A stretch of DNA of 61,513 nt, counting the filler, from Dirinaria sp. TL-2023a (taxonomy: Eukaryota), in NCBI GenBank assembly GCA_051941275.1. It is 3 parts of 3 records of this genome, joined end to end, with 100 filler letters (N's around TTAATTAATTAA, not from the genome) between each part and the next. Parts side by side here need not be neighbours in the genome. Positions count along the whole stretch, not along the records: positions 41,084 to 61,513 come from JAVEBF010000288.1; 2 more parts are not named here. One strand, written 5' to 3'. How positions within the stretch are numbered: the first letter of the stretch is position 1; the number at the start of each line of letters is the position of its first letter. The notes below the pieces were generated by a model. It did no database searches. It saw only the letters and a program-made list of their open reading frames with translations, and was not told the DNA's origin. Shown here piece by piece: positions 1 through 61,513 of the stretch. The position numbers and the translations under genes are program-made.

Positions 1-716
1 AGGCTGATATCCAATTTTGGCCCCCAGGTTTTAGATACCTACCTACAGTACCTATGTAGGTAAAAGGGTTAAGGTGGGGAGAGTGAGGACTGAGGAACGG
101 GACTACGTTACTTGGGTGTGTGTTTTGGGGTTTGGAGGGACTAGTGCTAGTGCTACTTGGCAAAGTACCTTACCTTATGGTACAGGGTTTATGTAGGTAC
201 AGGCATGAGCCATGGTGGATTTAATGCGGAGGAAGAAGTTGCTACCTTAAGGTACTGAAGCGTGCTATCTACTTTACTTTACTTAAGGTACAGTCGGGTT
301 GCGATAATAAACGTAAGCTAATTGTGAGAAAGGTAAGGTAAGGTACTGCATAGGGCAGTCTACCTTAGGATATGAGCGCACAATGCCAGCATTGATCCCA
401 TCATATCAGTCAGGTACGAAATTTTTTTTTAAGCAAGGAGAGCTAGTTGCGGTCTTCCGGTGTAGAAAAAACCCCATTCCCTCAGGACACTTCTGCAGAG
501 CTCAGAGCAGAACAAGGTAATTATGCACTCCGGGACAGGGTATGAAGGCCCTAAGGTACCCTGACACGAAGCTGGAAAACCGATCTGTTGGTGCAGTTGT
601 TGTATCCGTTTACAAATAAGTAGCGGACTACAATGCATCGTCAGCATGATCCAATAGTCCGATTTCTTGCAGCACGTCTCTTACAAAATGTCCCAGTCAT
701 CTTAGCTTTAGTCCAT

Positions 717-1827
717 CTATCTCCTCAACCTGTCTTTGATGAGACGGACAGCATCTCGACCTGCGTCTTCCATGATGCCAAATTTTCCATTGAGATCCAC
801 CAGGACATCGGTAACTGTTTGGAGCTGCAAATTGCGGTCCATATCCCAGCGTTTCCTTAATCTCTCGCGAGCGTTGACAATTTGGGCCATTTGAGCCGAC
901 AGAACGTTCGATATCGTATCAAGCGCTTTGAAGGTCTGCAATCGGGTTTCGCGCTCTCGGTTACTGGCCCGAGCTTGAGCGCTTGGGAGCAGTCGTTCGC
1001 TCAGAAATGATTGGTTAGCCATGGCTTGATGATGGGTTAGATTATTCCCTTGCTGGTTAGGACTGTCGTCCTGCGTCAAGTCAATAATGGTAGAATGGCT
1101 TGCTGGGGTTGGCTGGGAAGCTGAGGTCTTGAGCTTCTTCGTAGCAGCTGGCCAGTAATTGTCACCGGAGCTCCTCTTGTTGTACAGGTTAATCGTCTGA
1201 TGGCTCGTCTCAACTACATGGGTACCCAAGTACCCCATGAAACCACCACCACCAGGTCCGAATTGGCGCATGCCTTGGACGATTTGATCGTGCGTCATCG
1301 CAAACGCCGGAACAGCTGGGCTGTCCCAATCACGATACGGTTTTGATTTACGGTGCCGAATTCGAGCCGGCAGATGATCTGATTCACGGGTAGATTTGCC
1401 GGTATAGTAGTCAGGATAGCTCGAGCCAGCATCCGCGTTGCGAACGGCGTTGACCAAGGTCATCAGGCGTTCAATATCCGAGCAGTCGAATCCGGATACA
1501 GCTGCAGCTTTGGCAATGGCTCGATTTTTACCATGAAGCGGGCGGTCTAAAGTTCATCAGCTTGGTAAAGTGCATCGAGCGGCTCTACCTACGCCGACCT
1601 GAGAAAGCTGAAGCTTGAACTGTTCCAGTGTCATAATGAGCAAACAGACAGCCATCTTGGTGATATTTGCAGCCCCCATACTTCCATGACCAACAGGTCG
1701 TGGTCGATGGTGGGCTCATTTGCCCGGTTTCTGCATGAGAGTATGGGCATGCAGAGTCTCTTAGGCAACCCAGCGGATTGAGCTTGTGCTGTCTGCAAGT
1801 GAGGTGTTTGGCTTGCTGGGTGGCCAT
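717..1827 (-). CDS. Tandem CCCH zinc-finger protein with C-terminal coiled coil (2 exons)
   Basis: ORF 1585-1827 has C-x9-C-x5-C-x3-H (CRQHKLNPLGCLRDSACPYSH) and C-x7-C-x6-C-x3-H (CWSWKYGGCKYHQDGCLFAH). A GT..CTGAT..TTTAG intron (~1545-1598) joins it in frame to ORF 717-1463. Confidence 0.7.
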
Positions 1828-2501
1828 GCTTGCGTCCCACGTAATGTTAGAGGTTCAACTGTACAAGAGTGATGGTGGATTTATCTGTCGGATGCAGAAG
1901 GTTGACAATTCAAAGTGCTTGCTAAGGCAGCGCGTCCGAGTGAGGTTCGAAATCTGGAGCGCGAGCTCACTTAGATTAGCGCTTTACCGAACCAGCAGGT
2001 ACTTCACAAGTTTACATGTACTCAGTAAGTACATTAGGTAGGGAAGAGAACTTGAACATCTAAGAACCTTATGGTAGCAGCTTAGGTGCTGTAGGGTTCT
2101 ATGATGGCACTGGCAGAGGATAATTCGAATTGGAAGGTGCGGTGAAGCGTCGCGAGGCTGGAAAGTGAGCAAATAAATAATGCTTGCCCATTCGATGGCT
2201 TTACTAGGTCCCTAGTAATGCCGGACGCGTTCAGCGTGAATTGTGTAAGCTTAACGGCTGCCACGATCAGGCAAAGCAGTCATTTATTGTAATCGAGGAC
2301 CCAGAGCTTACAATTAAGGTATGATAATATTACTCGTAGCCAGGTAGCTACATCATTGCCATGCACAGATAAGCAGATAGGGTAGTGAGGAATGCACAAA
2401 GAGAGTTCACTCGAAGCTCCATAGATCGATCTAGGAGAGTACCTTATGCTTGGTCAAAGACAGTGTTTCGACTCTGCTGTACGGTTGCCACGATAATGAC
2501 C

Positions 2502-4514
2502 TCAATAGCTCCGCGGAAGACCCAGCGCCTTCTCACCCACATAATTCAGGATCATTTCCTGGACGACTTTGGTCAGCTTTGGCAGTGCTACGAGCCGACA
2601 CAATAACGGCTCACCCTGCTCACAGGCGCTATTCGTGGCACAAAGCTCTCCCTCATGTATCTCTCCACATGATATCTTGAGGGTTAGGGAGTTAGTATAA
2701 TTGCTCCAAAAACTCCTACCATCCTACGAAACGAACAACTACGAGCACCGCTCGGGAGAGGCATTCGATAGGTGTTTACATTCATCACGGAAAAGGATTT
2801 AGGAGAAGTCAATCAACACTCACTCTTGAGCATAGCCCATGCCACCATGAGCAAGCACCTATTCGCGGTTAGCAGGATGGACTACCCTATAGCGTTGCCG
2901 TAACTTCGATAAATGTACGATTTAGCAAAGGGTAGATACTTGTCAATTAGTCCGATGCGAAAGCAACGACGAACTGTCAAATCATTACAGCCTTTTCATA
3001 TCTGGATATGGAACAGTACCGCACAGATAGGCATATTTCAAGGAAACACCGGCATGTGTCAGTTCCCGTACTTACAGAACGTTCACAGGCGGCAAATCCT
3101 GCTTCCGCTGCCATGTATTTGGCTGAGTTCGCAGCGATCCCAACAGCTTGTGGCGTGATACTGGAATCTTTCCTACTGGCATCGTAAAGCCTTGCGGCAT
3201 GGTACGTGGCGAGCTTGGCACCCTCTAAGTTGATATACGCGGCTGCCAGTGGATGCTGGACGCCTCTATCGTAGTGAGAATTTAAGTATTAGTTGGTTAA
3301 ATGTAGACCTCAGCTTCTGATGGGCGATATTCAACTGTGATATTCAACCATTTGACAGAGTTTGCAAGGCTGCAATGGCTAGGTCGTGCACAGAGACAGG
3401 GAATGAGATACATACTGATTCTGCCCGATGGCTCTCCCAAAAACGATTCGCTCTTGCGCATATTTTGCTGCTTTTTCAAGAGCAGCATAACCGATTCCTA
3501 AAGCTTCGCCAGCAAGCAGACAGCGCTCCGCATTCATACCGTGCAATACCTGTGACACGATCAGCAGGCGATTGGTCGAATGCCTTACACACTCATGTTC
3601 ACAATCTTGAAACCTTGCCCTTCTTCTCCAATCAGGGTATTGGTAGGTATGCGGTAATTATCAAAGAAGACCTCATTGGCATCTACTGCTCGGCCTCCCA
3701 TTTTCTTGATAGGTCTGACTTGGAGCCCTGGCGCAGTTCTATCGAAATCAATAAAGAACAACGAAAGGCCTTCGGAAGGGGTTTTCACGTCCTCCAAAGG
3801 CGTGGTTCGCGCCAGAAGGACCATCTTTGATGCCACCTGCGCGGAGGATATCCATATCTTTTGACCAGATATGTTGTAGTGATCACCATCTTTGGTTGCG
3901 CGAGTCTTCAGCTTAAGTGTCTCAAGACCAGTACTCCATTAATTCAGTCACGGCTGCCGATTGAAAGAGGGTTTGCCTCCTGACCTTGGCTCTGTCACAC
4001 CGAAGCATGCCTTCCAGTCTCCACTGATTAGCTTCGGCAACATACGTTCTCGTTGCTCTGCGGTGGCATATTTTGCGACCGGTTGTGTTGCATAGATATT
4101 TGCATGAATTGATTGAGCACCAGCGATACCAGCACCACTTTGCGAGATTGTCTGCAGCATTATCGTTGCATCTGAGATACCGAGACCTGCACCTCCCAAG
4201 TTTTCGGGAAGTGCGATCCCTATCCATCCCTCCCTCGCAAGTGCTGCATGCAGTTCATGCGGGTAATCCCCTGACTCGTCACGCTCTGCCCACCACTCGT
4301 CAGGGAAGGACGAGCAGATCTTCGATATCGCTTCTTTGACCATCAATTGTTCTTCTGAGAAACCTGTAAGCTCCATCAAACGACATGGTATAGTTTGTGT
4401 GAAGTGACGTCGTGCCAGCAGCGACTGATGGGCGGCTCTTGCAAGCGGCAATTTTGGCAGCGCAGGCTGCCCCAACATGGCGAGCTTGCGCAGCGAATCT
4501 CTTACACGTAACAT
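2502..4514 (-). CDS. Acyl-CoA dehydrogenase, probably mitochondrial (multi-exon)
   Basis: Motifs across exons: GWIGIALPENLGGAGLG, ACFGVTEP, ISGQKIWIS, KMGGRAVDANEVFFD, GVQHPLA, LAHGGMGYAQE, YHVERYMRE, and C-terminal ALGLPRSY* (stop 2502-2504). The N-terminus is Arg-rich and acid-poor, like a presequence. Confidence 0.92.
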
Positions 4515-4929
4515 GATAGCAGGTAAGGTAGCCTAAATCTCTGATATTTGGTGGTAACTTCCCAGACAGTATGAAACAGAGTATCAAATGAAATGACTTT
4601 TCAGTATTCGAAGCAAACCTCTCGAGTCCCGGAGGAAAAGTCTCGAGTTCCGATCAAATTAAGTAGATAGAACATCACTGGGTAGATCAACGGCAGATTC
4701 GTAGCTGACCTTCCTGCAAGATTGAGAGCAAAGCAGGTCTTATAGTAATTTATAGACCCTGAAGCTGCACTTACAACAAAATACGTGATGTATCTAGGTA
4801 AGGCAGCAGGGCAGGTGTTTCTGCTGTAAGCACGGAGTAGGAGTTAAGGTACTACCGTAAGGTAGCTCGGGCTCGGGTGTTTTGGGTTTAGTCCCCTTTA
4901 AGGGTGCAGACTACAGGGGTCCAATTTAG

Positions 4930-4953
4930 CGCGAAATTCGAAAAGTAAACAAA
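4930..4953 (+). promoter_or_regulatory. Candidate cell-cycle promoter elements: CGCGAAA (SCB/MCB-like) and GTAAACAAA (forkhead site)
   Basis: Exact motifs at 4930-4936 and 4945-4953, about 190 nt upstream of the INCENP ATG. Confidence 0.45.
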
Positions 4954-5132
4954 TGCGTTTCCCGAAATCTTGAAATCATGGTTATTGGTAACGCAGCTGG
5001 CGAAGGTCCATCCAGCATGCTTAGTACTAACAATCAGTGACTACGATGATTTGAAACAGTCCTCGCCCTCCATCTTGGAAACCACTAGTATCGTTCGGCC
5101 ATCGCGATAATCCCTATAACGGCCTCTCATCA

Positions 5133-8100
5133 ATGGCTTCTGTCCGCTCGAGAGCGCAGGTGCCAGTCGGATCATCGAAATGGATCCTAGTCGAAAATGA
5201 GCAGATCGCGCAATTCGGAACTCAAGAAGCGGAGGACTTCACTTTTGCTGCTCGAAACGAGATCGAATGGCTCAATGAACATATGAACGACATCTTTACC
5301 AAAAGCCAGCTGTACGTTCTCAACCTTCAACCTTGGTAGCCTGGATTGCACTGACAGAGCAGCAGCGATGTCACCGAAATTTTTAAGACTCCAGGAAAAC
5401 TGCGAGGGAAGACTCCACGGACTGCGAGGAAGAGAAACCATCTTGAGAACAGACAAGTACATCAATCTGCTCCTTAGAATTTCTGCGCATATTGCTAATC
5501 GTTCCAAGCCTCTGACTGATGTTTTCTCTACGAACTCGAGGTTGACCCCCAACCCGTCACGAAGAGCTGATGGCACCCACGGAGTCATCAAGCCTGCTGT
5601 GCCTGCATCTGTGGTTTCGCCGGTCAATGTCAAGGTTGTGAAGACCAATACTGACTCTGGATATCACGGCATGTCCGAAGATGAAATGGGAACCGATGAA
5701 ATCATGGCTGAAAACGTTCCGCTGGCGCATTCGCAAAATGGAAACCAAGATACAGATTCACCCCTGCCTAAACAATCAACTTCTTTCCGTCCTCAAGTCG
5801 AACGGGCGACCACTACTGATGGATCATTCCATTCTGCAAGGGAAGAGCTTCTCGAGAATGAGAGCGTCAAGGGAACATCACAGGAAACTTCCAAAATGGA
5901 AAGCGGGGGCGCTGGCGGGACATCGGCCAATAGTCAGTCACCAAAGCAGACTTCTCCAGAGCGAAAGCAACAGCCAGACTCAGATATGATGCAAGTGGAC
6001 GAGCAAAATGACGATTCCCCCCTAGACGATCCGACTGAGGGATCCCGTTCTCCGTCGCAAGGCTCAAGCCCGGTGAAGCCTCTTCTGAGGAAGAGCAGCC
6101 TCACTTTTGCATCTTTGCCGGCGCGTGAACCTCTGACGACAAAGAAGAGCATAGGCGCTAGTGTCTCTAGGCCCAGCCATGCAGATCAAGCCAAAGGACC
6201 TCTCGATCGAGGCAGTTTCCTTGGCCGGTTCACGAGTGGGAAATCTCTCGGAGCTGCAAAGACTGCCGAAGTCGGCTCGGCAGCGGATAATGCTCATAAG
6301 GACGAAATGGATATCGATCAGGCAGTCGGGTCTGCCATTGCCCGTGAAGAATCCGATGGTGACGCAAGACTGGCGAAGCTGCATAATAAATCATCGACGC
6401 AACGATTACACGACAAGATCAGTATGTTGGGCAAGTCCCAGTCAGCAAGACCAACGAAATCAATCACCACTACAATGGTATCGCATCCACCCTACCCAGA
6501 ACTACCGTCTGTGGCGTCGCAGCTAATAGCTCCTTCGCCGCTTTCTCCAAGCGCCTCAAAAATCCCTACTTCTGCACCCGAGGATGATGATGATGACTGG
6601 ATTAAACCCCCGCCAGCGCAATCATCTCAGGCGAAGCGACCCCAACTACCCAAGAGCACTACCGCGGACGTCATGGAGAATATCAGAGGGAAGCAACACA
6701 TTGGTGATGAAGAATTTGGACCTGGATCTTATGATGATGCTAAATTCCGGGAACCGCCGCATCGTCAAGCAGATAGTACACATGACTTGCGAAATGGAAA
6801 CACGCTGGCAAGGTCTGCTTCCGTGACGGCGATCACTCCGCCGTCTAAGGATGCAGACACCAAAGAAGAGACTCGGCCACAGGACGAATCTATTGCTCCC
6901 ATTCCGAGAGCTAATGATCGTGATGAACTTACCGCAAGCACAACGCCGATAAAAACCCCACGCTCAAAACAAAATGTTGATGGTCCTATTAGTGCTTCTA
7001 AGTCGAAGCTGCAATCCATTATGAAAACTGCTAGAGGATTGTTTACAAGTAGTGCTGGCATCTCTGCGCAGGCGAAGATCGAGGCACTTTCCTCACCATC
7101 CACACTGACGCGCAGTAAGTTCGGGGAGTGTGAGCCAAGTGCTCAGCATGTGGCTGAAAAGGTCGATGCGGATACAGTACAGACTCTACATCGTGATAGT
7201 CCAAAGAAGGAACTTGAAGGCCGAAGAACGCGGAGCTCGACCGAGAAAGAAGAGAAGCGTAAGCAGCAGGAGGAAGCAAATCGGTTACGCGCAGACGCTG
7301 AGTCAAAGTCTGCGCGAAATGCTCACAGGGAACCCGATCCAGGGCAAATCCAATCAAACAGCGTCCAATCCTCGAAACCCACTAGGCAGAGCCCAAGGAG
7401 ACTGCAGAAGCCCGTCGAAACAGAGCCAAACATGGAGACAGCTGACGCCAACTCCAACGCTGTCAGCGGTACGGTCTCTGGTCAGTCAATGGGACCTCCG
7501 CAGACCCAGCCCCCCCAGTTGCAAAGACCGAAGGATAAGAGACCGGTCAAACCCGCAAAGGAGGCTGCTTCGAAACCGAAGCCCCAGACTATCCGTGTCG
7601 GTGCTCTATCTCAGCAGCGAATACCTTTGTCGAATGCAGCACTTTCCTCTAGTTTACAAGAATCTTTACCGCCGGCTCAAACCCGGCCACCCGGTCCCGT
7701 TAAGAAGCCTAGCAACGCTTCTATTCAGACATCCGCTTCTAATCCCAGCCTCAAGACTTCGGTCTCATCTGCATCGACTAAACCAAAAGCTTTGCTCGCG
7801 GCCGAGCGTAAGAAAGAACAGGCAAGACATCGCGATTTTCGTAAGAAGTATATTTAAGACTAATTCTTCCGTAGGACGAAAAGGAAGCGCAACGCAAGCT
7901 TGAACAGAAAAGAGAGATCGAGCGAAAAAGGGCAGCGCAGCAGGAAGAAATGCGACAGCAAGAGCGCCTGCAACGCGAAGAAGCTGAAAACCGACAACGG
8001 GAAAGGGAGCGCTCTGCCGCCTCGGAAGATCCTAAAAGGGTTGCTTCGCGCCAGCTCATTGAGAAGAGGAGGTTGGAGCTGGCAAAGAAAGACCAGCAGC

Positions 8101-9231
8101 GGGTTCCTCAGAGGCCAATCAACGAAAGCGTGAGTGTAGTTGCCTGTAACGAGGAATTAATACCGCTTTGCTGACAACTCTATCAAGGCCGCACCACCAG
8201 AAAGAGCCGGCGCACCGACACATCGACCAGAACTAGGTGGCACTAGACCTCCTTCCAGACTTCATATGGTTCAAGACCAAGTTCGACCGGCTACCAACCA
8301 TCCTCCACCGAATCCCGTAAGACCGGCCCTTAAACGGGTTATGGAGCCCGAAGCAGATGATCGATCAGCCCGGCCCCAGGCAGGCTCGACTTACCAACAG
8401 AACGAGGGCAAACGTCGACGGACTGGCGATGAAGATCGTCAGCCAATCAGTGTGAGGCCCACGATGGCTCCCCCTATCCGACAATCCAACATACGCAAGG
8501 TAGGTATTCCGACCAAGTCTCAGCCGGTCATTGCTGAAAGCGTGCAGGATCTCCACAAGTCATCAGTCTTCAACAGCAACTATTCCACGGCGCCACCACC
8601 ATCAGCGATCCACCATCAAGGATCGACCATCCTCAAGGCAAACGGGGCCAACAACAACACCTATCAACAGCATGCAACCCACCAACAACTTCCTCGCCCG
8701 GGACAGCATCCTCACGACATGGCCAAATACACCCACAACCGGCCGCCCTTCGCGGACGCCCCAAATCCCCCAGCAGCAGCATCATCAACAACAACAACAA
8801 CAACCACCCACCACAAAACCCCTCTCCCCTCCAAACTTCCCTCACAACCATCCAAACCCTCCCCGCAGCAGCAATTCATCAACGGAGAAAACATCCACCT
8901 GGAAGACATCCCCACGGACGACGACAGCGAATCCGACACCTCGCCCCCGGCCGGCGGCGGCCGCCGCCCCACGGTCGCGGAATGGGTCCAGTCCCCGAAC
9001 CTGCGCGAGCTGCTGCGCCGCCAGGAAGAGACCATGAACCCGGACCTGATCTTCGGCCCGCAGCAGAGCCCGCACATGGAGGAGATGTTCAAGGACCGCC
9101 ACCAGCGGTTCCGCAACCGCACGAGCAGCGCGGCCTGGTGCCAGGACCGGCTCACGAGCGAGGAGATCCAGAGGGACGTCGAGGCCCGCGAGCGCTTGAG
9201 GAGGGAAGGGGGGTGGACTTTTGGGTTGTAG
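5133..9231 (+). CDS. INCENP: Inner centromere protein (INCENP/Sli15/Pic1 homologue), chromosomal passenger complex (multi-exon)
   Basis: Fungal INCENP N-terminus (EDFTFAARNEIEWLNEHMNDIF), long S/T/P-rich middle and charged coiled coil (~7800-8100). C-terminal IN-box: IPTDDDSES...EWVQSPNLRELLRRQE..NPDLIFGP..MEEMF..RFRNRTSSAAW. Confidence 0.9.
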
Positions 9232-10339
9232 TTAGTGTTGGATCTTGGGACTTGGGGATTGGGATTGGGACTTTGCTGCTTTTCGCCCCCTTTTTTTTGT
9301 GTTTAGAGGGGATATAAGGGACCAGAGGACAAGGGAGGAGAGGCGAGAGGCTGGCAGGCATTATTACAAAGGCTACCTTCCGTACAGCAAACATAACTTA
9401 ACTACCTACACCACTGCGCCTTTTTCGTACCGTACCTCCTCCTGTACGTTCTTACTCCCATCACCACCAACCACCACCAGCACCGACCAACTTTTTTGCA
9501 ACCTTACCTTACCATTTCTAGACAACTGAGTTGGGCATATGCATCCAATTCAATTCAAGTATTACTCTACTACTGCTACTGCTATCGTGATCTGTCTGGA
9601 ATTTAAAAAAAAAAGAAAAGCATAGTATAGTTTAGGAAAGATGGAAAGTATACAGAGCAGAGACAGAGAGAGATGTAAAAGTGGCTTGAGTTCAAAGGTG
9701 GTGTGGGTGGATGGATGGATGGAGGTGGATGGAGGTCTAACCATTGAATCAAAGTAAGGGTACTGTGGGTACAACGGGGAAGGGGGAAAAAAAAAAGAGA
9801 GAGAGAGAGAGAGAAAGAACAGAAGTATACCTCCCAGCAAATAAATTGCTTTAATAACAAGAAAGTTTAGTATAAAGTAGATGTCTAGAGGCGTTAAACG
9901 TTATATAAAGGGTCAACAACACCTATAAGTACCTTCAGATAAAGGCAGCCAAGGCTGCTGCTAAACAACCGAAGTTTCCTTCAAGGTTTTCAATAATACT
10001 GCAAGGTTACATGTCAAGATGGACTGTCTAATAAAATAAAGTAGGTAGGTACAAACAAACAGCATGAAAAAAAAAAAAAGTAGCATACGTCCAATGAATG
10101 CTTTAAAAAGGTAAGGTAGTGTGTGTATGAACAGCACTTGGGTCCCTCAAACCCTTTTTCTCGGGGATTTTCTCCCTTGCCTCACCACCCTGTATCTAAT
10201 AATTTACTCGTCCTTCACCCAATTCACATCCTCCCCCTTTTTCTCAAAATCCTCAGGCACCGGCTTACACCACAAGTCACCAGCACACTCGAAAGCTCGA
10301 TACTCGGTTTTTCCTGTTGGAGCAGTGGATGCCGGGATT

Positions 10340-11880
10340 TTAATACGCCGCCTCGGCTTGGCCACCGAATTGGGACTTCTCGTACTGCTGCTGGTGAGAC
10401 TCCGCCCCAGAGACAGGCTCCTGCTTCGGGGCGTGCGGGAAGTCGGAGGGTTTGTAGGCCGGAGCATCACCAGGCTCGCTCTTGACCGGGGCATTCGCCG
10501 GCAGCGAGGTGGTGGCCTCGGGGGATGTAGAGCGGCCACGGGCATTGCCAATGTAGCTCTGAGCTTTGGCAGTGTAGTCTCCAGCATACTGCTTCACGGT
10601 CTCACCATACCGACCCGCGTGATGGGCGGTCAAATCCTTCACCTGCTGCGCTTGCGAGTTGGCGAGCTCCGACGCGTTTGCGAGGTGATGGTCGATGAAC
10701 TCCTTGTTGGTCTTGTAGATCAACGGCGTAAGATAGATCACCGAGGTCGCGATGAGAGAAAGCCCCCAAAGTGGAGTGAACTTGATGAGCCAGTAGGAGA
10801 CGAAGGCGGCGAAGAAAGCGGCGACTGTGGCAGTGACATTCTCGGCGAAGAGTATCCGCTGGAACTCGATGACGAAGAAGTTGATGAGCTGTTCGACATC
10901 TTCCAGAGAGGCTTCGAGAGCTTCACGTGGGATTGTGTAATATTTCTTGGGGCGGAATGACGAGGCGAGGCCATTATTGAGGACAAGCTTGCCGGCTACC
11001 TCCAACGACGCCGTAACTGTCACACGCGTATTGTCAGCCCTGGTCTCTTGCATGTAGTGGTTCAACGTACAGGCGAGGGTGTAGGAGAGTAGCTTGAATG
11101 ACCAGCGAAGTGCGGGCAGGTAGCGGATGCTGAAGATCAAGAGGACGTTCGAGATGAAGGAGATTGCGGTGACACGAGGGTTGTCCCACTACCCATTGTA
11201 AGCTTTCAGTACGTTGAAGTTCCATGGGTTGGAGGTCTTACACTCAGAAGGTTATAGAAGAAGGAATGGTAGTCTGTGGAGCGTTACTAATCCGAGTCTC
11301 CGTACACGCAATTGGCTGAATGAGTGGGGAGACGTACGGGTCAGAGGTTGACCGGTAGCAGCGGACTGCTCCGGAGGAGCTCGCGAGTTGGCCAGGTTAT
11401 TGAACTCGGATCTTGTCTTGGCATGCTGGTCCTTGACGCTCTCGGCGACCGGTCCTACTCCGGGTCAGTGGGGGTGGGATGATGGTTGTGGATGGATGCT
11501 GTCCGTGGTACGGTTAGCCTTGCTTGCCGCCTACCATGGTAGGGACGAACCTACCGAACCATTGCTCATCGATTGCTTTACATTTTGTGTGGCAGGATGG
11601 TTCTGCACTGTATTGGCGGCATATTGAGCATCTAGGATCTCTCGTCAATGACAGCTGAGATGTCACGCGAGCTGCTTGTGCACTGCAAACCATATCGTCA
11701 GCAGTGCGTCGAGAAGGTCTGAAGCAGCCCAAAGCTTACCTTACTATCGTAGATGGCATTCTTCGCACCCTGGATTGAATCATTACTGGGGTTGCTGTCC
11801 ATCTCGGAGGATGACAAGGTCGGGATTTGCAATTCACTGCGTTGCGGGATTTCCCCAAGCTGTGGAGGGTGGTCAGTCAT
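10340..11880 (-). CDS. RTN1: Reticulon-like ER-shaping protein (Rtn1/Cwl1 family), multi-exon
   Basis: Exons read HYHSFFYNLLS|WDNPRVTAISF..., RPKKYYTIPREALEASLEDVEQLINFFVIEFQRILFAEN and two long hydrophobic hairpins. The 5' exon and start codon are less certain. Confidence 0.85.
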
Positions 11881-12728
11881 CTTCTGAAACGATGCCTTTC
11901 CAGCGGAACAACCACAACAGGAGGCGAAGTAGATATGAGCTTTACTTTGTGCAATGATCAGATTGCTTGGCTTCCACTTAGTAAAGGCCAGGGGGGAAGC
12001 AGGTGTGATTTTCGTGGGAGGTGCGTGCGTAGTTCACTGAGTCAAATAAAGTAAGGCAGAGTCAAGTAGTGACGAGATAACAATCCGGATTTTCCACTTC
12101 ACTAGCGCCAAGCAAAAAACCAGGCAATGACGACTCAGTTAAATATGATCCTGGAAGTAAAGTAGTTGATGATTAAAGTACTTGGGGAATTGCCATCTAC
12201 GCTCGCAATCTACACTACATGACAACAGCATGGGGTCTGTCTTCTCACTGAAATATCAACACCTACAGAGACTAATGTAATGTATGAATCGTGTAGAAGC
12301 TTGTGACAGTGTCATGCAATCGGAGCAATAATGCACCTTGACCTTATGCAAGCCCCCTGGCATGTGATCGTGCTGACTAAGCATATCCCGCTTCTCCTGA
12401 AATCTCTGCTCTTTCTCATAGAGACGAGTACCTAAGGTAGTGATTCTGTTCGACGTCGACGTCCAGGCTGACATATGGATCAACAATGTGCGTGCGCTCG
12501 AGAAATACACTGAACCATGGACAAAAAAACTCTTCGTGTTCCGATATTAAATCAAGAGGAATGCTAAAAGCCAGGACAGCTGCGCAAGCTCACAACAATG
12601 AGTCCGCCTGTCATTTCGTTCGAGGCATGCCAGTCATATCTGTGTCTTCTCTCTCTTCCTTCCTAAGATCCGCGTTTACTGCCACTGATCAGGGTAAAAG
12701 CTGTCAGGTACTCCCAGATGCATCACAG

Positions 12729-14175
12729 CTATGTAGAAGCTCGCCGAGCTCGTGAGCCCGTTCCATCCATCTTAGCGTCCTCCACATGCATCCGCATCAA
12801 CATGCGAGCTGCTCTTGCCTCTTTGGAAAGAGCCGTCGGTTTTTTCGAATGGATCTGCGGCGAAGCTGATGACCTTGCTGATGAGCTATCTTCGCCATAG
12901 GTTTCGTCATCTTCGGCACGGAGACGCTTGGCCCGTCTGTTGTCTTCACTGCCCGGAGATACGTCCGAACGGTAAGTCAGCTCCGCCTGGGTTGGGTAAG
13001 GCGAAACTGGCCGGCTAGAGGGCGGCGGCAGATAGTGATGGGCTGTCACCGATCTAGGTGTGTTAAGTGCCACCCATTGCGGTGTCTGCGGCGACTCGAG
13101 GTCATTGTCGCTGCGATCCGAGTCTGTGCCGTAGCCGCTTTCGCTTTGGACGCTCTTCAGTAGTTTCGGCCTGAGCGACTTGGACTTTGACTTCCTGAAT
13201 CCGTCTGACAATGCTGGAGATTGCGGGCTGCTTGCGGTCGAGCTTTCCCTGGAGAGCAGACGATATCCAGTCGCCTGCTCCGTGCACTGTTGCACAATGT
13301 CACGGTCAATCAGCATGCGTCCGAAGGTCGGATGCTCTGGTGAAACACAGGAAGAGAGGAAGTCGACCCCAAAGACAGGCGTCAAAGCATAACGGATATT
13401 GTAACAGAATGTTGCAGCTACAGCTTTAGCTGCTTCGTAAGGCATCCAATAACCTGGCCCATGTCAACCTCGTTCTTCTTTTAAATTCGTGGGAAGGACT
13501 TACCTTGTGCAGCAAGTGCTCCACCAGTAATGCTATGGGTAATGTCTCGAAGTCCAGGGTTGTTATTGAGCACTTTTGCAGGTGTGGTCTACAGCCACGT
13601 CAGTGTCGATTCAAAAAAGAAAAAGAAAAAAAAGGTTATCAAATATTTGCACGGCTTGAACCTACCTTCGAGTACTTGCAACATTTGAAGAAAGGCGTCA
13701 CCCTCACCAAGCCAATGTTGTAGTCCCACATCACCGTGTACTCCCGGTCATCCCCGGGTACCCTGAATGTGTATTGGAAGACTATGTTCCAATCATCAGC
13801 AATGCCTCAATCAGGTGTGAGTATGCTCTAACCTTCGAAACTTTCCCTACCAGTCTTCTCCAAGAAGGACTTCTTTTCGCTGTTGTAGGGGATATGTCTG
13901 GGGTACTCTGCAATGTGGCCCATGGGATAGACCTGAAATTTTGCGTGTTGCTTTGCGGTCTCTGCATCCTGGATCTCACATGGACGGTACCTGATTTCGC
14001 CTTCGGCCTTGCCTTTTGCAAAGATAGCCGCATCCTTTGAAACCTTCTGTTTCTTGCTAGAGGACGGCGGCGTTGAGGGTTTCGATGGATGGTCATTTGG
14101 CTCGGGACTTGATCGTTCACGATGTTCCTGCAGAGGTCGAGGGACTGGATTCAGAAGGGATGCTATCGACACCAT
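12729..14175 (-). CDS. APSES-domain transcription factor, Xbp1-like (multi-exon)
   Basis: Start [10 protein letters not shown]. Motifs [68 protein letters not shown] and [17 protein letters not shown] are typical of the Pezizomycotina Xbp1-type APSES subfamily. Confidence 0.88.
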
Positions 14176-17100
14176 GGTGGAATGCGCCCCAGCTAAAAGC
14201 AAGAGACAGCTAAAGGTTCTCAAAGGCAGCTATCAGACAGGCCAGTGACCTTGTAGATGGAGAGCGTAGGGGTTGAAGATAGTAAAGAGAATGCAAGACT
14301 TTAGACGAGCTGTGATCGTAGAAAGACCTTTCGATGTCGGATTAGCCTTCTAATATGCTGGCAAAGATGTCTCAAAGGTAAGACCGCCAACGTCAAGGTC
14401 CAAGCTCGGACGCCAGGAGTAACAAGTCAAAGACTTCTACAGCAGCGCATGTCCCACATACCGGATGCAAGACAGGAAGATTCCTTTTTCTTCGGAGCCA
14501 AGGTCACTTTGAGATGAGAAAGTTCCAAATGCGGCCCCACTCTGGCTTTGTTGTATGGATATGCAAGCACTGATGCACGTTCTGGGAGGTGTGTCTGAGA
14601 GCGACGATACGGTGAAGAGCGACGATTCCACGTTTGGTAAAGAGCTATGCTTCTGTTTGTCTCTGAACCAAGAAGCGTTGGGCTTAGCGCCAGATCTGGA
14701 GCTTGATCGAGGCAGCCTAACATCCACTGGAGACACGGCGGTGAAGTACGTAGCGAATGACGCACCGTGGAGCGTTTGATGACGCTCTGAGTTTCCACGA
14801 ATTGCCGGAGGGTCTTGCTTTCGAGCGACTCCATGGATATATAGCTGACAATTGATTTGTCTTGAGAATGTGCTATGTGGCCATCTTGGTTTCATTTGTT
14901 TTCAGGAGGCTAATATCAATTGCCTGTTCACGGGGGAAGGACTGGGTATCGCGGCTATTCCCCCGTTGTCAACCGAGCAAGCATCCTCTCCAGCCTGCAG
15001 CAGCGTTACGCCTTAGGGGAAGGGCTCTATCGAGGCATCCTGGGGAATGTCTCATCGATGCCCGTGTGTCTATCCGTTGCCCGCACGCATAGACACACCT
15101 GCCATGACACGTAAGTAGCATTTCGATTGGCGTAAGCCGTGTCCAAGAGTGCCCGAGCACTGCTCGTTTAGGCCGGGAGCAGAGCAAATTGGAATTGTTC
15201 CAGGTGTTGTGACCAGCGGTCAGGTTTGCCTAGACTGAATCTGCTGGATATTGTCGGGCCAGAAAACACACTGACACCGCCAACCTCGATATGTGCTGCT
15301 GGCAATTACACATACGCCGCACGGATACGTGCAGGTGGTCCCTACTTCACGGAGGCGTACCGCTGCTGAGACAGGTGGGACAAAGAAAACGTGATCGACA
15401 ATCCAGGGAATATTCAGGACTCGATGCACGCCTGCCTGAAAACGGTGGCGGTAGCAAGAGGCTCTGAATGATGTTAGCTAAGGCATGTTCATGCGTGGAT
15501 GATCTGCCACAGGCGCCTAGCAAGAGTCAGTCACTGTTAGCGCTGATGCACTTGGTCACTTCCTTCTGAATGGCACAATCGTCGACTATCGATGCGAGAT
15601 GGCTGGTGTACGGCCCCTCATAGACACACCGGTAGTTCGCCAGCGCGGGAGCTATTTTTCGCTGTACGAGTATGTACCCGCGGACAGAGCCACGGATTGG
15701 GCTGTCTGATGTCAGGCAAGGTTCCTCTTGCAGCTAAACAACCTCCGCAAGTTTACCTACTACTGTTCCAGAGGAGCGACCCGCATTAGCTGCAGAAGAC
15801 CAGATAAAGGGAAACGCGATACGAAGCATATGCATGGAAGGCGGCTCTGTGCGGGTTTTGCGTTCTGGAAAAAGGTAAACCTTTGCCATGGATGACGGAC
15901 GGCCTAGCTCGGCAAAAGGAAACATTTTTGGGAAGAAAAATTTCTGTCGACCCGCATCGCATTCCAGCTTATAATGACGATGTCCAGTGGCAGAATCTAC
16001 AGCAGGTTTTTGGATATTGTTTTTTGAGCTCCGCAGTGACAACCCATACTCCCGAGGTGCGTCGAAACTGAATGAGTGATTCGGACTGCAGCAAGGGTGA
16101 CTGAACCTGACACTCCATCGGCGATTACTGCTTTCAAGTATAGTTGGCTCCCTCTGGACCTCAAACCAGAGGTATCGAAGATGGGCACATTTCAAGCGAG
16201 AACGGAAATTGGGTTGGGCGGCAAGTAGGAAGATCGAAGGGCGCTCATTTCGGGATCGTACGCCTACCTCCGCCTCTCCATACCATCAACTGTGCATGCA
16301 ATGGTGTTTCATGTTACGAAGCTTGAATACACGACACTTAGCGACGGAAAGCCTTCATACAGCCTTTGGATGACGCAAAAGGCCTGCGTAAGCTCTCTCC
16401 ACACGTTCCTGGCTGAATGCATGCCTTTGCACAGACGTCAACACGTACTCGTCCAGCACCTGAGTCAAACTCCTCAAGAGCGAGAGTGCGTTCAGACCCC
16501 ATTGGAGGTGCGTAACATCCACATCACGACAACAGTGGTCTTGGTGCTATACCTCACGCATCCGATCCAGCGACTCGCAGGCAAATTTTCGCGCTTGACA
16601 AGGCCTAGCCTACACCGCTTACGTGTAGGCAATTGCCTCCCTCGAGACTAGTCTCCCTCTAGATTAAGTAGCTGTTCAGGGGAGTCAATCGGACCCGCAG
16701 AAATTGTGCCCCTCATGCAGTCTTCGGAGAATTTGCGGATGCCTACATGAGCGTCGCTGCGTATGTGGACGCGGAGACCGCTTCCAAGCCGTCCTTAATT
16801 AATAAATAAAACCGTAGTGCCCCGGTTCACGGAACGAACCCACACACCCATCGACCAGCGTCACAAGATCGAGATAGCCTTTGTGCGTGGACCGACGTTC
16901 TAGAACGGCCATCTCGATGAGTACCTAAATAAGGGACCTTCGTACGGGTAACGTAAAGCAGTGGTAGGTCAGGTCAGGTAGTCCGGTCTAGAGCAGGGAG
17001 CCCGAGTGACGTAAGTCAAACATCCCCATCATGTTCATCTAATGGAAGTAAAGTACATGTACCTTAGGCAATGTAGCTAGAGACGGATAAGGTAGGGAAG

Positions 17101-18309
17101 GTAAGGGAAGGTAGGGTAAGTATGTACCTTGGGTACGGCAGCTCTGAAACGCCGACGTTCACTTTCATGCGAACACTTTTCTGTCTTTCTGCATCTTGAC
17201 CGCTGAATTGCAAATTACACGTTTCTTTTCTTTCGAAGGACATCGAGATACCTCTAGCCGTTCCCTTCCAGTCATGGATGGATCTCTACCTTGTTTGGCA
17301 CGAACAACCGGTGGCATGGGAATTTTCTGCGTCAATCCGTCTTCGTCAACACACTCCCTTCTCAATAGCTGTCGCAGTATTGAGTTGCGTGGCAACGTGC
17401 TGGTCTTTCCGGCCCTTTCAAAGCTGCTCCTTGGTCCAAGAGATTCCAGCGAAGTGCATTTCATACTCCCAGTTTAGCCTACATGAAAGGTTGAGGAGCA
17501 CGAATTGATACCATTTTACCATCCACCTCACGGCCCCAATGTCTCCTATGATTAGCAACCGCTTTACGGTTCTGGCATCTCCTACGAAGCTCGTGTTTGC
17601 CGAACTTGCACGCGGCAATCCAATCCCGTAAAGCCTTTCTCCTTGAATGCCGACCAATGTGATTTGTGAGATCTTGACAGAAGGATATGCTCGGCACATC
17701 TTGGTACCCCTCTCGACTTTTGACTGTTGTTCATCACTTGTGCGGCTCGACAACGTTGTAAGCCCAAGACCTTTTCCTTTTGTGCTTCCATGCCGATGCG
17801 GCGACACCGCATTTGGGAGTCGTCCGGACAAGGCCGTTCCCCTGGTCCGTGAGCGTTGGATCCATGGGGTAAGTCTGGAGGCTTTGTTCATCAGCAACAG
17901 CTTCTTTCATGGCAGACGATTCGATGTATACCTTAAAGAGCAACATGTGGCCATTATCGGACCGAACACGACCGTTTGGCCGGTGTGGAAGATGGTGACA
18001 CAAGACACTTGATCCGGACGAAGCCGAAGGATCTCGATTAGCGATTCAGGATTAGCAGCTTCCATCGCTCAAGCCCAGCAGAGAATTTGCAATGGCAACG
18101 GTCAGACGGAGTCACACATTCCCCCTGCCGTGCTTTTACTTGATACCTAATACTTCCTCTCGAGTACCGAGTGGCGCTGGCAGGATTCTCATTCTGAACA
18201 GGCTTGAGGTCGTAACCTTTATGTACAAGCCCATTTCAAGAAGCTGTCCAAACCTCACAGCCTTCATAAAAAGGTAGTCCCGAAGATATTCTTCTTTCAA
18301 TACTCTATC

Positions 18310-19648
18310 ATGAATACAGCAGCGGTAGAGCCGCCACCGGCATTGCCGGATTACTTAACCGATCCCAATGCAGTGCTCAAAGACACTGCGCAATGGCGAT
18401 TCGGTCGAGCTCCAGACTATAGCAAAACGCGGTCAGAGTGGGAACGAAGTCAGTCTTTCTTCTTCCACCGTCTGCAGTAAAACACACAAGCCAAATAGCA
18501 GTATCTGCTTACGAAACTAAACTCCGCAGCCAAAACAACCACCCACCCAGCCACAAGCCTCCCATCACTCGTGCAAAACCTCGTGAAAAATTGGGAAATC
18601 GAGGCCTCCTTCAAGGCCGACGTCGCAGACTGGCGCACCATCGACCGGCCGCACTACTCCTTCGCCATTAACGGCGGTCCTCCACAATCGGCAGAGCACA
18701 TGCTCAAAGTCGGGACCTATAACGCGATCATTGCGTCCCCGAACGACTTCTACAGCCCTCGCACCACGGATTTCAGCTCATCGCACAAGACCTTCAAGCG
18801 CATGATGCCAACGTTCGCGTGGGAGGTGCTCGAGGTGTATAGTGGGCCTCCGCAAGTCGCGTTCCGGTGGCGGCATTGGGGCGTGATGGAGGATGATTAT
18901 GTGGGTTTTAATGAGTATGGCTGTCTTCCCTCCCCTTTTCCTTCCTCTTTTTCCATCCACACCAACAGAGGAGACTAGCCAAAACGAAAAGGTAACGGCG
19001 TCCGCTCACGGCCGGACAATCGATATCCAAGGCGTGACAGTCGCGACTGTGAACGACGCCACCCAGCTAAGGAAAGTAGAGACGTGGTTCGATCCGCTGG
19101 AGATGTTCCGGCAAATGGCGCCGGAGGGGATCGTCAACAAACCCGTCGTCCAAATCGGTGATGATGACGATGACGCCCGAAAACCCAATGAAGAGGTTAC
19201 TAAAGAAGTAGAAGACCACCCAGAAGAAGAAGAACCCAGCAGTAACCAGGATGAGCAAACCCCGACACCCACCCCCAAACCCAGCTCCAGCGCATCAAAC
19301 CCGTCCCAATCCGAACTCTTCTCCTCCCCCTCCGCCTCTGTCGTCGAAAAATCCGCCCCGAGCGGCGGTGACGAGCAGCAGCACCACCACCACCACGAAG
19401 GAGGCGCGCCGCAATGCCCTTTCTTCTTTCAAGGCATTACTATGAGGGAAGATGATTTTCATCCTCCTCCTCCCCCTCCACCACCTCCTCTACCTCATCA
19501 AACGGAAGCAGAAGGAGAGGGCGAAAGCGAAAGCGAAAAAGGAGCAGCGGTCGCCGTCCCGGAAAATACGCCAGAGACAGCGCAGGCGCGGGAGGAAATG
19601 AGTACCATCTCCCTGGACGAAGCGGCGGGGTTCATGAATCGGGAGTGA
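18310..19648 (+). CDS. Pathogen-related protein (SnoaL/NTF2-like fold) with low-complexity C-terminal tail (3 exons)
   Basis: Motifs LPDYLTDPNAVLKD..WRFGRAPDYSKTR, LVQNLVKNWEIEASFK, FSSSHKTFKRMMPTFAWEVLEVYSGPPQVAFRWRHWG and VETWFDPLEMFRQM. The intron at ~18914-18978 keeps frame. Confidence 0.82.
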
Positions 19649-20447
19649 GTGGGTGAGTGGGTGAATGAACCTCTAGTTTTTAAAGGTTTTCATGGAATTT
19701 TTCGAAGAAGAAGAATGGTTTTTGTGTGTGTCATTAGTGGGTGCAAGGGGGAAGAGGTTCATATAGATCGGGGCCTTTGATGAAGAAAAGGGGGGAAAAG
19801 AAAAGATTTCGAGTTTTTTGAGTTTTTTTTTTCCTTTAGGGGAAAAAAAAAGAGAGACGCAAAGTCTGCAGCAACAAGAAAGACCCATACCACACATATA
19901 CATTAGCTAGAAGAAACACGGTTGAACCAAACCTGGAAACCCGGCCCAAAAAAAAATTTCAAAAAACTTCAAACTTGGATAATGTAAGATTATTTTCGCC
20001 ATTTCCAAAAAGAATTCGTAATACATGTCCTCAAATAGCTTTTTTATCAATCACCGGCGAAATGATTACTGGCTTGCTTGCCACATACTGCCCTGCTTTT
20101 CTGAGATTAGTATCGCTTTTTGTCTCCTCCTTGTCTCAATAATACTACTTCTATTATACATACCTACATACCTATCATAATTCAATCTCCCATACCATCA
20201 CAAATATTGTTTTTTTTACAGCTTTTACTCAGGTATACACACATAAAAACCGTCCTGCCCTGTCCTGCCCCGCCCTGTCCTGTCCTGACATACCTTCCAA
20301 CCCGACCCCGTCATCATAAGCACGTTGTGCTCCTCTTCCCTTTTTTTTTTTTTTTTTTTTTTCAAACTTCAACTTCGATTTTTGTTTTTTTGTTTGTTTG
20401 GATGAAACCAGGGGGTGTGGGAGGGGGGTTATGTGATGGATTATATC

Positions 20448-20547
20448 NNNNNNNNNNNNNNNNNNNNNNNNNNNNNNNNNNNNNNNNNNNNTTAATTAAT
20501 TAANNNNNNNNNNNNNNNNNNNNNNNNNNNNNNNNNNNNNNNNNNNN
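20448..20547. other. Artificial contig/scaffold spacer
   Basis: 44 N + TTAATTAATTAA (stops in all six frames) + 44 N. Confidence 0.95.
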
Positions 20548-21342
20548 AAAGAGCGATAAATCGCATCGTTCAAGAATGAAAGATTAATTTAACGATTATT
20601 AGTATTTGTCAAAGACCTTAATCTTGGTTAGATAGGTTTTCCATGGTAAAAGTCCCGGCAGCGCCAAAAGACTAACTAAACCAAGTCAAGCGACTTGGTT
20701 GCCTATCTTACTACTTGGTGGTTTCCAGGGTCGTAACAGTATTATCTCTAAACCGACATCAGTGCGATCATCATAAAGAAGGAGGTGGAAGACGAGTTTG
20801 TGAGCAAAGGGGCTGAATTGAGTAAAGTTTTGGGGTGGAAATGGTAGCAGGTTGTGTACGAAGGCTTCACGCAATGTCTCCTGGATGTTAGTTGCTTTTA
20901 AGGAGTATGTATTTGGTTGTGGGGAAGGGGGTTTAGTCTTGGAGGTTATTATATGAGAGGTGGAGAAATGAGGAAAGAAGGGCTTGTATGGTGGGACGTT
21001 GGGTGCTATTTATGTATGGGTTTTGCTCGTCGCTTCACGATTTGCGCTTCGGTGATCAAATTTTAGTGCTTATCAGTCCATGAACTGTAACATATATGGG
21101 TTATTTAGGAGTGCTCGAACTGCTCCTAGCTCTCAATGACGTGCTAAAAGCATCTTCGTAAAGCCCTAATCTTATTTCATTATAAATGTAATACAAACTA
21201 AAGTAAAAGTGGTACTCAATCACAGAGGTAAGAAACATATCGCTTGATGCTCTCTACTCTGCAGCATCGCACAAGCCAACCAGCCCCGTGTATCTGATAA
21301 TAGGCCCCTCTCAGCGGGCCTCCTCAGCTTTGCTCCACGGGT

Positions 21343-23283
21343 CTACCCTCGATTCTGCACTCTGGCCCAGTCGCTCTTGATCATATCGGCCGCTCTTTCG
21401 GCCACGGCGTAAACGCTGGTTTGGATATTGCCGCGCGGCACCATGGGAAACACGCTGGCATCGACGATGCGCACATTCTTCAATCCATACACGCGGAGTT
21501 CCTGGTCCACGACACCTCCTGTTTCTCTGGGCATCATGGAACAAGTTCCGCAGGGATGGTAGGTAGTAAATGCCAATTCTGTCAATTTCTTCGCCGCCTC
21601 CAGGCTTTTGAGATCAACATCGGCCGGGATCCGGCGGCCGTCCTTCTTCAGCAGAGAAGCTAGAGGTTCTGTAGCGACGATAACGTCAAGATACTGTAGA
21701 TGTCGAGCGACTATCTCGACGTCGAGCGGATGGGAGAAATATCGCGGATCCACGTCAGGCCTGTCGGCCGGATCTGTCGAGGCTATATGTACAGAGCCAC
21801 GCGAGAAAGGATGGGATAATGAAGAAAAGAGCGTGATGTAATCGGCGGCTCGTGCTTCCGTGGAGACAGGAACAGGCGACTGCTTCGGAGTGAGCTGCAA
21901 TGGTGCCAACAGATAGTGAATAGAAGACTGTTCAGGATCTTCAATTATTGAGCGTACAAGCTCGTGTTGCTTTTTCAATGATGGCAGTTGCTTGGGGTGC
22001 AGGCTCTGAGTGGCCTCGTTTTCAATGTACTGGTTTAACAGTCGTTTAAGGTCTTGCTCGCCCTTTTCCCCAATAAATCCCATACAAGGCAAAAACGCTG
22101 CTGAATACGTAGCCAGGGCCAGAGGCCCGGTCTTCTCCTGCTGATACTGTTTGAAAACAGCGTTTATCACATTCGGATCCCGGAAGGAATCGAAGGTAGA
22201 GTTTTTACTTTCAAAACTAACACCGACCAGAGCATGATCCTGCAGATTCTCACCAACTCCTGGTAGCTCGACGATGGTTGCGATTCCATGCCGGCTCAAT
22301 CGCTCGGGCGAGCCTACGCCAGAGAGCTCAAGGATTTGGGGGGACTGCATTACTCCAGCGCACAGTATCACTTCCGAGGCAAAGACTTTACGAACCCTAC
22401 CATCGCGATCGCGGAAGGAGACACCTTCTGCTCTCGAGAGGTGGTTTTCATTTGCCGTATCAGGGATGATTATTTTTTGGACTGCGGCTTCGGTAACAAT
22501 GCGTAGATTCGGCCTTCGCCTGACCTCCTCGGAAAGGTAGGCATTACCTGAAAAGCTCCTTGTCATGTTTGAGGGGTCAATAGATGCGGCTGTATTGTGT
22601 CCACCGATGCAAAGACCAGAGATCGGATCTTTAGTTGCTTTGCGGCCAAGTGTCTCGAAAGTCGAGGCCCAGGCTTTGTAACAGTCGGGCTGATAGTTGC
22701 CAAATGTGACTTTTACGGGCCCAGTCTTCCCATGCAGCTTCTCGTCCAAATAGTCTAGACCTAGATCTTCTTTTACTGCAGCCGATGGCTCATCGAACGT
22801 ATGGAACTTCCTGTAATAGGGTTCCATCGACTCGAAGGTCCAGGAATTGTTACCAAGAGCGGCCCAGCAATCAATGCTTGACTTTGAGGGGAAGGTCACC
22901 ATGTTGCGGTGAAGCAAGCTGCTTCCACCGAGACCCTTTCCGCGGGGATGCTCAATGGACCGGTTGCCAAGTGCAGCCTGAGTCTGTCAGTAGTGGCCGG
23001 CGCATTCAACTGTGCTGGTCTAATTCATGAAACTCACTTGCCGCACAGTCTGGAAGTCCCAGTCGTACTTGGTGTCTCCCTGAAGCTTCGCTGAAAGCCC
23101 TGGAGTCAGTACCAAAGGGTCTTGGGAGTGGTCTACCCCAGCTTCCAAGACCGTGACTGAGATGTCGCTGTTCTCGGATAGTCTTGATGCCAGGACCAGG
23201 CCGGCAGTGCCCCCTCCAACGATAACTATATCGCTACAGTCTGCCCTATTCTCATTCGACGAGAGCTCTTGAAACGATGCCAT
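21343..23283 (-). CDS. GMC oxidoreductase (AA3 family), intracellular (2 exons)
   Basis: DIVIVGGGTAGLVLASRLSE FAD-binding motif, RGKGLGGSS, EVILCAGVMQSPQILELSGVG, GVGENLQDH, catalytic YHPCGT and PRGNIQ, LRVYGLKNVRIVDAS. No signal peptide is evident. Confidence 0.93.
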
Positions 23284-24261
23284 GACGGTACTAGGCTAGT
23301 AGAGCCAAGAGTGAGACGGATACAGACAGCGAGCGGCAGAATACTTCCACTGTCCTCCAATGAATGGCTTCTCTGTATCTAGAGTCGAGCATTGATGGAC
23401 CATCGTTGAGTTGCTTGGAGGCCTGAATAGGTAATCGAGTCCGAAAAAGGGAAGTAGTACTTGTGGGACTCTCCAATACGTCATAATTCTCCCCGGAATA
23501 CGGATTTTGCGAGTGCCCGAGCGAACATTCATTGGCGCACAAGCGGTGCCTACCTTATCTACGGAGGATTGCCGAAGGAGTGGAAGGAGTGACGCAAAGG
23601 CGCCACTATCAGAGCTATTCTAGCCGGAACAGGTACATATACTCGAACTCACCCCCTACTTCTTCTGCGCCAGGTTTAGGGTTGTACCCGTCAACAACGA
23701 GCTCTCTTGATGTCCTAATTGTTTTCCAACATGATTATGTGAGACTGTGAGGCTTGATTCACGCGTTTCCCATTGCGAAATAGTTGCCATCTGGCTTTTT
23801 GCTGAACTTTCATACTGGCGACGTACTTCTGTCCTGTACTTCGCTCTCCTTTCTAACAGAATGTTTCGGTAAAAGGTCCACTCATAGAGTATCTGAGTAC
23901 AGCAAATTGTCAAATGATCGATATGAAGTTGGATGGTCTGCGGATTAAGTTTCCTCATAAACGCGTTTACCGAGCGGATGCCGATCAAGATTTTGTAGGG
24001 GATCCGTCTTCAACCCTAACCCTGATATACTTTGAGCGGAAGGAGTCTCGGAGAGTCCATCTATCTTCCGCCTACCAAGCTTTTCCCAAAATAGGGAGAT
24101 ATTGTTTCAGGAAGAGGCGAAGGTTTTGCGTGGTGGAAGCGTACTGATTTGAGTGTGGGAAGACACGGATTGTCATCAATCTTGGGAAGTGAAAATCAAG
24201 GGAAGAAGGACGCGCACGGAATAATCAAAAGATATTAGGCTCTAAGCATCCTTAGGGCGCC

Positions 24262-24963
24262 CTATAGCTTCGAAACAAAGATCCAACCATCCTCTTCCGA
24301 ACTCATGATAGTCTTGTCGTCGTGAGATCCACCATCTAAGGAAGGTGTATCGCCAGCACGTTGTTCTGCCGCGGCAGACACCACCTCAGTGCCTGCTTTG
24401 GAATCTTCCTGGTCCTCTGGCTTCCATGGAGGCACCCATGTCGTTTTCCGATCGTTGTGATCCACAAAATAAAGCTTTCCCTCCCTCGTCCGCCTCCTCT
24501 CCCACCCTGCTGGTAAAGGCCGCGTTGTCTCTTGCACGCCCTTCAATGGCCGGACCCAACTCGTAGTCCTTGTCGTATGGTCAACATAGTACTTCTTGCC
24601 GTCACTGGTTTCGGCCATCTCAAAGCCCGCAGGGAGGTCGTTTTCAGGTGATAAATCGCTAGACGTGTGGACATCCCCAACCAGGAGCTTGTCACGGGGG
24701 GACGGACGGGTCCATGTGGTAGTTCTTGTGTTGTGATCGAGGTAGTATGTCCTCCCATCCTCCGCCGTGGACATTTCCCAACCGAACGGCAACGGCTCAC
24801 TTTCAGGTATGTTTCCATCGCATTGGAGAGACGAAGCATTGCCAGTGCTTGCGGTAGATTCTGCTTTTGACGATACATCGTATTGCTCGTCAGTAGAGTT
24901 ACCGGTAGTTTGCATATTGTTAAGTTCCCCAGCAAAGTTTTCGGAGCTCTTCGATTCGGTCAT
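24262..24963 (-). CDS. Stand-alone protein with three Rsp5/Nedd4-like WW domains and C-terminal SKL
   Basis: WW repeats [60 protein letters not shown] and [30 protein letters not shown]. No C2 or HECT sequence nearby. An extra upstream exon is possible. Confidence 0.8.
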
Positions 24964-25474
24964 CTTGGCGCACTGCTGCTACTCATGTACGCCGAGTCTT
25001 GCGACAGTTATCGAACAATAGCTATCGATGAGCCAAGGCGACTTGAATTTGGTGAGTTTTGAGATTTCTTCCTGATCAAGTCCCAGGGATGGTTATCACT
25101 GCTGAGAAACATACGTTGACCAAGGTACGTGATATGTTCAGGGTTGCCTTCTAGTGTCTGGCAATACGTGGAAGTTGAAAAGGTTGAAGATAGTAGGCCC
25201 CCCCAGTAAGCACGGGCGAGGCGGTGTAAGGTTTTAGGGTCAGCATAGGGCTGGTCAGCCGCATAAAACACTCCCTCAGGATTTTTCATGGCTTAAGTCA
25301 GGTCACTTTGGTAGGAAGGCAGGTGGTACTGTCAAATTGGATGCACAGATTGATAATAAGTGACTGAGATATCGATAAGGAAAGGAATTCCATTCATTCT
25401 AGACACGGGTCCCTGGCTCCTTTTATCTTCTGCTATTGGTATTAAGGTAGGAAGTATAGCACCGTACACCTGAT

Positions 25475-26680
25475 CTAATACTGTGACACTAAAGCTGTTT
25501 CCTTCAGCATCATCTCAGACCTATACATCGCAAGCACACCATCAATGTACACCAGCATTCGCTCGGATGCACTTCCTGCCTCGCAAGGATCCTGTGGCAG
25601 TATACTTGCCATCGCAGAGACATCGACATCATCCCTATGGGTAGCTGGCGGAGGACTTATCTGAGGCTGGTCTAGCTCCGACAAGCTGGTCAGCTTGCCA
25701 TGTTTGGCATATGCCTTTTCCTCTCGCCGTGCGATAAAGGCACTGACGCACTTGACCAGATACTGTTTCCGCTCCCACTTCGTCACCGGGTCCGATCCCA
25801 TATCACGTCGTTCAACAAAGGCACCGGCGCTCTTGATCAGGAATTTTTTCCTCTCCCACTTCGTCATCTGGTCTGATTCCGACGAAGAAATACTATCATC
25901 TCTCATCGTCGACTCGCGCTTCGCATTCTGATCTATCTCCTCATCAGCATCCCATCCACCACGCGATTTCACCTGCGTCGATGCGCAGACACTCACATTC
26001 TCCGGCCCTGGATAGCTTTCCCGCACCTTGATCTTCTGTCTCGAAGAAACGGTAGATCTCCACGCTCGTGACAATGCGGAGCATCTAGCCAGTCGTTCAG
26101 CGGCTTGTCGCTCCTCTTCCAGTGCCATATCATGAAAAGCCCAGACCCTGTTCAGCTCGATGTCGAACAGGGTTTCCCAACCCTTGGAAGCTTCATAGGG
26201 GTTCTTGTCCCTGTCGTGACGGCAGATTTTTTTGGCTTCCTCCATCTCAGCCGCGAGCTGTTGTTCGGATTTGTGGTTCTGCAGCTGCGATATTTCGTTC
26301 ATGCCGCGAGCATGAAGTCTGATCTGCTGGTCTTTATAATCCTTCCACAGTTCCTGGGTACTGTAGGAGTGGTGATGACGGTGGGGCTCTTTGGAACCGC
26401 AACCCTCGAATGGGCAGCTTGGTCCATCATCCTCTTCATCAACGCAACAATAGCCCGGAGTAAGCTCGTCCGGATACACGTGCACGTGCCGGGAACCATG
26501 GGAAGTACATCCTTCCCAAAGACAGACCTGGTTCGAATAGGGCAGGAGTACGAGGGTCGATCTCTCCCAAAACACGTCGTCGGCGCTGTACTTTGAAATG
26601 GGCAAGCTCGAAAGACGGAAATTGGGTTTACTTTTCTTCGTGGTGGTCGCTGAATCTGCGGATTGGATCGAAGGAGCCAT
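25475..26680 (-). CDS. Hypothetical 401-aa protein with duplicated Cys/His motif and duplicated TKWERK helix
   Basis: Long uninterrupted ORF with ATG in good context (ATC ATG GCT). Internal repeats are visible at the protein level. Confidence 0.65.
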   Translation of the reverse strand: MAPSIQSADSATTTKKSKPNFRLSSLPISKYSADDVFWERSTLVLLPYSNQVCLWEGCTSHGSRHVHVYPDELTPGYCCVDEEDDGPSCPFEGCGSKEPHRHHHSYSTQELWKDYKDQQIRLHARGMNEISQLQNHKSEQQLAAEMEEAKKICRHDRDKNPYEASKGWETLFDIELNRVWAFHDMALEEERQAAERLARCSALSRAWRSTVSSRQKIKVRESYPGPENVSVCASTQVKSRGGWDADEEIDQNAKRESTMRDDSISSSESDQMTKWERKKFLIKSAGAFVERRDMGSDPVTKWERKQYLVKCVSAFIARREEKAYAKHGKLTSLSELDQPQISPPPATHRDDVDVSAMASILPQDPCEAGSASERMLVYIDGVLAMYRSEMMLKETALVSQY

Positions 26681-29430
26681 GATGATATCGAGTTCTGGTG
26701 AGAGTTGAGTGTATTGATACTATGGCTGTTATAGAGAATCTGCGTGTCCCGCGCGAGCTTGGGAGACTTGAAAGCTTCTTGTGAAGCAGAGATGAGTCGG
26801 CTTGATTTATAGAATATTCCTCAAGAGTCGGAGCAGGGGGTTTAGGGGTGTTTCCGGAAGATTGGTGGGGAAAAGAAATGGCTTTGTTATGTTTAAACAA
26901 AGAACGGAATTCAGGGGGAAAAGGGGGTATAATAGTTCTGAAGAAGGAACTAGGTACACAAAGCGATTGTTCTGTTCCGATGCTGCGAAAGCAATCAAAG
27001 GAGGCAAAAATAGGCAGTGGATTGAGGAATCAGGTGAGTCAGTCTTCTATTCTCTATCACATAGCATGAAACATGAGTTTTGCACAAAAGATGATAGGAC
27101 TGGGACAGCTGCCAAGGAGCGAGCTGAGCGTTTTATATACTCATCGCCAAGAAGATGTGATGTGAGAAACCGATGTTTCCCAACACGAACAGAAAAAAAA
27201 AGTAATGACTCAGAATTTCCGCTTCGGGGTATTATTTCGGTCGGTGGCTTGGTCATGTGCGAAGGAACATGCCGCGTGTTTCCGGTTTACAGGTGTTGGG
27301 GGAAAAAAGAAAAGAAAGGAAAAAAGGAAAAGGGCTCAGAACGCCCAGCATATCACACTTTTCAGTGCTAGGCAGCTGAGGAAGCAAGTGGTTTTCCCCC
27401 AACAACCAACTCCCCCCCCCACTTCTCCCCAAGAAAAAGGGGGATGGGCGAAAATGCAGCGCTGTGGTATCCTTATATATTGGGAATATTTCTCAAATTT
27501 GCCTTCCTACTGAGAGAGACAATTCTGGCGCAGATTGATGTCCCTTCACAGATTTCCTTTTGCGAATGGAAGAATTGAATCCAAAGAGAATAGATCTTCT
27601 TCGCTTGTGAATTGGTCGAGGCTATAGCGGTGAGCGTGCATGACTAGACCTATCAATCTCTGAAAAAGTCCATGGCGACTTGAGAATATGATAGTGGAAC
27701 CAACTTATCTTGGAATAACGGAATAGCGCCTCATTCACATTTTCAGACACGAACACCATCTGCACGGATACAGTACAAAGAAAATATTCTAAAGACATTG
27801 AAAATCTGCCATCGATCACACACAACAACTCGAACTTCGATGCTGGCGGCCAACCATCGATCTTTCACTCCCCAAGGGGAATTGCCGAAATTCATGTCGG
27901 CCTCGGACGAGCAATTAGACGTTGAAAAATAACAGAGATCGGATCGCAGAATTTCAGATGAAAAAATACCTTATATCAAGAAAATGCGCAATCAGAGGTG
28001 AAAGCTAAGAAAGAAGGAGTTTAAAAAATGACTATCCAAAACCCACACACACACAGAGAAAAAAAAAAGGAGCAAAAAAGCTGCCAACGAAGCCTCTGTC
28101 CTTCCTCCATTTTTTACCAAACTTCCTCACTCTTTTCTCAAAGCCCAAAATCCAGGACGTGTTTACCCATCTAACGTCCACACATTTCCTCCCATCCTAA
28201 AAATCCCATCCCAAACCCACATCTCCTTCCTCAAAACAACGAAGCAGCTAACCTGACCCCAAACCAACACCCGAGCTCCTTCGTCGAACAATTGAACTTT
28301 TCTGACTCATGAATGAGATCCTCTCTCTCCCACCTCAAGCAAAAGTTCTTCAATATCGAGAAAAGAGACGCCACTCGTATTACTTCTCACGATTGAAATT
28401 TTTTTTGTTGAGGCCTTTAACGCTAGCGCTAACGTAGCTAGTGGGGTGAAAGTATACAGTATCCCCGCATCAATTTTCATGAATTCATGTTTCTACACCA
28501 AAACTTTTCACATTTTACCACGAGACCTTGTATCTCTTGATATAAATACCAGATTCCCATACCATCATGAGTCTCAAGTCACGAATTTTGCAAACAAAAA
28601 ATCTGTCCATGACAATAGTTATGTATATATTGACATCACAGCCCTTACTAGATTTGCTTGGTTCTATGTTCGAAAACTCATCATTATTACTATAGAAAAA
28701 AGCCCTCAACTCTTCCTAAAATATTCCTCAACACAAATCTTCTCAATTTCAATATTCTTCTCCTTCCATGCAAATCCCTTCGGAAAATCCTTTTTTTTTT
28801 ATAGTCTTTAGAATCCTCTATCCCAAAAGTTCACGATTGTTTATCCCCTCTCTCTTTATTCTGAGAATGTTAGATGAGAGGAGTAATACCCGTGCCTTAC
28901 GCAAGGTGGTTGGTTTTGGGTGTGAGGTACTGTCAGTCTACGACAAAGCCGTGTTCGGGTGATCTTGGAGAGGGAGTGTTGGTGGTTGTGGGTACGGCTT
29001 GGATTTGGGTATAGAGGTTGGACGAGTACGTGTACTAAGTGTGTTCTTTTCCCACTTCTTGCGCAGGGAATAAGATGGAGGAGGGCAAGGTGCGGTCGGG
29101 AGATGGGGGTTTTCTGGATGAGTTTCGGGGAGAGGAAGATTGTTGGAAAATGACATTTTTTATGACACTGCGGTTAGAATTGCCAGGAGGATTTGGCCCC
29201 CTTAAATACACATAACCATGCTAAGACGCTGGATATAGACGAAATTCCAACAATAAAGTTGTGCGCAGAGCACGACTTTTGAATGTAGAGGGTATGCTAA
29301 AGGGAGGGACTCTTCACTATTTATTTTCCGTGAAGAAACCTAGTCGATGTTGGAACTAATATTTTTCCTATCGCAATACAATAGTGTCCAATTGATATAT
29401 TAATCTAAGGTTCGCGAGATCCCTAGCCAT

Positions 29431-30485
29431 TCAAGAATAGCGACCCACAATCGCCTGAAGCTCGTCATCGCTCAACTGCTTCATGCCCAGCAAATCGTTA
29501 TCCAATTTCTGGAAGTGACCCCCGAAATCCTCGCCCCAAACGCACGCGATGATGAAATTAAAAATAAAGACACCCGGATTCGGTTTGTCTTTGCGAAGCT
29601 CTTCCCAAGCGTTCGCCAGCACTTCGTCCACGGCGACGATTTGTTCTTTCCAGCCCTCTGAGCCGCCGCCGGTGGCTTTCTTAGCCTTGGCCAGGAGGTC
29701 CTTCAAGGTCGTAGCTATGTCTTGAACAAATACCGCGCGATTCTTGGTCGCGTCTAGGTTCCGAAGCACGCCCACGACGGCTTTGCCAATGGATCCGAGG
29801 GTCGTGGTGCTGAAGACGCCGTCGCCGCCGTTGTAGAGGTTGATGCTCTTTTCCTTGGTCTTCATGAGAAAGCCGATCATGAAGCTCCAATCTAGGAACA
29901 GGCCGGTGTGGATCAAGGTATAAGACATCCCATCGGGGTTGCTGCTCGCTTGCTCCTTGAGGGCATCCTGCACCGCCACTTTGGGTTGGAAGATGGGCAG
30001 GGATCGCGTCTTCTCGTGCGAGGAGGTGTTAGCGCCGAATTCGGATGGGAGAAAGCGCTTGATGCCCGCTTTGGCAGCGGCCTCGACGAGTAGGAGTTGC
30101 TCATTGTTATTGGTGGAGCCGTTGTTGGGAAAGCTGGATGCGAGTGAGGGGAGGCTGGACACTACTGCGTCTTGGCCTTGGAGAGCCAATGTGAGAGAGT
30201 CGAGGGAGGTGTAGTCCACTTGCCGAACGGTGACCGAGGAAGGCAAATTAGGCGGGGTAGTTTGGCGGGTTAGGACTGTGACTCGGAAGCCGGCCGAGAC
30301 TAGAGCGTCGAGGATCGCGGGGCCAAGGTTGCCGGTTGCCTGCGGCACGAAGCTTGCGTTAGAGAAAGATAAGAAATGCCTTTGATGGAAGATAGCGTCG
30401 GATACAAGAGTTCAAGCTGTAAGGGTTCAAAATGCGAATAATGTCCACGTACCCCGGCCAACGCGACTTTGTCGATGGAGCTCAT
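29431..30485 (-). CDS. NmrA-like / isoflavone-reductase-family NAD(P)-dependent oxidoreductase (2 exons)
   Basis: MSSIDKVALAG|ATGNLGPAIL (GxxGxxG split by an intron), ALQGQDAVVS, AAAKAGIKRFLPSEFG, TGLFLDW. Confidence 0.9.
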
Positions 30486-31867
30486 GTTGTGATGTTCTTG
30501 GTACCTTTCCCAAATTCAAAGGCCGAGCAAAGGGAAAAAAGGTAATGTATTATATAACAATGGTTTTCCAGCTAAAGTATAGAGGAATAAGAAGTTATCA
30601 TGCAAAGGTACTGTACGAGCAAGGAGATAGCTGAAGTGAGTGACATATGTAAAGATCAACGATCAGCCACTGTCGGCGTTCACCCTTGCACCGCTGACAA
30701 ATGCGCTTCCTGCCCTCATTTGTAAGCACACAGATACCTGGCATCCTTGGATATTGAGTCGGCAATGACAGCGTCTACAATCCTCAGAATTACAAGGCTC
30801 ATCTTCTGAGAGTGATTCCGCCTAATTTACCGGTGCTTTGGGAAGCTGAGGCTCGTGTGCGAATTGTAAAGTAGGTCCTGTGATCCTTGGTACATGCATG
30901 AGAAGGCTGTAGGAAATATGTAGTAAGGTAAAGAGTCCTTAGCGAAGAATATGTATATAGGGGGAGAGGGGAACGATAGAGAAAGTACTTATAATGCCTA
31001 AATGAAATGCATTGAAAGTCGATTAAACAACAGGATTCCATGTAGATCACAGTAAGCTTGAGACCGTTGACGAGATATCGTGTTATGGTATAACACCATA
31101 CTATGCCTGTCCGTATGTCAGAGCAATCAGTATTCGAAAAAGTGGGATGGCGCTCGACTGTGGCGCTCAGGAGGAAGGGAATTGGAACCAGGCAATGTGA
31201 CTGAGGATGCATCAGGCATGTTGTAAAGGCTGTGGCGTAATTAGAACTTCGAATACCGTTGGTCAATCTGTGTGAGGTACAGGATACTGCGCAGTCGTGA
31301 TCGATATATGACTAAATCCTCCCAATTTGCACACCAGGGACTGTCAAATTGATCTGAGGATATTATTTTTCTGTTTATAATCCGTCAGAGATCTAAGTAA
31401 AAGCTGTATCTGGTTAGCGGCTTAGGGCTTCGGATTGCTTGCCGAGTGTCCGAGGTCGGCGAGCTTGGCACTTTGAGAGGCTTGGCATGTACAATTACTA
31501 CTGTACTCCGTACTCTGCGTCCTCTCCACACTGAACTGAGAGGTGAGCATGGGATGAATAACTTGTCAATAGCTGCTTCTCTAATCGCTTCAGAAGTTTC
31601 AATCAACGAAGCTCTATTATGTACAAGAGCAGGCGCCCCCACCAAGGCTACTCCACTCAATATTACATCCGTGTTTTGCGCAAAGCTATCACTGCGCTGA
31701 AAACGCATGCCTGGATCGTAAGCAAAAACTACTGGCACTGAAAAGCTGTTTGAGCACTACTAAGTTTTGTTCTTAGTGCGGCTGGGGTAAATCTCTAGCC
31801 TTTTGCACCAGGTGGAGCCATCATGTACGCATTATTTCGACTTGGAAACGTCACTCATCGCCACTTA

Positions 31868-33683
31868 TCACAACGAGCCACGCATCTCGAGAGACTCATA
31901 CATGTTGACTGACCCGATCCTCTGGTAGATTGCGTCAAGAGGATCCTCCTCATCCGTGATTTTCCCCTTCTGCCGTTCCATTCTCTCATTTACGGCCCAG
32001 GAGATTCTTTCGGCACCAACCCTGGCGCCTTCCAAATTTCCGCAGTCGGGACCGATTCTGAGACCTGCTAGCTTGCCTGAAACATAAAGAGGCACGTCGC
32101 TCGCCCATGCAAGGTCTTCGGTCAAGCACGGCATACCCCCAATGACTTTGATTGGCACGTTCTGACGTATTTTTGAGAGAAATGGAAGGTGCTCGATGTC
32201 CGGTCGAGCGCCCGTGGCATAGTACACATAATCGACTTGGCTTGGAAAGCCCGGAATGGTTGGCTCGGTTTCGATGTTCCAGGTTTTGCGATCAGCAGCC
32301 CACGTCTGGTTACTGATGATTGTCTCTGTGTGGATAGAGAGCGCGCCACGAGCAATATGGGCTTGCAGCTTCTTAAAGAAGAGGGGTGGGATAGAACCTC
32401 CATTTCGTGCCTTGAGCAGTATTTCGAGGCGTTCTAATGCACAATTAGTAAACATTCTTCACCGCTCTTAGTCTGCTAACGTCTTGCCTTCGTCGCTATC
32501 GGCAGACCAGAAAGCCGCCTTCTGCACGTTCTTATACTTAGCCATCCAGTCAAGGTCGACATCAAAAGGCTTCACTGGCGTTCAGTAAGCACGATCCATT
32601 CTCGCGATGCAATGTGATTGACCACTTGCGTTTCAGAGCACTTCTCATGATCATAAAGACCCGGCTCACCCCATCCTGTATACACTTGTTTGCAAGCTGC
32701 GCGGCCGTTAATCCTCCTCCTACAATTACAACCACCGTCGACTGTCGTGTCAGTATCTTTTGCCTTACGCTTCTTGCGAGAAAGGCTTGCTTCGGTAAGT
32801 GTGCGCTATGACACGCGCCTTCTCTCTCTGCTGTTGATAGGTGTCGAGGCATGATCGGCTCACCACCAGCCCCGATAGCAAGAACTACAATCTTTGCAAA
32901 TTGAACACTCCCACTACCCGTGACTACTTTGAAAACTCTTTTTTCAGGATCGCCATTATTAGAATCATCGAAGAACCCAAAGTCGATCGATACCACCTGC
33001 GACTGTTCAACCAGATTCTCCAAAGAATACTGGTGTACCACGCCATCACAGTAGTCGTGGAACAGTTCTGAAGATGGAGTGAAGTAATCCTTACGGTCTC
33101 GCTCGTCGATTTCAAGCACGGCTTTACTTGATGACCCGACACTTTGGCCCCTAGCCACTTTCTTCTTTCGTCTATGCTTGCTCATCGATTTGTGCACACA
33201 GTTCGCGATCTCAACGCAGTCGCCGTAGCGATCTGTCTTGTGTGCATAGGCTAGTAATCCATCGCGATCGTGAGGACAGGGATGGAAGAACATGGGACTT
33301 CGGAGGTGCGAGATGTCCAAAGTTTCGAAATTCTTCTTCCAGCTGTTCAGCCAATTGGCGCCGCTGCTGTCTAGGACTTTGATATCGATCGTATCTCTGT
33401 GGAAGCTCGCCGCATTGCACCTGAGAAGTATGTGTTCAGTCATGATGCCTGCAGAGCACATGGAAAAGGTTCAGTACTTAGTAATGGAGCACTTGGACTT
33501 TTGCGCATCCCGAGCACGGGGACGAAGGTTCATGCGCCCGGAATGCCTCTTGATCCACTGATAACGGTCATGCTCTGCGTCTGTGAAGATCGAGGAGGGT
33601 GTGGGCTCTCGGAGACGGGCAGCGACAGCAAGACCCGCTGGCCCAGCGCCAATTATCAGTACATCATGAATCATTGTATCCAT
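31868..33683 (-). CDS. FAD/NAD(P)-binding oxidoreductase (lysine N6-monooxygenase-like fold), multi-exon
   Basis: DVLIIGAGPAGLAVAARLRE, HLRSPMFFHP, VVLAIGAG, second Rossmann motif VVIVGGGLTAAQL, YYATG, GNLEGARVGAERI. Confidence 0.85.
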
Positions 33684-36600
33684 ATTTATTCCCTTTCCTT
33701 GATCGAAGAATGGTGGCTATATAAAGGTATGAGGCATGGCCGACGAACGGGAACAAGGTCCTCACATGATATTCGCAAGAAGTTATGCAAGGTACTCAAA
33801 CCCTGCACAGCCCAATCAAAACGCCAGGATTGGTTTACAAGCAGCATTGATCTCTCCCGAAATAAAGAACCCCAATGAAGAAAGGGCTCAATAATAGGTG
33901 GGAGCAGCCAAAAAAAATCCCTATCACCACACGCGTTGCACCACTGTGTGTGTTCTACTTACCTATTCTTTTTCAATTTTTAGCCCTTCTAGGCACAAAC
34001 CAGTTTTCAAAAGTAAATTCTTTAGCACTTGGAGAGCATTACACACATACATAGCTTGCCTTAATTTGCTCGCAGGTTGAAGGACGAAACAAAAATACCC
34101 GACCTAAGAGCCCGAGCGACTGGTTTCCATTTTGGTCTTAGCTTCTAAATAAACCCTTTCCATTCTCGCCTCACGCAAAACAGACACCGAGCCATGGTAA
34201 GATTACAAGCTTCGGCATAGTGGGTCTGAGACTCTCAAGTTGCCAATATAGTCCGAGGTATCTCAGAGATGGTATTCGTAAGCGATGGATGTACGCTAGA
34301 AGAGGCTCTCTTGATAGATAGGCTCTCGGTGCTGCGCGACTTTCTTCCGAGAACCATTGAAGTCGTGAGAGCACGAGATCGATGTCGTAAGGCGTTTTTT
34401 TTTTTTTTTTTCTTTTTTGAATAAAGAGTAACATAAGAAGGAGGCTCGAAAAGTTAAAGGAGAATAGTGTGTAAACCGTGATTTCTCTTGATCATATCCT
34501 ATTCTTCACACAAATTTTTGGAGTGGGAAGTGTGTGCTAGCCGATTTTCCCTATACATAACTTCGCCTACAGTCCACTTCCTTCACTCTATCTTACAAAT
34601 TTCATATCTACCTAGTGCGCTCGGATAATAAAGTAAGTCGTCACATCCCCTAGCTATAAGTTATTGTGGACAAAAGTACGGATCCCTTCCCCATCCCCCC
34701 TCAACTGCTCCTTCATGAGCTCAGTCCCTTCCATCTCAGATAACCATAGTAAGTAAAGACGACGAATTTTCGAATAGGACTGCTCATCTCAAATACCGAC
34801 CAACCAACTCCTAACCTCCTCCCTGCAAGGAATTACTCCCTATCCACTCCCCGATGAAGATCATTAACCTTCCCTTCAAGTTTTCTCAACCCCGCCTCAA
34901 AAAATCTCAGATATCTCCGTGCCCGGTTTCGTGGATCTTCACCATCGTCCGAATCGATTCGATGAGATAGAGGAAGGGGGCTAGATATCTTGTACAGGGT
35001 CTCTAGAGATGGGGGGGATGAGGGGGTTTGGTACAGTGTATATCTGTTTTTGTAAGGTGGTAGATGAGGAGAAAAGGTAAGTAGATTGCTTGCTTGCGCT
35101 GGTGATGGATCTTATACTTGGTTTTTTTTTGGGTGGGTGGGGGGTTGGTGGTTAGGGTGCTTTTGTGAGCTTGAAAGTGTACAGGGAAATTTCTTAGCTT
35201 TTGAGAAATATTAATTCTCTAGAACGAGGACTGGAAGAGGAATTTCGAAATTCAGACGTGATGTGCCTTTTTTTTTTGTTGACCAGGGGAAGATGATCTG
35301 GATATTCGAGAATCTTTCTCGAAGGACTGCAGATTGGGATTGTTTATTGACTGAGACTGACTTCGCAGTTATAGTGATGCTACTATGCAAGGGTATAAAG
35401 AATGATAGAGATAAGTGCGTTTTGGGAATATATGGTGGTGGTGATATAAAATGCTGTTTCAACGCTGCGCAGCAGAGCTTTTGAAAGAAAAGACATCATG
35501 TGTCGAGAGAGGTGATTCCAAAGATCCTACAAGAAACCCTCTAGAAATTTTTCGGCCGAAACCGAAAGTTTTTGGGAGCGCAACGATGGAGAATGGTTTT
35601 TCTCTACACGCTCGCTTTTTTTTTTTTTTTCTTCTTTTTCTTCTTTTTCTTTTTTTTCTCCATCTCTCTCTTTCTTTTGGGCGTAGAAACCAAACTCTCA
35701 AAAGACTCGAATTAAAGTAATTCTGCTAATGTAAACTCTAAAGCTCTCATTGTTCCACAGATCTTGTTCAGAGCACGGTCCCAACAACAACATTCTCTCA
35801 ACTAGCTTCCTCATTCAGTACTGGACAATACAAGCATTCTCCTCTATCTTCACTTCTTACTGTTCTCGTGAGGACTTTTTTCGTGTATCGTTCTGTGGTA
35901 TCTTAAAGATTTGGAACGACAATTGTATACGTGTAGTATGGAGCTTTCTGAGTGCATACTTTCGAGCTCGTCGTCATCATCCAAAACATAGATATCCATC
36001 ACTGCGTTTTAATCACGACTGCGAAACCGCTGTAGCATACACTCTTTCTCAAAAGCAGACAGATAAGCAAACTGATTGCTTAGGCAAGATCAGAGCTAGC
36101 GCTTGACGAAAGAACTCGCAGTCTTTTCTCCAGATTTTTCTAATCGCTCCCTATTTATATTGTTGAGATATGAGATAAGTATCAGCCTCCATCGTATTGC
36201 ATGGAGAGCAGACCGGCCCGGTAGACGCTAGGTCTAATGGGGGCAAAGATCTCCGCACACGCACTAAGATACTATGTAAATCATCAGACTCGGCACCAAA
36301 TAGAAGTAAGGCAATACAATTGCAGGTCATAGATTCAATATATATCAATAAAAAACACATAACACTTCATCGACATCTCCTCTAATTTTCACATCAATTG
36401 CATCGTTGATTCAATATCGCATCGCGAAAGCGATTTTTTCACTCACTCACTCACTTCAGATATCGATCACATCGACAGCGGAATATCCAACGCTTAAAAC
36501 AGTATGATTCGAGATAAATTTTTCTGCTTGCTAAAAAAACGTCGACAGAGACTCAAAAATCAAATCTAATGACTTATGATCCGGCAATGATATTATCGAA

Positions 36601-36743
36601 AGAAATTTCTCGTGCACTGAGAGTTTTTTTCATCCCATTTTGCTCAACCCTTTTTTGCCGTCACATCGTATCAGTCTTCTTGACTATCATCAATCACGTG
36701 ATTTTCCACTCCAATATTCTTATAGTCGTGTACAGCTCTCTTT

Positions 36744-39166
36744 TCAATCCATCTTGCCATACCTCATCCCGGGTTTTACCCGCCCGAATTCCTTCCCATC
36801 GTGCATACTCTCGACGTACCGCATCTGCACGGCCTCCTCATTCCGTGCGGACTTGTTTTTCGCCATCGCCGATATTTCTTTCGCTCTTTGCTCTTCGTCA
36901 TCGCTCTCCTCGTCCTCTTCCTCTTCATCGTCCACGAGGGACGCGTCCCGTCCTTGTCCTCCTCCCTTCATCGCGAAAATCCCCACCGCCTTAGCTTTCG
37001 TTTCAGAAATTTTCATTCCCGCGGAGGTATTCGAGAGAACGGCAGGGTCCGGTTGTGAGTCGAGTGCCAGATTCAGTAAGTCATCGAGCTTCTCCCAGGC
37101 GCAAGAGCTGTGTCGGCGGATGATGCAGTAAAGGAAATGCGCGGTGGCGATGCAGACGTAGACCAAAAGAATGGAGACGGAGGCGTAATCTGTCTTGGCC
37201 GAAGCACGGTACGCGTAGACTGTATTTCCACGTCAGTCCGCAATTGTTGGAGTTAAATAACGGTTGAGGTGAGAGCCGAGTGCGCCGGAGCAGAAGTGAC
37301 GTACCATCATTTGCTGAGCCCGTAAGGGAGAAACCAGTCAGACCGCTCACAGGCCTGTCGTCTGGGCAGGTGCTCACGTTGAGTCCCACGGCGGGGATTG
37401 TCTTGACACAGTCGTGCCCGTCTCGAAGAGAGCCGTCGACGAAGAAGAGAGGCGAATCAAGCTGCCGAGAATAGCCCACACGTGCTACGCCGTCGGCAAA
37501 GTACGTAGCAATTAGAGACTCCCAAAATTCATACGGGCTATCCTGGTGCCCTCTCAAGAAACCGTCGATTGGTGGAAGCTGTGTATGTCCCGTGCTCGTC
37601 AATAGATTGGCAATGGTTGAGGCAGATTGCGTGAGTTCGAGCGTCGGGGAAAGATATGGAACGGTTGGCGTCAATGCATCGAGCCAAGCCATAGAGGCTT
37701 TGACATGTCTCCAATGGCTGTTATTGGCTGGGCGGAACCCGGATCCACTGCGATCATCACGCCTTAGGTACCTCTCGTCTGCACTGATTGCGATATCAAG
37801 GAGACCGTCTGCTTGTGTGTGGTTGCTGTCGCCCCAGCGAGCATCGACCGAGCAAGCCAGAGCAGACCTAACCGTATCGTTAGGGGTTTGGAGTGGCTCA
37901 AGAACCACAAGCCCGGCTGTCACAGCCTCAATGTTTTGTGCACCGTCAACCCATACAGTTCTGACGAAGTGCTCATCTACAAAGGATCGATTATCCTGGC
38001 TCCAAATTTGTGGTTCGACAGTCACAACTGCAGTGGCGTTGTTAAGATAAGTAGTATCTAATTCCAATAAGGGAAATTCGACTTGGGTTGTGCTGATGGT
38101 CACTTTTTGCCCTAAACAAACGGTCCTGACGTTCGGGGCCTGCGATTTAATGACAGACGTACGTCCATTGAGACTTAGTCTGATAGGAAAGAACCAAGTT
38201 GGGTCCCACCACAAGATATTTTGAACATATCCAGTAGCGAGGTGAGGAGCTCTAGTCCATGTTTCGATATGTTCGTGTAATGTTATAACTCTTGCGAAAG
38301 TGCTCTCTCGAAAGATTGACGTCCATTCCTGATGGACAGTATTTGATGAACTATCAAGCAAAGCCTGCATCTTTTGGTAAGCCCTAGACACACAATGATC
38401 ATCCAAGAAACTGGTGTTTTGTATGCAAGGATTAGGTTCGGAGGCATTCGAAGTTAAAGTGTGGCCAACATGAGCTTCGGTCAATGTGGTAGGGAAGAGA
38501 TCATCTGAACTTCCACTTAGCCAAACCCGCGGCGAATAAATGACCCTGCCCTATAATCGAGAAGTCAACTATCGCTGCTGAACGGGAGATAAAGAAGAGC
38601 TCACCACTGGCCTTGGCAGCATCAGGACTGCACTAGCGGACCCAATGACCAAAGCGAGTATCGCAGTGATCGTAAGGCTGAATAGGAAGAAGGCCTTCTG
38701 CCACCTTCCAGATTTGCTCCAAAACCAGATCCAGGTTGACTTTGAGAAGATGGACCGAAGACTCAAGGTGTAGCCGGAGACTAGCAGGTTTAATGGTAAA
38801 CCTACGCCGTAGAGAAGCAGAAAGAGAATGATGTCGAGAAGAATAGTGGTCATGCTGAGTACTACTAGGAGCTCCTGTTAAGGTCATTAGCCCTTTGTGT
38901 TTGACAATGGTATGGTTTCTGCGAACCTGTAGTTTGGCAGCAAGTTGGAATGCTGCCAAGGAGTTCGTGGTCGTCCACGATAGGAAGTTCAGATTATGGC
39001 CTATGTATAGGTGATTGAGGTTCATGCACATTAACAATATGGAGATTGAAACTGGAAGAAGGTGTATTGATGCGCATAGTAAAGCACGGGCGAATGTGGT
39101 GTGGATGATAATTTTCTTATTTTCGTATTTCTCAGGTTCGCGAAGAAAGGATTGTTTTCTGCGCAT
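36744..39166 (-). CDS. Uncharacterised fungal membrane protein (multi-exon; N-terminal TM cluster, luminal domain, C-terminal TM)
   Basis: Consecutive minus-strand ORFs 38633-39214, 38569-38853, 37081-38484 and 36744-37166 are separated by intron-like gaps. Hydrophobic segments: IHLLPVSISILL, FQLAAKLQ|ELLV, ILALVIGSASAVLMLPR, ILLVYVCIATAH. NxT/S sites in the middle. Start codon uncertain. Confidence 0.7.
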
Positions 39167-40179
39167 TGTCGCCCAAAAGCTTGTTGGCGAGTTTTGAATG
39201 CTAGAAAGGACCACGAAAGGCTTTCAAATTTCAATGATTTCCCCACGCGTTTTTGCAATGAGCCGTTGGCTCGCGTTGAGGGGATTATATTCGAAGCTGC
39301 ATCCTCTTTGGCCTCCTGGGCTGTGCATGGATATCCCTGAGGAGACTGTCGCCGAGTTTTACCCTGCCAAAAGCCCCGTTCTCGCCCCATGCTGGCATTA
39401 ATATGGACAAGTAGGCGCTTTCGCAGTACGTGGTTGTACTACCTGCTGTCAGCTGTGAGGGATTCGAGATCATGCCATACAGGAGGTGGCTACAAAGTCG
39501 GTAGGCTTGGCGAAATTAGCCGAGGGAAAGCACGGACTGGCCCGGCCCGGGGATTTATTCTTCAGGCTCCGTGCTCATTCGCTGCTCTCGTCCCTCCAGC
39601 TTTGCCCCCTTTCCCATTGGAATGCTATACATATATATTATTAGATACACCCCGAACTTGGGATGGGAGATTGCCATTCCGGGCCCGGGAATTGGAGCAG
39701 GTGCAGTGAACAGCGAGGCAACAAGGGGGCGCAGCAAGAGAGGAGAGGTCTTGGCTCCTCAGAGAGCGCACCCCCTCGACCCGAATCGGTTACAGTTGCT
39801 CGTGTTATTTACCCAGCAGTGCTGCCTGACTCAACGTGGTTCCAATGAAAGAAAAAGGCCCACCCCCAAGAATCATTGAATGGTTTCAGCTCATCAGTCT
39901 TGAAACAAAAGGCTACTGACTAGTCATGCACGATCTCTTTCTTGCTAATTCACCGTATCTGCGATTCCTATGCAATCCATCTAATTTCAAGATAGATATT
40001 CCATGATGCTCAAGCTATCAGCAAAGTACACCGTAAAGGGTCTTGGCCATAATGCCAATAGCCCGTCATTTTTCGTTCTCCTGTTCCACCCCCGATGTTC
40101 TTCAACCTGCTCCTTAATTCCATTATGACTATTAGGCTCAATTCATTCAAGAGTCATTGTCTCAACGCGATTCTCAGCC

Positions 40180-40599
40180 TCAGGCATGTGTCACTTCGAT
40201 CGCTGGCTGATGATTCTGACTCTTCACGGCAGCGCCACTTTTTGAGCATGCTGACGTCTGCATCGGCATACCGCAATCTTGGATTGAAAAAGAATGACCA
40301 CTAAAACAGATTGACCAATGACCCGTATCAGTAAAGTCCGACGCCATTGCTGCGTACATCCGCTGTTTCTTCTCATTATCGACTGATGTATTGAAAGGCT
40401 TATCTTTTAGCATCATATGGACGTCTGAAAAATCTCTGAGTATGGTTTGAATTCGAGGCGAGTACCTTTCGCATGTTCTCCGTGTCAAAGCCACGTGTTG
40501 CTTCGCCTCTGAGAGTAATGTCTCGGACCGTTCAAGGCTTGAAGATTTGCAAGAACCTTCAATTATTGACCACTGAACAAAGAAAATTTGGTCCTTCAC
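40180..40599 (-). pseudogene. Degenerate C-terminal fragment of an NFX1/ZNFX1-type helicase (RZ-type zinc finger)
   Basis: MYAAMASDFTDTGHWSICFSGHSFSIQDCGMPMQTSACSKSGAAVKSQNH resembles the RZ finger GHWyyCxNGHPFxIGeCGMPMexARCPECGAxVGGqNH. It has lost the last Cys and several Gly/Pro residues. No intact upstream gene. Confidence 0.7.
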
Positions 40600-40983
40600 T
40601 TAGTGCATAGGTTGGACTCGGGCGATTACCTCCAATGAGGCTCTCATAAGTCTATCGCTTTTTGAAAAAGTCGATGGGAAGTATCCAAAGGTCATACCCA
40701 TATCATTTCCCACTTCTTTGTGAATTATACATATCGTGATGGATTGCTCGCGCCCTACGTGATTTAACTTATTTCTCTCAAAGAGAGGTGAAATCAAATG
40801 AATTACACTATCTTATTATTGCAACCGTTCGAAACGACTTTTTATCATATTCAATATTCGACGATTCATAACCTTTTCCCCAATGAAAAATCCTCCATCA
40901 TCTCGAGATTTCAAAAAAGAAAAAGCAAAATTCAAACCCCCTTTAAACAAGTTCGATGACCAACTTAGTTAACAGAAAAATAT

Positions 40984-41083
40984 NNNNNNNNNNNNNNNNN
41001 NNNNNNNNNNNNNNNNNNNNNNNNNNNTTAATTAATTAANNNNNNNNNNNNNNNNNNNNNNNNNNNNNNNNNNNNNNNNNNNN
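40984..41083. other. Artificial contig/scaffold spacer
   Basis: 44 N + TTAATTAATTAA + 44 N, identical in design to 20448-20547. Confidence 0.95.
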
Positions 41084-41522
41084 CACACACATGTGGTATC
41101 CAGGGGATCTGCTTCAGGGTCCAGGGTCTAGGAGATCATGTAACCTAGTCATGTGATCAGGCCCATAAGGGTCTGGTTCATGACAAGCGGAGCGTAAGAA
41201 AAGCAGAGATTCGAACACTATTTAGATCATAAAACTGCGTAATAGATAAATAGTATATACTAGTGTGAGGGAATAGATGTGAGATCCTAGGCCTCTAGAT
41301 ATCTGATAGACTGGGAGAATGACCTAGCACCAATGCATGCACCAAGAGCCTATGGAAACCGACCTGTGTAGGCTGCGTATCAATGCTAAAGGATGATGGT
41401 GATCTAGATACAAATGCCAATGCTCCATATACCGGCGGAGAGCCGCCCACACGTGACCTCTAGCCCCCTGTCCAGCCCGCCATTGCCCTATGACCAGGGC
41501 CTGCGAGGTACACTCGCCCACA
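41084..41522 (-). mobile_element. Probable nested LTR remnants at the contig edge
   Basis: Two TG..CA-type termini read on the minus strand: TGTCATGAACC..ATCACATGAC from 41185 and TGTGGGCGAG..GGTCACGTG from 41522. The second abuts P450 coding sequence, which begins mid-protein at 41523. No partner LTR or internal domain is visible. Confidence 0.4.
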
Positions 41523-44324
41523 CTGCTTGTCGGCAACCGGATTGTCTCGGTAATTAGCGACGTTTTGGGGGAAAGACATTTTACTAGATTCTCGATTCGT
41601 GGATAGATCTTCTTTGATAATCATAGAGCTGTTCTAGAGTTGGGTGATCATTTTGCCTTCGTAACACCGCGTCGGATCTGATTCTATGTGTGCAGCGCGG
41701 ACACTCTGAATGAGATTATTCGACGTAGCAACGAATTCCCGAGGCCGCTTGAGCTCTACGATGAGTTCCGCAACTTGTTTCGTAATTTTTTTTTTTTTTT
41801 TTGTTTTGAATTTCTTACTCGATTCAACACCCACGAGGGGCCTATGCGAGATCTATATACTTGTATCGGCGCTGCGTTGGCGCGGCGACCGACTCTATCT
41901 TTATTACATGTAGTTTTCTCTATCCGTAATACTAGGAAATCCTTCATGCGAGGACTCTATGAGTCTAGTGATCTGAAGGAAGAGCAGTCGCCTGGAACTG
42001 ACTGAGTAGACCAGTGGACAAAATCATTCGTATCGCCGCTGTGACATCAGCGACGCTATCGAGCAGCTTTCTCACATTTGTGCTGTAGTTCGTTCTTCGT
42101 TGCATGTCTAGTTTCTTCTGTCTTCAAGTAGAAGACATTAGTAGCACATTTCTGACTGTGATGCGATCTTGTTCGCAGTCACAGATCTCTGTAGTCACCT
42201 CAGAGACACGTCGTTTGCTCAGAAATTGATTGAAGTTTATCTTACTCGTTCTCAGCTGTGTAAGCAACGCACTGTGTGACTTCGCTCGTTCATCGTGGAG
42301 TTGTATATGACGTCGAGTTACCGCAGACGTCAACGCGCGATAATGAGCTTCATTGGTGCCTTCTTTCCACTTTCTTCGCCATTCCGCGCGAGCTTGTTCT
42401 TGAACTAACGCCGCTCTAGCGACAGGTTCGCACGTCAGTTGATTGGGCAGCGAATATTTGTGTGCCTCACTGACTACTCTATCCGCTTTTTCGTTACCTT
42501 TTATTTCTTTGTGGCCGGGTACTCAGTGAAGTTCCAATGAAGCTCCTTTTCTTCGTATCGCTTCACACGCGCTCTGTATGCGCCGCAGACGTTGTTGATC
42601 TGCCGTCGAGATCATTGTGTTTACTACCCTTAGTGATGCCTGACTATCTGAGTAAATCCTATAAATTTTGCCCTCGCAGTTATCACTTCTTTCGCAGTGA
42701 GCTGCCAGTTGCTCAGCGCCGATAGTAAGTCCCTCGAGCTCTCCATGATGTGGTAATGCTATATCGATTCCTCCAAGACGTCTTCCCTGTTCCCAGTTTG
42801 CGCCGACTGCGGCTGCGGTCACATCACTATCTTGACCACTTCCGTCCGAGTAGACTCGCCAGTATGGGTTTGATTTGTCCGCATTGTGATGTTTCCTAAT
42901 TTGTGGACAAATTTAATCTCAATAGAGTAGCTGCATTCCTGACGAGTATGCCGCGTAGGTTGAAGGCTCAGAATGACAGCGTCAGCGAAAACTTACCAGT
43001 GGGCCCTTCAACGACGAACACTATAAACTTGTCTGAATCGAGTCGATTCGTCAAGCCAGCGAAGCGCTTATGTGCTGGCTATGGAAGGAGCATCCAGTGA
43101 CAGATACGGTGAAAGACGTCAGAGCACTCTCACTGCATGTCCTTTCCAGCGCCGGTTTCGGAAAGTTCTATCATTTCCAAAAAGGCGGTGAACAATCAAA
43201 ACCCGGCCATGTTTTCAATTACAGAGACGCTCTTGCTTGTATCTTAGACAACATCATGATTATCTTTGTAGTCGGTCCTGGAACACTCAAGAGCCGTTTT
43301 CTACCTAGGCCTTTGTCCAAGATTGGTCATGCAATGTTAGACTTCCAAGCCTACTTGAAAGATATCTACGATGAAGAGGTTTGCTCTATGTTCGAAGAAA
43401 GACAAGCGTCAGTCAATATAATGGCTTCGCTAGTCCGCTCCACGACACTAACAGATGACGACGCGAGTTTCGGGGAATCCGCAAAAATGTCGCCCACAAA
43501 AAGTGCTCCTAGGGGTCTTTCTGAGTCTGACATATATGGTAATGCGTTTGTATACAACTTTGCTGATCATGACACGACGGCGATTACACTGAGCTGGGCC
43601 ATCTACCTTCTTGCTGCAAATCCTGAAGTGCAGGAATGGATCGGTGAAGAGATAAGAGCAGTATGGAAACCCGACGAGGCAGCGATCAATGAGTATCGCG
43701 AGGGTTTTCCTAAGATGAAACGCTGTTTGGCTATCATGGTATGTCTAGCACAGCTGAAATTAGGCCTCAGGGATCTTTAAGTGATACATTTACTCACTTG
43801 GAGTATTTCAGCTTGAGGTTCTTCGGCTTTGTAATCCACTGCCAGGTATCATGAAATCAACCAACGAGAAGATCCTTGATATAAACATTGGGGTACAGAC
43901 AATAACGATACCAGCGGGCGTTCGAGTCATTCTGCACACCTGTGCAATCCATACAGATCCCAGATACTGGGGCTCTAGCTCCCTCGAATGGCAATCACAG
44001 CGGTGGATTGCCACGGCGAGCAAGAGTACTTCCAGTTGGGAGGGCGAAACTCTGATTGATCCGCCTCAGGGTATTTACGCGCCATGGTCTGGAGGCCCTC
44101 GAATATGCCTAGGAAAGAAGTTCGGGCAAGTGGAGTTCGTAGCGGTTATGGCTACTCTCTTTAAAGATTATAGAGTGGAGCCGATTCCCAGACTGTCCGA
44201 GACCCTACAAAGTGCTAGAGCGAGAACACTAGCCGCAGCCAAAGACAATGAAATCGTACTCTTGCTTCACATGTCAAAGCCAGAGAGTGTGAGTCTTGAA
44301 TGGGTCAAGGAAAGCTCCAAGTAG
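41523..44324 (+). pseudogene. Cytochrome P450 pseudogene, split by a LINE and carrying multiple nonsense mutations
   Basis: 5' part 41523-41760 (HFTRFSIRG*IFF..ELGDHFAFVTPRRI*FYV..EFPRPLELY). 3' part 42959-44324 (VEGSE*QRQRKLTSGPFN..LV*IES; FADHDTTA I-helix; EVLR; WSGGPRICLG heme motif). Stops at 41604, 41679, 42974 and 43034 fall at Trp-like positions. Splice donor mutated to ATGAGT at 41761. Confidence 0.88.
41786..42889 (-). mobile_element. 5'-truncated non-LTR retrotransposon (Tad1-like LINE): RNase H, degenerate zinc knuckle, 3' UTR, poly(A)
   Basis: RVYSDGS..HGELEGL..IYSDSQASL..LELH*VPGHKEIKGNEKAD (RNase H), LLTQLRTSKI, CDCEQDRITVRNVLL, stop at ~41965. Poly(T) on the + strand at 41786-41802. 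Candidate TSD TGTTTC(G/C)TAATTT at 41776-41788 and 42890-42902. Confidence 0.88.
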
Positions 44325-44593
44325 CACGACATCGCAGCGATGAAGTCATAAGTGAATTAGAGATAGATTAAAGCTATTTCGACGTCGCTAATTTGAAGTC
44401 TGAAGACGTAATTAGATACTGAGATAAGATGGCTCAGGAAGTAGTGACTATGATTTAACACTAGATCATGCTTGTTTAGTCATGATTTCTCTAGAATTGT
44501 TTCGTGAGTTCTCAACTGAGTTATTAGCAAGAGCTAAAGTCGCTTAGAATGATCGATCATTGCTTCTCTTTGATGAGTCTTGCAGTACATATT

Positions 44594-47500
44594 TTACTCT
44601 AGTCTCGTAGCAAACCTGTTCAATACTGAATCATCTGCAAAGAACCTCGTCACTTCATCGGGCTCACACAAAACAAACTCACAGCTTCCATCCAGCAAGC
44701 GAGGCAGAACCACAGGCACCGAGGGTAAATTGCCTTGCGACGGGACCCTGAAAGCCGCTATTCTATCCAGCGTATCACCGAAGTCGATATCATACGTCTC
44801 GAAGCCGAACCAACTGGTAAAGAACACGGCACTCGTCTGAAAATTATCCAGAACGCCCAGACGAATTGGTGCGTGCAAGTGGTTCTTGTCCACCATAGCG
44901 AGAAAATCGCGGAATTTGTTTCCCGTCAGATTCTTGAGTTCAGTGCGCATTGCGAGTGCCGCGGCTTGAAGGCCCGGCACTCTTGCAGCCTCCGATCCTG
45001 ATATCTGTGGATTGGTTGCGGCAGCACTGTCATTGCTAGACACTAATTCAGCGAAGGGCAAAGTAGCGTGAGCCGCGAACACCACGTTTCCCAAGTAAGA
45101 ATCCGCAAGGCCAAGACGTTTGCGGCAGTTCACCGACTGAACGAAGTGCGTGGACGACTCGTCTTCAGAGAATAGGCCGGCACAACGACGAGCGCGGAAA
45201 ACACTTCGCCAGATGAGCGCTACGATAGCGTCATGTGTTGATATACGAGTACGATCGACAAAATTGGCCTCCCTGTTCTCGCGACCTGGCGTCGGCGTGG
45301 CGGCATGTTTCAAGTCGGCAAGCGTACTGCTGCTGATGCGGAAAGTCGTGCAGCTGGTCCTTTTCAAGACAGTTCGCTTCGATAGACCAATATACCAGCT
45401 TGGATGATTGTCTACATTTCCAAGCATACCTTTCCCGAAGACAAGAGTACTTCGATCGTAGAAACACCTGGGTTTTGATGTTTCGCCGACATCTTGCTGT
45501 GTCTTTTGAGCTTTCCGTAAGTTCTTTGCAAAATACTTGATAATCTCATGAATTCCATGTCCATCACACACTGCGTGAATTACGGTCACAGCTAGAAGCA
45601 GGCAGTCGTCGACAAATGTGGCTCGGAAGCGGCAGATGTCGCTTGGATTTCGATCATTGGCCCCGTTCTCGAACAATGGGCAAAGCTGCTCACCATCTAA
45701 AAGCTGGGTAGGAAACCCTTTTTCGTGGAGACCCCTGTACTTGACATTTTGCACACGTCTCACTTCAAGAAGAGCAGGCCCCTGGCGATAGAGGTTCGAC
45801 AGCCATGGTTTGTCTTGGGAATATGGTGCTACTGTCCCCGCTAGAAAGGGGTGTTCTTGTATCGTTGACCTGAAAGCCTTCAGAAGCGATTGCGTTATCA
45901 GCTGCATTTGGTCGTTACTGCCATCTGATAGAGAAAAACACAGTATCCTCCTTGAACAGCTGGTTCCCCGACACATATCCCATGAAGACAGTCGTAAGTC
46001 ATGAGATAAACTCGGGATCGCGAACGATCTCTCCGTCTGTATGCCCTGGGTGACGAAGATTATTCCCAGTATCTCGAGAGCCTCGCTGACACTCTTGGTC
46101 CAGTTTTCCCGCTTACACAGCCACTCAGCACATCGTTTCATTCCATCCACCGCCCTTGTTGCCTCATCGTGGCTCAGATGGCAATCGTCGTAACGCAATC
46201 TCATACCTCCCTCTTCTGGACCCAGAAGTCCGCAATCCCATATTGTATTTACGTCGGAATGGGTCCGGTGCTGTATAACCTTGAAGGCCTGATCATCGAC
46301 ACCACTAGGATCGAGAATTCCCTCTAACGTTCCGTTCCAGTCAAAACATTGTCCCCTCAAGGCCTCGGCAAATGCGGCAGCGTCTGATGCGTCTAGAGAC
46401 TCTTTAAGTTGGCTATGTGGTGCTTGAGCATGCTGCGTGAGAAGTTGCTGGTCCCTTTTAAGGTTCTGAAGAAATGATATCATGAGTTCGGTAGGTGATG
46501 GTTTGATTCGATTTACCACGAGCGAGAATGTGGGGCCCGCTATTGAGACAGAATCTGGAAGATGACTATTTGTAACTAAAATGGTATGATCAGCTACAAG
46601 TTCTATGGTAGAATGCGATATTCTGCCCTTTATTCTCAGTTCCGGAACGTCCAATTGTCATGCCCTAAGCGTAAGACTGAAGCGGGGGCACGATGATGGA
46701 AGCAAAGACTTACAGCTATTCAGGAACGGCCACTGGCGGGCAGCCTGGAAATTTTGGAACACAGCAGTGTCTTGTCCTGTGATCAGCATGTTGAATAAGG
46801 CAAGTCCAGCTTTAACTACAATGTCTGCCGAGATTCCATATTCTGTCTTTAGCATCTGAATCCCTGTTAGATTGATTTTAGTTGAGACGCCTTGGATACC
46901 CATGCCGCGGTTGGGGTTGCGTTGCCTGCGCTCACTCGTATACCCTGGCTTTCCGTCTAGGTGCTTCCAGCCTTCGTCGTCGCCGATGAAGTAGCCAGGT
47001 GTTTTCGGCGTTGGCCAAAAGCAGGGCTTTAATTCCGCGAGTCCTTTGAGTCGATCTCGATGAAAATTGACGGAGAGCTCTGCAAGAAGGCAATTACGCT
47101 GGCAATAGTAAATGTCGGCAAAGTGTTTGTAAGAAACGCTGAAGCTTCGCAAGGCCGAGGGATCGAGAAGAAGCCGGCTGACGTCTTGCAGCCATGCTGA
47201 CAGAGAAAAGGCATCATAAATAGCGTGATGAATCCTAATTGTTGCACCGATCTTTCCAGTGCTCTTCACTCTGACGATACCAACGCGAAAGAGCGGACTT
47301 TGAGGAAATCCCGATTGGAACGCTGGTGGCGATGTGTTGGCGAGGTGATCAGTGTTGTCTATCTCAATAGCTGTGTCAATCAAAAGTGACATCCATTTCG
47401 GAGTCGGGCGAATGCAGAGGAATAGCCGAGTTCTCGAGTCAAACTCAAGTGACATAGATCGAAGTAGTGGCCAGGCACGCAAAGATTTTTCAATCGCGTT

Positions 47501-49823
47501 ACGAAACATCGTCGGCTCGGTTAACTCGCTTACTAGCGAGATGTGAACATTCCATGACTGCAGTCGAGAGTTACCGAGAAGATGGTGCTGGTAATCGGGC
47601 ATTGGTATTACAGCTTCCACATCGGTATCCCAATCAAGGTGAAAATGGCTAAGAAGCGGTGCTGCAAGGATTTTGGTCCGTTGTACGCGGCGATTATCTC
47701 CATGGGCATGTACCATATCAACAGGGTCTGGAGTCCCCACATCCAATGGTCTAGATGCCGGCCTAGCCATCGTTGATTCAAGGTTTTCGAAGTGTTCGGC
47801 CTGTTCTCGAATGGTGCGAAGACATAGTAATTGCGGAAGATCAATGCTCCTACCATATTGTCTTTTTACTAAGCCCTGGAACCTAAGGACCTCGAGGCTA
47901 TCAGCTTTATCAATGATGTCGGGCGTAGCCAGTAAATCCTTGATTGGCTCAAGTAATAGGTGAGACCATATTGTAGCAAATGACATCTCAATCGAAGCCT
48001 TATCTGAGTTTAGTTGGTTGTTTACACGCTGCAGATGGCCTTTTATTAAAGTCCGAAGGGTGTCCTTTTTGACTTTCCCACTATTCGTCTTTGGAATGTT
48101 AGTAAGACCTAGCTCGTCAAAAGTCAGAATGGCTTCAGGCGCAAAAGCAGAGCCAAGTTCCCTCGCTATGTGCCTTCTCAATTCTTTGTCATCAGGCTGG
48201 CATCCAAAGCTCATCTGTACGATCGCGACTGGAACCTCCCCCGCAACAGCATCGGCTATCCCAATGACATGGACTTCCTATGAGCGCAGACAGTCAGTTG
48301 GAGCTAAATGGGGTTGTAATCACAGATCTGTTCCTTACGCGTATCGCGGAGATCTTCTTTAGCTGGAACTCTATCGCTGCTGGTGCTATATTTTCCCCGC
48401 CACGTATTATCAAATCTTTGTATCTGCCCAGGATGAATGCGTTCTCTGCATCGTCCAGCAAGGCTTGGTCGCCGGTAGCCATCCAGTTACATCCGTCGTC
48501 GTCGACATAGAATTGGTCATCAGCTAAGCCTAAGTAAGATGTGATAACCCGAGGACCGCCTATATGGAGTTCTCCAATGTCTCCTCTACGAAGGGTCTCC
48601 CTAGTATCAGGATCACATATTTTGACTGTCGCGTTTGGCTGAACGCGGCCCACACTAGCGAAACCGTTGTAGAGGGTCAGTGGTCTGTCAGCGCTTGTCG
48701 CGAAGATACCTGAGGCTTCACTCATGCCAAAACCCCCATATACAATTTTGGCACCCAAGATAGACGGGTTCTTGCAGGCTTCAAGCATCTCTGGAGAGAC
48801 AGTCGCACCGCCAACGAGAACTGCGAGAGGAGAGACTGTGTTGTGCGAAGGATCGGGGAGATCAAGAAGGGTCTGGATCATGGTCGGTACCGCGGCTAGA
48901 AAGGTGACTGCTTCCTCTGCTATAACCTTCCTGATTGCTTTTGGTTCCAATTGGCCACTGGGCATGACCACCTTAGCTCCGCTTCGCCAACACCGGATTG
49001 AAACATCAACACCCATCTGATGAAAAGTAGGCGAAAGAACAAGGGCAGTAGGAGGGCTGGACGCAACAGGACTCGATCCGGTAAAAGGACTGTTATGAGA
49101 CAAGCTTAGCGTGGTATGAGGACAACCTTTTGGGGAATTTGTCGTGCCGCTAGTGAATATTATCAACTCGACATCATCTTCTCTATCTTCGTTCTCTAGG
49201 TCAACCGCTTGGTCCATAAGTTCTGTAACTCCCATAGTCTTGATAATTCTACTAAGTGACGTCCAACTCTGGCCAATGGCACCCTCGAGTTCTTCTACTG
49301 CAACACGGGCCTTAATATTTCTGTCTTGCTCGCGGCAAACATAGTCAACTTCTTGCGCTGTTATAGTATCATGAACTAGGATCGCAGCTGGGTTCACAAC
49401 CGAGAGATAATGCTTCAAATCTTGCCTTCGTTTGGCACTGCGCCAGTCAAGAGGAACAAAAGTAGCTCTAAGCAACGCAGCTGCCCACAGCGCCAGGGCA
49501 AATCCAGCCTCGTTACCTAAGAAGGTGATGATGCAATCCTGCCGAGTAACGCCTTGCCGCTGAAGCCAGGTAGCAAAAGCTCTCGATTTTGTGTAGAGCT
49601 GGCTGTAGGTCCAGCGAAGCCCATCAAGGGCCGCGTTGTTGTCGTTATTGCAATTAGATCCCTCACCAGTGTATCCAAATGGAGGAAGGCAAACCAGAGC
49701 TTCTTGGTCGCCACGAAGCTTGACCGACTGGCGGAATTGAGTCTGTAGACTCGAACATTCTACCTTTTCCTTGGCCCCTTTGATAAGAGCAATATCTTTA
49801 GCCAAACTCGACGTTGAGACCAT
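44594..49823 (-). CDS. NRPS-like protein A-T-C fused to a C-terminal BAHD/Tri101-type acyltransferase (~1,676 aa, 3 exons)
   Basis: A domain of acyl-CoA-ligase type: FTSGTTNSPKG, GFGMSE, GELHIGG, TGD, GRYKDLIIRGGENI. T domain ADSL. C domain HHAIYDA. Transferase HPFLAG, HAVCDGHG, YLGNVV, DIDFG. GT-AG introns 48278-48338 (phase 0) and 46576-46713 (phase 1) keep one frame to the stop at 44594. Confidence 0.85.
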
Positions 49824-50658
49824 GTTTGCAGTGGTTGGGTCCAAAAAGATGAGATCAACTTGTTGATAGTTGGGCTAAGAAAAATCGTGCTCTACTGCTG
49901 GAATACTTCGAGACGTGGATCTTAGCATTGAGGACGTATAGGTACTGGGGACTTAGGTGGCCCGAAGGTACCTAGTTTGTCATGATTCAACCAGAGGACT
50001 ATTTCTTTCGGCGCTAAATGCGTAGTTGCCTATAAGCTGATAAGACGACGTTTGCATCCCATCATGCCGTAGCTTATGCCGGTAGTTCTTGCTCTTGAGT
50101 CTTAGTGCAAAGGTGGCGTGAGATTCGGTCGTTTGACCTCAGAAGACTTGCAGACATGATCTAATTGCGCCGATTAAGTCCGCGGACGTTGAATCACCGA
50201 AGGTATCATTTCCTAGAGCAGTAAAAGGTCGTGTTTACATACCGATATTAGGCGTAACTTAAACGATCGTCCGCAACAAAGGATGATAGCATGCTGTCGA
50301 CCCATACACTAGATTTATTGGCTAGGAACTAAGCGTTCTAAAGTTAGTTTGCTATGTAACGGTCATACTCGGATTCGCCGCCCACAGGGAAGGTGACGTG
50401 GAGGGCAAAGATAGCTCAGCACTGGGTTATGGATCCACAAGACTTGCAGATATGGTTTGTGAATGCGAAGTAAGTCCCCGAATGTACAGAGGCCAGAATT
50501 AGGCTGGTCTAGAGCAGTAGCAGCCCTGACTCCAGCCTTCGTGGTTGCGTCTAGTATAAGCGATGATAGACAGAAAAAAATAATCGATGGAGCGATCCAC
50601 CCATCTACTAGGTCCATTGGTTGACCTTTCATCCAATCTTAAGCCCTAAAATTCTATT

Positions 50659-53600
50659 TTATCCGTTCTTTCCACCTTCCACACCATCCTGGACCAGGTT
50701 TTTATCTATCAAAGTGGATTCTGCCGCTATCTTACCCCCAAGGTGATCTATACTAGGGCTGTTCATCAAGACCATCAACGGCACTTTGGCGTCCAAGTCG
50801 CACGTGATCCAATTTCTGAACTCGACTGCTACAAGGGAGTCGAGCCCGTAGGCTACAATAGGTTTTTTGCTGTCGACATCGTCTTCGGTGATCATGAGTA
50901 AATTTGCTAGTTTCTTGATTAGTAAACCCACAATGATTTCCGTCGCTGAAGCAACGGAGGATGCGGCTTTAAGGCGCTGTCGTACGGGCACAACACCTTC
51001 AGTGGAGGTCTCGGTGCAGGCGGACATCGACTGAACGTCATGAAGGACGTGGCTGAACTTGGGATCAGATCCCCAGACAGGAAGAGGTTTTTCTGGAGAA
51101 AGCTTGAACCCAGTCAATGTTTGCTGATATATAGGGTTGTGGGGATTATCAATGGCAGCTTTAATTAGAGCATGAAGTTCGCACTCGGAAAGACTGTCGT
51201 GGGCCGCAAGACCGATTTCTGTGCGACGATCGATGTTCTCGGCAACGTAACCAACATTTTCCACGATGCCAATATCAATTGTGCAAGCTGCTAGACCAAG
51301 GCTTTGTCGGTAAGCAGCAAAGGAATCCAGGAAGGAATTCGAAGCTGCGTAGGCGGTCTGCCCGGGATTACCGAGAACACCAGAGCCAGATGCAAGTACG
51401 ACGAAGAAATCCAAAGGTGAGGTCAAAAAGCTATGATGCAGATTCAAGGCACCGTTAACCCTAGGGGCAATGTTGAGTGTCCAGTCTTCGTGAGAGATCC
51501 GGTCAAATAGAGCATCTCTGAGCGCCATTGCTCCATGAATGACGCCTCGAATTGGTGGCATGGTCTGATGACATTCGTCAACAAGAGACTGAACTTGGGA
51601 GCGATCAGCGATGTCGCATGCTTTGACAACCACGTGGGCACCAAGACATTTGACTTCATCGATAAGCTCTGTGATGCCCGATTGCTGAAGTCCACTGCGT
51701 GATGCAAGCACGATGTGCTTTGCTCCCTGACCAGCGAGCCATCTAGTGATGGACCTTCCCAAGCCACCTGTGCCCCCTGTGATGAGATAGGACGCATGCG
51801 GGGACACGGAGACTTTTGGTAGAGGAGCTGGCATAGCCTGTTGAATACTTTCAGTTTCATCATCTGCATTATATTGTCCCGTAGACTCACCTGCACTTTA
51901 TCACAAGTATTTACTTCAACGACTACTTTGCCCATATGTTTCCCTCCTTGCATTACGCGCATACCTTGACCGAGCTCGGACATGGGTAAAGTCTTAATGG
52001 GGGTTATTGGTCGTATGATATTGCATCGATGCAGCTCCATAATATCCGTGAGCATTTGTTTAATCATCTGGGGTTTGGCTTCTAGAAGAACGCCAAGATC
52101 CACAGATATGAAGGAAACCGAGTCTGCAAATTTTTCCATTTCGAGATTTGCGTTTTGCACAATATCCCGCTTTCCGATTTCAATGAATCGACCGAGAGGT
52201 GCAAGACACTGAAAAGATTGATGCAGTATCTCGCCTGCCGTAGAGTTCAAGATTACATCAACTCCTCGCTGATTTGTTTTTCTCATTAATGTTCTCGCAA
52301 AAGTGGTGTCACGACTAGAGAATATATGATCCTCTGGTATGCCGTATCTTTCAAGCAGAAGACTGCACTTTTCGCTCGAACCTACGGTTGCGTAGATTTC
52401 TGCTTTCGCGTTCTGCGCAAGCATGATAGCTGCTTGCCCCACACCGCCAGCAGCTGCGTGGATCAAGACTTTGTCGCCTTCACGTAATCTGCCCATCTCG
52501 AGTAATGCGTAACGAGCGGTGCAGAATACGACAGGAAAGGAGGCCGCTTCAGAGAACGTCATGTCTGACGGCATACCTGTCATCATCGAGTTCTTCACTC
52601 GCACTGATGAGGCATAAGCCCCTTTGGCCATTCCACAGACCCTATCACCAACTCTGAAGTCATAGACATCAGACCCTATGCGGCTGATAACTCCACTGCA
52701 CTCAAGACCCAGATCATGATAGTAGGGGATCTGTCCAAGGCTAATCATGACATCCTTGAAATTGATGCCTGTTGCTTTCACAGATATTTCGACCTCATCA
52801 TTCAAGAGAGGAAGCTGTAAGGTCTCATCAGCAACAAAAAATATACTGTCAAGCAGGCCTATCTGGCCAAGCTTCAGCTTCAAAGGCCGGCCTTCCTGGA
52901 CGAGATACTCCGGCTGTGGCAGTGGTGGACGTGTTTCTCGGACTACATACTCGTCCTTGCGTTTGTCCTTCAGAATTCGGGGAATGTAGAATACTCCATT
53001 TGTTTCTTTAAATTCCATGTCAGCGGCAAGACCTGATCTTTTCAAATTAAAAACGTGGCTGGCCGCTTGCAGGATGAGTTCTGCAGTATCGTCATCTGAC
53101 AGCCGAACTTTTGCGTCGAAGTCGATAGTCGCGAATCGCAGACCTGCATTTTCTGACCTAATAGATCGTGCCAAGCCAGCCACCATGTTGGCTAAAGGTT
53201 GCTGAGTTGAAGCTCCACGAGTAACCCAGAGTATCCCGCGAGCCAGTTGAAAAATGCTTTGCATTCTCTCCAGCGCTGTCCCATCGATCTCGAACCAGAA
53301 GGCGTCCTCCATTTCTAGAACAATAGCGTACTTGTCATTCAAGTCCGCCTCTAGCAGCTGACCGACGGAGACCACTCGAGTGGCTCTATCGCTCAAGTTC
53401 ATGCAAAGAGTATCGGTCAATGGGTCTTCCTTTCGCGAGAAGGTTTGAACGAGACTAAGATCCGGACAAGAGGGCTTTTGGTCAGATTTCGCTGTCGCTA
53501 ACATAACGCTAGCAATGCTATGACCGTCACCATTGATCTGTACACTCCCATCGACTCCTGTGAATCCATTTTCGTGAAGAACGCCATCCCAATGCGATTC

Positions 53601-56600
53601 TTTAAGGAATGGCCCATCACGGCGTTCAGGCTCCTCTCCAAGCCACCATCCTGCACATACATTTACATGTTAGTCAATATCCGCATTGGGCGACAAGACA
53701 CAAGATTAAATTGTTATGTGATGCAACCCCGTTGAGATTACTCCTTACCTGGAAGAGTCCCAAAGATAATCATATTCGACAAAAGCTGCCCTGTAATTTC
53801 CGCGATAAGAGCTTTACCACCCGGCTTAAGTAACCGCCGAACATTGCCAATAGTATTCGCCATGTTGGCCGTAGCGTGAAGGACGTTTGTGGCCACAACA
53901 AGATCATACGATTCAGATTGGAAACCCTGGCTAATGGGGTCTTGCTCTATATCTAGCTTTCGATAACCTAGAAAAACGCCAGAGTCAGTGATCGCTTCTC
54001 CGAATGTGAGTGGTTCAAATGAAACATAGCTTACTGATCCTCTCGGCCCATTCTGCTTGCTCTACCTCCGCACTTTCGAAAAAGCCTGTCGATACGTCAG
54101 TGAAGTCGAAATGGGCAAATCTATGGCCCATCTGGCGAAGCATTGGCATTGTTGCGCCGCCTGTGCCAGCCCCAAGTTCAATAATCCGCATGTTGGGGTT
54201 CTGATGCGCTAGCTTCCCAAGAATGGATGCTGTACGCTCGTAGCCCCAGTTCACCATATCATGCTGACGATAGTAGTTTTTGAGCATGTTATCTTCCAGC
54301 ATAATTGTGAGAGGCTCGACTTCTTGTCGAAAAATATAGGATAAATTACGGCCCATATTACACACCAAGCGCCCACAGTCGTCAGAAGACTCCACTTCCT
54401 GGAGAAATTTGGTCTTCTCCGCTGCTCCAGACTCAAGCCAATAGAAGTTCTGAAAGGGCAAGCATCTGCGATGACCTTCTTCGACTACAGCAGATAATAC
54501 CCTGAATAACTGTTGAAGGTGTGGTGAGAACCGTGTAGCTTCTTGCGGTATAATGTCCGCGATGGTGAGCTCGATATGAGCAAATGCAGCTCTCTCCAGT
54601 TTGTCTATCTGAGGAGTTGAACCCTTCTGATTTATTGGGCCGTCAAAAATGGTACGGAAATTCTTGGCAGACAGTAGATCCAGGTAAGGCTCCCAGTTCA
54701 ACATGTAACATAATTCGCGTTCACCAGAGTGGGCAATGTCGACATTCTGATCTGGTAGTTTTGTCACCACTAAACCATCCACTTTAATAAGCGGGTCTGA
54801 ATTGAACTCTCTATCCAGAACAAAAAAGGACGCGTGGATGTCCGGATTAGTAGTATTGACAATGGGTGAAGCCTGCGCGTAGCTAGCAAGTTGGAATCTG
54901 GGGGACGTAGGTAGGGCATGGCATATGGTGACCTCTTTCACAAAGGTTGGCACATGTATGTCGCTGCGGGAAAGATCGCCTCCAGCGGCGGCAAAGTCAA
55001 CAACCTGAAAGCATGCGTCGAAGGTACCTGGGTGAATTATGTGCATGCTTTCGTGATTGTTGGGCATCATCACTGCAGTATCGGGAATGATGATGATACC
55101 AATCGAAAGCCCGTTAGCAGCGTAGGCAGCAGAGATGTTTCGGAAGGCTGGACCAAATTCAAGGCCGCGCCGAGAAAAACGTGAGTAGATATCACTTGTA
55201 GTCAAGGTCTTCGTACATGAGCTGTTGAAGCTGTCGACAGTGTCTTTGTAATATCCCTTATCATCTTCAACTTGACGCGCTCCGTTAATTGGATTTGGCT
55301 CGAAGTCACCGTGGGTCAGCGAGATGAAACCATGGCAATGCTCTGCCCAGCCGCCTTCGTGAGTCCAAGAGAAAATCTGAAATTCGTTCCACGTATTTGA
55401 GACACTACGAGAGCCTTCCCTATGAGGACGCAGAATCAGCGACACTTCTGTCGCAGAATCATGCACAAGTACCATGGAACGGCCAATCTTGACTTGTCGC
55501 AGCTTGTACTGGCTTGCTGACGTGACAGAAATCTCATGCAGTAAAGCGTGCTGGTACGCGGCTTCAATTGCCATAGCTAGATAGCCAGTTAAGGGAAAGA
55601 TCGTGGAGCCTTGAACTTGATGATCCGCTAGCCAGGGGACGTCCGATATGCGGAGAATGTTTCTCCATCTAGGCTCAACGTGATTATAGTCATCGACAAG
55701 ACTACCCAATAAATCACTTCGAGGAAAGGCTCTACGTCGGTGATTTGCACTTAATCGTGATTCGTGCCAGTGTCGCTTGCTGTGGTTCCAAGGATATGTC
55801 GGGAGGTCTCTTAGAAGCGGTGGAGGTTCAAGATTTGCATGATTGATGGCTTTGAGATCAAGTCGGCAGCCTAAGACGAATAGCGCCGATGCAAGTGAAA
55901 GCATGGTAAGGCTTGCATTCTGGCCTCTTGTCAAGCTAGAGAAGTATCTTACTCTTGAAGCCCAGTGCGAATTGCTCCTCATGATATCTCGTATGGGAGA
56001 CTCTAGCGTGCAATGTGGTCCGATCTCGATGAGCGCATCTGGACCTTGACGTTCAGTGTACATGCTTTGAACAGCATCCAAAAATTGCACCGGACTAGTC
56101 ATATTCTCAACCCAGTAGGCAGCATCAAGAGATTTTGTGTCGATTTGACGGCCATGCACGGACGAGTGGAATTCCACATTCTGAGCGAGTTGGGGTTCGA
56201 CAGACTTTAGGGAAGCCAGATACTCGGACGAGATGTCTTGCATGTGATGTGAATGATAGGCAACATCCACCTTCAATTGACGACTGAAGTGATTCTCTTG
56301 TTCTGTAATGTTTTGAAGCCTTGAAATACCTCGCTCATCTCCGGAAGCAGTAATTAGAGATGGACCATTGACACAAGCTATGACCACTTGTGCGGACCCT
56401 AGTCTCTCGAGCATTGGCCGAACTTTTGCAGAAGAGGCCCCGATTGCAAGCATCCGTCCAGAACGTCCTGTTTGACCTTTGCTCAGAGTCTCTGCTAATG
56501 CGCCACGTTGATACGAAATCAACAAGCAAGCTCGTGCAGAAAGTGCACCAGCAGCGTAGGCTGCCGCAATTTCTCCGCTCGAGTGTCCAGCAACGGAAGA

Positions 56601-59046
56601 TGGTTTGATACCCCAAGAACAGAGTAGACATACAAGGGCAATTTGGACTGCGGTGGTGGCAGGTTGGCTAATTACGGGTTGGTTCACCAGAGAGGACTCA
56701 GCGTCTTTTCCTAGCTCGACTAGGATACGTCAACAATTTTCTGTTCATGACAGACATCATCTTCACCTACCTAACAGCGACCAATCAGCTCCAAAGTCCT
56801 TCAAGTACGCATCCGACTCCTGCATAGACTTCGCAAAGATCTCGTATGAAAAGAGCTCTCGGCCCATCGCATGCCATTGAGAACCTTGTCCCGTGAAGAC
56901 GAATCCCAGGCTTGGCTTGTTAAAGGATCTGGTGAAATTCCCGGAGCTACTAGCTAATGCTTCCCTCAGTTCTGTTGAGGTGGATGCAGCCACCGCTTCT
57001 CTCCAGTCCAATGTCGAGCGTCGATGGCCCAGAGTGAACGCCAATTGCTCTAAGAACATTGCGTCATCAGAAGCCTTGGCTTCGGAAAGATACGACGCTA
57101 GACTAATCAGCCTTAAAGGTGTAGAAGCGTGTGTGGAACGTTAAGAAAGGAAGATGTTTCGAGAGCGTTGAGGTAGACTTACCAAGCCTATCCATGTAGC
57201 ACTTCAGCGATATCTTATCGCCAGCACTAAACACAAACAGATATCTGCTCGACGCGCTGTTCTGTTCAAAAGACTCCGATGTCGCTACAGACTTAGCTTT
57301 TGTCCAAACGCCGTTGGTGTGGTGATCATCAATCCCCTTTGTATGCGGGTACCCGTTTGATGTTTGCTTTCCAATATACTGTTCGAGGATGACGTGTGCA
57401 TTGGTACCTACAACCTACAGTTATTAAAAGACAAAACCAGGAGATCATGCTAATTTGCCTCCGAACCCAAAGTTATTTATCGAAGCTCGTCGCGTTCGTG
57501 ATGTGGGCCAAGGTGCAAGCGAAGTTGGTACCTGAGTCTGGTAAGCCCAAGCTAAATAAAGATGTCGAGAATGGTACTTTCAGCTTCCAAGTCGCAAGCG
57601 GAATCGCCGGGTTCGGTGCCTCAAAGTTTATATTCGGAGGTATAATACCGTTTTCCAAGGCGTATATAACCTTGACCATCCCAGTCAACCCGCTGGCAGC
57701 TTCCAAATGCCCGACGTTGGTTTTGATAGAGCCCACGAACAATGGCTCGTCCCGGCCGTTAGTAAAGATTCTAGAGATTGCTTCTGCTTCTACAGGATCG
57801 CCAGCCGCTGTGCCCGTTCCGTGAGCTTCAACATAATCGGTCGCAGCTGGATCTAGCCCAACTGCGCGGTATGTACACTCCATCAAGCTTGCTTGAGCTT
57901 CACAGCTTGGAAAAGTAATACCATGTGTTTTACCGTCTTGATTGATGCCTGTGTTGCGTATGACGGCTCGAATGTTGTCCGAATTCTGGATGGCAGCGTC
58001 TAAGGGCTTTATTAGAAAGCTTACAATTCCCTCACCACGACCGTAACCAGTTCCTCGAGAATCAAATGTATATGACCTCCCCTGTTCGCCGAAGAGTCTA
58101 AAAGCGATTAGAATATGCACTTGGACGAAGCCCATCAACCCACCTGAGCATGCTCATTCCCACCATAGTGTCTGGGCTAAGCATGATATGGGCACCACAT
58201 ACAACAGCCTGACTGATCTCGCCAGATCGCAGGCTTTGACAGGCAGTATGAAGTGCCGCCAAACTCGAGGAACAGGCTGTATCCATAGTAATTGAGGGGC
58301 CTTTAAGGTCGAACACGTAACTGATACGATTAGACAGAATATTGGCTGAAGTACCAGTTGATTGATATACTGGGAGGTCCTCAACATCTTTCGATAGGAG
58401 GTTGGTGTAGTCAATCTGAGCGGCTCCAACGTAAACGCCTGTAGACGTACCCGCGATGTCATCGAGGGGCACGCCAGCTGCGTAACCCATTTAGCGATCT
58501 GGCTTCGCTTTGTCAAGTCCGAATAATTTACCGTTTTCGAGAGCTTCATATGTGACTTCGAGCAGTAGTCGCTGTTGAGGATCCATCGCCTAATTCAATT
58601 GTTAACCCTAACTTAAAATGAGCCTTAGGTACTTGCCTTCGCTTCATTTGGAGATATGTTGAAGAACGGAGCATCGAAAAGTCCAACATCTTCTTTCAAA
58701 AAGTGGGCTCCAGTACAGTTGAACTACGTTCATTGTGAGCCCGCACTGTGAGAGAGTCAGGATCATTTCGGGAACATACACAGCCACTTTTTGATGGGTT
58801 TGGATGGAAGTAAGCTGCTGCGTTCATTCGATCCTTTCGAATTTCGGACCACGCTGATTTACTGTTGCAGCACATCTCCCACAAGGCTTGAGGAGTCGTT
58901 GCATCTCCAGGAAATCGACCAGCAAGGCCAACAACAGCAATGGGCATTGTTGCGGCCTGCGACGGCGAAGAAGTAGGATCCTTTGCATCTTGCTCACTAT
59001 CAGGGCCATGCATGCCGTTGAGATTCTGAGTGAAAGTCATTGGCAT
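50659..59046 (-). CDS. Highly reducing iterative type I polyketide synthase (KS-AT-DH-cMT-ER-KR-ACP), multi-exon
   Basis: [83 protein letters not shown]. c[59 protein letters not shown]. No release domain. Confidence 0.96.
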
Positions 59047-59695
59047 GATAATCCTTCGTGTAGCAAAATTTTGAAGGACTTGAGAATAACAGCAAGAAAT
59101 CAGAGATATAAACTCGGTGGTTGGGGCCTCAGGTCCACGAGTAATTCTTAGAGTACGAAGGGTGAGATCGTAATCTCTGCGTCAACCGAGTGGCAACCCG
59201 TAGTGCACGCGATTTTAGCTAGTTAGTGTGCTAGGACCACTGCGTAAGATGACTAGCATATACCGTACAGCTAGTTGAAGGATTCAATTTTGTGTCTCGA
59301 TCCTGGACCTGAGGCGCATTCGGATGCACCAGCATGCAGAAAGGTCTGGTGGCAAGGAGGCCGGAATGGTGACGTATCGTTACGGATCTTTGAAGGCACA
59401 CAGTAGAATAAGCTTACGGAGTTGATCGAAGTGGTGCATTTTACACGGCGCGCTCCGGACATTCTCGGAGACTGTCGACAATAAAGACTTAAGATAGTAT
59501 AGATAAGCACTGGTGGTGCGTATTGAATATACCGTTACTTACGATCAAATTATTTTCAAATTGCGCGAGTAAAGCTTTGCTCCTGGGAAGGATCTACCGA
59601 AAAGGAATCGCCTAATTCAAAGACTCATCTATCACCGTCGTGTGGCGATAGTCACTATCAAACTGTGGACAGCCCTGACAAATTATGCCCAAGGC

Positions 59696-60552
59696 CTACA
59701 GGTGGGGATGGCTGCATTCGAGACTCCTCTGAATGGCTTGTCGTATCTCCCTGGCCATAGCTCGAGTAGTTGAGGGGTCCCAAGGAATAGCATGACTCCT
59801 GCCATGGTCGTAGATTTCTGCCGACTGTCTATCACAGAGGTTGTACAAGGCCAGAGAAGCTCGGTAGCCAGGATCTCTTGATCCGACGATATGGGCTGTT
59901 GGGATGGTGATGCGTGCTGGCGATTCGTCCGCAAGGATAACTCCACGATCTTGGCATCGCTGAGGAGGAGTCCCGCAAAGAAAAACCGCGAACTTGAATC
60001 GGCTCTTGAGGTTTTGCGCCGCATGGCGGAGCAGTAGACTGGCAGCCACGGAAGCACCTTCGGAAAAGCCTAGTATACCATCGAAAATGTCTTCCTCCTC
60101 CTGCACAGCGAGTTCTTCAACGAAGTCGCAGGCCGGCGCTGCACTGAAATCAAGTAGGCCATGCTGTCCTAGCTTTCGCATAAACTCTTCTGGGCTCAGT
60201 TTTTCTTCCGAACGTGCGCTGTCGAGGCCTCCCGCTAGGCCAGTCAATTGAGGGGCGTCATCGCCATAGAAACGGTAGTAAGGGCCTTCGTATTGTTCGG
60301 CTACGCCCACCATAGCGGGTGCTAGATTGGGTCCATCGATAAAGGTTAGGTGCAGCTCATGGGTCTTGCGTAGTTCGTACAGCACAGGAGCTTTGTTTAA
60401 TCAGTCGACGAATTGCGAGTATGTGCTGCTAATCACCTAGCTGGGTTTGCAGAATCTGTCGGAGGATGTTAGCTGGATCTGTTTCAGGCGTAGGCTTCAG
60501 TCTGAGATACATTTGCGTTCATGCCCACGCCGTGAAGACAGAGAATCCTCAT
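59696..60552 (-). CDS. FSH1/LovG-like serine hydrolase, candidate trans-acting PKS thioesterase (3 exons)
   Basis: MRILCLHGVGMNAN start (ATG 60552), GILGFSEGASVA nucleophile elbow, IPTAHIVGSRD (Asp) and DHGRSHAIP (His). Lies directly upstream of the PKS in the same orientation. Confidence 0.9.
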
Positions 60553-61513
60553 CCTGCGCTCTGAGTGTTACTGAGACGAGAACAACCAATGAGTCGTTTT
60601 CAAAGAGGCTGATCGAGGGGGTTCCGTGTCTGGAAAAACCGACGGTCATGAATCCTATGCTACCAGCCATAATGTGGGTATCGATGATTACAGTACGTCT
60701 TGATCCCATTGTATTGATTTCAAGGCGTTCGGTGTTCGAGACCCGAAAGGAGCAGATGTCCAATGATTGGTTTGCATCATTCAGCATAGGATTCTTCTAC
60801 GTGCATCACACCAAGATTTTGCATTGCCGTTCCGATGATGAAGTTATGCCAAAACCAACGGAGGTGCGGAAACAACACTGGTTGGCGGTGATACTGTTGA
60901 AGATGAGGTGGGCGTACTCGTACGTCCGATATCATCAACAAGTGGACGAGGTCGGCGGGCAGGATTGAGCATAGCGGGAAGTACGGGCCGTGTCTGAACT
61001 AGGTTTGCGGCTGATGGGCTAGCAAAGCTTAGCGCCTTGGCATGATCTGCCGACAGCTGATTTGATCGGTTCATCCTTCCCCTCGTTCGTTGCCACGAGG
61101 TAATTCGATATTACTTTATTCTACGGCGCCCGCTAAGCACACACCCCCCCTTTCTTGTTGTCACACCGCCCCTCTCAACTCCTGCCCAGACTCACACCCT
61201 TTCTCAGACTTACATGGTCGATCGTTCACTCATTCTCAAGGCATTCAAGAGACCAATTATCAAAATTATAATGATACTGTTCAAGTAATCATGATGTTCT
61301 TTGAACGTTAGAATGTGCTCTTTCGCAAAAACTTCGAAATTGTCTCGGATAATTTTTTAGCCGAGAGCCGAGAGGATTCTTGAACTCAACTACCCAACTT
61401 TCTCATACCTCTGGCGCCTACGTCATACTTATCTTTAAGTTCTATCAAATGTTGACACAGTGCATGCTCTTCACAAGAGAAGTATCGAACGATCGACCAT
61501 GTAAGTCTGAGAA

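Follow-up and report, generated by a model that had tools for sequence, protein, structure and literature searches.

The locus described here, from a lichen-forming ascomycete, lies at positions 41,523-60,552 of the window, the whole 61,513-nucleotide stretch of DNA that was analysed. It comprises three co-oriented minus-strand genes and a convergent P450 remnant on the plus strand. The question it raises is whether the three genes form one pathway, in which a polyketide acid is released, re-activated and transferred to an acceptor. Genes have been assigned to few of the metabolites of lichens, whose fungi are difficult to culture; a compact locus in which three genes are intact therefore offers a practical target for heterologous expression. 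The locus is a structurally intact secondary-metabolite locus, and is best described as an orphan cluster of known kind with one novel enzyme architecture. Its features are as follows.

59696..60552, minus strand: FSH1-family serine hydrolase gene, three exons (60552-60511, 60455-60437, 60390-59696), 251 amino acids
50659..59046, minus strand: HR-PKS gene, 12 exons, 2577 amino acids, KS-AT-DH-cMT-ER-KR-ACP
44594..49823, minus strand: A-T-C-transferase gene, three exons (49823-48339, 48277-46714, 46575-44594), 1676 amino acids
44594..46036, minus strand: transferase domain of this fused gene, from Thr1197
43037..44324, plus strand: C-terminal two thirds of the P450, exon to 43738, intron 43739-43811, exon 43812-44324
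41786..42912, minus strand: 5'-truncated retroelement relic with a poly(A) tail and an RNase H domain
41460..41785 (left edge approximate), plus strand: N-terminal P450 remnant, in-frame stops at 41604-41606 and 41679-41681

Gene structures and domain content

Two gene models assigned by name to a Dirinaria sp. metagenome-assembled genome match the exons identically; several splice sites in these models look wrong. These deposited-style models fuse two genes into one, and parts of the ER and transferase domains are spliced out. As they stand they would mislead automated cluster mining, and corrected models matter. After splicing as listed above, the hydrolase, PKS and A-T-C-transferase models contain zero internal stops, and about 4500 codons are free of stops and frameshifts. 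The hydrolase stop is separated from the PKS ATG by 649 nt, and the PKS stop from the A-T-C-transferase ATG by 835 nt; the stops of the A-T-C-transferase and the convergent P450 are 269 nt apart. The initial annotation, which had placed a hydrolase, a PKS and an A-T-C-transferase in tandem and converging on a P450 pseudogene, is thus borne out by Pfam and by the spliced models. No gene-like sequence was recognised in the 960 nt of the window to the right of the hydrolase, and no transcription factor or transporter gene was found adjoining the locus.

The hydrolase gene has two short introns, GTATCT..CAG (55 nt) and GTGATT..AAG (46 nt). In Pfam searches of raw ORF pieces, its third exon alone gives an FSH1 (PF03959) match at 59699-60400 on the minus strand (73.3 bits, against a cut-off of 21). 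A catalytic triad is readily placed, with Ser in GFSEG, Asp in GSRDP and His in SHAIP. LovG is a member of the FSH1 family, as had also been stated at the outset, and a LovG-like role, cleavage of the ACP-bound polyketide thioester, is predicted for this enzyme.

Splice sites of the PKS gene were set against the 74%-identical relative P0003 and against other relatives. Nine of the 11 introns are GT-AG; two (58636-58590 and 57458-57408) are assumed in the model to be GC-AG. The donor of intron 2 reads AAG/GCAAGT, which we take to fit the consensus of spliced GC-AG introns. Two apparent lesions were rejected. A frameshift between ER and KR had been suggested by overlapping tblastn pieces and by an intron of ~420 nt in the deposited-style model; it was discarded because a 53-nt GTGAGT..CAG intron (51890-51838) restores the junction seen in five relatives. 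Likewise, the KS domain seemed to break off at its end, but removal of introns 57577-57532 and 57458-57408 restores the block found in correctly modelled relatives.

Pfam matches to the PKS pieces (50662-59181, minus strand) include the N- and C-terminal ketoacyl-synt families, Acyl_transf_1, PS-DH/PKS_DH_N, a methyltransferase, ADH_N/ADH_zinc_N, KR and ACP, so that all seven HR-PKS domains are matched. Active-site motifs are legible throughout the 2577-residue model, among them the DSL of the ACP, and the cMT, DH, ER and KR domains are apparently active. No thioesterase, reductase or condensation domain was found after the ACP, and the protein ends ~40 residues beyond it. The initial annotation had considered the catalytic motifs intact and a cis release domain absent, and the corrected model agrees on both counts, each motif that it named, the SAM-binding ELGAGTGG and the ER nucleotide-binding motif included, being present. 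As a correction to that annotation, two of the introns need GC-AG sites.

In the third gene, a ligase-type adenylation (A) domain is followed by a putative carrier (T) domain with its Ser in KADSL, a condensation-like (C) domain with HHAIYDA, and a TRI101/BAHD-type transferase with HAVCDG and DFGD. An in-frame stop at 46658 was rejected as a gene break; it falls within a 138-nt GTAAGT..TAG intron. Pfam gives an AMP-binding match at 48294-49874 (minus strand, 195.8 bits) and, within 46661-48277 (minus strand), AMP-binding_C and a weak Condensation match. Among solved structures in the PDB, the A domain is closest to 4-coumarate, feruloyl and fatty-acyl CoA ligases rather than to amino-acid A domains, in keeping with its earlier description as ligase-like. 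Motifs A3 and A8, the A10 Lys, the carrier Ser and the HxxxD of the C domain align with all eight A-T-C relatives, with conservative substitutions in some.

Profile searches are less decisive for the carrier and condensation-like domains. No PP-binding match was returned by Pfam for the window exon or for P0001, and paralogue P0146 has one at 24.9 bits; the carrier Ser of (A/V)DS is kept in 8/8 relatives. For the C domain of the initial annotation the motif is present, but the Condensation scores, 25.7 and 28.4 bits over profile positions 25-158 only, lie under the cut-off of 30.6. Relatives P0138 (40.8 bits) and P0146 (33.6 bits) exceed it. The condensation-like part included in the AlphaFold model of exon 3 is of low confidence.

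The transferase part of the same model has pLDDT values mostly above 90. Its best Foldseek match is TRI101 (2zba; E 4e-29, TM 0.81 on the target, identity ~20%), to which it also has a sequence match with E 5e-11. In the modelled structure, therefore, the domain is of the TRI101/BAHD fold. Pfam matches to Transferase (PF02458, 67.9 bits) and TRI-like_N (48.7 bits) lie within 44594-46657 on the minus strand. The window and 14 of 15 relatives retain HxxxD, the exception being P0133, in which Asn replaces His; a motif of DFG or DW type occurs in 14/15, with GFG in P0128. The codon of Thr1197, ACG (46036-46034), sits where free-standing relatives start with Met, and these proteins of 450-480 residues align from their residue 2-13 to positions 46033-46024.

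Relatives of the PKS and of the fused enzyme

Over 2566 aligned columns the PKS shares 74% identity with a lichen orthologue. The species with the closest PKS (74%) belongs to Xanthomendoza. A 904-residue query returned 21 matches with at least 45% identity, 20 from lichen fungi and one nameless, all of them 'hypothetical' or unnamed. With this query, identity to any non-lichen match is at most 43%, and the sole pathway-type name among the PKS matches listed is ScyPKS, at 36%. No match of high identity to a studied cluster emerged from these results, which is consistent with the proposal that the cluster is undescribed.

FSH1 is merged into the PKS model in four of the 120 listed PKS relatives (P0002, P0006, P0017 and P0019), and the hydrolase parts of these models align to 60391-59681. 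The triad residues are kept in the N-terminal parts of all three of the other merged models (P0006, P0017 and P0019). Thus, in three other lichen species too, the PKS is immediately preceded by a hydrolase. In a FastTree phylogeny of 28 rows, the four merged models are spread over both sub-clades of the 17-row lichen clade; the hydrolase-PKS pairing is therefore old. A true N-terminal FSH1-PKS fusion was rejected for the window, where a stop codon, the intergenic spacer and a separate PKS ATG intervene. P0003 begins at the equivalent ATG, and the merged models of other species are probably prediction artefacts. The hydrolase and the PKS very probably work together.

The four-domain fusion is unique in the databases searched. 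Among 1.84 billion representative proteins, both sides of the junction between C domain and transferase are matched only by the gene's own model. An ESM Atlas search with P0001 (clusters of at least 50 members) gave, in the ten matches listed, A-T-C or A-T proteins of 1008-1273 residues, none with the Transferase family. No relative with at least 45% identity carries a functional name; A-T-C and transferase relatives are nameless by function. The literature matches listed do not describe an A-T-C-BAHD fusion or the present cluster, and a Teloschistales metagenomics paper yielded no mention of Dirinaria, HR-PKS, hydrolase or NRPS-like. The protein would be the first case found of a carrier-tethered BAHD-type domain.

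Proposed pathway and alternatives

We infer a joint pathway for the three genes, together with release by the hydrolase, the acid, the acceptor and the roles of the transfer domains. The HR-PKS would assemble on its ACP an acyl chain that is methyl-branched and largely reduced. Since the PKS lacks a release domain, the upstream hydrolase is proposed to cleave the thioester and liberate the acid, in the manner of LovG with LovB. The CoA-ligase-type A domain would then load its own carrier domain with a carboxylic acid that it has activated, most likely the polyketide acid so released. Finally, the condensation-like domain, the TRI101/BAHD-type domain, or both would transfer the acyl group to an alcohol or amine acceptor, so that an ester or amide is formed. 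Such release, re-activation and transfer is the best explanation of the locus, and is advanced tentatively, at a little under even chances. That the A domain loads the polyketide acid itself is given the same cautious weight. The initial annotation had inferred this scheme; the anatomy, the ligase type and precedent speak for it, and three-gene linkage does not. If the fused enzyme works, it would represent a new coupling of acid activation to acyl transfer, and possibly a small ester- or amide-forming catalyst.

The linkage result bears on whether the functional unit is instead the hydrolase and PKS only, with the A-T-C-transferase a chance neighbour or part of another, dispersed pathway. Lack of conserved linkage among the three genes had been named beforehand as a finding that would count against the cluster. 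Linkage of hydrolase to PKS recurs in the three other species, but only at this locus is the A-T-C-transferase seen linked to this PKS clade. Its single close A-T-C relative, P0138 from cf. Caloplaca sp. 3 (56-59% identity, tag Q9219_007086), has a model that ends 12 residues into the transferase part; the nearest PKS of the same species (Q9219_006593) lies on another contig, ~490 tags away. A shared-word search of proteins of 945-2695 residues returned no A-T-C relative in the Xanthomendoza species with the closest PKS. Moreover, paralogues of the PKS and A-T-C genes elsewhere in the same named genome have non-adjacent tags (Q9191_000596 and Q9191_005282), and on a 7.2-kb metagenome contig that encodes a distant A-T-C relative, the 2.8 kb upstream of this gene contain no PKS. 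When metagenomes were scanned with a T-C alignment, two loci were found, both A-T-C only and with no adjoining transferase or PKS; at ~30% identity these are uninformative on the synteny of orthologues.

However, the genes are co-oriented across a spacer of only 835 nt, and fungal secondary-metabolism genes are usually clustered. The chemistry is also complementary, in that a PKS without a release domain would furnish a free acid usable by a ligase-type A domain. A two-gene unit is judged rather unlikely, and the fused enzyme is given an even or slightly better chance of belonging to the hydrolase-PKS pathway.

If the fused enzyme does belong to this pathway, the polarity of transfer could be the opposite of that proposed, with the A domain activating another small acid, which the condensation-like domain, the BAHD domain or both would esterify onto a hydroxyl of the polyketide as acceptor. 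Fum10 and Fum14 are described as attaching tricarballylic acid to a PKS-made backbone in this manner (PMC7711896), and in broad ligase type the A domain resembles Fum10. In addition, the three longest close transferase relatives (P0125, P0136 and P0137) carry an enoyl-CoA hydratase domain, which points to small CoA-type donors in the transferase clade. However, genes for the synthesis of a special small acid are absent from the locus, the presence of a working hydrolase suggests release of the polyketide in free acid form, and few hydroxyls may remain after a fully reducing PKS. This polarity is judged unlikely.

A bolder form of the preferred pathway would make the fused protein a 'double acyl-transfer' enzyme, in which the ligase-carrier pair feeds the polyketide acid to the C-like and BAHD domains in cis to give self-esterified or doubly acylated aliphatic esters. 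Bourgeanic-acid-type aliphatic depsides, known from lichens, exemplify such products; among the matches listed, no paper on biosynthetic genes for compounds of this type was found. On this reading, the junction conserved in a second lichen order would mark the fusion as ancient and not as a chance event in a single genome. We regard this form as quite improbable.

The last alternative concerns the state of the locus, and arises mainly from the P450. The segment at its left end, which we take from its sequence pattern to be a P450 N-terminus, has no Pfam match; its TGA at 41679-41681 falls inside a conserved block of the P450. The remainder gives p450 matches at 43037-43780 (43.8 bits, profile positions 202-309) and 43785-44324 (62.3 bits, 330-441 of 462), and retains the I-helix, ExxR and heme-binding WSGGPRICLG motifs. 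Between them, a retroelement insertion splits the N-terminal third from the rest. Its poly(A) appears as a run of 17 T on the plus strand (41786-41802), and its RNase H relic (42127-42912, minus strand) has one internal stop. With this stop read as X, Pfam matches RNase_H at E 1.8e-6 (28.6 bits, profile 6-139 of 141); the separate pieces reach only E 0.18. No convincing target-site duplication was found among 20 short repeat families in 41650-43150. The P450 is dead, through the insertion and at least one nonsense codon. Because the only tailoring gene has been lost in this way, the locus may be drifting.

It is very unlikely that the locus is silent or decaying, with open frames whose original product is no longer made: the broken P450, the two GC donors of the PKS and the truncated model of P0138 are consistent with decay, but ~4500 codons remain open with all catalytic motifs kept, the intron 2 donor presumably fits the GC-AG consensus, and a tailoring step can be lost while a pathway still works.

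Comparison with known systems

LovG and FSL2 are described as trans-acting release hydrolases of HR-PKSs (PMC6274466). In LovB/LovG and FSL1/FSL2, as in the present pair, a small α/β-type hydrolase gene lies alongside an HR-PKS that lacks a release domain. They differ in that the PKS here carries its own apparently active ER, so that no trans-ER would be needed.

The proposed route also follows the logic of the model for pneumocandin and emericellamide, in which, as outlined in the cited account, a methyl-branched HR-PKS acid is freed, activated by an acyl-CoA ligase, and passed on as an acyl group by an acyltransferase to the first NRPS T domain (PMC3672099). In contrast, the ligase, the carrier and two transfer domains are here parts of one polypeptide. 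Because the locus has no amino-acid-activating module, the acceptor would have to be a free small molecule.

Two further systems resemble the fused enzyme by domain type. Fum10, of acyl-CoA-synthetase type, and Fum14, a carrier-condensation protein, are reported to make esters on an HR-PKS product in fumonisin biosynthesis (PMC7711896). The likeness drawn here is one of domain type; these are separate Fusarium proteins with no BAHD domain, and their polyketide is the acceptor. The single-module enzymes AneB, ThmA, FlvI and DrcB have the A-T-C order of the fused protein, and the account given of them has the C domain forming an intermolecular ester or amide and releasing the product; in the HHxxxD of AneB the second His and the Asp are needed (PMC10720950). 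They activate amino acids, whereas the A domain here is CoA-ligase-like, and none is reported with a fourth, BAHD-type domain.

That fourth domain is alike to TRI101 and other BAHD enzymes in sequence, fold, HxxxD and DFG motifs, and Pfam Transferase and TRI-like_N families. However, TRI101 is free-standing and uses acetyl-CoA. Because the domain here is tethered behind a carrier domain, its donor may be a carrier-bound acyl group.

Gene content and gene models

Orphan clusters that combine an HR-PKS and a trans hydrolase are common. The hydrolase-PKS part of this locus is an already known sort of cluster, and the new aspect is a fused enzyme in which an A-T-C unit continues into a BAHD-type transferase. 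The window is fungal DNA in which introns are short, and a Pfam scan of raw open frames across 41-61 kb produced the following features.

59699-60400, minus strand: FSH1 hydrolase (raw frame)
50662-59181, minus strand: HR-PKS, with KS, AT, DH, C-methyltransferase, ER, KR and ACP all found (raw frames)
48294-49874, minus strand: AMP-binding domain
46661-48277, minus strand: AMP-binding_C and a weak Condensation match
44594-46657, minus strand: Transferase/TRI-like_N domain
43037-44324, plus strand: two P450 fragments

Of the 33 larger frames elsewhere in the window, eight have a family match (acyl-CoA dehydrogenase, INCENP, reticulon, GMC oxidoreductase, WW, NmrA-like, a flavin monooxygenase-like piece and RZ zinc finger), and none of these eight is an obvious regulator or transporter for the locus. 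The GMC oxidoreductase, NmrA-like and flavin monooxygenase-like frames lie on the minus strand (21346-22986, 29434-30411 and 32565-33470, respectively), 8-20 kb to the left of the locus, and the large RZ zinc-finger gene (37084-40599) sits between them and it.

All three gene structures were rebuilt by comparison with relatives. The hydrolase gene encodes 251 aa in three exons, one of only 19 nt, and its Ser, Asp and His are at positions kept in three relatives. The putative micro-exon occupies 60455-60437 (minus strand); P0019, another lichen PKS model with an FSH1 domain, has matching "IL.TQL" residues. The PKS gene encodes 2577 aa in 12 exons, from an ATG at 59046 to a stop at 50659, with no internal stops. 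Its introns measure 46-98 nt. Nine of them have GT-AG boundaries; the other two (58636-58590 and 57458-57408) are GC-AG with donors GCAAGT and GCAAAT, where no GT alternative leaves the conserved KS blocks in frame. The fused gene encodes 1676 aa in three exons, separated by a 61-nt and a 138-nt intron. Suspected gene breaks at 46658, ~51890 and ~57500 were rejected, as each is a short intron.

Protein searches returned database models of the fused gene (P0001, "MAG: hypothetical protein Q9191_002742") and of a merged hydrolase-PKS gene (P0002, "..._002743, partial [Dirinaria sp. TL-2023a]"), to which whole exons of the window are identical (495/495 and 230/230 residues). These deposited-style models join the hydrolase to the PKS in the region 59698-59176, despite an intervening stop codon and a 649-nt spacer, and skip ~420 nt of the ER region (52382-51961) where a 53-nt intron is enough. 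They also splice out 65 N-terminal residues of the transferase (~46090-45895), to which free-standing relatives align, and replace its C-terminus, at the 3' end near 44680. P0001 and P0002 seem to be mis-spliced at this locus.

The initial annotation regarded the P450 gene as dead, and two in-frame stops and a retroelement insert bear this out. The C-terminal two thirds remain readable; they contain a single 73-nt intron and keep the heme motif intact. In the N-terminal part, in-frame stops occur at 41604-41606 and, within a conserved block, at 41679-41681. This part is severed by an insert that starts with 17 T (41786-41802) and carries an RNase H domain on the opposite strand with one stop (28.6 bits if read through). 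These features mark the insert as a 5'-truncated retroelement.

Architecture of the fused enzyme

A 687-aa frame across the condensation-like end and the transferase was used as the query in an exhaustive HMMER search of 1.84 billion representative proteins. Among the 150 listed of 700 matches, both sides of the C/transferase junction were matched only by P0001, the gene's own model. The six other listed proteins of at least 900 aa align solely to query residues 16-216, each through its own C-terminal end, and the transferase relatives listed are free-standing proteins of ~450-480 aa with at most 42% identity that start at query residue 209-214. When 5.8 billion proteins were searched by shared words, P0001 was likewise the only long relative found. 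No second A-T-C-BAHD fusion turned up in the databases or paper listings searched.

Judged from the reading frame, the junction (within 46100-45950) is seamless. A-T-C relatives stop a few residues past an "...NW.(R/K)SV.EC" block, and the frame of the fused gene continues ~15 residues past that block into "TERSFAIP...". At this place free-standing transferases read "M(E/D).(T/S)(F/Y).(I/V)(P/Q)", and in the fused gene the Met codon is replaced by ACG. P0138 (Q9219_007086 of cf. Caloplaca sp. 3), from a different lichen order, is the sole close A-T-C relative, with 57% identity over 1149 aligned columns. It retains the linker plus eight residues of the transferase start, and its model ends four residues later; this early end may reflect domain loss or a truncated model. 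Because the linker and transferase start are shared with P0138, the read-through junction is not one genome's assembly error.

Catalytic motifs are conserved in all four domains. The A domain resembles CoA ligases, and the transferase part has a high-confidence predicted fold that matches TRI101 and plant BAHD enzymes. Condensation scores slightly below the Pfam cut-off in the fused protein and above it in two relatives; no PP-binding match was returned by Pfam for the fused protein, and the predicted fold of a C-lobe fragment is poor.

Three close relatives of the transferase (P0125, P0136 and P0137) are fused at their C-terminus to an enoyl-CoA hydratase/isomerase domain (ECH_1, 148-164 bits), so this clade probably works with thioester donors, of which a carrier-bound acyl group would be one. 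The three transferase-hydratase joins themselves could be a recurrent fusion or merged gene models.

Linkage of the three genes

Of the three genes, hydrolase and PKS are adjacent across the lichen clade; conserved linkage of the A-T-C-transferase to the PKS was not seen among the relatives searched. An N-terminal FSH1 domain occurs in four models among the 120 best PKS relatives listed: the window's own and those of Teloschistes cf. exilis, cf. Caloplaca sp. 3 and Haloplaca sp. 1, whose hydrolase parts share 46-48% identity with the window hydrolase. In a FastTree phylogeny of 28 rows, the window PKS pairs with a Xanthomendoza model as its sister (74% identity, support 99). Each half of a 17-row lichen clade contains FSH1-bearing models, whereas PKSs from other fungi, including ScyPKS, branch outside that clade. 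Q9186_006557 is one of the PKS orthologues. In the three models from the other lichens (P0006, P0017 and P0019), a short linker connects FSH1 to KS; these models could be true N-terminal fusions or merged neighbours. Under either reading, the gene models place the hydrolase gene directly upstream of the PKS across the clade. This conserved position fits a LovG-like release role for the hydrolase, of the kind described in PMC6274466.

For the A-T-C-transferase, the absences of linkage rest on draft assemblies and on searches limited by length and shared words; in these, no A-T-C relative was returned from the genome with the closest PKS. In cf. Caloplaca sp. 3, P0138 does not share a contig with that species' nearest PKS, Q9219_006593. 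The genome named in the window's own models also holds unlinked paralogues of both genes, whose locus tags are distant: P0004 (Q9191_000596; 64% identity) for the PKS, a paralogue that in the tree is less near to the window PKS than the Xanthomendoza model is, and P0146 (Q9191_005282; 44%), without a transferase, for the A-T-C gene. Two metagenome loci matched by T-C alignment are distant (~30% identity) and uninformative on linkage. Joint action is favoured by the shared orientation, short spacers and complementary chemistry of the three genes, and we advance a single pathway as a hypothesis.

A candidate pathway and its precedents

In the pathway favoured as the best reading, the PKS would build a methyl-branched, reduced chain, which the hydrolase would free. 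The ligase-type A domain would then re-activate an acid, most likely the PKS one, onto its own carrier, and one or both transfer domains would hand the acyl group to an alcohol or amine. Mycobacterial FadD/PapA systems have similar logic. The pneumocandin/emericellamide model is a precedent for released PKS acids (PMC3672099), and single-module A-T-C enzymes are one for ester and amide formation (PMC10720950). Fum10/Fum14 provide another (PMC7711896), but their logic differs from that proposed here, in that the polyketide would be the acceptor.

Follow-up and report, generated by a model that had tools for sequence, protein, structure and literature searches.

On the minus strand of the window (the whole 61,513-nucleotide stretch of DNA that was analysed, from the lichen Dirinaria), a single gene encodes an A-T-C protein that runs on into a Tri101/BAHD-type transferase. 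This fusion gene forms a compact cluster with genes for a highly reducing polyketide synthase (HR-PKS), an FSH1 hydrolase and a P450, as follows:

44594..49823, minus strand, four-domain fusion gene (3 exons, 1676 aa, order A-T-C-linker-transferase; from open reading frames and spliced translation)
50659..59181, minus strand, HR-PKS with KS, AT, DH, ER, KR and ACP (Pfam matches on five open-reading-frame pieces)
59699..60400, minus strand, FSH1-type serine hydrolase (Pfam FSH1, 2.9e-20)
43037..44324, plus strand, cytochrome P450 in two open-reading-frame pieces, convergent with the fusion gene (Pfam p450, 1.9e-11 and 4.8e-17)

The FSH1 hydrolase is likely the chain-release enzyme, by analogy with Lpg8 (PMC13213483). 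Neither an acceptor- or scaffold-making gene nor a separate CoA ligase was seen in the cluster, and the window ends 1.1 kb beyond the hydrolase.

Gene structure

Three long minus-strand frames (48294..49874, 46658..48277 and 44594..46657) are joined via two GT..AG introns:

48278..48338, minus strand, intron 1 (61 nt, GTAAGG..TAG, within the A domain between motifs A8 and A9)
46576..46713, minus strand, intron 2 (138 nt, GTAAGT..TTTAG, within the C domain)

From the ATG at 49823-49821 to the TAA at 44596-44594, the spliced coding sequence is 5031 nt long and translates into 1676 aa with a single stop, at the end. Each intron contains stops in all three frames, and each has a branch-point motif of the CTRAY type, CTGAC 17 nt before the 3' end of intron 1 and CTGAT 15 nt before that of intron 2. 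Both junctions are identical in P0001, the publicly available gene model for this locus (1588 aa; 100% identity; from a Dirinaria sp. MAG), which reads ...FLNSFTNSH... at the intron 2 junction, and the family alignment is unbroken there. Exon 3 stays open for 660 codons spanning the C and transferase domains, so its open frame is not due to chance. An earlier sequence-only reading had placed the four domains in one frame after two frame-preserving GT-AG introns. The single frame held, with all motifs at the places given, as did both GT..AG pairs and the exact 46713/46576 boundaries, but the 61 nt of intron 1 cannot be divided by three, and "frame-preserving" is true only in the sense of an open spliced frame. 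Judged from the sequence, the locus appears to be one real, intact gene of a lichen-forming ascomycete.

Domains of the fusion protein

The protein was divided into the following parts:

48074..49631, minus strand, A domain (aa ~65-563, includes intron 1; acyl-CoA-ligase/ANL type)
47783..47995, minus strand, T (carrier) domain (aa ~590-660; Ser622 codon 47899-47897)
46070..47665, minus strand, C domain (aa ~700-1185, includes intron 2; HHAIYD 47230-47213)
46034..46069, minus strand, linker of 12 residues (ILGIIFVTQGIQ) between the C-domain end and the first transferase residue
44597..46033, minus strand, Tri101/BAHD-type transferase domain (aa 1198-1676; HAVCD 45577-45563, DFG 44785-44777)

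The A domain matched the Pfam profiles AMP-binding (1.3e-57, 195.8 bits against a cut-off of 29.9) and AMP-binding_C (3.1e-08, 34.9-40.5 bits against 24.5). Its top PDB matches were 4CL, feruloyl-CoA and fatty-acyl-CoA ligases/synthetases (1.9e-28 to 1e-25), and the first NRPS-named chain came only at 7.1e-19, which places the domain closer to CoA ligases than to NRPS A domains that activate amino acids and agrees with the acyl-CoA-ligase type proposed from sequence alone. Motifs A3 (TSGTT..PKG), A5 (GxxE), A7 (TGD), A8 (GRxKD) and the A10 Lys are all present and alignable with relatives.

An ADSL-bearing T domain and a full C domain with HHAIYDA had also been proposed, and both motifs were found. 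In the T domain, ADSL carries Ser622, with "DS" in 12/12 aligned family members; the PP-binding score of the fusion protein, 17.3 bits, is under the Pfam cut-off of 20.8, which is passed by four of the seven family members scanned (P0026, P0074, P0066 and P0041). The C domain has its catalytic HHAIYDA at 845-851 (H845-H846-x3-D850) and ends ...WLCKRENWTKSVSE; the (H/Q/N)HxxxD motif is aligned in 12/12 C-domain family sequences. The Condensation profile scored 25.7 bits in the fusion protein (25.7-28.4 with P0001 included), on the N-lobe only and under the cut-off of 30.6, which five of the seven family members scanned passed at 33.6-44.1 bits, jointly covering profile positions 9-434 and thus both lobes. 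Among the best 150 of 704 matches, 29 proteins have C-termini that match the C-lobe; on its own, the C-lobe had a poor predicted fold. In the N-lobe, 6 synonymous and 11 non-synonymous differences to independent contigs were listed, a ratio that hints at relaxed constraint there.

The remaining ~480 aa, previously read as a Tri101/BAHD-like transferase with HAVCDG and DFG, matched PF02458 (8.5e-19, 67.9 bits against a Pfam cut-off of 22.7) and the TRI-like_N profile PF22664 (8.9e-13, 48.7 bits against 27), and profile comparison with the PDB gave TRI101 (2zba, 2.2e-37). The motifs lie at 1350-1355 (HAVCDG, H1350-x3-D1354) and 1614-1616 (D1614-F-G). AlphaFold modelled the domain with pLDDT mostly >90 over exon-3 residues 181-659, i.e., from the first strand, and its two-lobed CAT-like fold was matched by Foldseek to TRI101 (E 2e-29, TMt 0.80-0.84). 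Among the 15 aligned transferases (the query and 14 relatives), the His and Asp of HxxxD are present in all and a strict DFG in 12, the others having GFG (P0008), NFG (P0011) or DWG (P0035); the C-terminal tail fits the 14 relatives. Fold, family, HxxxD and DFG are thus common to TRI101 (PDB 2zba, 2rkv, 3b2s) and the fusion's transferase, but the structural alignment gave only 18-21% identity, and TRI101 is a free-standing enzyme that transfers from acetyl-CoA onto the trichothecene 3-O, whereas the transferase here sits on an A-T-C chain.

The junction between the C and transferase domains

The linker was bounded by alignment with A-T-C proteins that end there and free transferases that start there. 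The junction aligns residue by residue with the C-termini of the former and the N-termini of the latter; residues 3-477 of P0002, for example, align to exon-3 query residues 182-656. The pLDDT of the linker region was low, at exon-3 residues 170-177. At the junction, P0001 drops an in-frame stretch, and it also replaces the C-terminal 28 residues:

45925..46116, minus strand, 192-nt stretch, "intron" in the public model (64 codons: C tail, linker and first 37 transferase residues)

In the sequence of this stretch there is no CTRAY motif and no in-frame stop. The stretch encodes residues conserved in relatives, the Pfam Transferase match starts inside it, and AlphaFold modelled it confidently. 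Taken with the AlphaFold model and the missing branch-point motif, the alignments to homologues indicate that both pieces removed in P0001 are coding.

Independent contigs were compared as well. A lichen-metagenome contig of 440 nt spans 45824..46263 with 13 differences and no gaps (~97% identical), and none of its 10 listed substitutions creates a stop; within the 192-nt stretch, three of the five listed substitutions are synonymous and there is no indel. For the transferase (aa 1198-1676), 11 synonymous and 7 non-synonymous differences to ~3%-diverged contigs were listed, with no indel in the pieces compared. Six contig pieces overlap the coding sequence in total, and 39 of their 58 differences were listed, the absence of stops covering those 39. 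In the spliced frame, no in-frame Met occurs between MKRCAEWL (C domain) and WDM (transferase residue ~20), which counts against a separately made transferase.

Rarity and relatives

The homologue search covered 1.84 billion representatives and gave 704 matches, the best 150 of which were listed. Within these 150, P0001 alone matched both the A-T-C and the transferase parts, in keeping with the earlier view that the architecture is unusual, and all other A-T-C relatives end after C. The fusion is rare, and judging by these matches it appears so far limited to one lichen lineage. All 11 close full-length transferase relatives are free-standing (470-497 aa), which fits the expectation that BAHD transferases normally stand alone, but that rule has exceptions in CrmA (below) and in the closest transferase family itself, members of which are also fused to crotonase-like C-terminal regions (P0005, P0016, P0017). 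One outcome that the earlier reading had named as refuting, orthologues always split into two genes, is partly borne out, the nearest relatives found being split or free-standing. P0001, from the same locus, joins all four domains. Since the transferases are free-standing and the A-T-C proteins end after C, the fusion would be young or narrow, and it could be neutral.

Partial copies were also found. The A-T-C protein P0019 of Caloplaca keeps the linker and ~9 transferase residues and then stops, and other close fragments look degraded, P0101 ending "VIHPG" and P0039 diverging mid-sequence; relatives may be able to do without the transferase part. The free-standing relative L002 sits 5.7 kb away from an HR-PKS gene, measured to its KR end, and another relative (L001) has no PKS within 10 kb.

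Comparison with known systems

This kind of fusion is rare, yet it has precedents in AstA with AstG, in CrmA and in the unfused lpg set. In the astellolide cluster of Aspergillus oryzae, an aryl acid is attached as an ester by AstA (A-T-C, 1338 aa), and the scaffold that carries it also receives an acetyl group from AstG (471 aa, Pfam transferase; PMC5024094). As described, the AMP-ligase-like A domain of AstA activates a non-amino carboxylic acid, which T and C join as an ester to a free alcohol, and AstG, a PF02458-type transferase, acylates a second hydroxyl of the scaffold. AstA and AstG are two proteins, whereas the Dirinaria fusion is one chain, and the astellolide scaffold is a terpene, whereas the fusion gene adjoins an HR-PKS, a hydrolase and a P450.

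CrmA (ICS-A-T-transferase) carries PF00501, a T domain and PF02458 on one protein (PMC5974471, PMC9381783, PMC10153163), so that here, too, an NRPS-like protein of a fungus has its A-T pair followed C-terminally by a PF02458 transferase. In these accounts, CrmA has an N-terminal isocyanide synthase and no C domain, whereas the Dirinaria transferase follows an apparently complete C domain, which puts two acyl-transfer domains on one chain. The fusion protein gave no ICS match in Pfam and has a C domain, and so is not a CrmA-family member; no CrmA-like protein was among the best 150 of 704 matches. The resemblance extends at most to the idea of T-to-transferase delivery.

The lpg cluster of Aspergillus aculeatus contains the hrPKS Lpg9, serine hydrolase Lpg8, CoA ligase Lpg6, transferase Lpg3 and P450s, and there the polyketide acid is set free, activated again and then esterified (PMC13213483). 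Both clusters thus hold an HR-PKS, a serine hydrolase, an ANL-type activator, a transferase and a P450, but in lpg all proteins are separate, activation is to CoA instead of a T domain, no C domain takes part and a terpene cyclase supplies the acceptor. The A-T-C enzymes AneB, ThmA and FlvI esterify free alcohols (PMC10720950). In these enzymes, as in Fum10 + Fum14, the terminal C domain takes a free alcohol and has an HHxxxD-type motif whose second His is likely the base; their A domains activate amino acids (Fum10 excepted), and a transferase domain is described in none of them.

A possible double acylation and its alternatives

The reading we favour, with a probability of about 55%, is a lineage-restricted fusion of an A-T-C ester- or amide-forming NRPS-like enzyme with a Tri101-type O-acyltransferase, which would doubly acylate a product of the polyketide pathway. 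An A-T-C protein with an A domain of the CoA-ligase type, similar in kind to AstA or AneB, would have been joined to a transferase that is encoded separately elsewhere, as AstG or Lpg3 are, with the fusion point exactly at the former stop and start and a 12-residue linker between them. The gene's structure, the identity of its domains, their intact motifs and how rare the fusion is are established here, whereas we infer what the substrates are, in which order the steps run and which acyl donor the transferase uses. The hydrolase would free the PKS chain as an acid, which the P450 may hydroxylate; the A domain would adenylate a carboxylic acid, most likely the PKS-made one, and load it onto Ser622 of T; the C domain (His846) would pass the acyl group to a free acceptor, at a hydroxyl or an amine; and the transferase (His1350), drawing on a thioester linked to CoA or pantetheine, would attach a second acyl group to the same molecule, giving a doubly acylated product. 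That one polypeptide might install two acyl groups is plausible by analogy with AstA and AstG, described as acting on one scaffold (PMC5024094). If the protein acts in this way, two ester-forming steps of a polyketide pathway would lie on one chain, and it would be the first A-T-C enzyme in this analysis to carry its own Tri101-type transferase. It would then offer a compact candidate to those who engineer doubly acylated products, and a case in which to ask whether a BAHD-fold domain can be supplied by a T domain. The component domains and the parts list are already known from other fungi.

It is possible, though we hold this only tentatively, that one T carrier feeds two CAT-fold domains in cis, the C domain and a transferase that would not draw on free acyl-CoA, so that the released polyketide acid is delivered twice to two different nucleophiles. 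The product would then be an aliphatic di- or oligo-ester, e.g., a polyol diester or a hydroxy-acid ester dimer, a kind known from lichens. The transferase could take a T-tethered acyl group because the pantetheine arm mimics CoA, and it lies only 12 residues past C, on the T domain's own chain, in a cluster with no separate CoA ligase or visible scaffold gene. In CrmA as described (PMC5974471, PMC9381783, PMC10153163), A-T directly precedes PF02458 with no C domain, and cis carrier feeding of this fold would be a plausible reading, our own, of that architecture. Against this, Tri101 and Lpg3 use CoA thioesters (PDB titles; PMC13213483). Were the transferase fed in cis, this would be a new NRPS-like off-loading logic, and the Caloplaca remnant would point to a lichen-specific pathway that is older and has been lost in part.

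We consider it unlikely that there is no working four-domain enzyme, with either two products made from the locus (by internal termination or by P0001-style splicing) or a transferase that is the decaying relic of a recent read-through fusion. P0001 does splice out 46116..45925, with the first transferase strands, and the C-terminal 28 residues, P0019 stops early, and P0101 and P0039 look damaged. However, the 192 nt have no branch-point motif and code for residues that relatives conserve, the transferase's HxxxD, DFG and C-terminal tail agree with those of 14 relatives, the domain was modelled confidently by AlphaFold, the 11:7 synonymous to non-synonymous differences come with no indel in the pieces compared from a ~3%-diverged genome, and a separate transferase would have no in-frame Met.

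CazE and AzaD belong to PF02458. It is quite improbable that the transferase, in the manner of these two, takes an ACP-bound chain straight from the HR-PKS and esterifies an acceptor with it, the A-T-C part adding another, non-polyketide acid: chaetoviridin A was formed in vitro when the hrPKS CazF was combined with the O-acyltransferase CazE plus an acceptor, AzaD and MrPigD are described in the same source as O-acyltransferases homologous to CazE (PMC8596599), and L002 lies near an HR-PKS, but the FSH1 hydrolase adjoining the PKS suggests hydrolytic release and L001 has no such neighbour.

The choice of gene model matters, since P0001 lacks the 64 junction codons and the true last 28 residues, and a clone built from it would give a crippled transferase.

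Structure of the fusion gene and identity of its domains

The fusion gene is a real gene. Three long frames on the minus strand (48294..49874, 46658..48277 and 44594..46657) are connected by two GT..AG introns, each with stops in all three frames and a CTRAY branch-point motif 15–17 nt before its 3ʹ end:

48338..48278, minus strand, intron 1, 61 nt, GT..AG
46713..46576, minus strand, intron 2, 138 nt, GT..AG

After splicing, the CDS runs from the ATG at 49823 to the TAA at 44596-44594 (5031 nt, 1676 aa) with a single terminal stop. The sequence-only reading had put intron 2 at 46713/46576, exactly where it was found here, and all the motifs that it quoted (ADSL, HHAIYDA, ...WLCKRENWTKSVSE, HAVCDG and DFG) were recovered in the fusion protein. 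From inside the C domain to 20 residues into the transferase there is no in-frame Met, and a separate transferase product would therefore be without an obvious start.

The A domain was matched by Pfam AMP-binding (1.3e-57) and AMP-binding_C, and its best solved relatives were 4-coumarate, feruloyl and fatty-acyl CoA ligases (1.9e-28 and weaker), which bears out the earlier assignment to a carboxylic-acid-activating ANL domain. The fusion protein scored just below the Pfam cut-offs for PP-binding (17.3 vs 20.8) and Condensation (25.7-28.4 vs 30.6). When P0001, the public protein model of this locus, was scanned together with six relatives, five of the seven were above the Condensation cut-off and four above that of PP-binding, and the family members taken together covered both lobes of the C-profile. 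In the alignment, all 12 sequences carried both the 'DS' serine of the T domain and the (H/Q/N)HxxxD motif. The C-lobe modelled without the N-lobe had a pLDDT <50 over most of residues 1-132 and was uninformative on the C domain.

The C-terminal 479 residues matched PF02458 (8.5e-19) and TRI-like_N (8.9e-13) in Pfam, and a 19-sequence transferase profile matched TRI101 structures at 2.2e-37. In the AlphaFold model of exon 3, the first strand begins at exon-3 residue 181, and pLDDT was mostly >90 there and in all that follows; the model superposed on TRI101 in Foldseek with a TMt of 0.80-0.84. The HxxxD motif, the DFG motif and the C-terminal tail of the transferase agreed with 14 relatives in the alignment.

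The public gene model probably lacks two coding stretches

P0001 (KAL8828178.1, Dirinaria sp. TL-2023a MAG, 1588 aa) represents the same locus with all four domains already joined, and it differs from our reading in two places. It takes out 46116..45925 as an intron, and, by a splice from a GTGAGT donor at 44682 (window 44594-44682), it exchanges the 28 residues that follow ...DGSC at the end of the protein for 'LLRD'. The disputed 192 nt are in frame, with neither an in-frame stop nor a CTRAY motif. They code for the tail end of the C domain, CKRENWTKSVSEALE, which is conserved (cf. the A-T-C proteins P0019 and P0026), for a 12-residue linker and for 37 residues at the start of the transferase; these 37 line up with positions 1-40 of free-standing relatives (MDETFAVQCLPFKLQLSHWD...). 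The Pfam Transferase match starts within this stretch, and AlphaFold models the stretch confidently. All 14 relatives in the alignment conserve the C-terminal tail EFVLCEPDEVTRFF..., as does the fragment P0039. On all these grounds, both choices of the public model look wrong; since relatives conserve the two stretches left out, P0001 is probably short of 64 + 28 real residues. The reading of the fusion gene given here usefully corrects the public gene model.

The junction was also compared with independent DNA, one lichen metagenome in the form of contigs, in which seven pieces were found (six 95-99% alike and one 90-95%). A 440-nt piece at 45824..46263 takes in part of the C-lobe, the whole linker and part of the transferase, with 13 substitutions and no gap; no stop arises from the 10 of these that are listed. 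Five listed substitutions fall in the disputed 192 nt, three of them synonymous and four at third codon positions. The six pieces that overlap the CDS contain 58 differences, of which 39 are listed, so the substitution counts are partial; among the differences listed, the transferase domain (aa 1198-1676) has 11 synonymous and 7 non-synonymous, and the N-lobe of the C domain has 6 and 11, respectively.

Rarity of the architecture

In an exhaustive HMMER search of 1.84 billion representatives, exon 3 (659 aa) had 704 matches at E <=0.001. Among the best 150 of these 704, only P0001 was matched over both the C-lobe and the transferase; 29 proteins matched the C-lobe alone, always at their own C-terminus (among them A-T-C proteins 1162-1222 aa long and others of T-C size with 666-707 aa), and the remaining proteins matched the transferase alone. 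A word-indexed search of longer proteins likewise found P0001 only. All ESM Atlas neighbours of P0001 were A-T(-C) clusters of ~1000-1270 aa, and none of these clusters (at least 50 members each) listed PF02458. Apart from P0001, a C domain plus PF02458 after one A-T pair was thus found neither among the best 150 of the 704 matches nor in the Atlas clusters, and a literature search, with the MIBiG and InterPro architecture tables outside its scope, returned no description of an A-T-C-transferase. Ten proteins, A-T-C relatives or fusions, were looked up by name, and none of the names pointed to a characterised enzyme. Judged from these searches, the fusion architecture is rare.

The fusion of a PF02458 domain is itself known. 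CrmA carries one on an NRPS-like protein (PMC5974471, PMC9381783), and the closest transferase subfamily is also fused to crotonase-like regions in P0005 (800 aa), P0016 (752 aa) and P0017 (848 aa). The premise that such transferases are free-standing, on which the sequence-only reading had built, was therefore too strong; what the searches did not show outside P0001 is a PF02458 domain added to a C domain behind a single A-T pair. The crotonase fusions hint at CoA-thioester donors. In these proteins, the crotonase-like part, named 'enoyl-CoA hydratase/crotonase' by the source, lies at the C-terminus of the transferase; P0178, listed with them, is from Ophiocordyceps sinensis.

Relatives and possible remnants of the fusion

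All 11 near relatives of the transferase were free-standing (398-497 aa, 35-42% identity). A single-protein metagenome scan matched 83 stretches, none of them a relative, and a second metagenome scan found three free-standing transferase loci, one of which lies near an HR-PKS. The available DNA around the three loci showed no A-T-C neighbour, and we therefore rejected them as split orthologues. At locus L001 (11815-12995 and 15358-16116, both minus strand), a free-standing transferase relative on a metagenome contig has UstYa-family ORF pieces and a piece of an MFS transporter for neighbours, with neither a PKS nor an A-T-C within 10 kb, a different secondary-metabolite context. P0026 (same MAG as the fusion gene, Dirinaria sp. 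TL-2023a; 1435 aa, partial) is a paralogous A-T-C with 46% C-lobe identity that stops shortly past the C domain, without a transferase. Its ~250 extra N-terminal residues had no Pfam match at E <=0.01 and may come from a merged gene model.

P0019 (KAL9594336.1, cf. Caloplaca sp. 3 MAG, 1162 aa) is an A-T-C protein whose C-lobe is 49% identical. It runs ~20 residues beyond the C domain, ...DIKVSFIARGIHTGRSLAVPGRCS, and then stops, and this tail aligns with the linker and first transferase residues of the window (ILGIIFVTQGIQTERSFAIPS); it may be a remnant of the same fusion. Compared with the window, the P0019 model leaves out a portion of the C domain. A search of shorter proteins for a separate Caloplaca transferase gave two ENA fragments only. 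Among the best 150 of the 704 matches, the fragments closest to the transferase domain were P0101 (226 aa, 61% identity), which has a 'VIHPG' end at the HxxxD site and 157 unrelated residues before it, and P0039 (155 aa, 51%), which is divergent in its middle part. Both look like damaged, fragmentary or mis-called orthologues of the transferase part. Given the P0019 tail and these two fragments, the fusion may be older than the Dirinaria lineage and decaying elsewhere. Orthologues always split into two genes had been named as what would refute the fusion, and here the evidence is divided: the nearest transferases are free-standing and the A-T-C relatives end after the C domain, but the P0019 tail points the other way.

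Gene neighbourhood and possible function

Three recognisable genes lie near the fusion gene, the window ending 1.1 kb past the last of them:

43037..44324, convergent with the fusion gene, P450
50659..59181, same strand as the fusion gene, highly reducing PKS (KS, AT, DH, ER, KR, ACP)
59699..60400, FSH1 serine hydrolase

The HR-PKS ORF pieces scanned (window 51447-53669 and 54018-56729, the short exon pieces at 53669-54018 being outside the scan) had no methyltransferase family match, and the enzyme may be without a C-methyltransferase domain. The lpg cluster, as described in PMC13213483, has a parts list equal to that of this neighbourhood (hrPKS, serine hydrolase, CoA ligase, transferase and P450s), and there a polyketide acid is set free, activated again and turned into an ester.

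The best reading, by analogy, is that the fusion gene is an AstA-plus-AstG-like pair turned into one chain. In the astellolide cluster, AstA, an A-T-C protein whose A domain resembles a ligase, forms an ester between an aryl acid and a free alcohol, and AstG, a separate PF02458-type enzyme, then acetylates another hydroxyl on the same molecule (PMC5024094); the two are separate proteins, whereas their counterpart here is one chain. Terminal C domains of the single-module fungal NRPSs AneB, ThmA and FlvI select free alcohols (PMC10720950). A two-step acylation role is plausible on this analogy: the A-T-C part would acylate first, probably with the released polyketide acid, and the transferase domain would add a second acyl group, the substrates, the donor and the order of steps being assumed. 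Alternatively, the thioester on the T domain that serves the C domain may also supply the transferase domain, a shared donor made plausible by the A-T-transferase architecture without C that is described for CrmA (PMC5974471, PMC9381783). The transferase domain may instead take an ACP-bound chain directly, as described for CazE (PMC8596599), or may be a non-functional appendage.

Nothing recognisably biosynthetic was found in the 33.5-43 kb part of the window. Further features of the window were as follows:

21346-22986, GMC oxidoreductase
24265-24978, protein with three WW domains
29434-30411, NmrA-like protein
32565-33470, lysine/ornithine N-monooxygenase-like piece, weak
40183-40599, RZ-type zinc-finger piece
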